A stretch of DNA of 49,920 bases from an uncultured Candidatus Saccharibacteria bacterium. Its GTDB lineage: Bacteria; Patescibacteriota; Minisyncoccia; 2-01-FULL-47-10; JBBTYX01. Positions 1 through 49,920 of this stretch are shown here, one piece after another. The stretch is taken from NCBI GenBank assembly GCA_964436845.1, contig CAYTEF010000001.1, positions 1 through 49,920 on the forward strand, read 5' to 3'. The position numbers and the translations under genes were made by a program. Every line of letters begins with the position of its first letter. The stretch's first letter is position 1. The notes beneath the pieces were generated by a model. It searched no databases, was not told the origin of the DNA, and worked only from the letters and a program-made list of their open reading frames with translations.

Positions 1-164
1 GACTTAACCTTTCTGTTTTTGGTTCAATACCATATTCGGCAACAGGCCCATAAGGGATCCCATCGACATGGAACTTGCAGTATCTATGTATTAGGCGTAG
101 AAAGAAAAAGGGAGATCGCGATGGCTATAAAAGCCTTTTTTGACCAAATGAAGCAATGTTCAAT

Positions 165-236
165 GGGCACGTAGTTCAATGGTGGAACGCTATCCTGATA
201 AGATAGAGGTCGTAGGTTCGATTCCTACCGTGCCCA
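165..236 (+). tRNA. tRNA-Ile (anticodon GAT)
   Basis: Cloverleaf folded by eye. Acceptor GGGCACG/CGTGCCC; D-arm GTTC-AATGGTG-GAAC; anticodon arm CTATC-CTGATAA-GATAG (U33, anticodon GAT, A37); variable loop AGGTC; T-arm GTAGG-TTCGATT-CCTAC; discriminator A. No CCA is encoded. Confidence 0.85.
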
Positions 237-242
237 CAACTT

Positions 243-1127
243 ATGCTTACCATTGGTATTGTCGGGCTTCCCAATGTGGGGAAGTCATCGCTTTTTAAGG
301 CACTCACTAAAAACGAGGTAGAAATCGCCAATTACCCCTTTGCCACTATTGACCCTCACGAGGGCATTGTTGAAGTTCCTGATGAGAGGCTGGGCAAACT
401 CGCCCAAATTGAGCACTCAAAGAAAATTATCCCCACCATTGTTACCTTTGTTGATATTGCCGGGCTCGTAAAAGACGCGCATAAAGGTGCCGGGCTGGGC
501 AATCAGTTTTTGGCGCACATTCGCGAGGTGGATACGATCGTGCAGGTAGTGCGCGCCTTTGACAATCCGGAAATTATAAGAAATGAAGGACCCATCTCTC
601 CCAAAGACGATATTGAAATCATCAATATTGAGCTTGAACTTGCAGACATTAAAAAACCAACCCTCTATATACTGAACACCGACAAGGGTGAGGATGCAAA
701 AGAGCTTGTGGCCGAACATAATCTTTACACTCTTGGCATTATTCCCGATCAAGTTATTCCCTTGAATGTCAAGCAGGAGGTGGAAATGGCGGATTTCACC
801 AAAGAACAGCAAAAAGAACTTGGCATGGAAAGCAACCTTGATACCTTGATTGTAAAAGCGTACAAGCTTTTAGACTTAATCACTTTTTTTTCCACCGGCG
901 AGGACGAAACCCGCGCGTGGACGGTAAAGCGGGGGGCAAGCGCTCCGGAAGCCGGCAAAAAAATTCACACTGACTTTCAGGATAAATTCATCCGCGCCCA
1001 GGTTATTCCCTGGCAGAAACTCATTGAAGCGAACGGATGGAACGAAGCAAAAACAAAAGGCTGGGTTTTAACCAAGGGAAGGGACTATATCGTCCAAGAA
1101 GGCGACGTGATTGAGTTTAAGATTTAA
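243..1127 (+). CDS. ychF: Ribosome-binding ATPase YchF/Ola1 family, shortened (294 aa)
   Basis: P-loop GIVGLPNVGKSSLF, G3 motif DIAGLV, and C-terminal TGS-like FFSTGEDETRAWTVKRGASAPEAGKKIHTDFQDKFIRAQV. The ATG lies 6 nt after the tRNA 3' end. Confidence 0.9.
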   Translation: MLTIGIVGLPNVGKSSLFKALTKNEVEIANYPFATIDPHEGIVEVPDERLGKLAQIEHSKKIIPTIVTFVDIAGLVKDAHKGAGLGNQFLAHIREVDTIVQVVRAFDNPEIIRNEGPISPKDDIEIINIELELADIKKPTLYILNTDKGEDAKELVAEHNLYTLGIIPDQVIPLNVKQEVEMADFTKEQQKELGMESNLDTLIVKAYKLLDLITFFSTGEDETRAWTVKRGASAPEAGKKIHTDFQDKFIRAQVIPWQKLIEANGWNEAKTKGWVLTKGRDYIVQEGDVIEFKI

Positions 1128-1291
1128 GCCTAACCTGTTTATTTAATACGTTTTAGAAGTACGACATTCTATGTGAAATACATGGACTATGCACTCTTTG
1201 GGTAAGAGTTCGGGGTAAATCCTGTATGAGAAACAAAACACGCTCGGCGCCTTTGCGAGGTATCTTTTTAAGCTTTTTGAAAACATCCGGA

Positions 1292-1549
1292 TTAATTTGT
1301 AAAATCTAGTTTTCGTTTAAGTTCATTGAGGCTTAATACATTGCCTTTCTCTCTGTTCTTTCTCGCCTTAGATAAGGCGGACTTCTGCGTACGAGTCGCT
1401 TCAAACTCTTCAAACGGATATTCCTCTTGTAATAAGCTTCGAACACGTTCGGCAAGTTGAGCTTTTTTATGAGTCTCTCGTATGTATTTTTGGGAAAAGA
1501 AATCATTGATCTCATAGTATGTATATTGTAATAAAATAAGGTAAAACAA
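1292..1549 (-). CDS. Hypothetical small protein (85 aa)
   Basis: ORF evidence only. It competes with the alternative-frame ORF 1333..1593. The tail ...KGNVLSLNELKRKL looks protein-like, but no family was recognised. Confidence 0.3.
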   Translation of the reverse strand: MFYLILLQYTYYEINDFFSQKYIRETHKKAQLAERVRSLLQEEYPFEEFEATRTQKSALSKARKNREKGNVLSLNELKRKLDFTN

Positions 1550-1639
1550 TCAAGTGTATGTATGTGTCCACCATTGTATCTCATCTTGTGCATACTTCTC
1601 TATCCGGCAACCACCCCTCCCCCGACCACTCTTTGGGAT

Positions 1640-2377
1640 TCATTTTAGATTTTTTATAAACCCTACAAGCGGCTCTTCCCAACCAAAACACGTCTTGATC
1701 CCCTCAAGCTCGTGGAAAACTTTCGTACAAGAAGGATCTAATGTCGCGTATTCTTTAAGCATCTGTACAGTTTCCTCTATAAATCCACCCACGGTGCCGT
1801 CGGAATCATCAACACCGCCATAACTCAATTTTTTATCAAGCCGTAACAGCATATCAACGAGTAAGCTTGTCGTTTGCTCGCTTACGGGTAATTCCGAGAT
1901 AATTTTTGATAAACGGCCGCATCCTTCTGAAAGAGAATCCTGATAGGAAAACCAGATTCTGGAGGGGCCATTGTACGGTTTGATATATCGCATGGCGTCA
2001 GTAATTGATTTTTTAGCTGAAGACAGCTCTTTCTTGCTCAACGATCCCAACTTACCGCTGCACATGGGCTGACCGACAAGCCGCTTATCGTCATCGGTAA
2101 GCGGCTTCCCTTTCTTTAGCGCATAAATTGCTACCGCGACCATATGCTTACAAAGGGTATCGTTTTGACCAAGGTAACACTCGCAATTGCCGTGACTATA
2201 TCGGCGCTCATCAACAGACACTCTATACGGCTTTGTCCCAAGAACCACTGCAAAATACGCCCCCATTCCTTCCTCAAACTGCATCACCTTTCCGCTCTCA
2301 TAAAGCCCGACGGCTCTCTCAAACGTCCCTTCATCTGTTGCAAATTTTATTTTGTCCAAGTTAAATTTCTTCTGCAT
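1640..2377 (-). CDS. SWIM zinc-finger domain protein
   Basis: CxCx(n)CxH signature in GNCECYLGQNDTLCKHMVAVAIYAL. An in-frame TAG lies inside the terminal CRISPR repeat, so ATG 2377 is the first possible start. Confidence 0.75.
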   Translation of the reverse strand: MQKKFNLDKIKFATDEGTFERAVGLYESGKVMQFEEGMGAYFAVVLGTKPYRVSVDERRYSHGNCECYLGQNDTLCKHMVAVAIYALKKGKPLTDDDKRLVGQPMCSGKLGSLSKKELSSAKKSITDAMRYIKPYNGPSRIWFSYQDSLSEGCGRLSKIISELPVSEQTTSLLVDMLLRLDKKLSYGGVDDSDGTVGGFIEETVQMLKEYATLDPSCTKVFHELEGIKTCFGWEEPLVGFIKNLK

Positions 2378-2378
2378 A

Positions 2379-3347
2379 ATCTACAAAAGTAGAAATTGGA
2401 TATAGGGATTAGACCGAGTCGTAAATCCGCCTCTCAGATTATCTACAAAAGTAGAAATTGGATATAGGGATTAGACGAAAATGTCAAGCGATTCCAAGCC
2501 GCATCTACAAAAGTAGAAATTGGATATAGGGATTAGACTTTTGAGCAAGCTGAAAGAATAGCCAATCTACAAAAGTAGAAATTGGATATAGGGATTAGAC
2601 TTCAAGTCTATATACTGCAGTCTCAATCTACAAAAGTAGAAATTGGATATAGGGATTAGACTTTTTGGAATAAGTGTGGAAACAGGAATCTACAAAAGTA
2701 GAAATTGGATATAGGGATTAGACATAATTACCACGCTATCAGTGTAGAATATCTACAAAAGTAGAAATTGGATATAGGGATTAGACACTTTAGGATTAAA
2801 AAGTTCCTCATATCTACAAAAGTAGAAATTGGATATAGGGATTAGACCGAGGGGTTATCAGGGGAACTAAACGAGATCTACAAAAGTAGAAATTGGATAT
2901 AGGGATTAGACTTCAGCATCAACTGCGGCGTTGACCATCTACAAAAGTAGAAATTGGATATAGGGATTAGACATAAAAAACTATGCAAAACAATCAACCA
3001 TCTACAAAAGTAGAAATTGGATATAGGGATTAGACACAAACGGGAGGAAACGAAAATGATATATCTACAAAAGTAGAAATTGGATATAGGGATTAGACGT
3101 AAAACAATCACAGTAGAAGCAGATAATCTACAAAAGTAGAAATTGGATATAGGGATTAGACCAAGCATACTCCGATGGGATACAAAGATCTACAAAAGTA
3201 GAAATTGGATATAGGGATTAGACAAAAAATGTTACTGTTGAAGCAGTAGTATCTACAAAAGTAGAAATTGGATATAGGGATTAGACAAACAAGATATTGA
3301 ATCTTGGTTGCATCTACAAAAGTAGAAATTGGATATAGGGATTAGAC
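2379..3347 (-). CRISPR. CRISPR array, type V-A style: 16 repeats of 36 bp, 15 spacers of 25-28 bp
   Basis: Identical repeats (minus-strand reading GTCTAATCCCTATATCCAATTTCTACTTTTGTAGAT) start at 2379, 2441, 2503, 2565, 2626, 2688, 2751, 2812, 2876, 2937, 3000, 3063, 3126, 3188, 3251 and 3312. All spacers are unique. The repeat 3' end forms the TCTAC-TTTT-GTAGA stem-loop typical of the Cas12a crRNA handle. Orientation matches the cas genes. Confidence 0.97.
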
Positions 3348-3533
3348 TGCGGAAATGGCTTTGTTAAGCACTAAAGATACAAATAGCGCTGAAAGAGTCG
3401 CTACGACTTTTTGGCTCAACAAAGCCACTTTTTGTTTTAGGAAATCCATAAAGACAAAGGTTTCCGCAGATAAAATATTGGTCTAATCACGTACACGACA
3501 ATTTCCGCTTTTTCTATTTATTTTTCAAGGCGC
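3348..3533 (-). promoter_or_regulatory. Putative CRISPR leader
   Basis: A 186-bp non-coding gap between the cas2 stop and the cas-proximal repeat. The leader role is inferred from position and orientation. No promoter hexamers could be assigned confidently. Confidence 0.55.
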
Positions 3534-3815
3534 TTACTCAAAGACAATCACGTCTTTTTCCTCATTTTTTGCATAGCCGTAGCGGATTACCTTCTTCTGG
3601 CACGCTTCGCAAAACGGCATAATAACCACGCTATCGGCGTTCCTGAACTGCTTTTTATACCGTAATTCTACCTCACTAATCACATTTTGCAATACCCTTT
3701 GGCTATGCTTTACTTCGTAAACAGAATATTGGATTTTTCGCCCGAATTTCTTCAAGAATTTTGAAAATCTTGCCCGTACATTATTATATTCAAAATCATA
3801 CGACACAATAAGCAT
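3534..3815 (-). CDS. cas2: CRISPR-associated endoribonuclease Cas2
   Basis: 93 aa starting MLIVSYDFE..., with Cas2-like size and ferredoxin-like pattern. It lies immediately downstream of cas1 and upstream of the array. Confidence 0.88.
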   Translation of the reverse strand: MLIVSYDFEYNNVRARFSKFLKKFGRKIQYSVYEVKHSQRVLQNVISEVELRYKKQFRNADSVVIMPFCEACQKKVIRYGYAKNEEKDVIVFE

Positions 3816-3817
3816 GG

Positions 3818-4780
3818 TCAGCGTGAAATCTTAAAATGGGGAAAGGGGTTAGCCTCACTATTCATGAAAAATCGATAGTAGCCTTGCACGTAACGATACA
3901 TCTCTTCCTTATGGTTCATGATTGCCTCAAGAAATACCTGTGCGTATTTCGCGCTATGTTCGAACGAAAGCAAAAGATTCCCATTCCTTTGCTTAAAATC
4001 CTTTTCTTGAATTTTTTTAAGCGTATACAGCTTGAGTACTTCTCTATCAATAATCGCCCTAAACGGCTCAACAATATCGCAAGTAAGAGATTTTCTTTGG
4101 AAAAAAAGTTTATGGTAACACCCTTTATACGTATCAAATCCATAAAGACAAAGTAAAGCGTCAAGAGTGTTGAACATCATCGTATATCCTATATCAAGAA
4201 GGAAATTTGGAATATCTGGCTTTACGCGGGGCATACGCCACGACCACCCGATTGGCCCAAAATATTCCTTAAAAAATTCTTTTGATACATTACCCTCTAT
4301 GCCGCGTAATGAATCCTGTTTTCCTGCACTATCTATTGCTTCCATAATTTCTTTTTCGCGCGCGACGATATTTTCCCCTATTTCCCGCGATTTTAGAAGC
4401 GAAATCTGATTTGCCACTTTATTTTTTACGATTTGCCGCGCGATAAAGAGCTCCTTGTCGTCTTCCAACTCATACTGGCGCATTCTTAAAAGATAGTTGC
4501 CTTCTGATGCCGCGTTTATCGCGGCATAGGGTTCAAAATTATATTTCAAGAGGAAAAATGATACTCCAAGACGTCTTGCCTGCTTAATGAGCTCGCTGGT
4601 GAGCGAAATATCGCCAATGATAAACGCCGCAAATACCCGATGGCACGATGCCCTATTTGCCACTTTATCATCCTTCAAAAACACAATATTATCATTCTGA
4701 AATCTAATTTTATTGGAAACATTACGCTGGGTTTGAATAAAAAGAATCTGCTTTTGTTTGAAATCAGGTAACGTGATCAT
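3818..4780 (-). CDS. cas1: CRISPR-associated endonuclease Cas1
   Basis: The ORF 3818..4834 opens with GTG at 4834, which would overlap cas4 by 46 nt. ATG 4780 (MITLPDFKQKQILFIQ...) avoids the overlap and is preferred. Length of about 320 aa and the position between cas4 and cas2 fit Cas1. Confidence 0.85.
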   Translation of the reverse strand: MITLPDFKQKQILFIQTQRNVSNKIRFQNDNIVFLKDDKVANRASCHRVFAAFIIGDISLTSELIKQARRLGVSFFLLKYNFEPYAAINAASEGNYLLRMRQYELEDDKELFIARQIVKNKVANQISLLKSREIGENIVAREKEIMEAIDSAGKQDSLRGIEGNVSKEFFKEYFGPIGWSWRMPRVKPDIPNFLLDIGYTMMFNTLDALLCLYGFDTYKGCYHKLFFQRKSLTCDIVEPFRAIIDREVLKLYTLKKIQEKDFKQRNGNLLLSFEHSAKYAQVFLEAIMNHKEEMYRYVQGYYRFFMNSEANPFPHFKISR

Positions 4781-4788
4781 AAAGATTT

Positions 4789-5328
4789 TTACCAGCTTAG
4801 CGCGCCGTAAATGCTCATCTCGCATTTTGAACACCGATGCGACAGTAATGTTTTTGGATCAAAATTCCTTATTGCGCTCAATATTTCCTCAAACCTTATT
4901 CGTTCCTTATCGGAAGGAAGCGGGACATCATAGTTTCTATTATCTTCCAGCGAACGTAAAATGAGTTTTTTCACCGGATAGCCCATTTCTTCAAGACAAA
5001 AATATTGCGCGTATAGTTGGCATATATATCCTTCAAAAATCTGTTTAATCCGCGTTTTGCGCTCGATGAGTGTCTGTGTTTGGGTATCATACATGTCAAT
5101 CTTGCCCATAATTTCGTACTTCTGGCTATACACCTCAAGCCCCACAATGAATCGCCGTGCCGTGGAGTAAGTATTTTCATCTATTGCTTCATGGCGCAAC
5201 TTGCCCACCACCTGCGGCTTTTCATGATAGGTTTTTTGTGAAAACCCCTCATACATCCCATGCAAATACAGCGACGCCGGGCAATACAAGAAATCATTTA
5301 TTTTTGAGATTTGGATATAGGGCTCCAT
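4789..5328 (-). CDS. cas4: CRISPR-associated exonuclease Cas4 (RecB-like nuclease)
   Basis: N-terminal Cys in FLYCPASLY, GKIDMYD, LIERKTR (E-x-K), QLYAQY (QxxxY) and C-terminal CSKC. The start overlaps the cas12a stop by one base (TAATG at 5326-5330). Confidence 0.85.
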   Translation of the reverse strand: MEPYIQISKINDFLYCPASLYLHGMYEGFSQKTYHEKPQVVGKLRHEAIDENTYSTARRFIVGLEVYSQKYEIMGKIDMYDTQTQTLIERKTRIKQIFEGYICQLYAQYFCLEEMGYPVKKLILRSLEDNRNYDVPLPSDKERIRFEEILSAIRNFDPKTLLSHRCSKCEMSIYGALSW

Positions 5329-6932
5329 TATTTTTGAACAAATTTATCCCAGTCGTACTCAGAAATATATATATCAGGGTTTCCCGGTCTTGTCGTGATT
5401 GCATCAAGAATCAACTTGCCTTTGCGTGCAATATTATAAGCCCCATTAGCATCGCCGTTAAACTCCTTAATTATTCGCTCTCCTTCGGGTCCTATAATCT
5501 TATTTCTAAAGTTTGCTAAATTTAACGGCGATAAATTGCCATATTTCTCGCTCTTAGCATAGGTACTAAAAAATGGTCTGACGGGTGAAGCAATAAAATC
5601 TATGTCTTCGCCTACTGACTTTATTCTTGTCTCGCCGCGTTCATCTTCATAACTTTCCCATTTCTCAGAGAAAGAATTGCGAATCTGCATTACTATGTTA
5701 AACAAATAAATAAAAGCGTGGTAAAAACTTCGCTCTCTGCCATCTATTACATACTTTTCCTCTAATTCCCCATCTTGGATTTTACGACATATTTCATCAT
5801 GCAAATCTGCTGCTTGCGGATCTTCAAATTCCCATAGCCTAAATAACTCCCCGAATTTTTCATTTACATCTATAGGCGTATATTGCCAATAACCTTTCTC
5901 GTCTTTTTCGCGCCTAATACGTGGAACTTTTGCGTATACTGTCCAGCCCTTTTGCGGAGAATACACGATATTCTTATATCTTTCCTCCACAAAATTTTTA
6001 GGATTATAAGTAAAAAAGTAGCTTTGCTCTTCTTCACCCCATCCGATGGCATCAAATTTTTCTATCGTTTCTTTTATCTTCTTCTGCGATGCAGAATTGC
6101 TAACGTATACATTCTTGCGAAAACCGGTCAAAGGATCAGTGCCTGAAGTATACTCGGCTTGTGTATAGAAAATAATGCCGGTTTGCTTGCCCATTTTTTC
6201 AAATGATACAAAGGGAGCAGTCAATTGATAACCCTTTAAAACCCCGCCAAATTCATGCGATTGTCGATTCTTGAAGATCAAATAACCAAATTTATCTATC
6301 AGTTGTTTTTCCAGTTGCTGATATACGCTCCGTTCAATACCGCCGCGAATTTGTTTAAAGCGCATATTCAGATCCTCCATTACCACAATGGCGTTATAAT
6401 GAATTGCGAAGTCGGCTATTTTCCGAACAACCTGGGAAACATACCCTTTCTTAATATCTTTAATTTTTGCTACTGGACTCCACGATTGCCTATTTCGTAA
6501 GCGTTCCTTCTCACAATTTACGAGTTTATCTCTATAGTTCTGGCCATTTATTTCATTCAAACTACCTTGGTCAAGAATTTCGCCGTTTTGATTGATAATC
6601 GAATAGTACACCAAGTGCTTCTCGCCACGATCAAGACCAATAATATTGACTTTATTTTGTCTCGCGTACTTTGCTAATTCAACTCTTATATTTTTATTGT
6701 ATCCACCAACAAAAGGCAATAATTTTCTTTCCGACATTTGTGGCTTCCTTGCGGCATAGTTCAATATAATGGAAAGGTGTAAAAAATATTTTCTTTCTGT
6801 GTATCTATTATAAACAAATTTGATTACCCTGAATTTATCTCTTAAGAACTTTGTTATATCTTTACCTTTTTCTTTCGTAAGGATATGTTTAGGATTATCC
6901 TTAATACTCTTGGTAAATTCTCGTAGAAACAT
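5328..6932 (-). CDS. cas12a: Cas12a (Cpf1) C-terminal fragment: WED-III, RuvC and Nuc
   Basis: RuvC-I IIGLDRGEKHLVYY, RuvC-II VVMEDLNMRFKQ, TDPLTGF, QIRNS, DFIASPV and RuvC-III GDANGAYNIARKG. Cas12a-like sequence in this frame continues upstream of the first ATG to 7014 (KNIHTFYFEQLFSEQNLKDPIFKISGGSE). Confidence 0.9.
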   Translation of the reverse strand: MFLREFTKSIKDNPKHILTKEKGKDITKFLRDKFRVIKFVYNRYTERKYFLHLSIILNYAARKPQMSERKLLPFVGGYNKNIRVELAKYARQNKVNIIGLDRGEKHLVYYSIINQNGEILDQGSLNEINGQNYRDKLVNCEKERLRNRQSWSPVAKIKDIKKGYVSQVVRKIADFAIHYNAIVVMEDLNMRFKQIRGGIERSVYQQLEKQLIDKFGYLIFKNRQSHEFGGVLKGYQLTAPFVSFEKMGKQTGIIFYTQAEYTSGTDPLTGFRKNVYVSNSASQKKIKETIEKFDAIGWGEEEQSYFFTYNPKNFVEERYKNIVYSPQKGWTVYAKVPRIRREKDEKGYWQYTPIDVNEKFGELFRLWEFEDPQAADLHDEICRKIQDGELEEKYVIDGRERSFYHAFIYLFNIVMQIRNSFSEKWESYEDERGETRIKSVGEDIDFIASPVRPFFSTYAKSEKYGNLSPLNLANFRNKIIGPEGERIIKEFNGDANGAYNIARKGKLILDAITTRPGNPDIYISEYDWDKFVQK

Positions 6933-6967
6933 TTCCGATCCTCCGGAGATTTTGAAAATAGGATCTT

Positions 6968-9427
6968 TTAAATTTTGTTCAGAAAAAAGTTGTTCAAAAT
7001 AAAACGTGTGAATATTTTTTTAGATGCTGGCTTTTTAAATTCTTCCCAATCCTTATTCTTAAGAAGAAATAGGTATAGACTACCACTTTTGAGTTTATCT
7101 TCTACCTGACTTTTATCCATTGGTATAAATGCATTTTCCGAGTATATTTCAATGCATACATCATTAACCGCTTTAGTAAATTCCTTTTTACTTTGAAACT
7201 TTCCATCGACTAATGATTGTAGACCAGGGTGCTTTTTGAGATGCCGTTCTCTGATAAATTGTTGAGCATCCATGATTGCTCGACTTTCATCTTTCTGTTC
7301 CGTATATTGATAACCAAATATAGGTTTGAACGCCTTATTAATGATATTTTGAAACTTTAATTGCGATGCCGGAAAATAAAGATAATCGCTCATCTTTTTG
7401 ATTCCCACTTTTTCATCTAATTCACGTTCACCTTTTTTAAGCACTCCGAGATAGAATTTATCTCTTCCGTTTATCATGCTCTTAAATAAATAAGAATTGT
7501 ATTGTTTTGAAAAGCCCTGAAGTAGAGTATCTTTCTCGAAATTAAGCTTTATCTTATTTTCGTCAAATGGCTTCTTGGTTATATAGTTTCGGAAAGCATT
7601 ATAATACTTGATAAGTTGAAAATCCTTAGCGTACGGTTCTAACTGCGCATAAAACTCTGTGCTAATATCCGTAAGTTTAGCCATATCAAGTTCATCCAGG
7701 GCCAAATATTTCATCATTTGATAAATACGCAAAGCGGCATCGGCGTAATTTTTAACTTTCGCAATTTCGTCTTTTTTACGCGCCTTAGAAAAATGTTTCA
7801 GTGTACATGCTTCTTTTAAACGACTATCGTAGCCATAAATAATGATACCATCTTCTCTTGTAGTATCAGTAAACAAGCCTTCAAATTCATACTTCCACAT
7901 GCTTAGAAATTGTTTCCATGGCTGATGATCTTGCCGAATAACGCCTTTTCTATAAAAATCCTCTCTAAAAGGTCTATCCTCCAGTCTTTCAATGGCCTCT
8001 TTTATGTCAGAAATCGTCACAAACTTTTTTACCTTAATCACATCGTTTTCCTTTTTATTTGAGGAGACCTGTGGCAAGTTCCTTTCAAAATCATAACCAC
8101 TCGCAAACCAGCGGCGTGAAATAGTATTGATAGTAGAATTTCTTACATAGATCCTCTCGTATTCTGATGCAAATTCCTTATCAATAAGGAATACCTGCAT
8201 AAATTTCTTAGCAGCATCAAATCGCACCTCATTTGCTGCTATAAATTCCTTGAATCTTTCAATAAAAATTTCTTCTTCTGTTTTTTCTTCAGTAGCCTCT
8301 ATAAGCTGTGCTTGCTGCTCTATCTCGCCCAAAATTTGTTTCTCAAGAGTCCTGAAAGTAGGAAAATTGCTTTTCTTAAAATCACCCTTTGCCGTTTTTG
8401 CTTCGCTGATTTTTTTATCCCCGTACTCTTTTATGACTTTATTTATGCGCCCAATGACTTTATTGTAAGAATTATCGCTGTCCTCTGCACCTTCTAGCGC
8501 TTCAATATTTTTCTGCAAAAGATACTTACTGTAATTTTCTACTTTGAAAATGTCAGCTTGCTCAAGACCAATCTCTTGAAAATTATCTTTATACTTTTCG
8601 TCAAAAATCCTTGCATTTGCTGAAAACAAATCAAAATTACTCACGATGCGAGTGGCTAACGCAGTTGCCATACCATTATCCGCGTAAACATTTTTGCGCG
8701 TCGCTTGAAATTTCGTTAGGTAGCCGGAAAAACGATCAAAGCTATCAAAAATATACCGTCGTTTGTTTGGGTTTTCGCTTTCCTCTACAAATAAACTCGG
8801 CCAGCCCAGTTTTTTGTATTCCACGTCCTTTGATGCGGGGAACTCGTATTTAAGTATTTGTAGAACGCCCGCCGATGTAAGAAATCCGACCCCTTTTTCA
8901 TTTTCCCTTTCTTCGTTGTTGTTATTTCTCTTCCCAAAATTAATTGCACTCCCATCTTCCAATTTTTTGCCAAAATAATATTTTTTCCATTCGCCTGCCT
9001 GGCGATTAAACAAATTGACGATTTGTTTATAAAAATCTTCCTTTGTGTCCTGTACCTTTTTTCCAAGGCTATTTATTTCCTTTTGTATGGAATCAGTCGC
9101 TTCCCTTTTCTCTCGTGCCAATCGCAGCACGATTCGTTTTTCATTAAGCTTTTTCTTTATTCCTTGCAAAAATTGTGCAAATGCGCGAAAATCCAGCTCC
9201 GCTACCTCATCGGGAGCTAATGCAGTATCTATAAATCTCTGATGGAGTTTATCAAAGTAAAACTTTGCTTGGCTATAACTATCGTCAATAGTTTTATCTT
9301 TCTCAAAAACTTTATTCTCCTTTAAAAATTGTTCAGTTTCTCCCACCGGTTTTAACTCAAATCTCAACGTTTTAGAAAGCTGATATTTTCCAACAAATTG
9401 ATTAAAAATACTTTCTCCATTAATCAT
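6968..9427 (-). CDS. cas12a: Cas12a (Cpf1) N-terminal fragment: WED-I/II, REC lobe and PI
   Basis: The N-terminus FVGKYQLSKTLRFELKPVGETEQFL is the Cas12a signature. ...SLYLFLLKNKDWEEFKKPASKK then runs out of frame and stops at 6968. Confidence 0.9.
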   Translation of the reverse strand: MINGESIFNQFVGKYQLSKTLRFELKPVGETEQFLKENKVFEKDKTIDDSYSQAKFYFDKLHQRFIDTALAPDEVAELDFRAFAQFLQGIKKKLNEKRIVLRLAREKREATDSIQKEINSLGKKVQDTKEDFYKQIVNLFNRQAGEWKKYYFGKKLEDGSAINFGKRNNNNEERENEKGVGFLTSAGVLQILKYEFPASKDVEYKKLGWPSLFVEESENPNKRRYIFDSFDRFSGYLTKFQATRKNVYADNGMATALATRIVSNFDLFSANARIFDEKYKDNFQEIGLEQADIFKVENYSKYLLQKNIEALEGAEDSDNSYNKVIGRINKVIKEYGDKKISEAKTAKGDFKKSNFPTFRTLEKQILGEIEQQAQLIEATEEKTEEEIFIERFKEFIAANEVRFDAAKKFMQVFLIDKEFASEYERIYVRNSTINTISRRWFASGYDFERNLPQVSSNKKENDVIKVKKFVTISDIKEAIERLEDRPFREDFYRKGVIRQDHQPWKQFLSMWKYEFEGLFTDTTREDGIIIYGYDSRLKEACTLKHFSKARKKDEIAKVKNYADAALRIYQMMKYLALDELDMAKLTDISTEFYAQLEPYAKDFQLIKYYNAFRNYITKKPFDENKIKLNFEKDTLLQGFSKQYNSYLFKSMINGRDKFYLGVLKKGERELDEKVGIKKMSDYLYFPASQLKFQNIINKAFKPIFGYQYTEQKDESRAIMDAQQFIRERHLKKHPGLQSLVDGKFQSKKEFTKAVNDVCIEIYSENAFIPMDKSQVEDKLKSGSLYLFLLKNKDWEEFKKPASKKIFTRFILNNFFLNKI
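7015..7021 (-). other. cas12a: Frameshift site in cas12a (A7 homopolymer on the coding strand)
   Basis: The coding strand reads GCA TCT AAAAAAA TAT TCA CAC. With 8 A the reading would be ...PASKKNIHTFYF..., continuous with the downstream Cas12a frame. With 7 A the frame ends 15 codons later. Confidence 0.85.
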
Positions 9428-9468
9428 AAGAATGAAGGTGATTTAATAAAATCCTCCAAAGAAAAACT

Positions 9469-9546
9469 AAAAAAGGACGACGGTTGTCGCCCAACAGATA
9501 TTGCTTACCAAACGGTTAAGCGCTATTGGAACCGTCGCCCTTTTTT
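9469..9546. terminator. Terminator-like hairpin flanked by A6 and T6, in the cas12a upstream region
   Basis: GGACGACGGTT (9475-9485) pairs with AACCGTCGCCC (9530-9540). A compact alternative pairs 9475-9481 with 9486-9492. An A-run at 9469-9474 and a T-run at 9541-9546 give a U-tract on either strand. Confidence 0.45.
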
Positions 9547-9607
9547 AATCTCAAGGGCAACAAAATTCCGTTTGGCAACAAAACACATCTGTTTAAGCGA
9601 CGCTATC

Positions 9608-9635
9608 ATTATACGCATTGACGGAAAAAAGTCAA
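9608..9635 (-). promoter_or_regulatory. Candidate sigma70-type promoter for cas12a
   Basis: The minus strand reads TTGACT (9635-9630), a 16-nt spacer, then TATAAT (9613-9608). This predicts a 5' UTR of about 170 nt. Confidence 0.5.
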
Positions 9636-9688
9636 ATTTGCCTTGATACATTTACGGCGAAACGGCAGCCGCAAATAGGCGTTCAGTA

Positions 9689-9717
9689 TTGACTTTTGTA
9701 TAGGGTGGCGGTAATAT
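9689..9717 (+). promoter_or_regulatory. Candidate promoter divergent from cas12a
   Basis: TTGACT (9689-9694), a 17-nt spacer, then TAATAT (9712-9717). An overlapping perfect TATAAT lies at 9715-9720. Confidence 0.45.
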
Positions 9718-9723
9718 AATTGT

Positions 9724-9781
9724 ATCACGATGGGAGCAGGTTCATAAGGTGCCGTCCTTATGCAATTGGCTCCCGTTTTTT
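9724..9781 (+). ncRNA. Candidate small RNA of about 55-60 nt: a single long hairpin plus U-tract
   Basis: It lies downstream of the 9689-9717 promoter. GGGAGC (9732-9737) pairs with GCTCCC (9769-9774), and inner CATAAGG (9744-9750) pairs with CCTTATG (9756-9762). T6 follows at 9776-9781. There is no plus-strand ORF to terminate. Confidence 0.35.
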
Positions 9782-9839
9782 ATTGCCTTTTTTGCCCGCT
9801 TTTTGAAGGCGTTTTTTTCACTCAAAAGTGAACGTGTGT

Positions 9840-11522
9840 CTACCGCAACGGCGAACCGGTGGGATAGCGGTCAAGGTCCTGTTGGGTACTAAGAACTTCT
9901 ACATTTTCCCACTTCAATTTTCTTCGGGCAAAGGCTTTCTCATCTTTTACCCACTGCTTGACGCCATTTTTTAGGAAATAAACCCGATAATCATTTACAT
10001 AGCGGATTAAGCGGTCGCGCGTACTTTGTTCCTTTTGTTTTGCAACACTTATTCCGCGGCCAATGCAGTAAACCGGATCATCGCAGTTAATGTCTAAAAT
10101 AACACCGTCAATGTCTTTACGGAGCGCTGAATTCTCTTCTTCTTCCAAAGTCACATAAAGAATAAAATTCTTTCCCGCGCCGTCCGTCCAGTAGCCGTAA
10201 AGAAGCCCGTCTGTTGGCTGGGCAGGGAAACTTCCTTCAATGCTTCGTTTGCGGCTCTGGCCTTCGCGCTGATTGCCCGCCTGACTCACAAGCGCTGTTT
10301 TTAACTTTGCCCATATATTTTCGCGGCGGTGCGAAAGTTCCTCTTGCATTAAAGGATCACTGCCCACCTCGTCAAAATACGCCTTAAGGTATCCGTCAAC
10401 GCGCGAAAGATCGCTTACGCGTTTAGAATCGCGCGAACTTGTACGCTTGCCTGATGCGTCCTCGGTTACATAGTGAATAGTAAGCTCTCGCAAAATAGAC
10501 GTTACATTGGGACTGGAAGAAGAAAAGACTGCTTTCCAGCGAAGCTCTCTGCCCGTGGTAGAAAAAAGCACGCGCTCGCCTGCATTGCCGCTAAACCAAT
10601 GATCGCCATTATCAGGAGAAAAAAGATAGGTAAGCGAGCTTCCCGAAGGAGTTGAGGCATCGTGAGAGAGGGTTAATTCCACCACATCAAAAGTACCGCG
10701 GGCGCGAATCGTGCGCGATTCTACCGACATGCCTGCCCCATATCCATTATCCTGAATTAAAAATACTTCCTTACCATCGGCAATGATCATGCCTCCGCCT
10801 GAAACGTCTGTCTCAAGGGAGTGAATACCAAAGTCAACGCGAGGCACCTGTCCAAAGACATTTACCAGGATTAAGCCGTCAAAGTAGGAAAGATTTCTCC
10901 CACCTCCTGAAAAAAACCACGCATTTCCCGACCATGCAACTTGCGTGCGCGAAGAGACGCGTAATTCTTTAAGCTCGTTATTTGCTTCCTCGCGCCACAC
11001 CCCGGACCGGAAGGAGAAAAAGCGCGCGGGAGAAATAGTATAAATTACCAAAAATTCATTGGAATTTTTTACTCCAATGGAAAATGATCCCAATCGCTTG
11101 TCAGAAAAAAGCGAAGGGGAATGAAGGAGTGTTGCTTTTCCTGCCTCAATCAAATAGATACGACCCACCCAGTCTTTTGAAATTTCATCGCGCGAAAATC
11201 CAAAAAGCAACACACCCGAAGGAGTAACTTTGCAGCCGATATTTCGCTCAAGTAAAGTAAGATTATGATCGCTTATGAGCTTTTTTGCATCGCACATAAA
11301 TTTCTCAAGCGCGGAGAGGGGAAGTTGGCGCGCGCCATAGGTACGGCTTGCTATAACGCGCCGCCCCAATGAATCGTACCAAGCCGAGGTAAAATTAAAA
11401 TCAAGCGATCCCGGAGATCGTAAGCTCTGACTAACCGTAAATTCCTCGCGAAAAACGCTCTTTGCGGGGAGAGCTAAAAATATTCCTATAAAAACAAGGA
11501 AGAGCAGGGTATATCTTTTCAT
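9840..11522 (-). CDS. Hypothetical secreted protein (560 aa)
   Basis: Long ORF with an N-terminal signal-like segment MKRYTLLFLVFIGIFLALPAKS. No domain was recognised. Confidence 0.7.
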   Translation of the reverse strand: MKRYTLLFLVFIGIFLALPAKSVFREEFTVSQSLRSPGSLDFNFTSAWYDSLGRRVIASRTYGARQLPLSALEKFMCDAKKLISDHNLTLLERNIGCKVTPSGVLLFGFSRDEISKDWVGRIYLIEAGKATLLHSPSLFSDKRLGSFSIGVKNSNEFLVIYTISPARFFSFRSGVWREEANNELKELRVSSRTQVAWSGNAWFFSGGGRNLSYFDGLILVNVFGQVPRVDFGIHSLETDVSGGGMIIADGKEVFLIQDNGYGAGMSVESRTIRARGTFDVVELTLSHDASTPSGSSLTYLFSPDNGDHWFSGNAGERVLFSTTGRELRWKAVFSSSSPNVTSILRELTIHYVTEDASGKRTSSRDSKRVSDLSRVDGYLKAYFDEVGSDPLMQEELSHRRENIWAKLKTALVSQAGNQREGQSRKRSIEGSFPAQPTDGLLYGYWTDGAGKNFILYVTLEEEENSALRKDIDGVILDINCDDPVYCIGRGISVAKQKEQSTRDRLIRYVNDYRVYFLKNGVKQWVKDEKAFARRKLKWENVEVLSTQQDLDRYPTGSPLR

Positions 11523-11563
11523 GCGGTATTATTCTACCACCTTTTATTAATTTTGTAAAGACC

Positions 11564-11593
11564 TTGAACCTTCCTATCTTTTCACGCTATAAT
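11564..11593 (+). promoter_or_regulatory. Candidate promoter of the 11606-15186 operon
   Basis: TTGAAC (11564-11569), an 18-nt spacer, then TATAAT (11588-11593). The ATG lies 12 nt after the -10 box and no SD is present. Confidence 0.5.
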
Positions 11594-11605
11594 AGACCTT
11601 CAATT

Positions 11606-12385
11606 ATGAAATTACCCGAACATTTAGCAAGCAGCATGCAGAAATACTGGGATAAGCAAGAATCGCTATTTAAAGAAATAAAAAAGGCCGGCGGAATTAA
11701 TACCTACGTTAACTCCTTTGAAAAAAAGGGTGGGTTATTTACGCTGGAAAATCGTTCCGTTTGCTGTATAGATGAACGAACGACGCAAGGAAAAATCCAT
11801 TACGCGGGTTCGGGTATTCTTGATAGAGATCAGGCAATTAATCGTATAAAAAATATAGAAGCCGATGGCGTTTATAGCCACGAAGAATGCGGAGCCGCGG
11901 CCTTGGCATTTAAAGGCCTCTCGGAAGAGGAAAAGGAGAAATTTCAAACCCCTGAAGCATACGCGAAGTGGTGGGCAGAGCATGTTTCAAAAGAGCTCGG
12001 TATTCCTTATAAAGGACACCTGGAGACACATCCCAAATTCCACATCGCGCGCGTGAGCTATTATGACGGCACCGGACGATTTGATCCTTCGCAATCTGAT
12101 AAGCTTCCGCCGGGATTTTTGATAAGCCGCGCGTACCTTGACCCTGAATATGCGGCAAAGGAATTGGATTTAAGTGTCGCTATCGCCTTTGGCAAGGACG
12201 CTTTTGGAAAAGAAAAATTTATTGAATCGCCTTTCCTCATTATCCCTGTCGCGGATAAAGAAAGTTCCCACCTCACCCTTGAAATGCTTAAAGAAGAAGC
12301 GCAAAAGATCGCAAAAAATTATGAAGGGAAGGTAATTGTTGACGGATTGAGTGTTGATCTTGCCTCTCTTTTGCAAAAACCATGA
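11606..12385 (+). CDS. Hypothetical protein with beta-carbonic-anhydrase-like CxDxR and HxxCG motifs
   Basis: VCCIDERT and, 38 residues later, SHEECGAAA. The ORF-track start at 11564 is TTG and lies inside the promoter, so ATG 11606 (MKLPEHL...) is preferred. The stop overlaps the next gene (ATGA). Confidence 0.6.
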   Translation: MKLPEHLASSMQKYWDKQESLFKEIKKAGGINTYVNSFEKKGGLFTLENRSVCCIDERTTQGKIHYAGSGILDRDQAINRIKNIEADGVYSHEECGAAALAFKGLSEEEKEKFQTPEAYAKWWAEHVSKELGIPYKGHLETHPKFHIARVSYYDGTGRFDPSQSDKLPPGFLISRAYLDPEYAAKELDLSVAIAFGKDAFGKEKFIESPFLIIPVADKESSHLTLEMLKEEAQKIAKNYEGKVIVDGLSVDLASLLQKP

Positions 12386-13494
12386 GACTCATGGAAATTG
12401 AGGGGAAAAAACTTTTTGAGAAGTATGGCATTGCCATTCCTCAAGGCATACTCGCTAACGGGAAAGAGCGCCTTGCCCCGCTTGCCTCACCCGCCGTCAT
12501 TAAAGCACAGACGCTTTCGGGAAATCGCAAAAAAGAAGGCGGTATTTTTTTTGCGCGCGATACGCGAATGGCGCAAAGAGGCATTGCAAAAATCATAGGA
12601 AAAACCATCAGCGGAGAAAAAGTAAGGGAAGTGCTGGTTGAAGAAAAAATTTCTGCCGTAAAAGAATATTACATAGGCATCAGCTACGACACCGACGAAA
12701 GAGGACCCGTCCTTTTACTTTCACCCAAAGGCGGATCAGGTGTGACGAAGGCAAAAGCGATTCCCATTCATTTCAGCCTGGGCGTTCCTCCTTTTTTCTT
12801 GCGCGCGGCTTTAAAGGAGGCAGGGTTTTCCCTTGATGATGCTTCGGGCATTATTCCAGTTATTCAAAAATTATGGAAATTATTCTTGAATGAATATGCG
12901 CTTCTTGCCGAAATTAATCCCCTCTTTAAAACGAAAAAAGGAGACTTCATCGCCGGGGATGCAAAAATTATTTTGGACGATGAAAAGGTGAAGCCGGGCG
13001 AAAGACGATTTATTGAAATGGGAGGAAACATCGCGATTTTGGCTTCCGGTGGGGGCGCTTCACTCTTAAATATTGACGCACTCATGGGACACGGGGGAAA
13101 GCCGGCAAATTATACGGAGTATTCGGGAAATCCAAAAGGAGAAGTGGTAAGAGAACTTACTAAGCGCGTTTTAAATAAAGAAGGATTAAAAGGATGCTGG
13201 GTGGTGGGAGGAACGGCAAACTTTACCGACATTCATGAAACGATGAAGGGATTCGTGGAAGGGTTGCGCCAAGTTACACCAAAGCCCTCATACCCCATTG
13301 TTATCCGCCGCGACGGACCAAGGCAAAAGGAAGCGTTTGAAATGTTAAGTCAAGCGGCAAAAGAAGAAGGATATCAGTTTTACCTTTTTGGAGGCGAGAC
13401 GGCGATGGCTCAGACGGCGAGGATTATGGTGAAGTTGGCATATGATGATTCAAAGCGTAAAGCGAAAAGCGAAAAGCGTAAAATAATAACGTAA
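12382..13494 (+). CDS. sucC: Succinyl-CoA synthetase beta-like ATP-grasp subunit (possible citryl-CoA synthetase large subunit)
   Basis: N-terminus MEIEGKKLFEKYGIAIP, LAEINPL, and GNIAILASGGGASLLNIDALMGHGGKPANYTEYSG, which matches the SucC CoA-ligase region. Confidence 0.8.
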   Translation: MRLMEIEGKKLFEKYGIAIPQGILANGKERLAPLASPAVIKAQTLSGNRKKEGGIFFARDTRMAQRGIAKIIGKTISGEKVREVLVEEKISAVKEYYIGISYDTDERGPVLLLSPKGGSGVTKAKAIPIHFSLGVPPFFLRAALKEAGFSLDDASGIIPVIQKLWKLFLNEYALLAEINPLFKTKKGDFIAGDAKIILDDEKVKPGERRFIEMGGNIAILASGGGASLLNIDALMGHGGKPANYTEYSGNPKGEVVRELTKRVLNKEGLKGCWVVGGTANFTDIHETMKGFVEGLRQVTPKPSYPIVIRRDGPRQKEAFEMLSQAAKEEGYQFYLFGGETAMAQTARIMVKLAYDDSKRKAKSEKRKIIT

Positions 13495-13562
13495 AACTAA
13501 AAATATTTTTAATTTTGCATCGTTGCTTTGCATTTTTCGTTTTTCGCTTTACACTTAAATTC

Positions 13563-14477
13563 ATGAGCATCTTAATAGACGAAAAAACAAACGTATTGAT
13601 CCAGGGAATCACGGGCAATGAGGGTTCGCGCGCGTGCCGCGAGATTCTTTTATATGGAACAAAGGTACGCGCAGGGGTTACGCCGGGAAAAGCGGGACAA
13701 AAAGTGCATCGTGTTCCGGTCTATGATACAATCAAGGAAGCATTGAAAAAGTATCCTGATATTAATACCTCGCTCATCGCGGTTCCGGCAGCATTTGTAA
13801 AAGATGCCGCAATGGAGGCGATATGGAATAAAATTCCTTTAATTGATATTCTAACCGAGCACGTGCCCACCGAGGATAGTGCCATGATCCTTGCATTCGC
13901 TCGCGAACGCGGAATGCGCCTTGTGGGGCCTGCTTCCGTTGGCATCATCTCTCCGGAAAAAGCAAAAGTGGGAAGTATTGGAAGCTCGGAAGTTGAGAAA
14001 GTATTTAAAAAAGGAGGGATCGGCGTTGTCTCAAAGAGTGGGGGCATGACCGCAGAAATCGCCTCTATTCTTACGCGGGCAGGGTTTGGACAGAGTACGG
14101 TGGTGGGAATAGGGGGAGACCAGATTATAGGATCTGATTTTTGCGATATCCTTGAACTATTTGAAAAAGACAGCGAGACAAAAGCGGTTGTCATGTTTGG
14201 AGAAATTGGCGGCACATACGAGGAAAAGGCGGCAGAATATATTCGCGAAGGGAAGTATAGCAAGCCAGCGGTTGCCATTATTGCAGGAAAATTTACTTCA
14301 TACCTCCCAAAGGAAACCGTGCTGGGCCACGCGGGCGCTATAGTGGCAAAAGGCCGCGGCAGTTATGCGTCAAAGGTGAGCGCGTTAAAGCGCGCCGGGG
14401 TGCTTATGGCAAAAACATTGGAGGAAATTCCCATACTTTTAAAGAAGGTACGTTATGAAGTGGCGAACATCCATTAG
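13563..14477 (+). CDS. sucD: Succinyl-CoA synthetase alpha-like subunit (possible citryl-CoA synthetase small subunit)
   Basis: MSILIDEKTNVLIQGITGNEG, GVVSKSGGMT, GQSTVVGIGGD and the phosphohistidine loop LGHAGAIV. ATG 13563 is preferred over the ORF-track start at 13515. Confidence 0.85.
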   Translation: MSILIDEKTNVLIQGITGNEGSRACREILLYGTKVRAGVTPGKAGQKVHRVPVYDTIKEALKKYPDINTSLIAVPAAFVKDAAMEAIWNKIPLIDILTEHVPTEDSAMILAFARERGMRLVGPASVGIISPEKAKVGSIGSSEVEKVFKKGGIGVVSKSGGMTAEIASILTRAGFGQSTVVGIGGDQIIGSDFCDILELFEKDSETKAVVMFGEIGGTYEEKAAEYIREGKYSKPAVAIIAGKFTSYLPKETVLGHAGAIVAKGRGSYASKVSALKRAGVLMAKTLEEIPILLKKVRYEVANIH

Positions 14478-15186
14478 CGTCCATAAAGGAGACGAATTAT
14501 ATATAAGAGGGAGAAGGCTCACGGAAGTTATTGAAACATTCTCCTTTACCGAGGCGATTTTTTTCTTGATCAAGGGAACGTTTCCTTCAGGAAAAGAAAC
14601 GCGAATGCTTGACGCCATGCTTTGCGCCATGGTAGAGCATGGAATTGCGGCCCCTTCCACGTTTGTGGCGCGCACCGCGATTTCTGTGGGCAACACGTTT
14701 AATTCAGCCCTTGCCGCGGGGATTCTTGCCATTGGCGAACACCACGGCGGAGCGATTGAGAAATGCGCCTACTACCTTTCTCTTGATAAAAGTGCGGAAA
14801 ACATTGTGGATGAGGTATTGAATAAAGGTGAAAAACTTCCCGGATTCGGCCATAAAGTGTATAAAAATAAAGACCCGCGGGCAGAAATTCTTTTTACAAA
14901 AGCAAAGGCGCTGGGATTTAGCGGAACATTTGTCGCCCGAGCCCTCGCGCTGGAAAAAGAATTAAAGAGAAAAACAAATAAATTCCTCCCTATAAATATT
15001 GACGGCGCGGCTGCCGCGTTGATACTTGAGCTTGGATTTGACTGGAGGTTAGGCAAAGCATTCTTCGTTTTGGGACGCCTTCCGGGCTTAATCGCGCACG
15101 CGCACGAAGAATTAATAAGAGAGAAACCCTATAAAAGATTAGAAGAAAACGACATTGAATATGACGGCCCAAAACTTAAAACGTAA
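14455..15186 (+). CDS. Citrate synthase-like domain protein, short form (citryl-CoA lyase-like, 243 aa)
   Basis: EHHGGA, LPGFGHKVYKNKDPR and PINIDGAAA are citrate-synthase-family catalytic motifs. The size matches stand-alone citryl-CoA lyase and the ACLY C-terminal module. Confidence 0.75.
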   Translation: MKWRTSISVHKGDELYIRGRRLTEVIETFSFTEAIFFLIKGTFPSGKETRMLDAMLCAMVEHGIAAPSTFVARTAISVGNTFNSALAAGILAIGEHHGGAIEKCAYYLSLDKSAENIVDEVLNKGEKLPGFGHKVYKNKDPRAEILFTKAKALGFSGTFVARALALEKELKRKTNKFLPINIDGAAAALILELGFDWRLGKAFFVLGRLPGLIAHAHEELIREKPYKRLEENDIEYDGPKLKT

Positions 15187-16459
15187 TATTCTCACACGAA
15201 AAGCAAATGTTGCCGTGGTTGGACTAGGATACGTGGGGCTTCCCCTCAGCATCGCCTGCGCGAATGCCGGATTTAGGGTATTCGGGATTGGGAAGGATAA
15301 GGGGAAAATTGAAAAACTCAAGAAAGGTGAGAGCTATATCGGCGACGTCTCATCAGAGGAAGTGAAAAAGGCAATAGCGAAAAAACGATTTATCCCAAGC
15401 CTAGACGCGTCATCTCTTAAAAAAGCGGACATTATTCTTATTTGCGTTCCAACACCGCTTGATAAGTATAAAATCCCTGACGCAAGTTACATTGAAGAAG
15501 CAACAAAAACAATTGCTTCACACTTAAAAAGGGGCCAACTCGTTATACTGGAAAGTACCACCTACCCTTGCTGTACCGAAGAGTTAGTAAAGCCGCTCCT
15601 TGAACAAAGCGGCCTCAAAGCGGGAAATAATTTTTGGCTTGCGTTTTCCCCTGAACGCGTTGACCCGGGTAATACTTCCTATCCCCTTTCAAAAATTCCT
15701 AAAATCGTGGGGGGGATTGATAAACATTCAACAGATCTAGCGGCTCTTTTTTACGAACAATTTACTCCCAAACCCTTCAAGGTTTCCTCTCCGCGTGCCG
15801 CAGAAATGGCAAAACTTCTGGAAAATATTTTCCGGCTCGTAAATATTTCCCTTGTCAATGAGCTTTCCCTTCTCTGTGGGAAAATGGGCGTTGATATTTG
15901 GGAAGTAATTGAAGCGGCGAAAACAAAGCCGTATGGATTTATGCCCTTTTACCCTTCACCAAAAATTGGAGGACATTGTATTCCTTTAGATCCATTTTAC
16001 CTCTCCTGGAAGGCAAAAGAATATAACTTTTGGCCGCGCTTCATTGAACTGGCCGGAGAAATAAACGAACAAATGCCGCACTATGTGGTAACAAAAGTTA
16101 TCTCGGCGCTCAATGGTGTCAAGAAGTCGGTCAAGGGCTCAAAAATATTGATATGGGGAGTAACGTATAAAAAAGATATCGCCGACGAGCGGGAGTCCGG
16201 CGCATTTGAAATTATGTGGGACCTTGAAAGAAAAGGCGCAAAACTTGACTATTTTGATCCTTTTGTAAAAACCTTCACCGTTAACAAAAAATTGAGAAAA
16301 TCTATTTCCTATAAGCCAAGAATGCTTAAATCATACGACCTCGTTCTCATCCTTGCGGATCATTCAGGGTTTGATTACGAAGAACTTGCGCGCAATGCGG
16401 GGTTAGTAGTGGACACACGAAATGCGATTAAAGCGCGGCATTCTCATGTAATACGCTAA
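15155..16459 (+). CDS. wbpA: UDP-N-acetyl-D-glucosamine/mannosamine 6-dehydrogenase (WbpA/WecC family)
   Basis: Rossmann motif VAVVGLGYVGLP, ICVPTP, FSPERVDPGN and the catalytic Cys in GGHCIPLDP. The start is uncertain (15155 or 15161) and overlaps the upstream gene. Confidence 0.8.
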   Translation: MNMTAQNLKRNILTRKANVAVVGLGYVGLPLSIACANAGFRVFGIGKDKGKIEKLKKGESYIGDVSSEEVKKAIAKKRFIPSLDASSLKKADIILICVPTPLDKYKIPDASYIEEATKTIASHLKRGQLVILESTTYPCCTEELVKPLLEQSGLKAGNNFWLAFSPERVDPGNTSYPLSKIPKIVGGIDKHSTDLAALFYEQFTPKPFKVSSPRAAEMAKLLENIFRLVNISLVNELSLLCGKMGVDIWEVIEAAKTKPYGFMPFYPSPKIGGHCIPLDPFYLSWKAKEYNFWPRFIELAGEINEQMPHYVVTKVISALNGVKKSVKGSKILIWGVTYKKDIADERESGAFEIMWDLERKGAKLDYFDPFVKTFTVNKKLRKSISYKPRMLKSYDLVLILADHSGFDYEELARNAGLVVDTRNAIKARHSHVIR

Positions 16460-17154
16460 TGCAGTATAATAACGAACAAAAGCATACTCTCAAAGAAATT
16501 GAAGCGTACATAAAAGAACGCATGTCTTCGGCGGCTTCTGACGTGGAAGTAAAAACCCATGATTGGAAGCATGCCTTTCGCGTGAGAAACTGGGCATTGA
16601 AGATTGCGAAGGGCGAGAAATATGAAAATGCCTTTCTCCTTGAGGTCGCTTCTCTTTTGCACGATATTGGTAGATTGCAAGAGAAAGAATTAAAAAAACC
16701 TCATGCCTACGTGAGCGCTCTCATGGTAAAGGAGTATCTGACCCTTAAGAATTGGCTTTCCGATAGGGACTTACGTGATATTATTTACGCGATTGAGAAT
16801 CATTCGCGAGGAGGAAAAGGTTTGTTGGTTGCCATCTTACAGGATGCGGATCGTCTTGACGGACTTGGCGCTATAGGATTGATTCGCGGTATTCAACCCA
16901 AGTGGTATCTTCCTGATTACGATCCTCACGCGATTGTGAATCCTTTTAAAATGTCTCCCGAAGAGATTACCGATTTCTTTAGGGAAAATCCGCAAGGAGA
17001 GCTGGTATCCTACGCCGTTGATCATATCGCTTATCAGGCAACGTGGTATGACCGCATGAACACCAAAACCGGAAGAAAGCTGGGGAAACCGCTTGTTGAA
17101 TACACAGAAGCATTCCTCGCAGAGCTTAAGCGCGAAGCGGAAGGATCTTTCTGA
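16459..17154 (+). CDS. HD-domain phosphohydrolase
   Basis: THDWKHAFRV ... LLHDIGR ... DADRLD metal-binding pattern. TAATG overlap with the upstream stop. Confidence 0.75.
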   Translation: MQYNNEQKHTLKEIEAYIKERMSSAASDVEVKTHDWKHAFRVRNWALKIAKGEKYENAFLLEVASLLHDIGRLQEKELKKPHAYVSALMVKEYLTLKNWLSDRDLRDIIYAIENHSRGGKGLLVAILQDADRLDGLGAIGLIRGIQPKWYLPDYDPHAIVNPFKMSPEEITDFFRENPQGELVSYAVDHIAYQATWYDRMNTKTGRKLGKPLVEYTEAFLAELKREAEGSF

Positions 17155-17163
17155 ATTGCAAAG

Positions 17164-17211
17164 AAAAAACGCAGGGAGCATTAGATTGCTTTGCAATCAA
17201 CTTCCCTGCGT
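17164..17211. terminator. Intrinsic terminator between convergent genes
   Basis: ACGCAGGGA (17169-17177) pairs with TCCCTGCGT (17203-17211). The A6 run at 17164-17169 gives a U-tract on the minus strand, and TTTAT follows on the plus strand. Confidence 0.6.
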
Positions 17212-17243
17212 TTATAGCTCACCCATCCCACCTTGCCTGATCC

Positions 17244-17738
17244 TTATTCCATCTCAATTTTCTGGATTTCACCAAAGAGTCGAGCCATGAGGCCATTGAG
17301 CTCGGCTCTCGCTTTTTCCGTCCCCTTCTCTGCTTCAAGCCGTTTCACAACGGCCCTCAGATACGCTATCAGTTCATATCTTTCCCTTTTTGCCCCATCA
17401 CGTTTAGCTGGGGTGTCCGGAATAATCATTAAGGGCGAAAGGGACGCTTCCAGCGCTACGTGCCATTGCTCCAAAAGAATAAGGCGATTTCTTAAATCAT
17501 TGTCTCGCCTGTCAAAGAGCTGAGCTGCTCCCGTAAGATTGCCAGCGATCTTAGAAAGGTCAATTTCCCTTCCAACAAGCCCTCGGAGCGATTCCACCTC
17601 CTGTTTAAGTTTTTGGACTTCCTCTTTCAGCTGGCTTAATTCCTGTTGAGATTGTTGAGGTTCGCTTTGGGCAACACAAATCGAACTCAACAGGAGAAAC
17701 CCCAAAAAGACCATAGATCCTCGCCAAATCTGCCGCAT
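17244..17738 (-). CDS. Hypothetical secreted coiled-coil protein
   Basis: ATG 17738 is preceded by AGGAG (17750-17746). Signal-like MRQIWRGSMVFLGFLLLSSICVAQS is followed by heptad-like QQELSQLKEEVQKLKQEVESL. Confidence 0.65.
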   Translation of the reverse strand: MRQIWRGSMVFLGFLLLSSICVAQSEPQQSQQELSQLKEEVQKLKQEVESLRGLVGREIDLSKIAGNLTGAAQLFDRRDNDLRNRLILLEQWHVALEASLSPLMIIPDTPAKRDGAKRERYELIAYLRAVVKRLEAEKGTEKARAELNGLMARLFGEIQKIEME

Positions 17739-17806
17739 ATACTGTCTCCTTTCGTTGGTTGGTTGGGTGGGTAGGGTTATCAATTATATACATTAAATAA
17801 CGTTAG

Positions 17807-17858
17807 TTGTCAAGATAAAGAATTGTTGTTGACAAGTTTTGACCTCTTTTGATATACT
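17807..17858 (+). promoter_or_regulatory. Consensus-like promoter with an overlapping inverted repeat (candidate operator)
   Basis: TTGACA (17829-17834), an 18-nt spacer, then TATACT (17853-17858). The inverted repeat TTGTCAA (17807-17813) / TTGACAA (17829-17835) overlaps the -35 box. Confidence 0.6.
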
Positions 17859-18101
17859 ATGAATATGGTTAAACCAGAGGAAGTTTATACGCCAAAAGAA
17901 GCGCAGGAAATACTGAAAATAAGTTCAAGCACCCTTAAACGGCTCATCAAAAAGGGTTTGATTCGCGCCAATAAAATTGGCGGGCAATATCGTATCGTGG
18001 GCCACGAAATTTTGCGCATCCTCTCGCCTGCTATTGACGAAAAAGCGACAAACCTGTATCAAAGGTTGAAGCGGAAAACAAAACAATTACTTAACGAGTA
18101 A
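17859..18101 (+). CDS. Helix-turn-helix DNA-binding protein (excisionase/MerR-like HTH family)
   Basis: YTPKEAQEILKISSSTLKRLIKKGLIRANKIGGQYRI is a typical excisionase-family HTH. The second ATG at 17865 lies 7 nt after the -10 box and may be the real, leaderless start. Confidence 0.75.
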   Translation: MNMVKPEEVYTPKEAQEILKISSSTLKRLIKKGLIRANKIGGQYRIVGHEILRILSPAIDEKATNLYQRLKRKTKQLLNE

Positions 18102-18106
18102 CCTCT

Positions 18107-19090
18107 ATGCCTTCTAAAGGAAAAAAGCATGTGGCCCTCATAGGGGCAGGATATTGGGGGAAAAATTTACTTCGCGTATTTGATCAATTAGACGTACTTG
18201 ACACTATATGCGATATTGACCGTGCTCTGCTCGCTGAAAGGAAAAAAGCATATCCTCATCTAAGCATAACGCCCCAAATCTCTACGATCTTAAAGAATAG
18301 AAACATCACGAGCATAGCAATTGCAACTCCGGCAAAGACCCACTATGCCGTAGCAAAGAACGCCCTCAAGGCGGGAAAAGATGTCTTTGTTGAAAAACCC
18401 TTAGCACTCAATGTAAGCGAGGGTGAGGAATTGGTAGCCCTTGCCCGCGAAAAGAAAAGGGTCTTGATGGTAGGACACGTTCTATCATATCATCCAGCCG
18501 TCACTGCTTTAAAGACACTCGTTGAAAAAAACACGATTGGCAACATTCATCACATTTATTCCAATAGACTTAATTTGGGTAAGATAAGGACCGAAGAAAA
18601 TGTGCTTTGGTCATTTGCCCCTCACGATATATCTATCATTCTTGACCTCATGGGAATGCCCTTTCAAGTAAGGTCTATCGGGAAAAGTTATTTGCAAGAA
18701 AAGATTCATGATACGACCATAAGCTTTTTTGAGTTTGAGAATGGTAAGGCAGCCCATATTTTTGTTTCATGGCTCAATCCATTTAAAGAACAGCGCCTTT
18801 CCATTATTGCACAAAAGGCGATGGTGGTATTTAACGACCAGGCAGAGGATAAGCTTATTAAGTATAATCATTTTCTCAACGGCTCTGAAACTGTAAAAGG
18901 CATTGGTGAAGCCATCCCCATACCTTCTGAAGAACCTTTGCGAAATGAGGTCATGCACTTTTTGCATTGTATCCGGACTAGGAATACGCCAAAAACTGAC
19001 GGGAGGGAGGCATTAGCTGTTTTGAAAGTCTTAAACGCTTGTCAGGAATCTCTAGACCAGGATGGCAAAATTATATCTATATCCTTATGA
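18107..19090 (+). CDS. wbpB: Gfo/Idh/MocA oxidoreductase (WbpB-like UDP-GlcNAcA 3-dehydrogenase)
   Basis: [12 protein letters not shown] Rossmann motif and VFVEKPLA motif. It sits with WbpD, WbpE and WbpI-like genes. Confidence 0.75.
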
Positions 19091-19671
19091 AAACCTACTG
19101 GGCTCATAAAACCGCGGAAATTCAAACACCCGTTTCTATAGGAAAGGGAACCCGTGTTTGGCACCATGCTCAAATTATGAAAGGCGCGCACATAGGAGAG
19201 GAGTGCACTATTGGACACAACTGTTTTGTCGCTTCCCGCGTGGTATTGGGCAGGGGGGTAAAAATTGAATCAAATGTGGATGTGTGGGACCTTGTAACGT
19301 TAGAAGACTATGTCTTTGTTGGGCCATCCGCGGTATTCACCAATGATCCAAATCCAAGGGCAAAGTATCCAAAATCACATTTCCCCGAGTACGGCAAATG
19401 GCTTCCTACGGTTGTCAGAGAGGGAACTTCCATAGGAGCAAACGCGACGATTGTTTGCGGAAACACCATTGGAAAGTGGGCTATGGTAGGTGCGGGTGCC
19501 GTTGTTACGAAGGATGTACCGGATTATGCGATAGTCGTTGGCGTACCGGCGCGAGTTTCTGGATGGATTTGCGAATGCGGCAACGCCCTTTCATTCAAAA
19601 ACGAAAAAGCAAAATGTAAAATATGCAAACGTTCATATAAAAAGAAGGGAACGCGGGTATGGAATTCTTAG
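19087..19671 (+). CDS. wbpD: Hexapeptide-repeat N-acetyltransferase (WbpD-like)
   Basis: Left-handed beta-helix repeats ([32 protein letters not shown]). C-terminal Cys pairs WICECG...CKICK. ATGA overlap with the wbpB-like stop, so ATG 19087 is preferred over 19039. Confidence 0.75.
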
Positions 19672-20762
19672 ATCTTAAAGCGCAATATAAGTCATTACAA
19701 AAAGAGATTGACGGAAGTATTAAGAAGGTTATAAGGGATGGGATATTTATCGGGGGGCCGCACGTAGAAGAATTTGAAAACAGAATGGCCCAACTCTCTG
19801 GCGTACCTTACGCTCTCGGACTGAATTCCGGTACGGACGCCCTTTTGCTCTCGCTAAGAGCATTGGACATTAAAGGGGGGGACGAGGTCATCACCACCCC
19901 CTTTAGCTTCATTGCAACCGCGGAAGTTATTCTTGTCCTTTCGGCAAAGCCTGTTTTTGTTGATATTGATCCTGATACATTCACCATTGACCCCAAGCAA
20001 ATAGAGCAAAAGATCACAAAGCGAACAAAAACCATAATTCCCGTCCATCTTTTTGGCCCAATGGCTGAAATGGATTCCATCATGAAGCTGGCCAGAAAAT
20101 ATGAGCTCTATGTCATTGAAGACGCGGCGCAAGCAATTGGCGCTACCTATAAGGAGAAAACGGCAGGATCAATAGGGGATGCGGGATGTTTCAGCTTCTT
20201 CCCTTCAAAAAATCTTGGAGGATTTGGCGACGGGGGGATGATTACCACAAAACATAAGCGCCTATCCCAAGCCGTGAGGCTTTTGCGAAACCATGGATCG
20301 TCTCCAAAAGAAAAATACATCAATATCGCGTTAGGCACGAATTCCCGACTGGATGCGCTTCAGGCAGCGATATTAAACGTCAAAATAGGACATCTCAAAG
20401 AATGGAATGCCAAACGCATGGAGCGCGCCATTTTTTACAACACACTGCTTGGCAAGATAGCTTGTATCAAAACCCCCTTCATACCTTCTTCAAGTACTCA
20501 TATATTTCACCAATATACCATAAGGGCGGAAAAGAGAGACAATCTTAAAGAATATCTGAAACAAAAAGGAATTCCCACCATGATATACTATCCTTTGGGA
20601 TTACACCTTCAACCCGTATTTCAGCATCTTGGATATAAAAAAGGTGATTTTCCTGAAGCAGAAAAAGCATCCCGGGAAGTATTGAGTCTGCCGATTTATC
20701 CGGAGCTCGCAAAGAAAGATCAGTCCATTATTTCAGAGCATATTAAACGATTTTATTCATGA
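19659..20762 (+). CDS. wbpE: DegT/DnrJ/EryC1 PLP-dependent sugar aminotransferase (WbpE-like)
   Basis: The Schiff-base Lys motif [20 protein letters not shown] and the overall family pattern. Confidence 0.8.
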
Positions 20763-21829
20763 ATGTCGCCATCATAATAGGAGTCCGCCCAAACTTCATA
20801 AAAATTGCTCCCCTCATTGAGGAAATGAAGCATCATCGCGGCATAAAAGCTACCGTCATCCATACCGGACAGCATTACGATGTGCAAATGTCGGAAATAT
20901 TTTTTAAGGAGCTCCGCATCCCCAAGCCAGATTACAACCTGGGGGTGGGATCGGAGAGTCATGCCATGCAGACAGCAAAAATCATGGAACGCCTGGAGCC
21001 AGTCTTATTACGGCTCCGTGCGGACTGGCTACTTGTAATGGGGGATGTTAATTCCACCCTTGCCGGGGCTTTAGTCGCCTCTAAGATAGGATTGCCCATC
21101 GGGCACATTGAGGCAGGCATGCGAAGCTTTAATAAACGCATGCCTGAAGAAATTAATCGCATCGTAACCGATCACCTTTCTTCTCTCCTTTTTTGCCCCA
21201 CGAAAACTTCCGTTGCCAATTTAAGAAAAGAGGGAATTACCAAAGGAGTATATTATACGGGCGACATCATGTGCGACGCATTCTTGCGGAACATAGCGCT
21301 TGGCAAGGAAAAATCAAATATCCTCAAAAAATTACAGGTCAAACCGAAGGAATATTTTCTTTTAACCGTTCACCGGGCGCAAAATACCGAGGGTATCAAG
21401 CAAATAAAAAGTATTCTGCAAGCATTGAAAGGGGTCAGTGAACGAATAATTTTTCCGGTTCATCCGCGGACGAAAAAGCAAATGTCTCGTTTATCTCTTT
21501 TCACCTCGCGAATGCCGCATCTTATGCTCATTGATCCCTTAAGCTACCTTGACATGCTTTTTCTTGAAGCAAATGCGAAAAAAATCCTCACCGATAGCGG
21601 CGGGGTGCAAAAGGAAGCCTACTGGGCCGGCATCCCCTGTATTACCCTGCGAGAGGAAACCGAATGGGTGGAGAGTCTGCGGGGCGGGTGGAATTGCCTA
21701 GTCGGGAATGACCCGCAACGCATCTTAGAAGCAATCCAAAATCCCTTCCCCAAAACAAGGCGGAAAAATTACTTTGGCAATGGAAAAACGGCACAGAAAA
21801 TCATTAAACTTTTAGAGGAGAAAATGTAA
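20759..21829 (+). CDS. wbpI: UDP-N-acetylglucosamine 2-epimerase, non-hydrolysing (WecB/WbpI-like)
   Basis: GVRPNFIKIAPL, HTGQHYD, VMGDVNSTLAGAL, HIEAGMRSF and PEEINR motifs. Confidence 0.82.
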   Translation: MNVAIIIGVRPNFIKIAPLIEEMKHHRGIKATVIHTGQHYDVQMSEIFFKELRIPKPDYNLGVGSESHAMQTAKIMERLEPVLLRLRADWLLVMGDVNSTLAGALVASKIGLPIGHIEAGMRSFNKRMPEEINRIVTDHLSSLLFCPTKTSVANLRKEGITKGVYYTGDIMCDAFLRNIALGKEKSNILKKLQVKPKEYFLLTVHRAQNTEGIKQIKSILQALKGVSERIIFPVHPRTKKQMSRLSLFTSRMPHLMLIDPLSYLDMLFLEANAKKILTDSGGVQKEAYWAGIPCITLREETEWVESLRGGWNCLVGNDPQRILEAIQNPFPKTRRKNYFGNGKTAQKIIKLLEEKM

Positions 21830-21836
21830 AGGTGTT

Positions 21837-22973
21837 ATGAAGAAACAAACTCTCACGATTGCCTATTTAGCAGACGCTTCAAGTATCCACACAAGGCGAT
21901 GGGTAAATTATTTCGCAAAGCGCGGCCATGCGGTTCACCTCCTCTCATTTGCCAAGCCAACGAGCGGTTTGGACGCAAGCGTTCATCTTCATATTCTGAA
22001 AAATAGAATACCCATCTCCGTAAGAAATTTTACTTACTTCCTCAACCTTATTCCCAATATTTTCCAAATCAAAAAAACGCTTGAAGCGATTCGCCCCGAC
22101 CTCCTCCACGCCCATGAAGCGGTCAACTACGGAAGGTTTGCCGTATTAGCTCAATTTCATCCCCTCATTATAACCCCCTGGGGTACGGATATTTTCATCA
22201 AGTCGGCATTCCGCCTTCAAAGACCCATTACAAAATTTACTCTTCGGAGGGCCGACCTTATCACCTGCGATGGCAAGAATACGCGCCAAGAAATGATGAA
22301 AAAATTTGGCATTTCCCCCGAGAAGATAACCCTGATTCGCTTCGGCATTGACACAAAAAAGTTTAGACGGATGCCTAAAGATGAAAAGCTCAAAAAAAAG
22401 CTGAATATCACTGATGAAAAGGTAGTCATAAGCCTGCGAAGTCTTGCCAGAAGCCATGGAGTGGCAACGCTTATTGAAGCAATTCCCCGTATAGTAAAAG
22501 ATATTCCCCGTGTGAAATTTCTCATAGCGGGAGACCCTTCCTACGATCCCGAATATATGGAAAAAATAAAAAAATTAGTTTCCTCGCTCCGAATAAAAGA
22601 TGCCGTTATCTTCCTCGGACACGTCTCAAACGAGAAACTCCCTTCCTATCTCAACCTTGCTGACCTTTATATTTCCACCGCCCTTTCCGACAGCGGACTT
22701 TCCTCAAGCACCGCCGAAGCAATGGCGTGCGAACTTCCGGTAATTCTTAGCGATTCGGGCGATAATAACCAATGGGTGCAAAATGGCAAAGGAGGGTTTA
22801 TTGTCCCCTGCGAAGACCACCGGGCCCTTGCAGTAAAAATCATTGAAACACTCAAGACAGAAAGCGCGCGAGAAATTTACGGCGCAATGAATAGAAAAGC
22901 CATTGAAGAAAAAAATGATTACGATAAAGAGATGGCAAAAATGGAAAAACTTTACTATGACATCGCAGCTTAA
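21837..22973 (+). CDS. Glycosyltransferase, GT4-like (GT-B fold)
   Basis: C-terminal E-x7-E-like region SSSTAEAMACELPVILSD and typical GT4 length. Confidence 0.7.
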   Translation: MKKQTLTIAYLADASSIHTRRWVNYFAKRGHAVHLLSFAKPTSGLDASVHLHILKNRIPISVRNFTYFLNLIPNIFQIKKTLEAIRPDLLHAHEAVNYGRFAVLAQFHPLIITPWGTDIFIKSAFRLQRPITKFTLRRADLITCDGKNTRQEMMKKFGISPEKITLIRFGIDTKKFRRMPKDEKLKKKLNITDEKVVISLRSLARSHGVATLIEAIPRIVKDIPRVKFLIAGDPSYDPEYMEKIKKLVSSLRIKDAVIFLGHVSNEKLPSYLNLADLYISTALSDSGLSSSTAEAMACELPVILSDSGDNNQWVQNGKGGFIVPCEDHRALAVKIIETLKTESAREIYGAMNRKAIEEKNDYDKEMAKMEKLYYDIAA

Positions 22974-23694
22974 ATCATATATCAAACGCCTACTTGAAAC
23001 ATACGTCATCGGAACGCGATGGAACGAATACCGCTGGGCAACGATGCACGAGCGTAACGCCAGCGACTGGGGCAGCCACTCCTCACAAAATCAGGAGAGC
23101 TGGGTTATGGAATATTGGAATTCGCGAACCCATCCCCATCGCGCATTGCTTGTTGAAACCATTGCGCAATTCTCCCCTTCAACGATTCTTGAGATTGGTT
23201 CGCATTGCGGGCCTAATTTATATCTCCTTGCAAAACTGCTCCCCCATGCCAAGCTCGTAGGAACCGACATAAATAAAGAAGCCGTTCAAATGGGCAGAAA
23301 GCTCTTTGCAAAAGAAGCTATGAAAAATGTCACATTCCTTCATAAAAAAGCCGACGATCTTCGGTCGTTTGCGGATAAAAGCTTTGATGTTGTCTTTACC
23401 GATGCCGTCCTTATCTATATCGGCCCGGACAAAATAACATCAATCGCCAAAGAAATGCTGCGCGTGGCGAGGAAAGCTCTTGTACTTCTTGAATGGCAAT
23501 GTAAAATCACAGAAGCGGACCCTGAAGGACGGGGAATCTATTACGGCAGCAGATGGAAAAGAAATTATAGGAATCTTTTTCAGGACCTTGTCCCCAAAAA
23601 AAATATAACGTTAAAGAAAATATCAAAAGAGGTCTGGCCGGATAATAACTGGAGCACCTTGGGAAATCTTATCATAATAAAGAAGCCCTCATGA
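22957..23694 (+). CDS. Class I SAM-dependent methyltransferase
   Basis: Motif I ILEIGSHCGPNL, followed by VGTDIN and DVVFTDAVLIY. ATG 22957 is preferred over 22903. Confidence 0.7.
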   Translation: MTSQLKSYIKRLLETYVIGTRWNEYRWATMHERNASDWGSHSSQNQESWVMEYWNSRTHPHRALLVETIAQFSPSTILEIGSHCGPNLYLLAKLLPHAKLVGTDINKEAVQMGRKLFAKEAMKNVTFLHKKADDLRSFADKSFDVVFTDAVLIYIGPDKITSIAKEMLRVARKALVLLEWQCKITEADPEGRGIYYGSRWKRNYRNLFQDLVPKKNITLKKISKEVWPDNNWSTLGNLIIIKKPS

Positions 23695-24722
23695 ATAATA
23701 CTATTTCAGTCGTCATCGTTACCTACAAGCGCCCTGATGACTTAAAAAACTGCCTGCAGACGGTGCTTAAACAAACGCTTCTGCCTCAAGAGGTGTTTGT
23801 CATAGATAACGCAAAAGATAGCGCAACGAAAAATCTTGTAGAGGGAAAGAGTAATGATTTCAAGAAAAAGGGTGTGGCATTAAACTATATTCCAAACACA
23901 AGAGAAGATAGTTTAATGACTGCGAGGAATTTGGGAGCCGAGCTTTCTAGCGGCTCATTTGTCTCAATGGTGGATGACGACCTCCTCTTAGATAGAGATT
24001 ATCATAAAGAAATTATGCGCGTTTTCAATACATATCCTAAAGCACTTGGGGTGCAGGGATATTGTCAAACCACAAAGGAGGCCCATCCGACGACGAAAAA
24101 GAGAGGAATTAAAGAACGCGTGCTTGATTTATACGGCAGGGTATTCCAAGCCTCGGTTCTCCTTGAAAAAAATTCCTGTAAGGTCCTTCCTTCGCTCGCC
24201 GTTACATACCCATATCCCAGCATTAAAAAAGTTATTAACTGCCAATGGCTTGCGGGAGGTGCGGCAGTATATAAAAGAGAGGCCCTTCAGGAGTTTCCCT
24301 TTGACGAAAACTTAAAGCGATTCGCGTGGGGATTTGATCAGGAACACCCCTACTTAATTTTTAAAAAATATCCTGAGTCTCTTTTTTTAACGCCGTTTGC
24401 CAAGTGGTGGGACAATGCTTCACCAAAAGGACGGCTTATGCCTAAAGAACTTTTTTACATGATGGAGGTGTATGAGCTTTATGTGTTTTATAAAATTATT
24501 GATCAAACCCTTGGAAATAAGTTACGCTACCTGTGGCGAAGGGGCGGGCAGCTCTTTTTTCGGCGCGTCCTTTTTAATCTCATTACTCTTGGGAGGGGAA
24601 ACCCAAGGATAGGATTTTTAAAAATGAGATACGCCCTTGGCGCCGCGTGGTATGCATTCATAAATAGAAAAAAAATTAAAAAGGGGGATTTAACATTTTT
24701 CAATAAAAACCTTACTTCGTAA
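23691..24722 (+). CDS. Glycosyltransferase family 2
   Basis: ISVVIVTYKRPDDLKNCL, VIDNA and MVDDD (DxD) motifs. ATGA overlap with the upstream gene. Confidence 0.75.
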   Translation: MNNTISVVIVTYKRPDDLKNCLQTVLKQTLLPQEVFVIDNAKDSATKNLVEGKSNDFKKKGVALNYIPNTREDSLMTARNLGAELSSGSFVSMVDDDLLLDRDYHKEIMRVFNTYPKALGVQGYCQTTKEAHPTTKKRGIKERVLDLYGRVFQASVLLEKNSCKVLPSLAVTYPYPSIKKVINCQWLAGGAAVYKREALQEFPFDENLKRFAWGFDQEHPYLIFKKYPESLFLTPFAKWWDNASPKGRLMPKELFYMMEVYELYVFYKIIDQTLGNKLRYLWRRGGQLFFRRVLFNLITLGRGNPRIGFLKMRYALGAAWYAFINRKKIKKGDLTFFNKNLTS

Positions 24723-24766
24723 GAACTTTGTTTCCTCGTTTTACTCAGAAATAACACCCTAGACTA

Positions 24767-26089
24767 ATGGGCATCTTCACCAAAAATATACTCCATACAT
24801 TCTCGCTCCAAATTATTGGTTTCCCTCTGGGGGTGCTAATATCCGTTATTATTACCCGCACCCTTGGGCCGGAGGGGAAAGGAATTTTTGCCCTGGCGAT
24901 GCTTATTTTTTCTCTCCTTTCCATGTTTGCCGGTTTTGGCCTCAATCAGGCGACTGCCTATTATGTTGCGAATAAAAAATACACAACAAGGGAAGTGTTT
25001 GGCAGTAATATTATAATCGCGTCTCTTATCAGTATCTTAGCTCTCGGTGCCGGGTTAATACTTATCTTTTTTTTCAATGACACGCTATTCCCCGGCGTAA
25101 AAAGAGACTACCTTTTCTTGGCGTTACTTCTTTTCCCTGTCGCATATTTTTTTGAACTCGCTTCCCAAATTCTTCTGGGGCTGGAGAAAATACAGTCTTA
25201 CAATAATGTTAAATTTTTAACCTCTCTCATCTATTTTTTCCTCCTCGCTGGAATTTTTTTGTTTTCCTCGCTAACCGTAGGGCTTGCCATAGCGGCAAAT
25301 ATCCTTTCCTATGTGGCAACGGGAATAGTGCTCTTCTTATTGGTAAAAAAGGAAATCGGGAAGCTCACTCTCACGTTGAACAAAGGATACTTGAAAGATG
25401 CATTTTCCTACGGCTTAAAAGTATATCCTGCGAGCATGTTTTATCTTTCGCGCTATCAAATAAATGTCTTCCTGCTCAATATGTTTCTTAATCCTGCCGC
25501 GGTTGGATTTTATGTTACCGCCCTGGGAGTGAGTGAAATTACCCAATGGTTTTCAAAGTCAACCTCCACTGTCCTTTTCCCCAAGGTCGCAGGAGAAACG
25601 AATGAAAAAAACCTGCGGGAATTTACGCCTATTATTTGCCGCAATATTCTATTTATTACATTCCTTGGTATTGTCTTTCTTTTCATATTTGCGAAATGGG
25701 TCATCATCATTCTTTATTCCCGGGAATTTCTGCCTTCTATCATGCCCTTTCAGATAATCCTTATTGGCACAGTCGCTGTCGCAGGATGGATTATCTTAAA
25801 TACCGACATCTTCGCTCGCGGCAAGCCTATGATTAATACCTATATATTCGGCTCCTCTGTGGCACTCAATACCATCCTCAATATTTTTCTTATCCCTCGC
25901 TTTGGTATTATCGGCGCCTCATGGGCGCTTACCATTTCTTACCTTATAATGTTTCTCATCACGCTCATTGTGTATGCGAAACTTTCCGGCAATAAAATGT
26001 TAGATGTTATCCTTATAAAAGGATCGGATATTTGCTATTACAAAAATGCCTGCGACGGACTTATCCGATTTGCATTAAGAAAAAAATGA
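24767..26089 (+). CDS. wzx: Wzx-like oligosaccharide flippase (MOP superfamily)
   Basis: 440 aa and highly hydrophobic, with about 12 predicted membrane helices, in a polysaccharide gene context. Confidence 0.65.
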   Translation: MGIFTKNILHTFSLQIIGFPLGVLISVIITRTLGPEGKGIFALAMLIFSLLSMFAGFGLNQATAYYVANKKYTTREVFGSNIIIASLISILALGAGLILIFFFNDTLFPGVKRDYLFLALLLFPVAYFFELASQILLGLEKIQSYNNVKFLTSLIYFFLLAGIFLFSSLTVGLAIAANILSYVATGIVLFLLVKKEIGKLTLTLNKGYLKDAFSYGLKVYPASMFYLSRYQINVFLLNMFLNPAAVGFYVTALGVSEITQWFSKSTSTVLFPKVAGETNEKNLREFTPIICRNILFITFLGIVFLFIFAKWVIIILYSREFLPSIMPFQIILIGTVAVAGWIILNTDIFARGKPMINTYIFGSSVALNTILNIFLIPRFGIIGASWALTISYLIMFLITLIVYAKLSGNKMLDVILIKGSDICYYKNACDGLIRFALRKK

Positions 26090-27333
26090 AAAAGGTCCTC
26101 ATTATTAGCTACTATTTCCCTCCGGTAAACATTATCGCTTCCCGCCGCTACGGCGATATGGCGCCTTATATGGAATCCTTTGGCTGGAAGCCTATTATGC
26201 TCACCACCCATAGCGTAGGTGATCTGCCCGTCCGTGTTCCAGAAAAAGACATTATGCGCGTGGGCGAGAACTGCGACTCTGGTAAGAAAGTGGTGGCGGC
26301 TGAAGGGTATCGGGGTATTCCTGCGATTGTAAAGCCTTTTTATTTTCTCTATCACAAATACGGCATAGATATCACCAGTATTGATAGATTTGTCTTTTCG
26401 TGGCGGCGTGATGTATTAAAAAATTTTTCCCTCATTGAAAAAACAAAACCCGACCTTATTATTGCAACCTATCAGCCGGCTGTTTCTCTCTGGCTTGCCA
26501 GCGCCCTTTCAAAAAAACTTTCAATACCATGGGTGGCGGACTTGCGCGATGCTGTCTCTCTTTACAATACCTCTCCCCTTCGTCTCGCTAAGCAAATTGA
26601 CGCATTCGTTGATAAGCAAATCATGAAAAGCGTCTCTCATATCGTCACGGTAAGTCCAGCGCTGGCAAAACTTATGGGGGATTTCTATCAAAAGCCCGTT
26701 GATGTAATCTATAACGGATTTGATCTTACTAATCATACCATCCCCCCTCGTCCTCCAGAGAAAAATTCCTCCTTTACCCTCTACTACGCAGGACGATTTC
26801 ATCCCCATCGCATTCCCGCTGTAAAAATCGTAATAGACTGGCTGGCAGAAGGAGTCTTGCCTAGGGCAATCTTTCGCGCACGTTCACTCGGGCCTCAAGA
26901 AGCAAACGAAGAAATTTTACATTATGCGGAAAAAAGAGGCGTTCGTAAAACCGTGGAACTGTTGCCCAGCGCTTCGCCTGATGTCATCTTTGAAGAGGAA
27001 AGGAAAGCCGACATTCTTTTAGTCTGCGAAGACGTTGCGAAAATGAACCCTATATCAAATACTAATATGACCGGTAAGCTCTTTGAATATCTGCCTTTTC
27101 ACGCGCCTATTGTCGCCATTACCCGTAAGGATTCCGACATCCGTCTTGTTTTAGAGGACACCGGGAGAGGATTTTTGGCTTCCGGAAAAAAGGAACTCGC
27201 GGACGTTATGAGAAGAATTCACCGCGGACTTTCTCCCAGCCGCAAGGAAAATCGAATCAACGCCTATTCCCGTGAATCGCAATGCCGTAAACTATGTCAA
27301 ATATTAGACGAAGTGCATCAAAAAAAGTCTTGA
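26086..27333 (+). CDS. Glycosyltransferase (GT-B, GT4-like)
   Basis: MKKVLIISYYFPP N-terminus typical of GT-B glycosyltransferases. ATGA overlap with the wzx stop, so ATG 26086 is preferred over 26032. Confidence 0.6.
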   Translation: MKKVLIISYYFPPVNIIASRRYGDMAPYMESFGWKPIMLTTHSVGDLPVRVPEKDIMRVGENCDSGKKVVAAEGYRGIPAIVKPFYFLYHKYGIDITSIDRFVFSWRRDVLKNFSLIEKTKPDLIIATYQPAVSLWLASALSKKLSIPWVADLRDAVSLYNTSPLRLAKQIDAFVDKQIMKSVSHIVTVSPALAKLMGDFYQKPVDVIYNGFDLTNHTIPPRPPEKNSSFTLYYAGRFHPHRIPAVKIVIDWLAEGVLPRAIFRARSLGPQEANEEILHYAEKRGVRKTVELLPSASPDVIFEEERKADILLVCEDVAKMNPISNTNMTGKLFEYLPFHAPIVAITRKDSDIRLVLEDTGRGFLASGKKELADVMRRIHRGLSPSRKENRINAYSRESQCRKLCQILDEVHQKKS

Positions 27334-27371
27334 CTTAATTAACATTTATTGATATTACTTTGCTATCATCT

Positions 27372-30106
<2,735 letters not shown>

Positions 30107-30143
30107 AGATTTTGAAATGTGCTATCTCAGGAAAAGAAAAGGG

Positions 30144-30177
30144 CCCTTGAATGGTTGCGCGATGCAACATTCAAGGG
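30144..30177. terminator. Hairpin between convergent genes (terminator)
   Basis: CCCTTGAAT (30144-30152) pairs with ATTCAAGGG (30169-30177), with inner GTTGC/GCAAC. A T-rich tract follows on the minus strand (CTTTTCTTTTCC). Confidence 0.55.
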
Positions 30178-30184
30178 CTCTCAT

Positions 30185-30562
30185 TCAAGTGTTGTGTGAA
30201 GTTTTTATTTTGATAGATTGCCCCCCCTTAACACCGGAAGGCCAGCGGACCGTCACCACCAATGAAGTCTCCAGCGCCTTCCAGCGGTGGTCTTCACCTG
30301 GGGTCCAATAGGCAAAGTCCCCCAACTTTACAAGGTTCACCTTTTTATCACGAAACTCGAGTTCCCATCGGCCGTATATGAGGAATGTTACGGTCCAACG
30401 GGTCTCGCCGGTGACCCATTCCGTTCGCTCCGTACCGGCCGGAGCGACCTGCCATTTAATCTCCACGTCCTCTGTATAAAGAGGGTGATCAGGCGGCCAG
30501 AAGCCACCGAAAAGCCACTGAAACTGATCCTTCTCCCTATCAGCATTTCCTACAAAAACCAT
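30185..30562 (-). CDS. Cupin-fold hypothetical protein (125 aa)
   Basis: ORF on the opposite strand to the surrounding cluster. Its beta-rich sequence (WTVTFLIYGRWELEF...GDFAYWTPGEDHRW) is compatible with a cupin barrel. The function is unknown. Confidence 0.55.
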   Translation of the reverse strand: MVFVGNADREKDQFQWLFGGFWPPDHPLYTEDVEIKWQVAPAGTERTEWVTGETRWTVTFLIYGRWELEFRDKKVNLVKLGDFAYWTPGEDHRWKALETSLVVTVRWPSGVKGGQSIKIKTSHNT

Positions 30563-30707
30563 GACGTCCTCCTCTCATGCTAAAATTTCCCCATCTTCGG
30601 CTGGGAAAAATAATGCCATTTGATTCTAAAAGAACAAAATCTGAATACCATTATTATTACGTTCCGTCAATATACCGCTTCAATCATTTTCATGGTATAA
30701 AAATGGT

Positions 30708-31745
30708 ATGAAAAAAATCAAAAGGGTCCTCGTTACCGGTAATTTAGGATATATCGGCTCAATATTGACTCCCCTTCTGGAACGAGAAGGATATGAGGTT
30801 ATTGGGCTTGACGCGGGATTTTTTGAAGACGCCCATTTTGTGGCAAGGCCGAAAGTCGCCATACGCCAGATAAAAAAGGACGTGCGCGCGGTAACGCAAG
30901 AGGATTTGGAAGGCGTGGATGCCCTCATTCATCTTGCCGCGCTCTCTGACGATCCACAGGTTAAGTTGGGAGAAAAGCTCATGATGGACATTAACGCTAA
31001 GGCTTCGGTGAAGCTTGCAAAGTTGGCAAAAAAAGCCGGCGTCAAGCGATTCCTTTTTTCATCTTCCTGTTCTACGTATGGCAAAGCCGACAGTAATGAG
31101 CTTGTAAGCGAAACATCAAAGCCAAATCCTGTCTCTCCTTACGGAGTTTCCAAGGTGGAAGCGGAAAGAGGGATAGGCAAGCTTGCCGATAAAGACTTTT
31201 GCCCCGTGTTTTTGCGCAATGCTACCTGTTACGGCATCTCTCCGCGCATGCGCTTTGACTTGGTGGTAAATAATTTAATGGGTTATGGCTACACCACGGG
31301 TGAAATTAAAATTCTCTCCGATGGCACCCCGTGGCGGCCGGTAGTTCATATTGAAGATGTGGCGGGGGCTTTTATCGCAGTATTGAAAGCGCCGCGGGAA
31401 CATGTTTATAATGAAGCCTTCAACGTGGGACAGAACGAAGAAAATTACCAAATCCGCGAGATTGCCGATATGATAGCCAAAGTGATTCCCCGCGCGACAG
31501 TAAATTGTTTAAACGCCACCGGCCCGGATAAACGCTCCTATCGCGTCAATTTTGATAAAATAAGGGAGCGAACCGACTTTCACCCCCGATGGCAAGTCTC
31601 CTCCTACCTTCCTTTCCTTTATAAAAAAATGGTCCAAGATAATTTTTCCCATTCGCAATTCATGAGCCATCGCTACCATACGCTCAATTTTTTTGAGCAT
31701 CTTATTAAAGCAGGGAAGCTCAACGCTAACTTACGATGGCTTTAA
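30708..31745 (+). CDS. NAD-dependent sugar epimerase/dehydratase (extended SDR)
   Basis: VLVTGNLGYIGS Rossmann motif and SPYGVSKVEAE (YxxxK). Confidence 0.75.
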   Translation: MKKIKRVLVTGNLGYIGSILTPLLEREGYEVIGLDAGFFEDAHFVARPKVAIRQIKKDVRAVTQEDLEGVDALIHLAALSDDPQVKLGEKLMMDINAKASVKLAKLAKKAGVKRFLFSSSCSTYGKADSNELVSETSKPNPVSPYGVSKVEAERGIGKLADKDFCPVFLRNATCYGISPRMRFDLVVNNLMGYGYTTGEIKILSDGTPWRPVVHIEDVAGAFIAVLKAPREHVYNEAFNVGQNEENYQIREIADMIAKVIPRATVNCLNATGPDKRSYRVNFDKIRERTDFHPRWQVSSYLPFLYKKMVQDNFSHSQFMSHRYHTLNFFEHLIKAGKLNANLRWL

Positions 31746-31755
31746 CATTCAATCC

Positions 31756-32211
31756 ATGCAAACTATAGAAGGCGTTGTGGTAAAACCCTTAAGGCAAATC
31801 CCCGACGAACGGGGAAAGGTCATGCACATGTTGCGCCGCGATGACCCTGATTTTGAAAAGTTTGGAGAAATTTATTTTTCTGTGGTGTACCCAGGAGTAA
31901 TAAAAGGTTGGCATCTCCATAAAAAAATGACTCTCAACTACGCGGTCCCCGTGGGAATGGTTAAGCTGGTTTTGTATGATATGCGAAAAAATTCCCCCAC
32001 AAAAGGCGTACTTCAGGAATTATTCATCGGGGAAGATAACTACTGTCTTGTTAAAATTCCCAAGGGTATTGCCAACGGCACAAAGGGAATGGGAACGAAG
32101 CCTGCACTCATCGCAAACTGTGCGACCGAACCTCATGATCCAGACGAAATTGTGCGCATTAATCCCTTTACCAAAGATATACCGTATAATTGGGATATTA
32201 AGCATGGATAA
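31756..32211 (+). CDS. dTDP-4-dehydrorhamnose 3,5-epimerase-like (RmlC-type cupin)
   Basis: DERGKVMHMLR ... GWHLHKK pattern and a size of about 150 aa. ATG 31756 is preferred over 31693, which would overlap the upstream gene. Confidence 0.65.
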   Translation: MQTIEGVVVKPLRQIPDERGKVMHMLRRDDPDFEKFGEIYFSVVYPGVIKGWHLHKKMTLNYAVPVGMVKLVLYDMRKNSPTKGVLQELFIGEDNYCLVKIPKGIANGTKGMGTKPALIANCATEPHDPDEIVRINPFTKDIPYNWDIKHG

Positions 32212-33078
32212 ATGAAAATACTTATAACCGGCTCGTCCGGTTTTGTTGGAAAACATCTTTTTAGAGGATTAGCGGAATCCCATGACGTTATTGGAGCGGA
32301 TAAAAACAAAAGTGACTGGACACAAATCACCCTTGATATCACAAAAAAAGACGAGGTAATGACGACCATTCAAAAGATAAAACCCGAGGTCGTCATTCAT
32401 GCCGCCGCCCTGCCAAGCGTTGACTATTGCGAAACACACCGCGAAGAAGCGCATGCGATTAATGTTGAGGGAACAAGGCATTTAGTTCAAAGCCTGCCAG
32501 AAAAGGATATTTTTTTTATCTACCTATCTTCTGATTATGTCTATGACGGCGTCAAAGGCAACTTCACGGAAGAGGATTTACCCAATCCCATAAGCTGGTA
32601 CGGACAAAATAAATTGGATGCGGAGGAAATCGTAAAGCAATTGCCCCGCCATTTGATTTTGCGTCCTACGGTTATTTTTGGTTGGGATCCGGGCGGCAAA
32701 AACTTTTTCATGCAGCTCTATGAGAATCAAAAGACAGGGATGCAAATGAAGGTGCCAAAAGATCAGATTTCAAATCCCACATACATTCATCTTTTAGCAG
32801 AAATGGTAGGAAAAGGTATCGCAAAGAGTCTCAAAGGGACATTCATCGCGACTGGCCCTGAAACCTTGAGCAGATATGACTTTGCGCTTAAGATATGCGA
32901 GACATTCGGATTTGACAAAAGTTTGATTACCCCCGTTCGCACGAGCGATTTAGGACAAGCCGCAAAACGCCCGCTTAATTGCGGAACTGATAGCGGTAAA
33001 ATTCAAAAGGCGTTAGGTATGACATTCCCTTCGCTCAAAGAAACGCTGTTGAATCTAAAATCAGTTACCCCTCAATGA
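32212..33078 (+). CDS. RmlD-like NDP-4-dehydro-6-deoxyhexose reductase
   Basis: MKILITGSSGFVG, VIHAAALPSVDYCE, SSDYVYDG and WYGQNKLDAE (YxxxK). Confidence 0.72.
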   Translation: MKILITGSSGFVGKHLFRGLAESHDVIGADKNKSDWTQITLDITKKDEVMTTIQKIKPEVVIHAAALPSVDYCETHREEAHAINVEGTRHLVQSLPEKDIFFIYLSSDYVYDGVKGNFTEEDLPNPISWYGQNKLDAEEIVKQLPRHLILRPTVIFGWDPGGKNFFMQLYENQKTGMQMKVPKDQISNPTYIHLLAEMVGKGIAKSLKGTFIATGPETLSRYDFALKICETFGFDKSLITPVRTSDLGQAAKRPLNCGTDSGKIQKALGMTFPSLKETLLNLKSVTPQ

Positions 33079-34160
33079 AGAATAACACCATCGTCCAAAA
33101 AGACTTGGAATATATCCTCCGTAACGTTGGAGAAAGAGACCGTTTTAGGGATTCCATAATCCTTGTTACCGGTTGCGCCGGGTTTCTTGGATTTTATTTG
33201 ATGCATTTTTTAGCAACCTATGCCAAAGAGCTTAAGATAAATCGCATCATCGGTCTTGATAATTTTAAGTTGGGAGAGCCGCGATGGTTAAAGGATATGG
33301 CAAGCACAAATCCTCTGGTAAGCCTCCATGCCTTTGATATTGCAAAGGATGATCTGCGAAAGGTCGCAAATGCCAAAGAGGCAGATTTTATCATCCACAT
33401 GGCCTCCATCGCATCCCCCTCTTTTTATAGAAAATATCCGCTTGAGACCATTGACGCAAATATATGGGGGTTGCGCCGCCTGCTCGATTTTTATAAGGAG
33501 GAAAAAATTCGGGGTTTTCTCTTTTTCTCAAGCAGCGAAATTTATGGCGACCCCCCGCCGGCGGCCATACCGACGGATGAGAATTATCGGGGAAATGTTC
33601 CTACCATAGGGCCGCGGGCATGCTATGATCAGTCCAAAAAATTCGGCGAGACGCTCTCCTATGTATATGCCAAAACGTATGGCATGCCCCTTACCATCGT
33701 TCGCCCATTTAATAATTATGGCCCCGGCATGAAACTTGATGATAAACGTGTCGTTGCAGATTTTGCAAAAGCGATTTTTGAAAAACGGGATATAGTGATT
33801 TTTTCTGATGGCAGTCCCACGCGAACATTCTGTTATGTCGCCGACGCTTTGGTGGGCTATCTTAAAGCGTTAACCTTCGGACAGTTTGAATATTTTAATA
33901 TTGGCATAGAAAAACCGGAAATCTCGGTAAAACAATTGGCCCGAATTTTTCAAGAAAAGGGTAAAAAAGTTTTTAACTACAAGGGTTGTGCTGTCCTCAA
34001 CCCTCCATTAGAAAAGGAGTACTTAACGCATAACCCTTCAAGACGATCCCCCGACATACAAAAGGCAAGAACATTGCTCCGCTATAATCCTTCAATACTT
34101 GTCGATGAGGGGGTAGAAAAATTTTTAACGTTTATCAAGTTTACTAACGGTATTTTATGA
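33075..34160 (+). CDS. NAD-dependent epimerase/dehydratase, UDP-glucuronate decarboxylase-like
   Basis: ILVTGCAGFLG, SSSEIYGDP and CYDQSKKFGE (YxxxK). It is adjacent to a Ugd-like gene. Confidence 0.68.
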   Translation: MKNNTIVQKDLEYILRNVGERDRFRDSIILVTGCAGFLGFYLMHFLATYAKELKINRIIGLDNFKLGEPRWLKDMASTNPLVSLHAFDIAKDDLRKVANAKEADFIIHMASIASPSFYRKYPLETIDANIWGLRRLLDFYKEEKIRGFLFFSSSEIYGDPPPAAIPTDENYRGNVPTIGPRACYDQSKKFGETLSYVYAKTYGMPLTIVRPFNNYGPGMKLDDKRVVADFAKAIFEKRDIVIFSDGSPTRTFCYVADALVGYLKALTFGQFEYFNIGIEKPEISVKQLARIFQEKGKKVFNYKGCAVLNPPLEKEYLTHNPSRRSPDIQKARTLLRYNPSILVDEGVEKFLTFIKFTNGIL

Positions 34161-35428
34161 TTGCCGTATTGGGTTTAGGATTTGTGGGGCTCACCACAGC
34201 CCTTGGATTTGCGGAGAAAGGTTATAAAGTATATGGTTTTGATACCAATGAAGAACGCCGCAGCGCCCTTAAAAAAACGAGGCTGCCTTTCCATGAACCA
34301 TACCTCAAAGACCTCCTGCGTGATCATTTGGGAAAAAACTTTTATATCGTTGACGACCTTGACCGCGCCATTCAGGAGAGTGAGGTTATGTTCTTTTGCG
34401 TGGGCACCCCTTCAAAAAAAACGGGTGAAACCGATCTCACCTATCTTACAAAAGCGCTAAAAGATGTCTTGGGTCATATCCCAAAAGCAAAGAGAAAAAC
34501 GCTGGTCATTAAATCAAGCATTCCCCCCTCCACGACAAAAAACATATTGCAGCCGATTATAGAACGCATGGGCTTTCGTATTGGTAAAGACGTAAGGCTT
34601 GCCAATAACCCGGAATTTTTACGTGAGGGATTCGCATGGAAAGATTTTATAGAGCCCGACAGAATAATCATTGGGGCGGATGATAAAAGAAGCGGCAAAA
34701 CCGTTGCCGCACTATACAAGCCTTTCGGCGTGCCTATTTTTATCGTATCCCTCAACACAGCGGAATTTGTTAAATATCTTTCAAATAGTCTCCTTGCGAC
34801 AATGATTAGTTTTTCAAATGAAATGTCTCTTATCGCTCACGCCATTGGCGATATTGAACTTACCAAAGCGTTCCACATTTTACACCTTGATAAGCGATGG
34901 TTCGGCGAACCGGCAAACATGGCAACGTATGCGTTCCCCGGCTGCGGCTTTGGAGGATACTGCCTCCCCAAAGACGTAAGCGGGATATATGCTCAGTCTA
35001 CGGTAAAAGGATATGAGCCCTTGCTCTTGAAGGAAGTGATGAATGTAAACAAAAAAATTAAAGACCACGTAGCAGAAATTGTTGCAAGAAAGGCAGGAAA
35101 GAATGAGCACATCGGCGTATTGGGTCTCTCTTTCAAACCCAATTCCGACGATGTAAGGGAGACGCCTGCAAAAGATATTATTGGAAAACTCCTGCAAAAG
35201 GGATTCGGGCATATTACCGCATACGATCCTTTAGCGATGGAAAATTTTCACCGTGCCTACCGCTTGCCCATCGCCTACGCTCAAAGCTTGGAAGAGGTTA
35301 TTAAAAAATCAGACCATTTGGTTATACTCACCGCGTGGGACCTCTTCCGGAAGCAAAAACGCATAATGCTGAAAAAGAGCGTGTTTGACTTCCGCTACAT
35401 ATTGGAAAACGCATTGACACCAGTATAA
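34157..35428 (+). CDS. UDP-glucose/GDP-mannose dehydrogenase family protein (Ugd-like)
   Basis: MIAVLGLGFVGL, FFCVGTP, NPEFLREG and GFGGYCLPKD (catalytic Cys). Confidence 0.8.
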   Translation: MIAVLGLGFVGLTTALGFAEKGYKVYGFDTNEERRSALKKTRLPFHEPYLKDLLRDHLGKNFYIVDDLDRAIQESEVMFFCVGTPSKKTGETDLTYLTKALKDVLGHIPKAKRKTLVIKSSIPPSTTKNILQPIIERMGFRIGKDVRLANNPEFLREGFAWKDFIEPDRIIIGADDKRSGKTVAALYKPFGVPIFIVSLNTAEFVKYLSNSLLATMISFSNEMSLIAHAIGDIELTKAFHILHLDKRWFGEPANMATYAFPGCGFGGYCLPKDVSGIYAQSTVKGYEPLLLKEVMNVNKKIKDHVAEIVARKAGKNEHIGVLGLSFKPNSDDVRETPAKDIIGKLLQKGFGHITAYDPLAMENFHRAYRLPIAYAQSLEEVIKKSDHLVILTAWDLFRKQKRIMLKKSVFDFRYILENALTPV

Positions 35429-35450
35429 CTAACGTGTATTATCATCTCTT

Positions 35451-36650
35451 ATGAAAACAAAAAGACGTATTAGTTATGCCCTTGCTTTACACGGTAAAGA
35501 AGAACGCGATGCCGTATTAGATGTGCTGGACAAATCCGAAACCATAATGGGTCATCGCGTGAAAACGTTTGAGCAAAAAATTGCCAAGCTCTTTGGCAAG
35601 CGTCACGGCGTTATGGTCAATTCAGGATCTTCGGCAAACTTGCTCGCCGCTGAAATTATTCAGCTTCCCCCAGGCTCGGAATTTATTACTCCCATCATGA
35701 CGTTTGCTACCACCGCAGCGCCTTTTATTCAGAAAGGCTTGGTCCCGGCTTTTACCGATGTGCTTCCTGGCAGTTACCTTGTCAATATTGATCAGATAGC
35801 AAAACTCATCTCTAAGAAGACCCGGGCATTGGTAGTCCCTTCGCTTCTGGGAAATGTTCCAGACTATCCGCGCTTAAAAAAACTGGCAAAGAAATATAAT
35901 CTGATACTCATTGAAGATTCCTGCGACACCCTTGGCGCGACCATTGAGGGAAAGCCTACGGGAATCTATACGGACATTTCCACCACGAGCTTCTATGGGG
36001 CCCACATTATTACCACCGCGGGCAATGGCGGTATTATCTGTGTTAACGATGATTCATGGGGAAGGGACGCGCGCATCCTGCGGGGATGGGGCAGGACGTC
36101 TGCGATAGATGAAAGCGAGGATATCACGAAGCGCTTCTCCTATAAACTTGAAGGGAAGCCTTATGACGCAAAATTTATTTTTGAGCGCCTGGGATATAAC
36201 CTCCTGCCAAGCGAAATGGGAGCGGCATTTGGTCTCGCGCAACTGCAAAAGCTTAAAAAATTTACCGCGATTCGTAAGAAAAATTTTGCCGCGCTCAAGA
36301 AATTTTTCGGACGCTATGAAGAATTTTTTATCCTCCCCCAACAAGCAAACAACATCAAAACGGCATGGATGCAATTTCCCCTTACCATTAAAAAAGAAGC
36401 GCCGTTTTCTCGCCTTGACATCACGCGCTATCTTGAAGAACATAATGTTCAAACGCGACCGGTTTTCTCCGGTAATCTCTTGCGTCATCCGGGCTTTAAG
36501 CATGTCCCCGCAAAAACACTCAAAGAGGGCTATCCCATTGCCGATTTCATGATGCGCCAATCCTTTCTCATTGGGTGCCACCATGGTTTGACAAGGCAAG
36601 ACATTGACTACTTAAAGGAACTTTTTTTGACATTTCTTAAGCAATATTGA
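35451..36650 (+). CDS. NDP-4-keto-6-deoxyhexose 3-dehydratase (RfbH/E1/ColD subgroup of the DegT family)
   Basis: It has the DegT-family fold, but the motif TSFYGAHIITTAGNGG carries His where aminotransferases carry the Schiff-base Lys. That substitution is the hallmark of the 3-dehydratases. Confidence 0.72.
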   Translation: MKTKRRISYALALHGKEERDAVLDVLDKSETIMGHRVKTFEQKIAKLFGKRHGVMVNSGSSANLLAAEIIQLPPGSEFITPIMTFATTAAPFIQKGLVPAFTDVLPGSYLVNIDQIAKLISKKTRALVVPSLLGNVPDYPRLKKLAKKYNLILIEDSCDTLGATIEGKPTGIYTDISTTSFYGAHIITTAGNGGIICVNDDSWGRDARILRGWGRTSAIDESEDITKRFSYKLEGKPYDAKFIFERLGYNLLPSEMGAAFGLAQLQKLKKFTAIRKKNFAALKKFFGRYEEFFILPQQANNIKTAWMQFPLTIKKEAPFSRLDITRYLEEHNVQTRPVFSGNLLRHPGFKHVPAKTLKEGYPIADFMMRQSFLIGCHHGLTRQDIDYLKELFLTFLKQY

Positions 36651-36659
36651 ACTGAGACC

Positions 36660-37610
36660 ATGGAAACCCCCATGTTTAGCGTGTGTATTCCCACGTATAA
36701 TAGGGCACGCTCACTTAGGCGCGCTCTCAAAAGTGCCGTCAGCCAAAACGTTGAAAACTATGAGATTATCGTCTCTGATAATGATTCGCGCGATGAAACA
36801 AAGAAGGTGACGGAGAGCTTTGGAGCATCTAAAATTAAGTACTGGAAAAATCCTTCAAATATAGGCATGGTTGGAAACTGGAATCAGGTGTTAAAGCTTG
36901 CGAAAGGGGAGTATGTTGCATTTCTCTTTGATGATGATGAATTTGCTACCTCCCATTTAAGAGAAGCTTCGAAAGTATTGAAAGCGCACCCGAGCGTAGG
37001 AATATATGCCGTAGGTAACCAATTTCATAAACTTCCCCGAACCGGCTTATTAAAGGCGAGAGACTACTTTGCCTACGCGTACCACATGAAATGGGTCAGC
37101 ACTCCTTCTGAAACGATTGTAAAACGAACTCATGGAGGAAAACGATACGAAATCAATGAGCGTTATCAATACTGTCCGGAAGTGGAGTTATATTTAGAGA
37201 TAGCCGGTGATGGATTTGACGCCTATCTAAGCCATCTCCAAACGGTATTGCGCAAGGGAGACGAAACGGCAAACAATCGCCAAAAAGCCCTTACATGGAT
37301 TCCTTTTGGGGATAAGTTCAAAATCATTAAGAAATATAGGAGGCATCCTTATATTGATGAAAAACAGTTTACAAAGGCATTCAGATTCAATCTCGCAAAC
37401 GCATTCAAAACATACGTGGAGGCGAAACTGCAAAAAAAGGGTGAACCAGAAAAAATATTCAAAGGAATTCGCAATGTAGCAAAAAAAGAATTCCCTTTAA
37501 CGTATGGGGCGCTATGCCTTGGAAAAGGAATTACCGATATCGTAAGCATGCTCAACATCATTGATAGCTCAAGGGCTAAAAAATTATATCACCTTATCAA
37601 ATACTCTTAA
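36660..37610 (+). CDS. Glycosyltransferase family 2
   Basis: FSVCIPTYNRARSLRRAL, IIVSDNDSRDET and LFDDDE (DxD). Confidence 0.75.
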   Translation: METPMFSVCIPTYNRARSLRRALKSAVSQNVENYEIIVSDNDSRDETKKVTESFGASKIKYWKNPSNIGMVGNWNQVLKLAKGEYVAFLFDDDEFATSHLREASKVLKAHPSVGIYAVGNQFHKLPRTGLLKARDYFAYAYHMKWVSTPSETIVKRTHGGKRYEINERYQYCPEVELYLEIAGDGFDAYLSHLQTVLRKGDETANNRQKALTWIPFGDKFKIIKKYRRHPYIDEKQFTKAFRFNLANAFKTYVEAKLQKKGEPEKIFKGIRNVAKKEFPLTYGALCLGKGITDIVSMLNIIDSSRAKKLYHLIKYS

Positions 37611-37626
37611 CGGTAATCCATTTTTT

Positions 37627-38664
37627 ATGAAGAACAACCACACGTTTATCATCGCCGAGATGGCATGGGCGCATGATGGTTCACTGGACCTCGCGCGACA
37701 AATTATCAAAGGCGCCTCTGACGCAAGGGCGGATGCGATAAGTGTCCATATCACCAACATGCCCGCGTATATGGTGCGAAACTACAAATCGTTAGCGGGC
37801 CAAACGCTTTCGGAAGGAAGAGAGGACGTTGATATTTACGGGTATCAGGATAAAATAAATATCAAAGACAAAGACTGGGGTCCTTTATTCAGATATGCGA
37901 GAAACTTAGGACTTAAGGTATGCGCGATGACCAACGATCTTGCGAGTGTCGCGTTATGCCAGAAATTAAAACCCGAGATGTACGCGATTCATGCCTCATG
38001 CTTCTTGGAAGAAGATTTAATTCGCGAGGTGGGAAAGCAAAAAAAACCGGTTGTATTACGTATTGGCGGCGCTACGCTTGGCGAAATTGAGTGGGTCATT
38101 CGCCTCTTGAAAGAAGAGGGATCGGGCGAGATTATTCTACTCCATGGCATCCAGCTTTATCCCACCACCATTGAAGATCACCATTTGAACCTTATCCCCT
38201 CTCTTAAAACCATATTTGGCGTTACGGTGGGGGTGGCAGATCACGTGGACGCAAACTCCCCCTTTAACCTCATCATGCCGCTTTTGGCAATCCCCTTAGG
38301 AGCGACCGTCATTGAAAAGCATATTACCCATAACAGAGCCCTCAAAGGAGAAGATTCGGAATCAGCACTCAATCCTGATGAATTCAAGACATTTGTTTTG
38401 AACGTGAGGAATACCGAGAAAGCGTTGGGGGAGGATCGCTTCAGAGAACTTTCCAAGGCGGAGATAACCTATCGGGGGGTTTCAAGGAAAAAAACCGTGG
38501 CAACAAAAAATATAAAGAAGGGCGAGATTATTAAAAAATCTTCCTTTACCGCAAAGCGCTCTGATGAAGGCATGCCGCCCAATGAGACCCATTTGATTAT
38601 AGGAAGAAAAACGAAGCGCGACATTAAGAAAGACGAGGGCATTACGTGGGAGAAAATAAGGTAA
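37627..38664 (+). CDS. NeuB-family nonulosonic/sialic acid synthase-like protein (paralogue 1, divergent)
   Basis: FIIAEMAWAHDGSLDLARQII, VGVADHV and a C-terminal SAF-like domain (KKTVATKNIKKGEIIKKSSF). ATG 37627 is preferred over 37561. Confidence 0.7.
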   Translation: MKNNHTFIIAEMAWAHDGSLDLARQIIKGASDARADAISVHITNMPAYMVRNYKSLAGQTLSEGREDVDIYGYQDKINIKDKDWGPLFRYARNLGLKVCAMTNDLASVALCQKLKPEMYAIHASCFLEEDLIREVGKQKKPVVLRIGGATLGEIEWVIRLLKEEGSGEIILLHGIQLYPTTIEDHHLNLIPSLKTIFGVTVGVADHVDANSPFNLIMPLLAIPLGATVIEKHITHNRALKGEDSESALNPDEFKTFVLNVRNTEKALGEDRFRELSKAEITYRGVSRKKTVATKNIKKGEIIKKSSFTAKRSDEGMPPNETHLIIGRKTKRDIKKDEGITWEKIR

Positions 38665-39417
38665 ATGTTTATGAAAACAGCGATATTTATTACCGCGCGA
38701 ACTAAATCAACCCGGCTTCCCAAAAAGGTATTGCTTGAGATTAAAGGGAGGAAAGTGATTGAGCATTTAATTGACCGTGTCAAACTTGCAAAACTGCCCG
38801 ATCTTATCGTGCTTTGCACTTCCACGAATCCCAACGACGCTCCCCTTATTGATATCGCAAAAAAGGAGGGCATTAGCTATTTTGCCGGAAGTGAAGACGA
38901 CGTGTTAGAGCGTTTTTCAAAAGCGGCTGACAAGTTCGGCCTTGATTTTTTAGTGGTCACGTGGGGGGATGAGCTTTTCTGCGATCCGGAATATATTGAT
39001 AAAATGATTGAGTTCTATAAAAAGACGAACGCCGATTTTATTACCTGTGATGAGCTTCCCTTGGGGACGTTTACCTACGGGTTAAAAGTGGACGCGTTGA
39101 AAAAGGTATGCGCAAGTAAAACAAAAACCGATACCGAAGTATGGGGCGGATATTTTAGGCAAAATAAGATGTTTGCCGTGCGAACATTGCCGGTGGATGA
39201 TTCTGAACTTAGGCATCCGGAAGTGCGCATTACCCTTGATTATCCGGAAGATTTTGAACTGGTGAAAGAAATTTTCAATCGGCTCTACAAGAAAGGGGAG
39301 GTATTCAGTTTGCGGGAGATTTTGCGATTACTCAAAGACCATCCCGAATTGGCCGAAATCAACAGACACTGCCAGGAACTCTATGAAAAACGCATAAAAG
39401 AACAGGGAAAGCTATGA
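38665..39417 (+). CDS. Acylneuraminate cytidylyltransferase family protein (SpsF/NeuA-like)
   Basis: AIFITARTKSTRLPKKVL N-terminal nucleotide-binding motif, followed by GSEDDVLERF. Confidence 0.72.
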   Translation: MFMKTAIFITARTKSTRLPKKVLLEIKGRKVIEHLIDRVKLAKLPDLIVLCTSTNPNDAPLIDIAKKEGISYFAGSEDDVLERFSKAADKFGLDFLVVTWGDELFCDPEYIDKMIEFYKKTNADFITCDELPLGTFTYGLKVDALKKVCASKTKTDTEVWGGYFRQNKMFAVRTLPVDDSELRHPEVRITLDYPEDFELVKEIFNRLYKKGEVFSLREILRLLKDHPELAEINRHCQELYEKRIKEQGKL

Positions 39418-40148
39418 ATGCGCTCAAGGAAAAAACTATTGTCATTACCGGCGGAGCGGGCCTTTTAGGTCAGGCGTTTTCGCGCGCGTGCGCGCAAGAA
39501 GGGGCCAATGTTGTTATCGCCGAAGTAACGGAAGGAAAGGGAGAGTACGAGAAATGCGACATCACGAATTTGGGCGATATTCAATCACTCATAAAAAAAA
39601 CTCTCAAACGATTTGGAAAAATAGACGCGCTCGTTAATAACGCCTTCCCGCGAAACAAACATTACGGGAGAAAGTTTGAGGACGTTACCTATGAAGACTT
39701 TTGTGAAAATGTGAATATGAACCTGGGAGGGTATTTTCTCATGACCAAAGAGGCGGCAAAAGAGATGATGAAGCAAAAACAGGGAAATATCGTCAACATT
39801 GCATCCATTTATGGAACGTTCGCCCCAAAGTTTGACATCTATGAAGGAACTGACATGACATCGGCCGTTGAATACGCGGCGATTAAGGGAGGGGTGGTAC
39901 AAATGACACGATATTTAGCCTCTTATCTTGGCAAATATAATATAAGGGTCAACGCAATTTCCCCGGGCGGCGTGTTTGATAACCAAGATTCTGTCTTTGT
40001 GAAAAACTATTCAGAGCGCGTTTTGCTGGGCAAACGCATGGCTTCGCCCGAAGATATTACGGGAATCCTTCTCTTTTTACTCTCTGATGCCTCAAGCTAC
40101 GTAACCGGCCAAAACATTGTCGTTGACGGCGGATGGCATCTTTCCTAA
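39414..40148 (+). CDS. Short-chain dehydrogenase/reductase (classical SDR)
   Basis: ITGGAGLLG, NNAF and YAAIKGG (YxxxK). ATGA overlap with the upstream gene. Confidence 0.75.
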   Translation: MNALKEKTIVITGGAGLLGQAFSRACAQEGANVVIAEVTEGKGEYEKCDITNLGDIQSLIKKTLKRFGKIDALVNNAFPRNKHYGRKFEDVTYEDFCENVNMNLGGYFLMTKEAAKEMMKQKQGNIVNIASIYGTFAPKFDIYEGTDMTSAVEYAAIKGGVVQMTRYLASYLGKYNIRVNAISPGGVFDNQDSVFVKNYSERVLLGKRMASPEDITGILLFLLSDASSYVTGQNIVVDGGWHLS

Positions 40149-40157
40149 GGCATCTTC

Positions 40158-41303
40158 ATGGGAGCCATATATTCTAATAAAAACGTGCGGGCTATCTCGC
40201 TGGGGTTCTTTTTTATTTTCTTTGGATTTGACGCCAGTCAGCAATACCTCATTCCCCTTTTGAAATTAGAGGGCAAAGAAGAGATGGCATTCACTTCGCT
40301 CTTACTCATTTATGGCGCATTTCTGCTAAGCGGTCTTATAGCTCCCAACCTCATCCCGAAATTAGGATTGAAGAAATCACTTTTTTTGGGGAGTGCGGCT
40401 TACGTTTTATTTATTCTAAGCCTTACCACGCTTCACGAACCCATCATCTACGCAAGCGCTATTATAGTCGGAATCGGGGCTGGGTTCTTATGGAACGCTT
40501 CCGGACAAATCATTGCCGCGGCCTCTGGCGCGCATACCCTTGGGAGTAATCTTGGTTTGCAGTACTCGTCTCTCTTGCTGGGAGCGATGGCGGGAGTGGG
40601 AACAGGCGCTCTTTTGGTATCGCGCATTTCCTTTGAAGGGCTTTTTCTTTTCTTTGCGCTTGCAGCCGGTCTTGGATCACTTTTCTTATTGCAGGTAGAG
40701 GATCTGCCGCCGACGCAACCCGATAGAAAATGGCGCATAGGCTATGTATTCCATAAAAAGTTTCTTTTGCTCTTCCCCCTTGTATTTGCCGGCTATTTTC
40801 TCATCGCGCACACATTTACTGCTATAAACTTGGTCATTCTTAATTTATTTGGGCTTACGTGGGTGGGCATTCTTTCCACGATGCTTAAAATAACCATCGT
40901 GGCCGGAGCCCTTGTCATTGGCAAAATTTCTGATATCTATCAAAAAGAAAAAATTCTTTATGTTCTCCTCTTGACAGCAATAATAGGAATAGCGCTCTTT
41001 TTATTGGGCAAGACCGTTATCGTTTTTGCGCTGGGAATAATATTCATCGGACTTTTTATTTCGTCCGTTTATCCGCTCACATTATCGCTTTTGAAGGAAG
41101 CGAGCTCAAAAGAAGAATTTCAATTTGCCTTGGGAAGTTTCCATGTATATCTTACCATAGCTGTCCTTTCTTCCATCGGGCTTTCCTCTGCCATTGATCC
41201 AAAATTAAGTTTCGCGCCCGCCCTCCTTGCCATAGTTCTTGCCTTCCCCGCGCTCCAATTGTTCAAGAAACAGAATCTCAAAAAAGCAGAGGGCGCGGAA
41301 TAA
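40158..41303 (+). CDS. Polytopic membrane protein, MFS-transporter-like
   Basis: 381 aa and highly hydrophobic, with about 10-12 helices. No catalytic motif was recognised. Confidence 0.55.
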   Translation: MGAIYSNKNVRAISLGFFFIFFGFDASQQYLIPLLKLEGKEEMAFTSLLLIYGAFLLSGLIAPNLIPKLGLKKSLFLGSAAYVLFILSLTTLHEPIIYASAIIVGIGAGFLWNASGQIIAAASGAHTLGSNLGLQYSSLLLGAMAGVGTGALLVSRISFEGLFLFFALAAGLGSLFLLQVEDLPPTQPDRKWRIGYVFHKKFLLLFPLVFAGYFLIAHTFTAINLVILNLFGLTWVGILSTMLKITIVAGALVIGKISDIYQKEKILYVLLLTAIIGIALFLLGKTVIVFALGIIFIGLFISSVYPLTLSLLKEASSKEEFQFALGSFHVYLTIAVLSSIGLSSAIDPKLSFAPALLAIVLAFPALQLFKKQNLKKAEGAE

Positions 41304-41315
41304 TCTGCGCCCTCT
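41288..41315. terminator. Hairpin between convergent genes
   Basis: AGAGGGCGC (41288-41296) pairs with GCGCCCTCT (41307-41315). The TAA stop of the upstream plus-strand gene lies in the loop. Confidence 0.55.
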
Positions 41316-41329
41316 TAAATTTCTTCCTC

Positions 41330-42130
41330 CTATTTATATATTTCCCGTAAATCTCCCTTGGTCCAACTCGGATCCCATAGGGCGCGGATATAGCCACAAT
41401 CAACGACAATATCCTGCCCGGTTATCCCACTACTCGCTTTGGACAAGAGAAATAAAACGGTATCCGCCACCTCCTCTGGCTCAACGCTTCTCCCAAGAGG
41501 CGTGCGCCCCTCAAAGCGCCTCATCAGTTCCTTTGCCTCCCCTTCCCTATATTGAGCTTTGTTTCTTTCCGTATTTACATTCCCCGGGGAGACCATATTC
41601 ACCCGAATCCCCATCGGTGCAAGAGTCGTGGCATAAGCTACAGTCATCCCCCAAACCGCTCCTTTTGCCGCGGTGTAGAGGACGACTTCTGGGGCTGCCA
41701 TCAAAAGTTCAATGGATCCCATGTTTACGATAGAACCTCCTTTTCTCATTAAGGGATGACATGCCTCAGTGGGAACAAAGGTGGTCTGCGCATGCGCCCT
41801 CATCATTTTATGCCATGCATCTAAGTTCCTTCCGCCGTGAGACGCATCCCCTCCAAGCAATCCCGCATTGTTGACCAAGCCATGGAGAAAAAGGTTTTTT
41901 CTCGAGAGTTCGTCCCAAAAAATTTTTTCCATGGCTTGCCAATCCGCCGCGTCGTTTTGGAAAAATCGCAGATTGTCGTGTGTAACTTGCTTCTCTAATT
42001 CTGAACCATTAAAAGGTTCAGTGTCTACGGCAATAACAGAGGCTCCTTGGTCAAGGAGGCGAATCACTAAAGCCGCTCCGATGCCATTAGCCCCTCCGGA
42101 TACCATCACTATTTTCCCTTCAAATTCCAT
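41330..42130 (-). CDS. Short-chain dehydrogenase/reductase
   Basis: ATG 42130 is preceded by AGGAGG. Motifs are VSGGANGIGAAL, NNAG and YTAAKGA (YxxxK). Confidence 0.75.
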   Translation of the reverse strand: MEFEGKIVMVSGGANGIGAALVIRLLDQGASVIAVDTEPFNGSELEKQVTHDNLRFFQNDAADWQAMEKIFWDELSRKNLFLHGLVNNAGLLGGDASHGGRNLDAWHKMMRAHAQTTFVPTEACHPLMRKGGSIVNMGSIELLMAAPEVVLYTAAKGAVWGMTVAYATTLAPMGIRVNMVSPGNVNTERNKAQYREGEAKELMRRFEGRTPLGRSVEPEEVADTVLFLLSKASSGITGQDIVVDCGYIRALWDPSWTKGDLREIYK

Positions 42131-42186
42131 ACCTTTCCTCCTTGAGAAAGGGTGGCCGCTCCTTGAAGTGGCCACCCAAAGTTTTT

Positions 42187-43275
42187 TCAAATGGGTTTCA
42201 GAATGAGATAGGAAATTTGCTCTCGGATGGGAAGTTGCGTTTCTTCCTCCGTGAGCGTCTCCATGAGCGCGCGCTCAACACGTTTCCCCATGTCAAGTTT
42301 TACTTGAAAAGGGAGGTCTATTTCTCCTAATAACATGGGGAGCGCCACAAGGCATTCATCCACCGGGTTGCTGGGCGAGACAGACTCAACGTAGTCTATC
42401 CTCTTCAAATCAAATCCTCCGGCTTTCATAAGAGAAGGCAGTTGACTTGTTTTGAATAGATGAACTCGTTGAGGCACCTCGCGTTCAATCCCGCATTCTT
42501 CTTTGAGAATGCGATTGAATGCTTCGTGAAATTTAATGAAGACAGGGTGCGCCACGAACGCGTTTTTCTCAATGTCGCGCTCGCGCACAGGGTCATCGTC
42601 AAAGGTAACGAAGTCTTCCGGTTCCACCATGATGACTAATCCTGTTGGCGCAAGAACTGACCTAAGGGGTAAAAGCGCGTCGCGGCAGGCGCGGCGGAGT
42701 ATCTCATCTTCCTCAATAGCTTCTTCATCTGCTATCGTTTCGCGCCGTTCTTGCACAGGCCAGTGCAGGTAGTTATTTCCCAGGATTACATCTACCTCGC
42801 CAGCTTCCCCTTGTTCTAAATATAACCCATCACGAAGGAGGCGACGCAATATTCCTCCTTGCCTGCGAAAAGTTCCTGTTTGAAACGCCTGCCTCATCCA
42901 CTTCAGATGCCGCAAGGTTGGAGCGAAGAATTTTCCGAGAATTTTATCAGCTTGCCTTTCTCCCAGCCAATATCCGATATTGTCATCGGAAAAGAGCACC
43001 TGTTGCAACAACTCCATCATTCCCTTGGAACGATCCACGGCTACGATTTCTCGCGGGGAAAAATTAGCCATAGCCATGGCGGTAGTACCATAACCGCATC
43101 CAATATCCATGACTCTTTTTTGAAAGAGACCATGATACGCATGCGCCAGGGAAGCGGCTACCGTTGCCATGCGCACAAAGCCTCCGTTTACGGGCGTTTC
43201 AGCCGCGTAGAGCGCCGGATAGGCTGTTTCAAAGATATCTCGAGCGTCCTGTCCTTGTTCAACCTTATTAGACAT
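42187..43275 (-). CDS. SAM-dependent methyltransferase with a long C-terminal extension
   Basis: Motif I VMDIGCGYGTTAM. ATG 43275 has an upstream GAGGAG, and the ORF-track start at 43308 is also possible. Confidence 0.68.
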   Translation of the reverse strand: MSNKVEQGQDARDIFETAYPALYAAETPVNGGFVRMATVAASLAHAYHGLFQKRVMDIGCGYGTTAMAMANFSPREIVAVDRSKGMMELLQQVLFSDDNIGYWLGERQADKILGKFFAPTLRHLKWMRQAFQTGTFRRQGGILRRLLRDGLYLEQGEAGEVDVILGNNYLHWPVQERRETIADEEAIEEDEILRRACRDALLPLRSVLAPTGLVIMVEPEDFVTFDDDPVRERDIEKNAFVAHPVFIKFHEAFNRILKEECGIEREVPQRVHLFKTSQLPSLMKAGGFDLKRIDYVESVSPSNPVDECLVALPMLLGEIDLPFQVKLDMGKRVERALMETLTEEETQLPIREQISYLILKPI

Positions 43276-43454
43276 ATCGCTTCTTCTCCTCTCTGGCAAC
43301 TCGGGCAAAAGCCCTACAGGTTATTTCAATGTGCTTATGAATTGGTTTTATCATACGCCTATATAGCAAATCTGTCAATATTGTAGAAAAAGTAAAAATA
43401 TGCTATTAATCACTCCGTTGCAAGTGGGCTAATGAAGACGAAAGGAGAAATGGT

Positions 43455-43925
43455 ATGGAATATCTCTGGCGCTTAACACGGGTCCCGATCGGTGAGGAAA
43501 TCAAAAAGCACTTTGATCCAGACCCAGCATCGGTCGTTGCCTACCGGCTTGACCTCTTTCAATCGAGCCCGGTAGCAATCAAGCCGTGGCAGGTTGGCAT
43601 ATTTTCATTCATGATTAAAGGTATGACTCTGCTCGGTTGTCAGCTTACGCTTGACACTGAGCTCACGATCGAAAAGTTTTACGAAGCCCTAAGGATGACC
43701 TCTGAAAGGATGCCCTCTGAATTGTCAGAGGATCTCCGAAATCTTTTGCTCTCTACTCAACCAAAGGCCTTGTTGGCGTTGAAAAGCGAGAGCATGCGCC
43801 TTGCTAAATTCGACTTCCTTTCGGAAGAGAAAAGGGGTCGAATCGAGGAGGAAGGCAAAATTCGAGATCTCGCGCATGGGCTCCTTGAACTCGATCGGCG
43901 GATGATGGATAAGGCAGAGTTCTAG
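43455..43925 (+). CDS. Hypothetical protein (156 aa)
   Basis: ORF preceded by AAAGGAGA 7 nt upstream. No domain was recognised. A strong hairpin follows. Confidence 0.5.
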   Translation: MEYLWRLTRVPIGEEIKKHFDPDPASVVAYRLDLFQSSPVAIKPWQVGIFSFMIKGMTLLGCQLTLDTELTIEKFYEALRMTSERMPSELSEDLRNLLLSTQPKALLALKSESMRLAKFDFLSEEKRGRIEEEGKIRDLAHGLLELDRRMMDKAEF

Positions 43926-43968
43926 TAGGGTAAATGAAATTGAGCGAATAGCCCACTTGCTTCTTTTA

Positions 43969-43995
43969 CGGGTGTCACTCGAGGAGTGACACCCG
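43969..43995 (+). terminator. Perfect 12-bp hairpin downstream of the 43455 ORF
   Basis: CGGGTGTCACTC-GAG-GAGTGACACCCG. The downstream T-tract is weak (TTCATTCTT). Confidence 0.45.
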
Positions 43996-44055
43996 TTCAT
44001 TCTTAAATAGACCTTGCTTGAGGGATAAAATAATGATACCTTTAACGCAAATACT

Positions 44056-45375
44056 ATGCTAAATAAAGCAAAGAAAGGCATTGCGTTATGGAATAAAGCA
44101 AAAACGATTATCCCCGGGGGCACCCAGCTTCTCTCAAAACGGCCGGAGCGTTTTTTACCCGACCAATGGCCTTCCTACTTCAAAAAGGCGAAGGGAGTTG
44201 ATGTATGGGATTTGGATGGCAATCACTTTATTGACATGTCCCTTATGGGTGTGGGTTCTTGTATTTTGGGATACGCGGACGCAAACGTAAATCAGGCGGT
44301 CAAAAAGGTGATTGATTCGGGTTCCATGTGCACCCTCAATTCGCCCGAGGAAGTGGAGTTGGCAAAATTACTTTTGGAACTCCATTCCTGGGCGGGCATG
44401 GCGCGTTTTGCAAGGAGCGGGGGAGAGGCAATGGCAATTGCGGTGAGAATCGCAAGAGCATATACCGGAAAGGAAAAAGTCGCCTTTTGTGGGTATCATG
44501 GTTGGCACGATTGGTATTTGGCAGCAAATTTAGCGAATAAACGAAACCTTGACGGCCAACTCCTTCCCGGACTCAAGCCGCTTGGCGTCCCCCGGGCGTT
44601 AAGGGGAACTTCAATTCCCTTTCGCTATAATCAGATTCATGAATTAGAACGCATTATGAAAGCGAATGATGTTGGCGTTATTATTTTAGAGACGATGCGG
44701 GAGCATGAACCGGAAAATAATTTTTTGGAGAAGGTGCGCGCCATTGCCAATAAAAGCAAAGCTGTTCTTATATTTGACGAAATCACGACCGGATGGAGGG
44801 CGAGTCTTGGCGGGGTATTTCAACTCTATAAGGTTAATCCCGACATCGTCGTCTATGCAAAGGCGATAAGCAATGGCTTCCCCATGGCGGCGATTGTGGG
44901 AAGGAAAACGGTAATGGACGTTGCTCAAGAAAGTTTCATCTCAAGCACCTCATGGACGGAGCGGGTAGGTCCGGCCGCAGCGCTTGCCACCATAAAAAAA
45001 CTACGCAAGCAAGGCACGGCTAACCACTTACAAAGGATTGGGAAAATGGTAAAAGAAGGATGGAAAGAGTCAGCAAAAAAACATGCTTTGCATATGAGCA
45101 TTGTGGGCATTGATCCCCTTCCGACATTTGCCTTTAATCACGGGGATGAAAGTAAAGCATTGCATACCCTCTTTACGCAAGAAATGCTCAAGCGCGGGTT
45201 TCTCGCCTCAAAAATGGTGTACCTTAGTAATGCCCATAAGCTCTCTCATATCAAAAAATATCTAAAGAGCGCGGACGAGGTATTTTCGCTCATTCGCAAG
45301 GCCATTGATGAGCGCAAGGTAACATCACTCCTGCACGGCCCTCTTGCCTCCGATGATTTCAAGCGGCTCACATGA
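44056..45375 (+). CDS. Class-III PLP aminotransferase (glutamate-1-semialdehyde aminomutase-like)
   Basis: Motifs FARSGGEAMAIAVRIAR, IFDEITTGWR and VYAKAISNGFP (Schiff-base Lys), in a HemL-like arrangement. Confidence 0.78.
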   Translation: MLNKAKKGIALWNKAKTIIPGGTQLLSKRPERFLPDQWPSYFKKAKGVDVWDLDGNHFIDMSLMGVGSCILGYADANVNQAVKKVIDSGSMCTLNSPEEVELAKLLLELHSWAGMARFARSGGEAMAIAVRIARAYTGKEKVAFCGYHGWHDWYLAANLANKRNLDGQLLPGLKPLGVPRALRGTSIPFRYNQIHELERIMKANDVGVIILETMREHEPENNFLEKVRAIANKSKAVLIFDEITTGWRASLGGVFQLYKVNPDIVVYAKAISNGFPMAAIVGRKTVMDVAQESFISSTSWTERVGPAAALATIKKLRKQGTANHLQRIGKMVKEGWKESAKKHALHMSIVGIDPLPTFAFNHGDESKALHTLFTQEMLKRGFLASKMVYLSNAHKLSHIKKYLKSADEVFSLIRKAIDERKVTSLLHGPLASDDFKRLT

Positions 45376-46403
45376 AGAACATAAAATCTCCGTTTGCGAA
45401 AATCATTAAAAACAAAAGAATCCTTGTCACGGGCGGTACCGGGTCTATTGGAAGCGCCTTAGTAAAAAAACTTTTGGCATATGAACCAGGCGTCGTTCGC
45501 ATTTTATCGCGGGACGCCGGAAAACAAATAGAACTCCAAAACGAGCTTGCCCATCATGCAAACATTCGCTTCCTCTTAGGAGATGTGAGGGACATTGACC
45601 GCCTCATGATGGCATCCGAAGATATTGATATTATTTTTCATGCGGCGGCATTCAAGCATATCCCTCAAGGTGAGTATAATCCCTTTGAGGTTATACAAAC
45701 GAACGTCATCGGCACTCAAAACCTTATTACCGTCTCGCTAAAAATCCCCAGCGTCACCCATTTTGTGATGATCTCCACCGACAAAGCGGTTGAGCCGACA
45801 AACACCATGGGCGCCTCAAAGCTCCTTGCCGAGCGGCTGGTAAGCGCTACTCACTATATGAAGGGCAAAAAGAATAAAATCTTTACCACCGTGAGACTTG
45901 GCAATGTTCTTGGCACCTCCGGGTCTGTCTTATCTCTCTTTGCAAAACAGGCAAAGGGAGGGACTATTCTTCTCACCCATCCTCAAATGGTGCGCTTCTT
46001 CATGACCCTATCCGATGCTGTTAATCTCATTCTTGAGGCTTTGGCTCTGGCGCGAGGAGGGGAAATATTCGTGGCAAAGATGCCGTCACTTTCTATAAAA
46101 GACTTGGCGGAGGTTTATGCGAAACATATTTCCCACCCGCCCCTTTCAATCAAAGTGGATAAAGTGCGAACGGGTGAAAAACTTAATGAATCGCTTTTAA
46201 GTCCGCAGGAAGCACTCTATGCTCTTGAAACGCCCCATCTCTATATCATCATACCGCAAGTGGAAACGGAAGGCGTTAGCATGAAAAATTATTCCTACCC
46301 GTCGGCAAAACCCTTAACGTCTCATTCTTATGACAGCACGAACGCTCAAAAACTTTCTCAAGATGAGATAATAAGCCTTCTCAAGCGCGCCCAGAAGGAG
46401 TAA
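45372..46403 (+). CDS. UDP-GlcNAc 4,6-dehydratase family (PseB/FlaA1/CapD-like)
   Basis: ILVTGGTGSIGSAL, GDVRD, HAAAFKHIP, ISTDKAVEPTNTMGASK and VRLGNVLGTSGSV. Confidence 0.8.
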   Translation: MKNIKSPFAKIIKNKRILVTGGTGSIGSALVKKLLAYEPGVVRILSRDAGKQIELQNELAHHANIRFLLGDVRDIDRLMMASEDIDIIFHAAAFKHIPQGEYNPFEVIQTNVIGTQNLITVSLKIPSVTHFVMISTDKAVEPTNTMGASKLLAERLVSATHYMKGKKNKIFTTVRLGNVLGTSGSVLSLFAKQAKGGTILLTHPQMVRFFMTLSDAVNLILEALALARGGEIFVAKMPSLSIKDLAEVYAKHISHPPLSIKVDKVRTGEKLNESLLSPQEALYALETPHLYIIIPQVETEGVSMKNYSYPSAKPLTSHSYDSTNAQKLSQDEIISLLKRAQKE

Positions 46404-46411
46404 CAAAAATT

Positions 46412-47512
46412 ATGCCCAAAAAAATATTAGCATCCAAGATCAAACTCAATACCATTTCCATCGGCGATGGTTCTCCCTGCTTAGTTATTCCCGAAGGATG
46501 CGATAACCATATGGGTTCGCTTGATCGGGCAAAGCGTATGGCCGAAGCGGCAAAGAAAGCGGGCGCAAAAATTATCAAATGGCAGCTCCACTTGCCCGAG
46601 GAGGAAATGGTCAAGGATGAAGCGATAAAAGCCTCAAAGAAGATGCTGAAAAAATGGGGATCCATCTGGCATTTTGTGGTAAGATTCCAGTTATCGGTAG
46701 ATGCCCATTATGGGTTGAAAAAATTTTGCGAGAATATCGGCATTCAATATTTTTGCACGCCCTTTTCCCTTAAAGCGGCCCAAATTCTTAATGAAATGGG
46801 GGTAAGCGGTTTCAAAATAGGTTCCGGAGAAACGGAAGATTTGCCGATGATTGAGGAGGTAGCAAAAATGAAAAAACCCATTATTGTCTCAACGGGCATG
46901 AGCGACCTTTCAGAAATTGATCTCACCGCAAAAGCGATGCGAAAAACACATTGCCCCTTTGCCCTTGCCCATTGCATGTCAATATATGCAAAGCAAGGGG
47001 TAAGCGAGCTCAATTACGGCGTGATCCCGATGTTTAAAGAACGCTATGGGGTTCCCGTAGGACTTTCGGATCACACTCCCCCGGAGTCCATAAAAGCGAA
47101 GGATGGCACTATGGTAAGCCACGAAGCCCGCATTTGGGGTGCGGTTCATCAGGGCGCAAACTTTATTGAAAAACACTTTACCCTTGATCGCAAGCAACCC
47201 GACGCGGACAGTTGCTTCTCATTAAATCCCGCAGACCTTAAAACTCTGATTGAAACGGTAAAGGCAGCCCAGGAAGCAATGGGAAGCGAACGAAAAGTCT
47301 TCAAAAAGGAAGAAGGGGTCGCAAAGTGGGCGAAGAGAAGCCTTGTCAGCGCCGTTGATATTGCCCAGGGAACAGCTATTACGCGTTCCATGCTCACCTC
47401 AAAACGTCCGGGAACCGGCATTCGCTCAAAAGACTATCAAAAAGTAATTGGGAAGAAAGCGCGCGCATTTATTGCAAAAAATACGCTCCTCCAATGGGAT
47501 CACCTCAAGTGA
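46412..47512 (+). CDS. NeuB-family nonulosonic acid synthase-like protein (paralogue 2)
   Basis: LVIPEGCDNHMGSLDRAKRMAEAAKKAGAKIIKWQ, FKIGSGE, VGLSDHT and a C-terminal SAF-like domain (RSLVSAVDIAQGTAITRSML). Confidence 0.72.
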   Translation: MPKKILASKIKLNTISIGDGSPCLVIPEGCDNHMGSLDRAKRMAEAAKKAGAKIIKWQLHLPEEEMVKDEAIKASKKMLKKWGSIWHFVVRFQLSVDAHYGLKKFCENIGIQYFCTPFSLKAAQILNEMGVSGFKIGSGETEDLPMIEEVAKMKKPIIVSTGMSDLSEIDLTAKAMRKTHCPFALAHCMSIYAKQGVSELNYGVIPMFKERYGVPVGLSDHTPPESIKAKDGTMVSHEARIWGAVHQGANFIEKHFTLDRKQPDADSCFSLNPADLKTLIETVKAAQEAMGSERKVFKKEEGVAKWAKRSLVSAVDIAQGTAITRSMLTSKRPGTGIRSKDYQKVIGKKARAFIAKNTLLQWDHLK

Positions 47513-47520
47513 CAAAAAAA

Positions 47521-48657
47521 ATGCGGGTGGTTGTCGTCTCAGAAAGGCGCGCCGACTATTCGCGATTCAAGCCAATTTTGTCGCTCATGAGAAGCGATCC
47601 TTTTTTTGATTATAGATTAATCGTCACGGGAATAAGTCTTCTTAAAGAATATGGGGAAGATATTCTACAGATTCAACGCGATGGATTTAAGATTGCGGCC
47701 ACAATTCCGATGTACCGCGAAAAAGCACCAGATACGGGAGCGGAAATGACACGCGCATACAGCAGGATTATGACAGGACTCGCTAATACATTTGAAAACC
47801 TCAAACCGGATTTGGTATTAACCGGCTTTGACATTGGGGCAAACTTTACCGCCGCGGTCGTGGGAGCTCATATGAATATTCCCGTGGGGCATATTCAAGG
47901 AGGAGAAGTTACTGGCAGTATTGACGAATCCTTGCGCCACGCGATGTCAAAATTTGCTCATATCCATTTTCCCGCCACGAAAGATGCCGCACGAAGGTTA
48001 AGAAGAATGGGAGAAAATCCTCGTTTTATTTTTGTGGTTGGCTGCCCTTCCATTGATGTACTCCTTCAAGCACCCGCAATGACAAGGCGGGAGGTTATAG
48101 CGCTTTTGGGATTTCCGAGGGATGAACCTTACCTTCTCATTGTCCAGCACCCCGTAACGACCGAAGTGAACGAAACAAAATGGCAGATAAGCGAACTCTT
48201 AAAAGCCGTCAGAGAAACGCGCATGCAATCAATCGTGCTCTATCCTAATAACGACGCTGGCACGAGCGCCATTGTTTCGGGAATAAAGGACTCTCCAATC
48301 CGCCACGTAAAAAGTTTCCCTCCCGAAATTTTTGCCAACGTCATGCGTTACTCTGCCGCGTTTGTGGGAAACGCCTCTACCGGCATTCATGAAACCGCAA
48401 CGTTTCACGTGCCCACCGTAAATATAGGAACCCGTCAGCAGGGAAGGGAACGCGCGAAAAATGTCATTGATGTTAACTACGACAAAGAGAGCATTATTCA
48501 GGGCATCCGTAAAGCGATCTACGACGAAGGCTTCAAGCAGATGATTAAAAAAATAAAAAACCCTTACGGCGATGGACACTCCGCCTTTCGGATTTTGAAC
48601 ATTCTCAAAAAACTTGATCTTAAAAGCGTTCCTTTGCAGAAACGCTTCATTGATTGA
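47521..48657 (+). CDS. neuC: UDP-N-acetylglucosamine 2-epimerase, hydrolysing type (NeuC/LegG-like)
   Basis: MRVVVVSERRADYSRFKPIL, HIQGGEVTGSIDESLRHAMSKFAHIHF and NPRFIFVVGCPSID. Confidence 0.8.
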   Translation: MRVVVVSERRADYSRFKPILSLMRSDPFFDYRLIVTGISLLKEYGEDILQIQRDGFKIAATIPMYREKAPDTGAEMTRAYSRIMTGLANTFENLKPDLVLTGFDIGANFTAAVVGAHMNIPVGHIQGGEVTGSIDESLRHAMSKFAHIHFPATKDAARRLRRMGENPRFIFVVGCPSIDVLLQAPAMTRREVIALLGFPRDEPYLLIVQHPVTTEVNETKWQISELLKAVRETRMQSIVLYPNNDAGTSAIVSGIKDSPIRHVKSFPPEIFANVMRYSAAFVGNASTGIHETATFHVPTVNIGTRQQGRERAKNVIDVNYDKESIIQGIRKAIYDEGFKQMIKKIKNPYGDGHSAFRILNILKKLDLKSVPLQKRFID

Positions 48658-48666
48658 GAGGATTGT

Positions 48667-49920
48667 ATGCAAAAAACTTCTTCCCGAGCCATAGTCTTTT
48701 ATTCAGATATTCCTCGCTTATTTCGGAGCACACTCATAGGATATCTCTACGAGATCGCGAACAAGTACCCCGTCGTTCTCGCATCCGAAGATCTTGATCC
48801 TCACACAAGACGCCTGCTTGAAAATAAAACTTTCTTCCCGCTGTTAAAAAAAGTTATTCCCGTTCATCAATTCACTCCTACTCCCCTGAAAGGGTTTAGG
48901 AAATATTCATACCTCCATAAATTAGCAAAGCGCATCATAGCCAAAGAAAAACCTGATTTAGTTTTCGCCACCGGCACATACCCATTTGAAACTTTACTGA
49001 GACGCGAGGCAACAAGATCGGGTGCTCTCACAATTTCTGCTATTGGACCAATTTATGGTAAGACGCAAGAACGAAGCTTGTATCACCTATTAAATAGAGC
49101 GTACGATATGCCGCCCCATGGACTTCCCTTAGGACTGAAAATGCCAATCGTAAAATTGCGAAAATTTCTTGCACACCTTCTCTATTATGCGGTATTTCCT
49201 ATGCTTGTCGGAATGAATCCGCTCCTAAAAAGTCCCAGCTTCCCTTATATTACCGAGTACCGACGATTCAGGCACGGCGCTGATTATTACCTTACCTTCC
49301 TGAAAGAAGACGGCACCTCCCTTATCAAAGAAGGAGTCCCTTCCGAAAAACTTATTCTCATACGGCATCCTCTGGAAGGCGCTTCACGGGCATTCTTTGA
49401 GGAGGCCTATTTCGCGGACATTAAAAAACCCTTTTCCAAAGAAACAAAAACAGTTACTATAGTATGGCCGGAGCCGCGCGTTGGCTTTCGCAAAAAAAGC
49501 CTCTCTCTTATCTCACAAAAAGAGATTGAGGCGATGAATGAAAGGGTTCTCGCGCTCACCTGTCACACTCTCAATCGCTGGAAGGTTATTATAAAACCTC
49601 ATCCAGGGATGCGCGATGCCCGAATACTCAAAAAACGATTCGCTTCGCAATACCCTTCAGTTATAATCACCCATCCGCGCCAAGCCATTGATTCGTACAT
49701 TCAAATGAGCGACCTCATCATCGGACTGCCGCCGGTAAGTACGGCGCTATATACTGCCTCTCTTCAATGTCCGGGAACGCCCATTCTATCCATAGATTTC
49801 CAAAAGGAATTATTGGGAGACTGCTTTAAGGAATTCACAGGTATTGAATACATTGATGGCGAAAAAAAATTAACAGCCGCGCTTTCCTCTATACGTGATA
49901 ACACATATAAAAAAAGCGTA
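48667..49920 (+). CDS. GT-B-type transferase, 3'-truncated by the window end (TagF/sialyltransferase-like)
   Basis: I translated it by hand: 418 codons from ATG 48667 with no stop, reaching the window edge. It contains LKEDGTS and, about 90 residues later, VIIKPHPGMRD. Confidence 0.6.
   Translation, partial: MQKTSSRAIVFYSDIPRLFRSTLIGYLYEIANKYPVVLASEDLDPHTRRLLENKTFFPLLKKVIPVHQFTPTPLKGFRKYSYLHKLAKRIIAKEKPDLVFATGTYPFETLLRREATRSGALTISAIGPIYGKTQERSLYHLLNRAYDMPPHGLPLGLKMPIVKLRKFLAHLLYYAVFPMLVGMNPLLKSPSFPYITEYRRFRHGADYYLTFLKEDGTSLIKEGVPSEKLILIRHPLEGASRAFFEEAYFADIKKPFSKETKTVTIVWPEPRVGFRKKSLSLISQKEIEAMNERVLALTCHTLNRWKVIIKPHPGMRDARILKKRFASQYPSVIITHPRQAIDSYIQMSDLIIGLPPVSTALYTASLQCPGTPILSIDFQKELLGDCFKEFTGIEYIDGEKKLTAALSSIRDNTYKKSV

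What the first reader, a model, noticed from the sequence alone, without database searches (positions are those of the whole stretch)
2379..9427. Complete single-effector type V-A CRISPR-Cas locus (cas12a-cas4-cas1-cas2-array) with no tracrRNA
Four co-oriented minus-strand genes precede 16 identical 36-bp repeats. The large effector has the Cas12a N-terminal signature (YQLSKTLRFELKPVGET). It carries one RuvC-like nuclease domain (IGLDRGE, MEDLN, DANGAYNIARKG) plus the QIRNS Nuc region, and no HNH domain. The repeat ends in AATTTCTACTTTTGTAGAT, which is the 5'-handle hairpin of Cas12a crRNAs. I found no extended anti-repeat in the flanks, consistent with tracrRNA-independent processing. The family is already known, so novelty would lie in this lineage's variant and the unusual neighbours and lesions described separately.
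Basis: partly seen in the sequence, partly recalled or inferred. Interest (0 to 1): 0.8.

Follow-up and report, generated by a model that had tools for sequence, protein, structure and literature searches.

The report
Cas12a CRISPR locus, broken effector, conserved leader RNA
This is an ordinary type V-A (Cas12a) CRISPR-Cas locus from a candidate-phyla-radiation bacterium whose effector gene is broken by a one-base frameshift; the unexpected part is a conserved, apparently undescribed structured RNA with a terminator just upstream of cas12a that probably controls its transcription.

Summary
There are 16 identical 36-nt repeats at 2379-3347. Their transcribed (minus-strand) sequence ends in the Cas12a handle AAUUUCUACUUUUGUAGAU. 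Upstream on the same strand lie cas2, cas1, cas4 and cas12a. Curated profiles confirm type V-A: the repaired protein scores 525 bits on TIGR04330 (cut-off 300), and type V Cas4, type V Cas1 and Cas2 also match. No anti-repeat exists.

"Complete" is only partly right. cas12a is split into 819-aa and 534-aa ORFs by an A7 run (7015-7021). Adding one A restores a 1366-aa protein that aligns with intact relatives (at most 60% identity). A second public assembly carries the same A7. Twenty neighbouring genes are intact. The lesion is therefore probably real and recent, but read-level data are needed.

Homologues lie just upstream of cas12a, on its strand, in 22 related loci. Covariation is strong (24 of 28 pairs have compensatory changes). 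The RNA has two mutually exclusive folds, and one of them forms an intrinsic terminator 21-67 nt before the start codon. It has no Rfam or literature match and is neither a tracrRNA nor a CreR. I read it as a riboswitch-like attenuator of the cas operon; its trigger is unknown.

The parts
2379..3347 (-). CRISPR array: 16 identical 36-nt repeats and 15 spacers (25-28 nt). The leader-proximal end is at 3347.
   Evidence: handle hairpin; the same 3' handle, on the strand of cas12a, in 59 of 80 related loci
3348..3533 (-). CRISPR leader. Its last ~80 nt are conserved and carry covarying inverted repeats (GGCTTTGTTGAGCC ... GCTTAACAAAGCC, with an inner hairpin flanked by AAGTCGT and ATTTGTATCT).
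3534..3815 (-). cas2 (93 aa)
   Evidence: PF09827 and TIGR01573; identical protein in four other public assemblies or runs
3818..4834 (-). cas1, type V (PREFRAN) subtype. The longest ORF starts at GTG 4834; the likely true start is the ATG at about 4780.
   Evidence: TIGR04329, 325.9 bits against a cut-off of 300, profile match from residue 24; PF01867
4789..5328 (-). cas4, type V subtype (179 aa)
   Evidence: TIGR04328, 194 bits against a cut-off of 70
5328..6932 (-). cas12a, C-terminal ORF (534 aa): RuvC-I/II/III and Nuc, with all catalytic motifs intact. An ATG at 6932 is preceded by GGAGG 7 nt upstream.
   Evidence: PF18516 and PF18510; covers PADLOC Cas12a model positions 716-1145 of 1147; motif alignment
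7015..7021 (-). Frameshift site: an A7 run (T7 on the + strand). One extra A gives ...KKPASKKNIHTFYFEQLF... and a 1366-aa ORF.
   Evidence: the same A7 in ENA contig k139_283000
6968..9427 (-). cas12a, N-terminal ORF (819 aa): WED-I, REC lobe and a short PI region
   Evidence: PF18501; covers PADLOC Cas12a model positions 2-683 of 1147
9469..9601 (-). Conserved cas12a leader RNA (~133 nt). 5' strand a 9601-9584; P2 hairpin 9558-9537; terminator 5' strand b 9545-9532; e 9531-9525; P4 hairpin 9521-9503; c 9503-9486; terminator 3' strand d 9483-9470; U-tract 9474-9469.
9608..9635 (-). Sigma-70-type promoter TTGACT-16-TATAAT (11 of 12 matches). It places the transcription start at about G9601. A promoter at the same position is present in the related loci.

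Best explanation
This is a canonical type V-A CRISPR-Cas module (leader RNA, cas12a, cas4, cas1, cas2, CRISPR leader, array) carried as a low-GC island in a Patescibacteria (Parcubacteria-like) genome.

As in other V-A systems, Cas4-Cas1-Cas2 would insert spacers next to the leader. The array would be transcribed from the leader. Cas12a would cut the pre-crRNA itself just upstream of the repeat hairpin, so no tracrRNA is needed. It would then use a single RuvC site to cut PAM-flanked DNA. These steps are inferred from family membership.

In this genome cas12a carries a one-base contraction of an A8 run to A7, which splits the gene. As encoded, the effector is absent or crippled. Everything else is intact, so the lesion is recent.

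Transcription of the cas operon starts at a conserved promoter. It must pass a conserved ~133-nt leader RNA that can fold in two ways. In one fold, strands b and d form an intrinsic terminator whose hairpin also contains helices P5 and P4. In the other fold, the 5' end (a) pairs with c and hairpin P2 sequesters b, which leaves the terminator strand d free. I infer that this leader is a conditional transcription attenuator of cas12a. The signal that sets the switch is unknown.
For: Family membership:
- The repaired protein scores 525 bits on TIGR04330 (cut-off 300). Cas4 and Cas1 match the type V models and Cas2 matches its model.
- Pfam finds REC1, RuvC_1 and NUC.
- All 26 PDB sequence matches are Cas12a-family proteins, with E-values down to 2e-96.
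- D933, E1018, D1326 and R1250 are invariant in 23 homologues.
- The repeat handle is present, and the same architecture occurs in 59 of 80 related loci.
- There is no anti-repeat.

Frameshift:
- locate it and show the repair.
- The two ORFs cover consecutive parts of one Cas12a profile.
- An identical A7 is present in an independent ENA contig.
- Twenty neighbouring genes are full length although the window holds 76 homopolymer runs.

Host and island:
- YchF is 76% identical to a Candidatus Portnoybacteria protein.
- The island is 34-39% GC against 43-48% elsewhere.

Leader RNA:
- There is one sense copy per locus in 23 of 93 sources, always directly upstream of cas12a. Scores are 58-100 bits, against 18-33 bits antisense.
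- 97.2% of cells are paired, 24 of 28 pairs have changes on both sides, and 0 of 500 shuffles reach this.
- For the 5'-3' helix P1, cognate partners give -11.6 kcal/mol against -6.2 for non-cognate partners, with 0 of 20000 permutations as good.
- A conserved promoter puts the 5' end at GTCGC.
- In 18 of the 20 loci measured, only 21-67 nt separate the terminator from the ATG.
- The fold without the terminator is 2-9 kcal/mol more stable than the terminator fold in most loci.
Against: - No protospacer was found, so the PAM and the targets are unverified.
- The pre-crRNA RNase residues (equivalents of Fn H843, K852 and K869) cannot be aligned confidently. Only a subclade motif, HI[ILF]TK, is conserved.
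- No Pfam PI-domain hit is found in this protein or its closest relatives.
- The frameshift lies in a homopolymer, and both assemblies may derive from overlapping reads.
- For the leader, P1 and the terminator helix P3 could in principle coexist as a pseudoknot. The RNA would then be a constitutively terminated small RNA rather than a switch.
- No ligand or binding partner is identified, and no expression data exist.
Confidence: 0.85

Rival explanations
1. The frameshift is an assembly or sequencing error in a homopolymer. The real genome has A8 and a fully functional, complete V-A system.
For: The lesion is exactly one base in an A-run. The downstream 534-aa frame has no further defect and keeps all catalytic motifs. 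cas1, cas2, cas4 and all 16 repeats are perfect.
Against: The same A7 occurs in a separately assembled contig named in MEGAHIT style (k139_283000), which is 100% identical over 5457 bp. None of 20 neighbouring genes is split, although the window holds 76 comparable homopolymer runs.
Confidence: 0.3
2. The A7 run is bypassed or reversible. Transcriptional slippage, -1 ribosomal slippage on A AAA AAA, or replication slippage (phase variation) would yield some full-length Cas12a.
For: A -1 shift at the run restores the conserved frame exactly. From general knowledge, poly-A runs of this length are known slippage sites in bacteria.
Against: The run is not conserved. Relatives encode xKNIHT with A5 and an uninterrupted frame, so this is not a programmed recoding site. 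No downstream stimulatory structure was looked for. From general knowledge, A7 is shorter than the runs that slip efficiently.
Confidence: 0.15
3. The two ORFs make a functional two-piece Cas12a. The second piece would be translated from ATG 6932, using the GGAGG that lies 7 nt upstream.
For: There is an SD-like GGAGG and an ATG 35 nt after the stop of the first ORF. The REC/WED half and the RuvC/Nuc half would be produced separately.
Against: About 30 residues of a highly conserved WED segment would be missing, including invariant Y810 and nearly invariant H807. The GGSEM codons also occur in intact relatives, so they reflect protein sequence and are not an evolved restart signal. No relative has this split; the homologues listed are single proteins.
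Confidence: 0.05
4. The conserved upstream RNA is a stand-alone, trans-acting small RNA gene that always terminates. It would not be a cis-acting switch.
For: It has its own promoter and a strong U-tract terminator. P1 and P3 both covary and might stack as a pseudoknot.
Against: In 18 of the 20 loci measured, only 21-67 nt separate the terminator from the cas12a ATG. That leaves no room for a second promoter, so cas12a must be read through the element. Two strands have covarying alternative partners: c pairs with a or with e, and b pairs with d or with the P2 5' strand. No cognate-specific target was found in the repeat or the array leader.
Confidence: 0.25
5. The upstream RNA is a guide-type RNA: a tracrRNA or scoutRNA that pairs with the repeat, or a CreR-like mini-CRISPR that directs Cas12a to its own promoter.
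For: Its position upstream of the effector gene is where tracrRNAs and V-A CreR genes are found (bioRxiv 10.1101/2023.03.10.532045, read).
Against: It contains no UCUAC...GUAGA handle, and the window has such handles only inside the array. Its complementarity to the cognate repeat is no better than to non-cognate repeats. The published V-A CreR shares 20 consecutive nucleotides with the repeat; this RNA shares none.
Confidence: 0.03

Closest known systems
Type V-A CRISPR-Cas (Cas12a/Cpf1; NCBIfam PREFRAN subtype; FnCas12a, AsCas12a and LbCas12a are the studied examples)
   Same: The gene order cas12a-cas4-cas1-cas2-array is the same. The repeat is 36 nt and ends in AAUUUCUACUNUUGUAGAU. Spacers are 25-28 nt. 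There is a single RuvC site with D/E/D plus the Nuc arginine, no HNH domain and no tracrRNA.
   Different: The effector ORF is frameshifted. The region between YLGVL and LYLF is about 125 aa, and no Pfam PI-domain model hits it. The segment that should hold the RNase residues is divergent. The PAM is unknown.
Cas12a of Candidatus Saccharibacteria MAG contig CAYTHZ010000015.1 (P0001; loci L002/L003), the closest intact relative
   Same: The protein is 60% identical over its full length, and the operon order is the same. Its repeat matches the window repeat at 38 of 39 aligned bases. It has the same upstream leader RNA (99.8 bits).
   Different: Its reading frame is intact (1390 aa), with AAAAAT instead of the A7 run at the homologous site. 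Its neighbouring genes are different.
CreR, the cas-regulating mini-CRISPR upstream of Moraxella bovoculi cas12a (bioRxiv 10.1101/2023.03.10.532045)
   Same: It is a small RNA gene immediately upstream of cas12a that is proposed to set effector expression.
   Different: CreR is crRNA-like, with a degenerate repeat carrying the 5' handle plus a pseudo-spacer that matches the promoter, and it acts through Cas12a binding to DNA. The RNA here has no repeat-like handle. It has a two-state fold with an intrinsic terminator and would act in cis on transcription elongation.
Riboswitches and transcription attenuators in which a terminator competes with an anti-terminator (general knowledge, for example T-box leaders and terminator-embedded aptamers)
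   Same: It has a promoter-proximal conserved fold, covarying helices, strands with two alternative partners, a U-tract terminator just before the regulated ORF, and conserved unpaired nucleotides.
   Different: It matches none of the 4227 Rfam families. It is found only in front of cas12a, whereas metabolite riboswitches usually serve a regulon. The effector is unknown.

Membership tests
Type V-A CRISPR-Cas (Cas12a) | Effector matches the Cas12a-specific equivalog profile above its curated cut-off | tested here: met
   TIGR04330 scores 525 bits against a cut-off of 300 on the repaired 1366-aa sequence. Pfam REC1, RuvC_1 and NUC hit the two ORFs. The ORFs cover PADLOC Cas12a model positions 2-683 and 716-1145.
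Type V-A CRISPR-Cas (Cas12a) | Single RuvC-like nuclease with D/E/D catalytic residues plus the Nuc arginine; no HNH domain | tested here: met
   D933 (IGLDRGE), E1018 (MEDLN), D1326 (DANGAY) and R1250 (QIRNS) are invariant in 23 homologues. No HNH family is hit.
Type V-A CRISPR-Cas (Cas12a) | Uninterrupted effector reading frame | tested here: not met
   The A7 run at 7015-7021 shifts the frame, giving ORFs of 819 and 534 aa. The same sequence is in ENA contig L001.
Type V-A CRISPR-Cas (Cas12a) | Repeat ends in the UCUAC-N(3-5)-GUAGAU stem-loop on the strand of cas12a | tested here: met
   The repeat differs by 1 nt from that of L015, and 59 of 80 related loci have the same handle.
Type V-A CRISPR-Cas (Cas12a) | No tracrRNA: no anti-repeat in or near the locus | tested here: met
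   The longest antisense match to the repeat in 49.9 kb is 10 nt. The conserved upstream RNA shows no cognate-specific pairing with the repeat.
Type V-A CRISPR-Cas (Cas12a) | Adaptation module cas4-cas1-cas2 with type V Cas4 and Cas1 | tested here: met
   TIGR04328 scores 194 bits (cut-off 70), TIGR04329 325.9 bits (cut-off 300) and TIGR01573 48.6 bits (cut-off 24.5).
Type V-A CRISPR-Cas (Cas12a) | WED-domain RNase residues for pre-crRNA processing (equivalents of Fn H843, K852, K869) | tested here: inconclusive
   In the HMMER alignment to FnCas12a, H843 falls opposite D844, with a His four residues later (H848). A motif HI[ILF]TK...DIT.FL is conserved only in the nearest subclade.
Type V-A CRISPR-Cas (Cas12a) | 5' T-rich PAM next to protospacers | not testable with these tools
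   No exact protospacer was found. All 15 spacers were searched by BLAST against the phage collection, six spacers as exact patterns in IMG/VR, and one spacer in JGI metagenomes. Only 23/27 near-matches to a conserved coding motif turned up.
Type V-A CRISPR-Cas (Cas12a) | Mature crRNAs of about 42-44 nt starting in the repeat | not testable with these tools
   No transcriptome data are available.
CreR (cas-regulating mini-CRISPR) | Degenerate repeat carrying the crRNA 5' handle, followed by a pseudo-spacer that matches the cas promoter | tested here: not met
   No TCTAC...GTAGA occurs outside the array on either strand of the window. The definition is taken from the preprint read.
tracrRNA / scoutRNA | Complementarity to the cognate repeat that tracks repeat variation | tested here: not met
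   Duplex energies of the upstream RNA against the repeat are -13.3 (cognate) and -12.4 (non-cognate) kcal/mol, with 502 of 5000 permutations as good.
Transcription attenuator / riboswitch-like leader | Conserved secondary structure supported by compensatory changes | tested here: met
   24 of 28 pairs have changes on both sides, 97.2% of cells are paired, and 0 of 500 shuffles reach this; slid controls give 30-58% paired. For P1, cognate against non-cognate pairing gives 0 of 20000 permutations as good.
Transcription attenuator / riboswitch-like leader | Intrinsic terminator between the promoter and the regulated ORF, with no room for a second promoter | tested here: met
   The P3 stem has up to 14 bp and is followed by T5-T7. 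It lies 21-67 nt from the ATG in 18 of the 20 loci measured. The conserved promoter lies upstream.
Transcription attenuator / riboswitch-like leader | Mutually exclusive alternative pairings that include the terminator strand | tested here: inconclusive
   Strand c pairs with a (P1) or with e (P5), and strand b pairs with d (P3) or with the P2 5' strand. The nested minimum-free-energy fold leaves d free. A P1+P3 pseudoknot cannot be excluded by computation.
Transcription attenuator / riboswitch-like leader | A defined ligand, protein or RNA that shifts the equilibrium | not testable with these tools
   No candidate was identified.

The most novel reading that the evidence does not exclude
A clade of Patescibacteria type V-A systems, this one included, gates transcription of cas12a (and with it cas4-cas1-cas2) through a previously undescribed leader RNA of about 105-155 nt. 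The leader toggles between an anti-terminated rod (5' end paired to the 3' region) and a long intrinsic-terminator hairpin. That would make it a riboswitch-like or factor-responsive attenuator dedicated to a class 2 CRISPR effector. It would be mechanistically distinct from the known guide-RNA-based autoregulators (CreR, long-form tracrRNA).
Probability: 0.5. Interest if true: 0.75.

Novelty: new member of a known kind. Interest (0 to 1): 0.45.

Why it matters
The CRISPR system itself adds only one more divergent Cas12a (at most 60% identity to any other) from an uncultured lineage. It has a recent inactivating lesion, which is useful mainly as a natural example of CRISPR loss in a reduced genome.

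The leader RNA matters more. If it is a conditional terminator, it would be the first dedicated cis-acting RNA switch known for a Cas12a operon. It would give a handle on how candidate-phyla-radiation bacteria decide when to pay for CRISPR immunity. The 23 covarying sequences make this directly testable through in-line probing, termination assays and reporter fusions with and without Cas12a or crRNA. The element is also a compact, portable regulatory part that sits next to a genome-editing nuclease.

Tried and rejected
1. Spacer targets and PAM. All 15 spacers were run by BLAST against 50,697 phage records with no match. Exact scans of IMG/VR with spacers S1, S3, S5, S7, S8 and S10, and of JGI metagenomes with S3, found nothing. 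A degenerate S2/S4 pattern hit 11 viral contigs, but only at 18-23 of 27 positions. This reflects a conserved coding motif (K-T/V-I/V-T-V-E-A), not protospacers.

2. Looking for an A8 allele. A pattern scan of JGI metagenomes allowing A5-A9 found nothing. Other public contigs of the same clone do not reach the site.

3. Self-targeting spacers. No extended spacer match appeared in the visible part of the BLAST output, where the longest was 12 nt. The output was cut, so this check is incomplete.

4. Neighbours as accessory genes. The 560-aa secreted protein (9840-11522) and the SWIM protein (1640-2377) occur in none of 80 related loci.

5. Leader RNA as a tracrRNA, as a CreR, or as a partner of the array leader. 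All three were rejected. An apparent 10-nt complementarity to the window's array leader lies in a hairpin arm that varies between loci.

6. Leader peptide. Short ORFs inside the leader are not conserved in frame or length between the window, L003 and L017 (read directly from the sequences).

7. A local hairpin GGGCGAC-AACC-GTCGTCC as the real terminator. This was rejected because L046, L056 and L065 keep the b:d pairing but not c:d (sequences).

8. My own recollection that the His in NLHTLYW is the RNase catalytic residue. Residue counting against FnCas12a chains showed this was wrong: H843 lies 39 residues further on. The frameshift therefore removes a conserved WED segment, not the catalytic triad.

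9. Known RNA families. There is no Rfam hit near gathering score, no IMG/VR copy of the core motif and no paper containing the core sequence.

Full report
**What is there.** The window is a whole 49,920-bp public contig: the 819-aa ORF is on record from a contig of exactly that length. Between 2379 and 3347 lie 16 exact copies of a 36-nt repeat with 15 spacers of 25-28 nt. On the minus strand the repeat reads GTCTAATCCCTATATCCAATTTCTACTTTTGTAGAT. Its last 15 nt form the UCUAC/GUAGA hairpin. Upstream on the same strand are a 186-nt leader, cas2, cas1, cas4 and two ORFs that together make cas12a.

Curated profiles leave no doubt about the family. The repaired effector scores 525 bits on TIGR04330 (cut-off 300). 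Cas4 and Cas1 hit the type V-specific models, and Cas2 hits its equivalog. Pfam finds the Cpf1-specific REC1, RuvC_1 and NUC domains and no HNH. All 26 PDB sequence matches are Cas12a-family proteins, with E-values down to 2e-96. In an alignment with 22 homologues, the RuvC D/E/D residues and the Nuc arginine are invariant. Fifty-nine of the 80 most similar loci in GTDB genomes have an array with the same 3' handle downstream on the strand of cas12a. One of them (L015) has a repeat that differs by a single base.

**No tracrRNA.** The best antisense match to the repeat anywhere in the window is 10 nt. The only repeat-type hairpins are those of the array.

**The effector gene is broken.** The 819-aa ORF ends in ...KKPASKKIFTRFILNNFFLNKI*. 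The conserved continuation NIHTFYFEQLF...KISGGSEMFLRE is in the -1 frame. The shift happens in an A7 run at 7015-7021. Inserting one A gives a 1366-aa protein that aligns without a gap to the intact relatives across the junction. Relatives have AAAAAT at this site and an open frame. The run is therefore a lineage-specific A8 that lost one base, not a conserved recoding signal.

PADLOC's Cas12a profile is covered at positions 2-683 by the first ORF and 716-1145 by the second. As encoded, about 30 residues of a conserved WED segment are lost. I first assumed that this segment held the pre-crRNA RNase histidine. Counting residues against FnCas12a chains showed that Fn H843 lies 39 residues further on, inside the second ORF. 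The RNase region is divergent here, and only a subclade motif, HI[ILF]TK, is conserved.

**Is the lesion real?**
- A separately assembled ENA contig (ERZ27284378, k139_283000) is 100% identical over 5457 bp, including the A7.
- Contigs from three more assemblies or runs are also 100% identical to the window but do not reach the site.
- Twenty neighbouring genes match their Pfam profiles end to end, although the window holds 76 comparable homopolymer runs.

I put about 0.7 on a genuine, recent mutation. Everything else in the locus is intact, down to 16 perfect repeats. Only the reads can settle this.

**Host and setting.** YchF at 243-1127 is 76% identical to a Candidatus Portnoybacteria protein, and the next named hits are other Parcubacteria. 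The closest Cas12a proteins come from Saccharibacteria and other Patescibacteria MAGs, at no more than 60% identity. The CRISPR module has 34-39% GC against 43-48% for the rest of the contig. Neither flanking gene recurs next to cas12a elsewhere. The module is a horizontally acquired island.

**Spacers.** No protospacer was found in phage records, IMG/VR or JGI metagenomes, so the PAM remains unknown. Spacers S2, S4 and S6 are related to one another. They resemble (at up to 23 of 27 positions) a coding motif in several IMG/VR contigs, which suggests repeated sampling of one gene in related viruses. The first four spacers are identical in a second sample.

**A conserved RNA upstream of cas12a.** The 412-nt region upstream of cas12a holds the best promoter match in the scanned region, TTGACT-16-TATAAT at 9635-9608. 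It also holds a terminator-like hairpin followed by T6 at 9492-9469.

BLAST of this spacer against the related loci gave an unexpected result. About 95 nt are 77-92% identical upstream of cas12a in more than 20 loci whose Cas12a proteins are only 27-60% identical.

A covariance model of the 76-nt 3' domain finds exactly one copy in 23 of 93 sources (1.34 Mb searched). Every copy is on the cas12a strand and directly upstream of the gene. Scores are 58-100 bits, against 18-33 bits for the reverse strand. On the model alignment, 97.2% of cells are paired and 24 of 28 pairs show changes on both sides. No shuffle out of 500 reaches this, and slid controls give 30-58% paired.

In every locus inspected, a -35/-10 pair sits so that transcription starts at a conserved GTCGC.

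**The helices.**
- P3: AAAAAGGGCGACGG pairs with CCGTCGTCCTTTTT. This is the terminator.
- P5: TTCCAAT pairs with ATTGG.
- P4: GCTTAACC pairs with GGTAAGC.
- P2: a hairpin whose 3' strand overlaps the 5' strand of P3.
- P1: the 5' end, GTCGCYCAATAGATATG, pairs with CATATCTATTGGGCGAC immediately before the terminator's 3' strand.

P1 forms 16-24 bp in 18 of the 19 loci of the first set. Its variable part pairs far better with its own partner than with those of other loci: -11.6 against -6.2 kcal/mol, with 0 of 20000 permutations as good. L056 shows clean compensatory changes in both P1 and P3.

P1 and P5 use the same ATTGG strand, and P2 and P3 use the same GGGC strand. Longer variants carry an extra segment complementary to P4. 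Nested folding puts the minimum at P1+P2 with the terminator's 3' strand free. The terminator fold is 2-9 kcal/mol higher in most loci.

The terminator ends 21-67 nt before the cas12a ATG in 18 of the 20 loci measured. That is too close for a second promoter, so cas12a must be transcribed through this element.

**What the RNA is not.** It has no repeat-like handle, and its pairing with the cognate repeat or array leader is no better than with non-cognate ones. It is therefore not a tracrRNA, a scoutRNA or a CreR mini-CRISPR as described for Moraxella bovoculi Cas12a (bioRxiv 10.1101/2023.03.10.532045). It matches no Rfam 15 family, and IMG/VR holds no copy of its core. Searches of the held papers for regulatory RNAs near cas12a, and for the core sequence itself, turned up nothing like it.

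**Mechanism.**
- Shown by sequence analysis: the family membership of all five proteins, the repeat structure, the frameshift, and the promoter, fold and terminator of the leader RNA.
- Inferred from established V-A biology: spacer acquisition by Cas4-Cas1-Cas2, self-processing of pre-crRNA, and RuvC cleavage of PAM-flanked DNA.
- Inferred from the anatomy: the leader is a conditional attenuator. When the 5' strand pairs with c and P2 holds b, the polymerase reads through. When the 5' strand is unavailable, P5, P4 and P3 form and transcription stops.

What controls the 5' strand is unknown; it could be a metabolite, a protein such as Cas12a itself, or another RNA. The main rival is a constitutively terminated small RNA in which P1 and P3 stack as a pseudoknot.

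**Verdict.** The finding as written is a correct identification of a known system with an understated defect, and is of low novelty. The locus earns a moderate score only because of the conserved leader RNA, which is well supported as a structure and appears to be undescribed.

Noticed in passing
window 3348-3533 (minus strand); homologous leaders in L006, L012, L015, L019, L020, L005, L008, L082: The CRISPR array leader is itself conserved across loci. It carries covarying inverted repeats: GGCTTTGTTGAGCC ... GCTTAACAAAGCC, enclosing AAGTCGT, a variable hairpin and ATTTGTATCT, and ending in ATTTCCGC next to the first repeat. It could be an integration-site or promoter structure.
   Followed up: partly
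window 2973-3250 (spacers S2 3250..3224, S4 3125..3099, S6 2999..2973): Three spacers are related to one another. S2 and S4 align over 22 nt, and S4 and S6 share a 10-nt stretch (TGATTGTTTT). Their reverse complements encode K-T/V-I/V-T-V-E-A. IMG/VR contigs L086, L090 and L093 match S4 at 23 of 27 positions. This suggests repeated acquisition from one gene of related viruses.
   Followed up: partly
window 1640-2377 (minus strand): A 245-aa SWIM zinc-finger protein starts 1 nt after the last repeat. Its first 90 residues match the N-terminus of the 566-aa PADLOC candidate defence protein PDC-S62 (E = 4.6e-15). It is absent from all 80 related V-A loci.
   Followed up: partly
window 6932-6947 (minus strand): A GGAGG lies 7 nt upstream of the ATG that opens the C-terminal cas12a ORF, and 35 nt after the stop of the N-terminal ORF. 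It is a by-product of the conserved SGGSEM codons, which are also present in intact relatives, but it could allow re-initiation.
   Followed up: partly
window 12382-15186: Three adjacent genes resemble ATP-citrate lyase / citryl-CoA synthetase-lyase: ATP-grasp_2 with Citrate_bind, CoA_binding with Ligase_CoA, and the Citrate_synt C-terminal domain. They are followed by a cluster of at least 14 polysaccharide biosynthesis genes that runs to at least 31.7 kb. This is unusual metabolic content for a Patescibacteria contig.
   Followed up: no
window 2000-10000 compared with the rest: The CRISPR-Cas module is a low-GC island (34.5-39% against 43-48%). It lies about 2 kb from a tRNA-Ile gene (165-237).
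   Followed up: partly
L028 7652-7695: A solitary repeat-like handle (GGATTTCTACTTTTGTAGAT) followed by unique sequence lies about 330 nt upstream of cas12a in a Gracilibacteria locus that lacks the leader RNA. It is a candidate CreR-type mini-CRISPR.
   Followed up: no
L004 6729-7997: In one Saccharibacteria locus a ~1.2-kb ORF sits between the leader RNA and cas12a. There the leader would control that gene as well.
   Followed up: no
window 9840-11522 (minus strand): A 560-aa protein with an N-terminal signal-peptide-like segment has no Pfam, NCBIfam or PADLOC match. It lies immediately upstream of the cas12a promoter and is not found in related loci.
   Followed up: partly
repaired Cas12a residues ~660-785 (window ~7070-7450): The region between YLGVL and LYLF, where the PAM-interacting domain lies, is about 125 aa. 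From memory it is roughly 215 aa in AsCas12a. No Pfam PI-like model hits it, and none hits the closest relatives either. PAM preference may differ from TTTV.
   Followed up: no

What the first reader, a model, noticed from the sequence alone, without database searches (positions are those of the whole stretch)
6932..7025. cas12a is interrupted by a one-base deficit in an A7 run while every catalytic motif stays intact
The coding strand reads ...CCA GCA TCT AAAAAAA TAT TCA CAC... (T-run at 7015-7021 on the plus strand).
- With 7 A, the N-terminal frame ends 15 codons later at 6968.
- With 8 A, it would read ...KKPASKKNIHTFYFEQLFSEQNLKDPIFKISGGSEMFLRE... This aligns with the conserved Cas12a segment just before RuvC-I and gives one protein of about 1365 aa.
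- No other lesion is visible in either half.

Four explanations are possible:
1. A homopolymer sequencing or assembly error.
2. A very recent inactivating mutation.
3. Rescue by transcriptional slippage or a -1 ribosomal slip on the poly-A tract. Such rescue is documented for poly-A tracts in reduced endosymbiont genomes, and for programmed frameshifting in dnaX and IS elements.
4. A naturally split effector, with the C-terminal half restarting at ATG 6932.
Basis: seen in the sequence. Interest (0 to 1): 0.7.

Follow-up and report, generated by a model that had tools for sequence, protein, structure and literature searches.

The report
Cas12a gene broken by one-base deletion
A CRISPR nuclease gene (cas12a) in an uncultured Patescibacteria genome is cut in two by the loss of one A from a run of eight, most likely a young ordinary loss-of-function mutation rather than a programmed frameshift or a natural two-piece enzyme.

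Summary
On the minus strand, a complete type V-A locus (cas12a-cas4-cas1-cas2-leader-16 repeats) has cas12a split at an A7 run (7015-7021) into ORFs of 819 and 534 aa. One extra A gives a 1366-aa Cas12a.

The restored protein aligns without a gap to 59 one-piece homologues. It keeps 239 of 246 highly conserved columns, including the RuvC Asp/Glu/Asp and the Nuc Arg.

Close relatives read TCx-xxx-AAA-AAT at this site. The A8 tract is therefore specific to this lineage, and the split is not conserved.

- **Artefact:** less likely. A separate MEGAHIT contig (ENA) has the same A7. The other 45 sense-strand A7/A8 runs in the window are in frame, and no other gene is broken.
- **Programmed recoding:** unsupported. 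The run is short, no stimulatory RNA structure is predicted, and relatives do not share the shift.
- **Functional split enzyme:** unsupported. A restart at ATG 6932 has a good GGAGGA ribosome-binding site, but it would omit 28 conserved WED-domain residues whose codons are still intact.

Best reading (about 0.6): a real, recent A8-to-A7 deletion that inactivates an accessory, horizontally acquired defence locus. It matches the published fragmented CasY of CPR Roizmanbacteria. Only read pile-ups can settle it. Interest is low.

The parts
6968..9427 (-). cas12a 5' ORF. It has 819 codons: 804 native residues (WED-I, REC1/REC2, PI, start of WED-III), then 15 out-of-frame codons and TAA.
   Evidence: (Pfam REC1)
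7015..7021 (-). A7 run where the frame breaks. A8 (AAA AAA AAT = K K N) would restore the frame.
7020..7022 (-). TAA in the downstream (C-terminal) frame, overlapping the start of the run. It closes that frame upstream, so the shift must occur in or just after the run.
6968..6970 (-). TAA that ends the 5' ORF, 15 codons after the run.
6933..7016 (-). 84 nt that encode the 28 conserved residues NIHTFYFEQLFSEQNLKDPIFKISGGSE in the C-terminal frame (H807, Y810, N819 and E832 are at least 93% conserved). As the sequence stands, neither ORF translates them.
6939..6944 (-). GGAGGA Shine-Dalgarno-like motif, 6 nt upstream of ATG 6932. It is formed by the Gly-Gly codons of the SGGSEM motif. Four relatives use other Gly codons here.
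5328..6932 (-). cas12a 3' ORF from ATG 6932 (534 aa): rest of WED-III, RuvC-I/II/III and Nuc. D933, E1018, D1326 and R1250 (restored-protein numbering) are present.
4789..5328 (-). cas4 (179 aa). Its ATG overlaps the cas12a stop (TAATG).
3818..4834 (-). cas1. The longest ORF is 338 aa. The ENA gene call of 335 aa starts at 4825.
3534..3815 (-). cas2 (93 aa).
3348..3533 (-). Putative leader between cas2 and the first repeat.
   Evidence: sequence; position inferred
2379..3347 (-). CRISPR array. It has 16 identical 36-nt repeats, GTCTAATCCCTATATCCAATTTCTACTTTTGTAGAT, ending in the canonical V-A handle, and 15 spacers of 25-28 nt.

Best explanation
cas12a carries a real one-base deletion in the genome. 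A lineage-specific A8 tract (Lys-Lys-Asn, AAA AAA AAT), at the start of the conserved NIHTxYF segment of WED-III, has slipped to A7 during replication.

As the sequence stands, translation yields an 819-aa N-terminal fragment. It probably also yields a 534-aa C-terminal fragment, restarted at ATG 6932 behind a GGAGGA site. Neither fragment contains the 28 conserved residues between them, so the effector is most likely inactive. At most a trace of full-length protein would arise from unselected polymerase or ribosome slippage.

The event is evolutionarily very recent, because nothing else in the locus has decayed. It hit an accessory, horizontally acquired defence island in a Patescibacteria (CPR) genome. 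That is the kind of locus in which loss of function is common and sometimes favoured.

Shown directly: the anatomy, the conservation, the lack of conservation of the shift in relatives, agreement with a second assembly, and the island context. Inferred: that the deletion is in the DNA rather than in the consensus, that the fragments are inactive, and that the C fragment is translated.
For: 1. **One extra A restores a normal Cas12a.**
   - The restored protein is 1366 aa.
   - It aligns gap-free across the junction with 59 homologues and with solved Cas12a structures.

2. **No decay elsewhere in the locus.**
   - 239 of 246 columns that are at least 93% conserved are kept. The 7 deviations are mostly conservative (I/L, L/F, K/R; also L357T and K371Q), against a family median of 6.
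   - cas4, cas1 and cas2 have normal lengths.
   - All 16 repeats are identical.

3. **The shift is not conserved.**
   - The four closest relatives whose DNA was read (59-61% identity) have TCC CTT AAA AAT, TCT CAA AAA AAG, TCT ATG AAA AAT and TCT GAG AAA AAT at the site.
   - All are single ORFs of 1364-1403 aa, with 6-12 in-frame A7/A8 runs each.

4. **Evidence against a sequencing artefact.**
   - ENA contig ERZ27284378 k139_283000 (5457 bp; the name is MEGAHIT-style) is 100% identical to window 6113-11569, including the A7.
   - The window has 46 sense-strand A7/A8 runs in its ORFs, and only this one breaks a frame.
   - Ten other adjacent-ORF junctions are distinct families with full-length Pfam matches.
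   - Coding density is about 93% with no other split gene.

5. **Accessory-island context.**
   - A sister-species contig, L018, is collinear on both flanks but has other genes in place of the CRISPR-cas locus.
   - Island GC is 34-42% against 44-47% in the flanks.

6. **Published precedent.** A CPR Roizmanbacteria CasY (Cas12d) is fragmented by an A5-to-A4 deletion present in all reads, with its RuvC motifs intact (PMC6509639).

7. **Other damaged cas12a genes exist in public data** (L017, L015, L016).
Against: - No reads were available, so A7 versus A8 in the DNA is not verified directly.
- The second assembly may share reads or samples with the MAG. All five related contigs are 100% identical to the window, so it is one clonal population, not independent lineages.
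- A perfect GGAGGA plus ATG restart 36 nt after the stop is a mild coincidence. The background rate is 17 such internal sites in 14,956 codons, which gives roughly 5% for a 40-codon stretch. It could hint at use of the C fragment.
- No self-targeting spacer was found to explain selection for loss, but only 50 kb of the genome could be searched.
Confidence: 0.6

Rival explanations
1. Sequencing or assembly artefact. The organism has A8 and an intact 1366-aa Cas12a, and the consensus lost one A.
For: - Homopolymers are the classic place for consensus indel errors.
- The gene is otherwise perfect, which is exactly what an artefact would look like.
- Contigs of this population in the ENA and Logan assemblies are short, 0.8-5.5 kb. 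That suggests modest coverage.
Against: - A separately assembled contig gives the same A7. Its k139 name is MEGAHIT-style, which suggests short-read data.
- None of the other 45 sense-strand A7/A8 runs, nor any other gene in 49.9 kb, shows a frameshift. A homopolymer-prone technology is therefore unlikely.
- The exact intact 1366-aa protein is absent from a collection of 15 billion proteins.
Confidence: 0.15
2. Reversible on/off switch, or a 'saviour indel'. The A8/A7 tract acts as a contingency tract: cells flip Cas12a off, for example to tolerate a self-targeting spacer or a prophage, and can flip back. The sampled population happens to be in the off state.
For: - The locus is otherwise fully intact, so a one-base reversion would restore it.
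- The A8 tract is a lineage-specific gain.
- The published CPR case linked CasY fragmentation to self-targeting spacers.
- The concept of a saviour indel with low-level compensatory frameshifting is established for the G7 run of herpes thymidine kinase (PMC5009743).
Against: - A8 is not special here. Eight other in-frame sense A8 runs and 37 A7 runs occur in the same 50 kb.
- No tract-length variation was seen. All available contigs are identical, and only one other contig covers the site.
- No self-target was found in the window or in any fetched locus.
Confidence: 0.08
3. Selected recoding. Full-length Cas12a is made on purpose from the A7 allele, either by transcriptional slippage (+1 A) or by -1 ribosomal slippage on U AAA AAA A. 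This would set a low Cas12a level or produce two products.
For: - A -1 slip of the P-site Lys-tRNA from AAA to AAA would re-pair perfectly and would give ...SKKNIH..., the homologous reading (inferred).
- Poly-A rescue is documented for tssM1 with A11 at about 20% (PMC4256274) and for Thermus dnaX with a run of nine A/T (PMC5009743).
Against: - The run has only 7 A. In a GFP assay, E. coli RNA polymerase gave no detectable rescue below 8 A (PMC6260861).
- Transcript insertion frequency rises exponentially with run length, and no frame-restoring event was seen in Buchnera (PMC5574713).
- U AAA AAA is not a canonical X XXY YYZ heptamer.
- There is no Shine-Dalgarno-like element 10-14 nt upstream.
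- The downstream RNA is less structured than shuffled controls, z = +0.95 and +1.52.
- No relative shares the frameshift.
Confidence: 0.05
4. Natural two-piece effector. The 819-aa and 534-aa products assemble into an active Cas12a.
For: - A strong GGAGGA site sits 6 nt before ATG 6932 and 36 nt after the upstream stop. It is unique to this genome among five compared, so the C fragment is probably translated.
- Engineered split Cas12a proteins can be reconstituted (my own knowledge, not checked here).
Against: - The two ORFs omit 28 residues of WED-III, including four columns that are at least 93% conserved: H807, Y810, N819 and E832. From memory of the AsCas12a structure, the Asn and His of this motif contact the crRNA 5' handle.
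- Those 84 nt still encode the consensus peptide in a frame that would no longer be read, so there has been no time for adaptation to a split state.
- All 118 other listed homologues are single proteins.
- Short C-terminal-only Cas12a entries in the representative library vary widely in size. The three whose contigs were read were a nonsense mutant and two truncated remnants.
Confidence: 0.04

Closest known systems
Fragmented CasY (Cas12d, 'fCasY') of CPR Roizmanbacteria (Chen et al. 2019, PMC6509639)
   Same: - A type V effector in a CPR bacterium, broken by loss of a single A from an A-run, with a TAA a few codons downstream.
- The RuvC motifs are all preserved.
- An adaptation gene (Cas1) and the array are still present.
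   Different: - That case had a second, nonsense, lesion.
- Its deletion was verified in all reads.
- It carried 12 self-targeting spacers.
- Here there is one lesion, no read data, and no self-target in the 50 kb available.
- The effector here is Cas12a and the tract is A8 to A7.
Canonical type V-A CRISPR-Cas (FnCas12a, PDB 5NG6/5NFV; ReChb, 8QWD)
   Same: - Gene order cas12a-cas4-cas1-cas2-array.
- A 36-nt repeat ending AAUUUCUACUUUUGUAGAU.
- REC1, RuvC and Nuc domains with the catalytic Asp/Glu/Asp and Arg.
   Different: The effector gene is not one ORF. It is only 26-36% identical to solved Cas12a proteins and about 60% identical to its nearest metagenomic relatives.
Transcriptional-slippage rescue of interrupted genes (C. 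rodentium tssM1 with A11; Thermus dnaX with a run of nine A/T; Buchnera and Blochmannia poly-A tracts)
   Same: A poly-A tract sits just before a premature stop, and one added A restores the frame.
   Different: - Those tracts are 9-11 A or longer and give roughly 20-50% rescue.
- The slippery tract recurs in a related tssM gene (Y. pseudotuberculosis tssM3).
- This tract is 7 A, specific to this lineage, and below the detectable threshold for E. coli RNA polymerase.
dnaX / IS-type programmed -1 ribosomal frameshifting
   Same: An A-rich slippery sequence over Lys codons, where a -1 shift gives the longer product.
   Different: - There is no A AAA AAG heptamer in phase.
- There is no upstream Shine-Dalgarno-like stimulator.
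- There is no downstream stem-loop.
- The site is not conserved.
'Saviour indel' with leaky frameshifting (herpes simplex thymidine kinase G7 run; Atkins et al. 2016, PMC5009743)
   Same: A homopolymer indel switches a gene off, while a trace of frameshifting could supply a little product.
   Different: That case has experimental proof and a known selective agent. Here both the leak and the benefit are hypothetical.

Membership tests
Type V-A CRISPR-Cas (Cas12a) | RuvC-I/II/III catalytic Asp, Glu, Asp and the Nuc-domain Arg | tested here: met
   D933, E1018, D1326 and R1250 of the restored protein fall in columns that are at least 93% conserved. Pfam RuvC_1 scores 2e-79 and NUC 1.6e-13.
Type V-A CRISPR-Cas (Cas12a) | Helical REC lobe, and full-length similarity to known Cas12a | tested here: met
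   Pfam REC1. phmmer against the PDB gives 2e-96 to ReChb and 9e-90 to FnCas12a. 118 full-length homologues were listed.
Type V-A CRISPR-Cas (Cas12a) | 36-nt repeat whose 3' end forms the AAUUUCUAC-N4-GUAGAU handle, with the array next to cas4-cas1-cas2 | tested here: met
   There are 16 identical repeats ending AATTTCTACTTTTGTAGAT. cas4, cas1 and cas2 were identified by Pfam.
Type V-A CRISPR-Cas (Cas12a) | Effector encoded as one uninterrupted ORF | tested here: not met
   Two ORFs of 819 and 534 aa lie in different frames.
Type V-A CRISPR-Cas (Cas12a) | WED-domain RNase residues for pre-crRNA processing (Fn H843, K852, K869) | tested here: inconclusive
   A clade-conserved His (KHILTK) lies 4 residues from the position aligned to Fn H843. 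The Lys positions do not align cleanly in this variable loop.
Programmed -1 ribosomal frameshift (dnaX / IS type) | In-phase X XXY YYZ slippery heptamer | tested here: not met
   The zero-frame phasing is UCU AAA AAA AUA, so the heptamer is U AAA AAA.
Programmed -1 ribosomal frameshift (dnaX / IS type) | Stimulatory downstream RNA structure, upstream Shine-Dalgarno-like element, or both | tested here: not met
   The downstream 90 nt fold at -8.9 kcal/mol, z = +0.95. The 101-nt context gives z = +1.52. No GGAGG or AGGAG lies within 20 nt upstream.
Programmed -1 ribosomal frameshift (dnaX / IS type) | Frameshift site conserved among orthologues | tested here: not met
   The listed homologues are single ORFs, and the tract is absent from the four relatives whose DNA was read.
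Productive transcriptional slippage site | A/T run long enough for efficient slippage (about 9 or more in bacteria) | tested here: not met
   The run is 7 A. Thresholds come from PMC6260861 and PMC5009743.
Productive transcriptional slippage site | mRNA population heterogeneous in run length | not testable with these tools
   No transcriptome or read data are available.
Phase-variable contingency locus | Tract length varies between cells, strains or samples | tested here: inconclusive
   Only one other contig covers the site, and it is identical. Other contigs of the locus from four assemblies are 100% identical but do not reach the site.
Frameshift-fragmented type V effector of CPR bacteria (fCasY-like) | Single-A deletion in an A-run, catalytic motifs retained, rest of the locus present | tested here: met
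.
Frameshift-fragmented type V effector of CPR bacteria (fCasY-like) | Deletion fixed in the read population | not testable with these tools
   No reads are available.
Frameshift-fragmented type V effector of CPR bacteria (fCasY-like) | Self-targeting spacers in the array | tested here: inconclusive
   No match with up to 4 mismatches was found in the 49.9-kb window or in 18 other fetched loci. The rest of the genome is unavailable.

The most novel reading that the evidence does not exclude
The A7 allele is a selected 'throttled' state of CRISPR immunity in a CPR bacterium. A lineage-specific A8 tract would let Cas12a be switched off, and back on, by replication slippage. In the off state, rare transcriptional or ribosomal slippage, and possibly the two separately translated fragments, would still supply a low level of activity. 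That level would be enough for crRNA handling or weak immunity without lethal self-targeting.
Probability: 0.08. Interest if true: 0.55.

Novelty: new member of a known kind. Interest (0 to 1): 0.2.

Why it matters
If the main reading is right, this is an ordinary event: an accessory CRISPR effector caught just after a homopolymer frameshift.

- **For annotators and enzyme miners.** The restored 1366-aa sequence is a bona fide, apparently undamaged Cas12a from a poorly sampled clade (about 60% identical to anything else). It could be rescued by adding one base.
- **As a data point.** It is a second example, after fCasY, of a CPR type V effector disabled by a single-A deletion. CRISPR systems are rare in these bacteria.
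- **What would raise its importance.** Read or transcript data would have to show A7/A8 heterogeneity, or the A7 allele would have to show activity.

Tried and rejected
1. **A closer relative or an intact allele.**
   - The genome contigs protein scan with the N half found nothing.
   - A JGI metagenome scan tolerant of A6-A10 at the site found nothing.
   - A JGI scan with the repeat found nothing.
   - An exact look-up of the restored 1366-aa protein was negative.
   - A junction-spanning protein search returned only one distant hit and missed the window's own ORFs. The first search also missed the C-half entry P0121. These absences are therefore weak evidence.

2. **Recurrent natural split at this position.**
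   - The C half was searched against 1.84 billion representatives.
   - Short hits span 280-1106 aa with no clear clustering.
   - The three whose contigs I read were a TAA nonsense mutant (L017) and two N-terminally truncated remnants (L015, L016). Rejected.

3. **Other frameshifted genes as a sign of error-prone sequencing.**
   - Junctions flagged by a homopolymer scan all proved to be distinct full-length families.
   - The pair 13515-14477 / 14455-15186 looked like a split AclA. It fits separate citryl-CoA synthetase and lyase genes instead. That is my interpretation.

4. **Protospacers.** Five spacers searched against IMG/VR gave no hit. There were no self-targets.

5. **L023.** Its Cas2 is at least 90% identical, which raised hope of a close cas12a. 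Its Cas12a is only 28-30% identical.

6. **Structure prediction.** Not run. The restored sequence is not a literal window sequence, and the PDB alignments already place the segment.

Full report
**Observation**

The sequence is as described.
- On the minus strand the text reads CCA GCA TCT AAAAAAA TAT TCA CAC, with the A7 run at 7021-7015.
- The ORF starting at 9427 reads ...KKPASKK, then 15 out-of-frame codons, and stops at TAA 6970-6968. It is 819 aa.
- The other frame reads KNIHTFYFEQLFSEQNLKDPIFKISGGSEMFLRE... and is open to 5328.
- That frame is closed just upstream by a TAA (7022-7020) that overlaps the start of the run. The frame change is therefore confined to the run or the 15 codons after it.
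- Adding one A gives a single 1366-aa ORF.

**What the locus is**

It is a complete type V-A CRISPR-Cas locus on the minus strand.
- The N half hits Pfam REC1. The C half hits RuvC_1 (2e-79) and NUC.
- The next three genes are Cas4, Cas1 and Cas2.
- After a 186-nt leader come 16 perfectly identical 36-nt repeats, GTCTAATCCCTATATCCAATTTCTACTTTTGTAGAT, which end in the canonical Cas12a handle. There are 15 spacers of 25-28 nt.
- The restored protein matches solved Cas12a structures, 2e-96 to ReChb 8QWD and 9e-90 to FnCas12a. The alignment runs straight across the junction...LYLFLLKNKDWEEFKKPASKKNIHTFYFEQLF... against ...[30 protein letters not shown]....

**State of the gene apart from the frameshift**

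- Against 59 full-length homologues, the restored protein keeps 239 of 246 columns that are at least 93% conserved.
- Its 7 deviations are mostly conservative (I/L, L/F, K/R; also L357T and K371Q). The family median is 6.
- D933, E1018 and D1326 (RuvC) and R1250 (Nuc) are present.
- The putative RNase His is present in a clade-conserved KHI motif. The Lys partners could not be aligned with confidence.
- cas4 (179 aa), cas1 and cas2 (93 aa) have the same lengths as in relatives.

There is therefore no sign of decay other than the one missing base.

**Is the shift a conserved feature?**

No.
- The nearest homologues are only 59-61% identical, and all are single proteins of 1364-1403 aa.
- In the four whose DNA I fetched, the site reads TCC CTT AAA AAT, TCT CAA AAA AAG, TCT ATG AAA AAT and TCT GAG AAA AAT.
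- The Lys-Asn (AAA AAT) is ancestral. The preceding codon became AAA only in this lineage, which created an A8 tract. The window has that tract minus one base.
- The relatives carry 6-12 A7/A8 runs per cas12a gene, all in frame.

**Artefact or real?**

- The N-terminal ORF, with its out-of-frame tail, is also encoded on ENA contig ERZ27284378 k139_283000 (5457 bp). That contig is 100% identical to window 6113-11569.
- The window itself is a whole 49,920-bp NCBI contig. At least two assemblies therefore agree on A7.
- Other pieces of the locus occur, 100% identical, in ERZ27284376, ERZ27284380 and a Logan assembly of SRR8863434. They do not reach the site.
- Within the window there are 63 A/T runs of 7 or more. 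In the ORFs there are 46 sense-strand A7/A8 runs, and only this one interrupts a gene.
- Every other close ORF junction joins two different families with near full-length Pfam matches.
- The only ORF-free stretch at the contig end is a gene that runs off the end.

This is not the profile of a homopolymer-error-prone data set. Without reads, a single consensus error cannot be excluded. I put it at about 0.15.

**Programmed recoding?**

- A -1 slip of a P-site Lys-tRNA on the run would give the homologous reading, so a trace of read-through is mechanistically possible. This is an inference.
- Nothing suggests design. U AAA AAA is not an in-phase X XXY YYZ heptamer, and no Shine-Dalgarno-like element precedes it.
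- The RNA downstream is less structured than shuffled controls, z = +0.95 and +1.52.
- For transcriptional slippage, productive bacterial sites have 9-11 A or T.
- Transcript insertion frequency rises exponentially with run length, and no frame-restoring events were seen in Buchnera.
- E. coli RNA polymerase gave no detectable rescue below 8 A.

**A working two-piece enzyme?**

- ATG 6932 is preceded by GGAGGA at a spacing of 6 nt and lies 36 nt after the upstream stop. The C fragment is therefore probably translated.
- This Shine-Dalgarno-like motif is unique to the window. The four relatives use GGC/GGT/GGG codons for the same Gly-Gly.
- Such internal SD-plus-ATG sites occur 17 times in 14,956 codons of the window. 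One falling within about 40 codons of the break has roughly a 5% chance, which is a mild coincidence.
- Against function, the two ORFs omit residues 805-832 (NIHTFYFEQLFSEQNLKDPIFKISGGSE). This is one of the best conserved stretches of WED-III and holds four columns that are at least 93% conserved.
- Those 84 nt still encode the consensus peptide in a frame that would no longer be used. The split state has therefore had no time to evolve.
- Searching the C half against 1.84 billion representative proteins gave C-terminal-only entries of widely varying length. The three contigs I read were a TAA nonsense mutant 24 codons upstream of the equivalent site (L017) and two truncated remnants (L015, L016).

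**Context**

- YchF next to the array is 76% identical to a Candidatus Portnoybacteria protein, and other named hits are Patescibacteria.
- A sister-species contig, L018 (YchF 89% identical), is collinear with window 242-1127 and 9853-13433. It carries four unrelated small genes where the window has the SWIM-like ORF, the array and the cas genes.
- The island has 34-42% GC against 44-47% in the flanks.
- The locus is thus an accessory, probably horizontally acquired, defence island.
- No spacer matches the window, the fetched loci or IMG/VR.

**Comparison with what is known**

- The closest precedent is the fragmented CasY (Cas12d) of CPR Roizmanbacteria. There, an A5-to-A4 deletion present in all reads, plus a nonsense change, split the effector while leaving the RuvC motifs intact. 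That locus carried self-targeting spacers (PMC6509639).
- The present case is the Cas12a counterpart with a single lesion.
- It resembles slippage-rescued genes such as tssM1 and dnaX only in having a poly-A tract before a stop. It fails their defining features.

**Verdict**

The most likely explanation (about 0.6) is a real, very recent A8-to-A7 deletion that inactivates Cas12a in an accessory island.

| Alternative | Estimated probability |
|---|---|
| Sequencing or assembly artefact | 0.15 |
| Reversible off state | 0.08 |
| Selected recoding | 0.05 |
| Functional split enzyme | 0.04 |

This is a new member of a known kind and of low general interest. The restored sequence is a usable, divergent Cas12a.

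Noticed in passing
window 1128-9852; L018 2324-5958: The whole CRISPR-cas locus, plus a SWIM-like ORF, occupies a variable slot between conserved flanks (YchF and a 560-aa ORF). A sister-species contig has four unrelated small genes in that slot. The island has 34-42% GC against 44-47% in the flanks.
   Followed up: partly
window 12382-15186: Three adjacent genes look like a two-step citrate-cleavage set (citryl-CoA synthetase plus citryl-CoA lyase): ATP-grasp_2+Citrate_bind, CoA_binding+Ligase_CoA, and a 243-aa citrate-synthase C-terminal domain. That is unexpected in a Patescibacteria genome. The nearest GTDB representatives are only about 30% identical (Thermoplasmata, Paenibacillus). The first of these genes also begins at the end of the sister contig L018.
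   Followed up: partly
window 9428-9839 (minus strand): A near-consensus promoter-like site (TTGACT-16-TATAAT, 9635-9608) is followed by a terminator-like hairpin with a T-run (9492-9475), before the cas12a ATG at 9427. This could be a short leader or a small transcript. Rfam finds nothing there.
   Followed up: partly
window 1640-2377 (minus strand): A 245-aa ORF with a weak SWIM zinc-finger hit starts 1 nt after the last CRISPR repeat. Its function is unknown. L018 has a 243-aa zinc-finger ORF at the same relative position with no detectable sequence similarity.
   Followed up: no
window 9840-11522 (minus strand): A 560-aa ORF directly upstream of cas12a has no Pfam hit. It is conserved (about 78%) at the same place in the sister species, which lacks the CRISPR locus, so it is not part of the cas island.
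   Followed up: partly
L017 3040-3200 (ENA ERZ28613037): Another cas12a with a single lesion. An in-frame TAA replaces the Tyr of the LYLFQI motif, 24 codons upstream of the equivalent of the window's break. The result is ORFs of 728 and 511 aa.
   Followed up: partly
L015 and L016 2881-4446 (GCA_022705465.1, GCA_002069415.1): A 521-aa C-terminal Cas12a remnant (RuvC+Nuc) with no N-terminal half upstream is present in two NCBI assemblies. In L015 a YchF gene lies downstream.
   Followed up: no
L023 4034-10282 (Logan SRR6202010): A Cas2 at least 90% identical to the window's sits beside a 1477-aa Cas12a that is only 28-30% identical. This suggests exchange of adaptation modules between distant V-A effectors.
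   Followed up: partly
window 18107-48657: A roughly 30-kb surface-polysaccharide / nonulosonic-acid cluster. It includes two NeuB+SAF genes, a UDP-GlcNAc 2-epimerase, GDP-mannose 4,6-dehydratase, several glycosyltransferases, a Wzx-like flippase and aminotransferases.
   Followed up: no
tool behaviour: The word-indexed protein search did not return the window's own C-terminal ORF (P0121), although it is in the collection. With a 263-aa junction query it returned neither half. Negative results from that tool are weak evidence.
   Followed up: yes

Follow-up and report, generated by a model that had tools for sequence, protein, structure and literature searches.

Cleavage of citrate in two steps, by a citryl-CoA synthetase made of CcsA and CcsB and by a separate citryl-CoA lyase (Ccl), is known from Hydrogenobacter thermophilus TK-6 (Aoshima et al. 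2004), with structures 6HXQ and 6HXP from Verschueren et al. 2019; both works are cited after PMC11365397. The related ATP-citrate lyase (ACL) is represented by the two-subunit AclB/AclA enzymes of Chlorobium and Methanothrix (6HXJ, 6HXI) and by the single-chain human ACLY (3MWD, 6HXH). Citrate scavenging by CPR bacteria has already been proposed in print: Sieber et al. (2019, mBio, PMC6851277) described a putative ACL in a Gracilibacterium and suggested that it breaks down citrate from outside the cell to oxaloacetate and acetyl-CoA. The kind of enzyme is already known, and public databases annotate citrate-cleavage genes of this kind, while their pipelines sometimes label such genes as succinyl-CoA synthetase (SCS) or citrate synthase (CS) (preprint 10.1101/2022.10.25.513756).

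The window analysed here is a stretch of 49,920 nt from an uncultured Candidatus Saccharibacteria bacterium. The features relevant to the discussion are the following.

11564..11593, forward strand: promoter-like site TTGAAC-18 nt-TATAAT upstream of ORF1, 10/12 consensus matches
11606..12385, forward strand: ORF1, conserved hypothetical, 259 aa, true start ATG 11606
12382..13494, forward strand: ccsA-like gene, 370 aa, SucC-like, ATP-grasp_2 plus ACL-type citrate-binding domain
13563..14477, forward strand: ccsB-like gene, 304 aa, SucD-like, with CoA_binding, Ligase_CoA and Succ_CoA_lig (Pfam)
14455..15186, forward strand: ccl gene, 243 aa, citrate-synthase C-terminal fold
15161..16459, forward strand: WbpA/WecC-like UDP-N-acetyl-hexosamine 6-dehydrogenase, with UDPG_MGDP_dh N, central and C domains, TIGR03026 426 bits
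18107..21829, forward strand: WbpB-like (GFO/IDH/MocA), WbpD-like, WbpE-like (DegT) and WbpI-like (UDP-GlcNAc 2-epimerase family) genes
19039-19671, forward strand: the WbpD-like hexapeptide N-acetyltransferase, four genes downstream of ccl

The original prediction had assigned the whole of 11564-15186 to three overlapping genes. The three genes exist and are intact, but the span holds four ORFs, the first of which is neither SucC-like nor matched in Pfam or NCBIfam, and the module proper occupies 12382-15186. The supposed overlap is real between ccsB and ccl (23 nt) but is replaced at the ccsA-ccsB junction by a gap of 68 nt, with the ccsB start at ATG 13563, from which the N-terminus MSILIDEKT... 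is identical to that of E. coli SucD. ORF1 overlaps ccsA by 4 nt, and ccl overlaps the next, WbpA-like gene by 26-32 nt. The TTG at 11564 falls within the promoter-like site; the transcription unit probably begins there, to judge from a consensus match alone, which is weak evidence, and the count of promoter-like sites in the region is not above that in shuffled sequence. Despite its position within the span, ORF1 is outside the citrate module. It belongs to a Patescibacteria-wide family (126 homologues, all labelled 'hypothetical') with invariant residues C54, D56, H92, C95 and H146; its AlphaFold model (pLDDT 95.5) found no fold neighbour in the PDB, and only one further locus, L070, places it near a citrate cassette, its other contexts being unrelated.

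The first gene of the module is predicted to encode the large (beta) subunit of citryl-CoA synthetase. The protein matches ATP-grasp_2 (1.5e-28) and Citrate_bind PF16114 (2e-22), stays under the NCBIfam cut-offs for SucC (159 bits vs 370) and MtkA, and has CcsA (6hxq_B) as its top PDB match, while its C-terminal domain scores 83 bits with Chlorobium AclB, 78 with CcsA and 43 with SCS-beta. All four ACL/CCS signature motifs (GGGAS, EYSGNP, ANFT, RRDGP) are present. In the alignment to PDB 3mwd, the human ACLY residues G309, N346-F347-T348 and R379 fall on EYSG, ANFT and RRDGP, motifs that 33/33 CPR beta subunits share with the ACL references; the E. coli and Thermus SCS-beta counterparts are D(V/I)GGG, GGI(V/T)R and R(L/V)xG. 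The tree places the protein with characterised CcsA/ACL, split from SCS-beta by a branch of 100% SH-aLRT, the three-gene CPR beta proteins forming branches separate from that of H. thermophilus CcsA.

The product of 13563-14477 is the predicted small (alpha) subunit, although its PDB score with archaeal SCS-alpha (302 bits) exceeds those with CcsB (219) and AclA (167). It carries the phosphohistidine loop GHAGAIV at residue 255, is 47-51% identical to SCS-alpha and reaches 310 bits with TIGR01019, under the cut-off of 353. In the alpha tree, which contains two SCS-alpha references only and leaves out CcsB, it groups with CPR ACL alpha domains, split from SCS-alpha by branches of 98-100%.

The third gene, 14455-15186, appears by homology to encode citryl-CoA lyase. 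The protein has no N-terminal part of citrate synthase, carries the motifs HHGGA, GFGHKVYKNKDPR and NIDG, and scores 273 bits with NCBIfam NF004869 'citryl-CoA lyase' (cut-off 212) and 233 bits with H. thermophilus CCL (PDB 6hxp; 47.9% identity over 236 residues), its top citrate synthase score being 92 bits. Residues H97, H133, D183, R142 and R208 align to E. coli GltA H265, H306, D363, R315 and R388, and the catalytic His/His/Asp and the substrate arginines are invariant in 29 CPR homologues. H. thermophilus CCL is nested within the CPR Ccl clade, and citrate synthases are split off at 98-100% SH-aLRT. The domains and motifs that were first read from the locus (a SucC-like ATP-grasp protein, a SucD-like protein with GHAGAIV, a 243-aa citrate-synthase-fold protein) are therefore confirmed, scores and trees agree with the Aquificae-type two-step identity, and the phylogenetic check that had been called for sets Ccl and the beta subunit outside citrate synthase and SCS at 98-100% SH-aLRT.

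The data suggest that 12382-15186 is probably a Hydrogenobacter-type, two-step ATP-dependent citrate cleavage module serving as an anabolic generator of acetyl-CoA for amino-sugar acetylation. The identities of the genes, the conserved motifs, the absences from the genome and the synteny counts are results of the analysis; we infer the enzymatic activities, flux direction, citrate source and acetyl acceptors, the mechanistic steps from homology and the role from gene content and synteny. In the CcsA/CcsB heteromer, ATP would phosphorylate the active-site histidine of the GHAGA loop of CcsB, citrate bound in the C-terminal domain of CcsA would become citryl-phosphate, and transfer of its acyl group to CoA would yield citryl-CoA, ADP and Pi. 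The free-standing Ccl would then split citryl-CoA into acetyl-CoA and oxaloacetate by the His/His/Asp machinery of citrate synthases. The citrate may be scavenged from the host or the surroundings; the acetyl-CoA would go to amino-sugar N-acetyltransferases, namely the WbpD-like enzyme encoded in the same run of genes and a GNAT on contig C20, and the CoA that they free would return to CcsAB.

The overlap of ccl with the WbpA-like gene, the first of a WbpA/B/D/E/I di-N-acetyl-sugar pathway, ties the citrate module to a glycan cluster. The cluster of N-acetylated-sugar genes that had been noticed downstream is indeed there and extends over more than 30 kb, comprising besides the WbpA/B/D/E/I set two NeuB, a CMP-transferase, PseB-like and DegT proteins, epimerases, glycosyltransferases and a flippase. 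The WbpD-like enzyme is the nearest acetyl-CoA consumer to ccl and the only hexapeptide acetyltransferase recovered by tblastn of the genome, in which a GlmU acetyltransferase domain was also sought and not found. GlmS and the GNAT orthologue are both encoded on contigs apart from the module; in relatives, orthologues of this GNAT directly adjoin ccl. Its top NCBIfam match is RimI, under the cut-off, and its PDB matches to GNA1 are weak; it may acetylate GlcN-6-P, a putative substrate.

The genome searched is one draft (0.9 Mb, 94.7% complete, 100 contigs), and absences from it rest on HMM or single-sequence searches, which divergent enzymes can escape. Among HMM matches in this genome there is no aconitase, POR_N, acetate kinase (AckA), PTA, Ldh_1_N (MDH/LDH), E2 acyltransferase (PDH E2) or second Succ_CoA_lig protein, and the single E1_dh match sits in a second glycan cluster. 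E. coli PflB, Ppc, Pck, MaeB, AspC, CitT, CitEF and AcnB found no counterpart by tblastn, nor did the genome yield ADP-forming acetyl-CoA synthetase (ACD), Acs, an AMP-binding enzyme, SdhA or a 2-oxoacid:ferredoxin oxidoreductase. No citrate transporter was recognised in the genome with E. coli CitT and DcuC alone as queries. The earlier statement that the window holds no other TCA-cycle gene thus extends genome-wide to each enzyme tested. Since the acetyl-CoA-forming enzymes sought are all absent, the module is the sole recognisable acetyl-CoA source in the genome. The absence of aconitase, PFOR and other acetyl-CoA enzymes therefore disfavours carbon fixation and the reverse reaction; together with the amino-sugar linkage, the lack of aconitase, PFOR/OGOR and any other acetyl-CoA-forming enzyme sought agrees with the supply role that had been preferred over carbon fixation. 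No oxaloacetate-consuming enzyme was found in the genome among MDH/LDH, malic enzyme, PEPCK, PEPC and AspC-type aminotransferase, so half of the reaction products have no visible fate.

PF16114 occurs in 27/401 evenly sampled Patescibacteria genomes. An amino- or nucleotide-sugar link, meaning adjoining nucleotide-sugar genes, GlmS, YvcK/GlmR or an acetyltransferase of GNAT or GlmU type, is present at 14 of the 16 sampled three-gene loci and missing at two. At 9/16 a GNAT, a stand-alone GlmU-type LbH acetyltransferase or a GlmU-like gene lies at most three genes away, GlmS is within 7.5 kb of the module at 6/16 (p about 1e-7 by a simple binomial expectation), and YvcK/GlmR (TIGR01826, 305-330 bits) appears at several. 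The pattern is repeated by independent assemblies, and true AclB/AclA pairs stand in similar contexts at 10 of 26 sampled Patescibacteria loci; these synteny counts ignore shared ancestry, and CPR glycan clusters are large and common. PFOR is rarer in genomes with the module (7/27 vs 182/374; Fisher p = 0.027, phylogeny ignored). Many CPR genomes have neither the module nor PFOR, so evidently not every such genome encodes a source of acetyl-CoA.

The same enzymes could act on another acid (2-methylcitrate, isocitrate, malate, citramalate or itaconate) and give a different acyl-CoA, or a CoA ester with which sugars are decorated directly. The three-gene proteins of the CPR clade branch separately from H. 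thermophilus CcsA, the alpha subunit is SCS-alpha-like and glycan clusters sometimes require unusual acyl donors. Nevertheless, the original prediction's alternative of a different di- or tricarboxylate is unlikely, given the citrate-contacting motifs common to human ACLY: these are all kept, nearer to ACL than those of H. thermophilus CcsA are, the Ccl triad is invariant, as are the three arginines that bind the citrate/oxaloacetate carboxylates, and the neighbours across the phylum are GlmU- and GNAT-type acetyltransferases and no other acyltransferases. We consider it slightly less probable still that oxaloacetate, carbon or energy is the main purpose and acetyl-CoA a by-product, or is turned into acetate for ATP. 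Cleavage yields acetyl-CoA and oxaloacetate alike, and citrate was proposed as a source of both and of pyruvate for the ACL-bearing Gracilibacterium (PMC6851277). However, Pta, AckA and ADP-forming acetyl-CoA synthetase, by which acetyl-CoA could pay for ATP, are missing here, as are the oxaloacetate-using enzymes listed above; the cleavage step itself uses up one ATP, and the module's neighbours consume acetyl-CoA, not oxaloacetate.

The ACL reaction is near equilibrium, and fermentative CPR bacteria need substrate-level phosphorylation, so that Ccl might condense acetyl-CoA with oxaloacetate and CcsAB hydrolyse the citryl-CoA and gain ATP, the whole acting as an ATP-conserving citrate synthase. 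This is very unlikely in a genome without a recognisable source of acetyl-CoA or oxaloacetate and without aconitase to use the citrate, and linkage to acetyl-CoA consumers is unfit for an enzyme that itself consumes acetyl-CoA. Least credible of all, and close to negligible, is an ordinary SCS with a truncated citrate synthase, as Krebs-cycle remnants or as part of reductive TCA (rTCA) CO2 fixation, in spite of the alpha subunit's identity to SCS-alpha and the labels given by annotation pipelines. It is contradicted by the missed SucC cut-off and the Citrate_bind domain, by the replaced succinate-site motifs of the beta subunit, by trees that set the genes apart from SCS and citrate synthase, and by the absence of aconitase, 2-oxoacid:ferredoxin oxidoreductase, SdhA and MDH from the genome.

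Acetyl-CoA supply from citrate for amino-sugar acetylation is thus the reading preferred here, and the module is a credible example of an enzyme that is not new in kind, its setting being the informative part. It shares with the H. thermophilus system the three separate polypeptides of matching domain content, the phosphohistidine loop and citrate-synthase catalytic residues, a Ccl that is 48% identical and in a common clade, and CcsA as the top PDB match of the beta subunit. It differs in its smaller proteins (370 vs 429 aa, 304 vs 353 aa), in the contiguity and fixed order of the three genes, in beta citrate motifs of ACL type (EYSG, ANFT) where CcsA has DIGG and ANNT, and in an organism that is not an autotroph, has no rTCA cycle and places the genes beside amino-sugar genes. 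With SucCD of E. coli, Thermus and Aeropyrum it has in common the superfamily, the phosphohistidine chemistry and the alpha-subunit similarity, in contrast to the beta substrate site, the unreached NCBIfam cut-offs and the separate clades. The Gracilibacterium is likewise a CPR bacterium with an incomplete TCA cycle, but its ACL is of the fused two-subunit form, it also has an OFOR and putative citrate transporters, and the paper describing it drew no link to amino-sugar acetylation. ACL has the same predicted overall reaction and citrate-binding motifs; in the present module the lyase and the alpha subunit are separate chains, and citryl-CoA must therefore pass between two enzymes. The proposed role, a non-carbon-fixing supply of biosynthetic acetyl-CoA from imported citrate in a cell without a Krebs cycle, would resemble that of the eukaryotic cytosolic ACLY.

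The interval 11564-15186, which the original prediction had read as three genes, is occupied by four co-directional ORFs. The last three of these constitute what, judging from sequence, is a genuine and intact citryl-CoA synthetase/citryl-CoA lyase (CCS/CCL) module of the type known from Hydrogenobacter thermophilus. The four ORFs are:

11606-12385 (+), ORF1, conserved hypothetical protein, 259 aa; the ATG start at 11606 agrees with the database protein
12382-13494 (+), ccsA-like gene (beta subunit), 370 aa; ATP-grasp_2 domain and PF16114 'ATP citrate lyase citrate-binding' domain
13563-14477 (+), ccsB-like gene (alpha subunit), 304 aa; CoA_binding and Ligase_CoA domains, GHAGAIV at residue 255
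14455-15186 (+), ccl, 243 aa; citrate-synthase C-terminal fold

A TTG at 11564 falls within a promoter-like TTGAAC-18-TATAAT site. ORF1 and ccsA overlap by 4 nt. The overlap that had been predicted for the module genes themselves exists between ccsB and ccl (23 nt), while ccsA and ccsB are separated by a 68-nt gap. At its 3' end ccl overlaps a UDP-N-acetyl-hexosamine dehydrogenase-like gene by 26-32 nt. Since no convincing terminator breaks the gene string that leads from ORF1 into the glycan cluster, ORF1, ccsA, ccsB, ccl and the cluster are likely to form one transcription unit. Upstream of the module lies a type V-A CRISPR-Cas locus (2379-9427, (-)), in which the 819-aa ORF at 6968-9427 looks truncated and resembles Cas12a at its N-terminus.

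The lyase scored 273 bits against the NCBIfam model NF004869 'citryl-CoA lyase' (cut-off 212) and stayed far under the cut-offs of all NCBIfam citrate synthase models. In the PDB the CCL of H. thermophilus (6hxp) gave 233 bits, with 47.9% identity over 236 residues, against 92 bits for the top citrate synthase. Citrate synthases and 2-methylcitrate synthases are about 370-430 aa in full length, whereas Ccl has 243 aa and covers only positions 164-350 of the PF00285 profile. The catalytic His/His/Asp of citrate synthase (H265, H306 and D363 of E. coli GltA) and its substrate arginines (R315 and R388) align with H97, H133, D183, R142 and R208 of Ccl, and these residues, together with R228, are invariant in 29 homologues from Patescibacteria (CPR). 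As is characteristic of CCS/CCL systems, Ccl is a separate protein of the ~250-aa size; it shares the fold and the His/His/Asp set of citrate synthase. In the tree all lyases are set apart from E. coli GltA and from the B. subtilis citrate synthase by a branch with 98% SH-aLRT support, and the H. thermophilus CCL is nested among free-standing CPR lyases that include the one studied here.

The large subunit combines an ATP-grasp domain with a citrate-binding C-terminal domain, as expected of CCS, and its top PDB match is H. thermophilus CcsA (143 bits). The C-terminal domain alone matched Chlorobium AclB with 83 bits, CcsA with 78, human ATP-citrate lyase (ACLY) with 55 and the beta subunits of succinyl-CoA synthetase (SCS) with 43 or less. 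In an alignment with PDB 3mwd, the beta subunit has the G of EYSG in the place of human ACLY G309, ANFT in that of N346-F347-T348 and the second R of RRDGP in that of R379; we take these ACLY residues to be citrate contacts, reportedly described by Sun et al. in 2010. The motifs GGGAS, EYSG(N/D)P, ANFT and RRxGP are kept in 33 CPR beta subunits and in the Chlorobium, Methanothrix and human references, whereas the SCS-beta subunits of E. coli and Thermus have NGAGL, D(V/I)GGG, GGI(V/T)R and R(L/V)xG at these sites. The CPR motifs are even nearer to ATP-citrate lyase (ACL) than is H. thermophilus CcsA, which has DIGG and ANNT.

These data bear on the other enzymes that the gene order could represent. 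As regards an ordinary succinyl-CoA synthetase, the small subunit is the least diagnostic of the three proteins. It carries the CoA-binding domain and the phosphohistidine loop expected of CcsB, though Aeropyrum SCS-alpha (302 bits) outscores CcsB (219) and AclA (167) among its PDB matches; it lies slightly under the NCBIfam SucD cut-offs (309-310 bits vs 336-353), and its N-terminus, MSILIDEKT, resembles that of E. coli SucD. The beta subunit, with SCS-type substrate-site motifs lacking, reaches only 159 bits against NCBIfam SucC (cut-off 370), and in the beta tree CcsA, ACL and every protein from CPR are divided by a 100% branch from the SCS-beta proteins of E. coli and Thermus. The alpha tree, built with few references and no CcsB sequence, likewise has a 100% branch between the E. 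coli and Aeropyrum SCS-alpha proteins and the CPR alpha subunits together with the N-terminal domains of CPR AclA. The beta subunit also falls short of the malate-CoA ligase model (MtkAB, NF010647), with 72 bits where 604 are required. In ACL itself the lyase forms a C-terminal extension of the alpha subunit; here alpha is 304 aa long and ccl is an ORF with its own start. The maximum-likelihood trees, drawn from CPR loci, from genes of E. coli K-12 and from PDB sequences as they stand in the alignments, separate the module proteins from both succinyl-CoA synthetases and citrate synthases, so that the phylogenetic outcome named beforehand as a refutation did not occur. For Ccl and the beta subunit, family scores, motifs and trees agree on the CCS plus CCL composition that had been proposed as one option.

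Several observations concern homologues elsewhere. Lone ccl-like genes occur in Methanobrevibacter, Methanovirga and other Methanobacteriaceae (L016-L041 in our numbering of loci from other genomes); their products are 34-42% identical to the Ccl of the window and adjoin H. thermophilus CCL in the tree, and neither ccsA nor ccsB was found within 10 kb of them. The ccsA, ccsB and ccl of L019, on a contig labelled uncultured Gammaproteobacteria, are nested in each of the three trees within a CPR clade that also holds L070, L071 and L074, so that this contig is either mis-binned or the product of horizontal transfer. In one Patescibacteria lineage a NUDIX hydrolase gene (L056:5327-5803) sits between ccsB and ccl; its orthologue in our genome (59% identity) is on another contig, C26.

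ORF1 had no Pfam or NCBIfam matches. It belongs to a Patescibacteria-wide family of 126 homologues, all annotated as 'hypothetical', with invariant Cys54, Asp56, His92, Cys95 and His146, and one homologue adjoins CsoR/HMA/P-type ATPase copper genes (L086). CxDxR-like and HxxCG motifs raised the idea of a beta-carbonic anhydrase, hinting at bicarbonate or oxaloacetate chemistry. This identity was rejected: there was no Pfam match even at E = 10, the motif arginine is not conserved, ORF1 is not syntenic with the module elsewhere, and no PDB fold proved to be a neighbour of the high-confidence AlphaFold model (pLDDT 95.5, pTM 0.92; Foldseek at best E = 0.019, TM 0.21). The model may represent a new metal-binding fold.

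The window is contig C1 of a 0.895 Mb draft assembly in 100 contigs with 94.7% completeness and 1.1% contamination; the close homologues are all consistent with Patescibacteria. HMM searches of the six-frame translated genome found no aconitase (PF00330), POR_N (PFOR/OGOR), acetate kinase, PTA, second Succ_CoA_lig protein (ADP-forming acetyl-CoA synthetase), Ldh_1_N (MDH/LDH), AMP-binding enzymes (Acs) or 2-oxoacid dehydrogenase E2. Genome tblastn with E. coli K-12 queries found no PflB, Ppc, Pck, MaeB, AspC, CitEF, AcnB, SdhA or AceF and, with CitT and DcuC, no citrate transporter; no oxaloacetate-using enzyme was recognised in the searches of this draft. A TPP-dependent E1 alpha/beta pair (E1_dh, 253 bits) is present at 7281-9286 of contig C8, in a second glycan cluster, flanked by a Bac_transf sugar transferase and a DegT aminotransferase. 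It was rejected as a pyruvate dehydrogenase on account of this setting and because a genome without E2 cannot form the PDH complex; it probably serves sugar modification chemistry. Because of these genome-wide absences, carbon fixation by the reductive TCA cycle is excluded in this organism, as had been predicted, with aconitase, POR_N and SdhA all missing; the reverse, citrate-forming direction lacks substrates; acetyl-CoA cannot yield ATP; and the CCS/CCL module is the sole recognisable acetyl-CoA route.

The genes that follow ccl may offer a use for this acetyl-CoA. The first encode a WbpA-like dehydrogenase and an HD-domain protein; past three small genes come WbpB-like (GFO/IDH/MocA), WbpD-like (hexapeptide acetyltransferase), WbpE-like (DegT) and WbpI-like (2-epimerase) proteins, and further 3' glycosyltransferases, a flippase, GDP-mannose dehydratase, Rml-type enzymes, two NeuB, a CMP-transferase and a PseB-like enzyme. 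The HD-domain phosphohydrolase gene (16459-17154, (+)), whose start overlaps the WbpA-like stop by one base, separates WbpA from the later Wbp pathway genes. GlmS is encoded on contig C74. No GlmU acetyltransferase (LbH) domain was found in the genome, where nucleotidyltransferase halves alone match, and the only hexapeptide transferase found is the WbpD-like one. Contig C20, in turn, carries an orthologue of a small GNAT that adjoins ccl in relatives. From scavenged citrate, ATP and CoA, CcsAB and Ccl would make acetyl-CoA and oxaloacetate; the N-acetyltransferases that act in UDP-GlcNAc and surface-glycan synthesis would draw on the acetyl-CoA, and the CoA would be used again. For a genome with no other recognisable acetyl-CoA route, the acetyl-CoA supply from citrate that had been suggested is the most economical reading.

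The association with amino-sugar genes extends to other Patescibacteria. PF16114 is present in 27 of 401 genomes drawn evenly, and we examined the 26 other loci in 15-kb slices. Ten have the two-gene form, AclB plus a fused AclA of 590-611 aa (L060-L069), and 16 the three-gene form ccsA-ccsB-ccl seen in the window (L070-L085); amino-sugar genes adjoin both. In the beta-subunit tree the proteins of two of the two-gene loci, L060 and L061, fall together with human ACLY and Methanothrix ACLY-A. GlmS lies inside the slice at six of the 16 three-gene loci (L070, L071, L074, L081, L082, L083), with a binomial p of ~1e-7 (~15/900 genes per slice) for loci that are not phylogenetically independent and represent at least four families. 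An acetyltransferase is found within three genes at nine of the 16: a GNAT in L070, L071, L077, L078 and L082, a stand-alone LbH protein in L075, L076 and L084 (that of L076 matching the acetyltransferase half of archaeal-type GlmU), and a GlmU-like bifunctional gene in L073. A CofD-family (YvcK/GlmR) neighbour occurs at four (L070, L071, L074, L081); the one of these four that was scored, and also that of L056, passed the cut-off of TIGR01826 (UDP-GlcNAc-binding protein YvcK). The role of YvcK as GlmR, which regulates GlmS, is set out in PMC6171935 and PMC7525490. L080 and L085 lie among NeuB, DegT and CMP-transferase genes, and two of the 16 (L072, L079) have no amino-sugar link.

Eleven further loci from other assemblies, reached via Ccl homologues, gave the same picture: a GNAT directly 3' of ccl (L042, L044, L056, L057), GlmS near the module (L042, L056, L057, L058) or a nucleotide-sugar cluster (L003, L004, L006), with no clear amino-sugar link in L043 and L045. 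Neighbours were found with Pfam-annotated contigs and GlmS, GNAT and YvcK queries; BLAST with the window proteins missed links at several loci. The ccl-flanking GNATs are mutually orthologous (30-72% identity). Their top PDB match is 3fb3/3i3g, which we take to be the GlcN-6-P N-acetyltransferase of Trypanosoma brucei; the GNA1 proteins of five other eukaryotes match less well. Since these GNA1 matches are weak and NCBIfam yields RimI alone, sub-threshold, a GNA1 identity is a lead, not a result. PFOR is rarer in genomes with the module (7/27 vs 182/374; odds ratio 0.37, Fisher p = 0.027, uncorrected for phylogeny).

From this point of view, the citrate-cleaving genes of Patescibacteria, whether CCS/CCL or ACL, may provide the acetyl-CoA within a conserved 'hexosamine supermodule', whose other members would be GlmS, the UDP-GlcNAc sensor YvcK/GlmR and an interchangeable acetyltransferase (a small GNA1-like GNAT, the stand-alone LbH half of GlmU or a full archaeal-type GlmU). 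Cells like the present one, which lack both a further source of acetyl-CoA and the acetyltransferase domain of GlmU, would depend fully on host-derived citrate for N-acetylating the precursors of peptidoglycan and surface glycans, and would use a eukaryote-like GlcN-6-P acetylation route. Taken as a whole, this proposal is tentative and in our estimate possible rather than probable.

Patescibacteria account for much of bacterial diversity; most of them are uncultured, and their metabolism is puzzlingly incomplete. If citrate is the acetyl-group currency for their wall and surface glycans, this names a metabolite that has to reach them from a host or from their surroundings, would explain the acetyl-CoA supply in genomes without PFOR or PDH, and would suggest citrate as a medium supplement and labelling target for cultivation.

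Neither the enzyme family nor its annotation in these genomes is new, and citrate scavenging has been put forward before as a general idea. Enzymes of the CCS/CCL kind have been described since 2004, with structures from 2019 (as cited in PMC11365397), and NCBI already names CPR proteins 'citryl-CoA lyase'. A 2022 preprint (10.1101/2022.10.25.513756) placed CPR and DPANN sequences with CCS/CCL, a 2025 study found aclAB enriched in Saccharimonadia, and Sieber et al. [quoted passage not shown] Within our incomplete coverage of the literature, no paper was found that ties the module to GlmS, YvcK or acetyltransferase genes. The setting of the module is physiologically informative and was partly anticipated already. 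The CPR three-gene form joins ACL-type citrate-site motifs to an unfused lyase, which makes it useful as an intermediate between CCS/CCL and ACL in considering the evolution of these enzymes, and the role proposed for it is the same as that of the cytosolic ACLY of eukaryotes.
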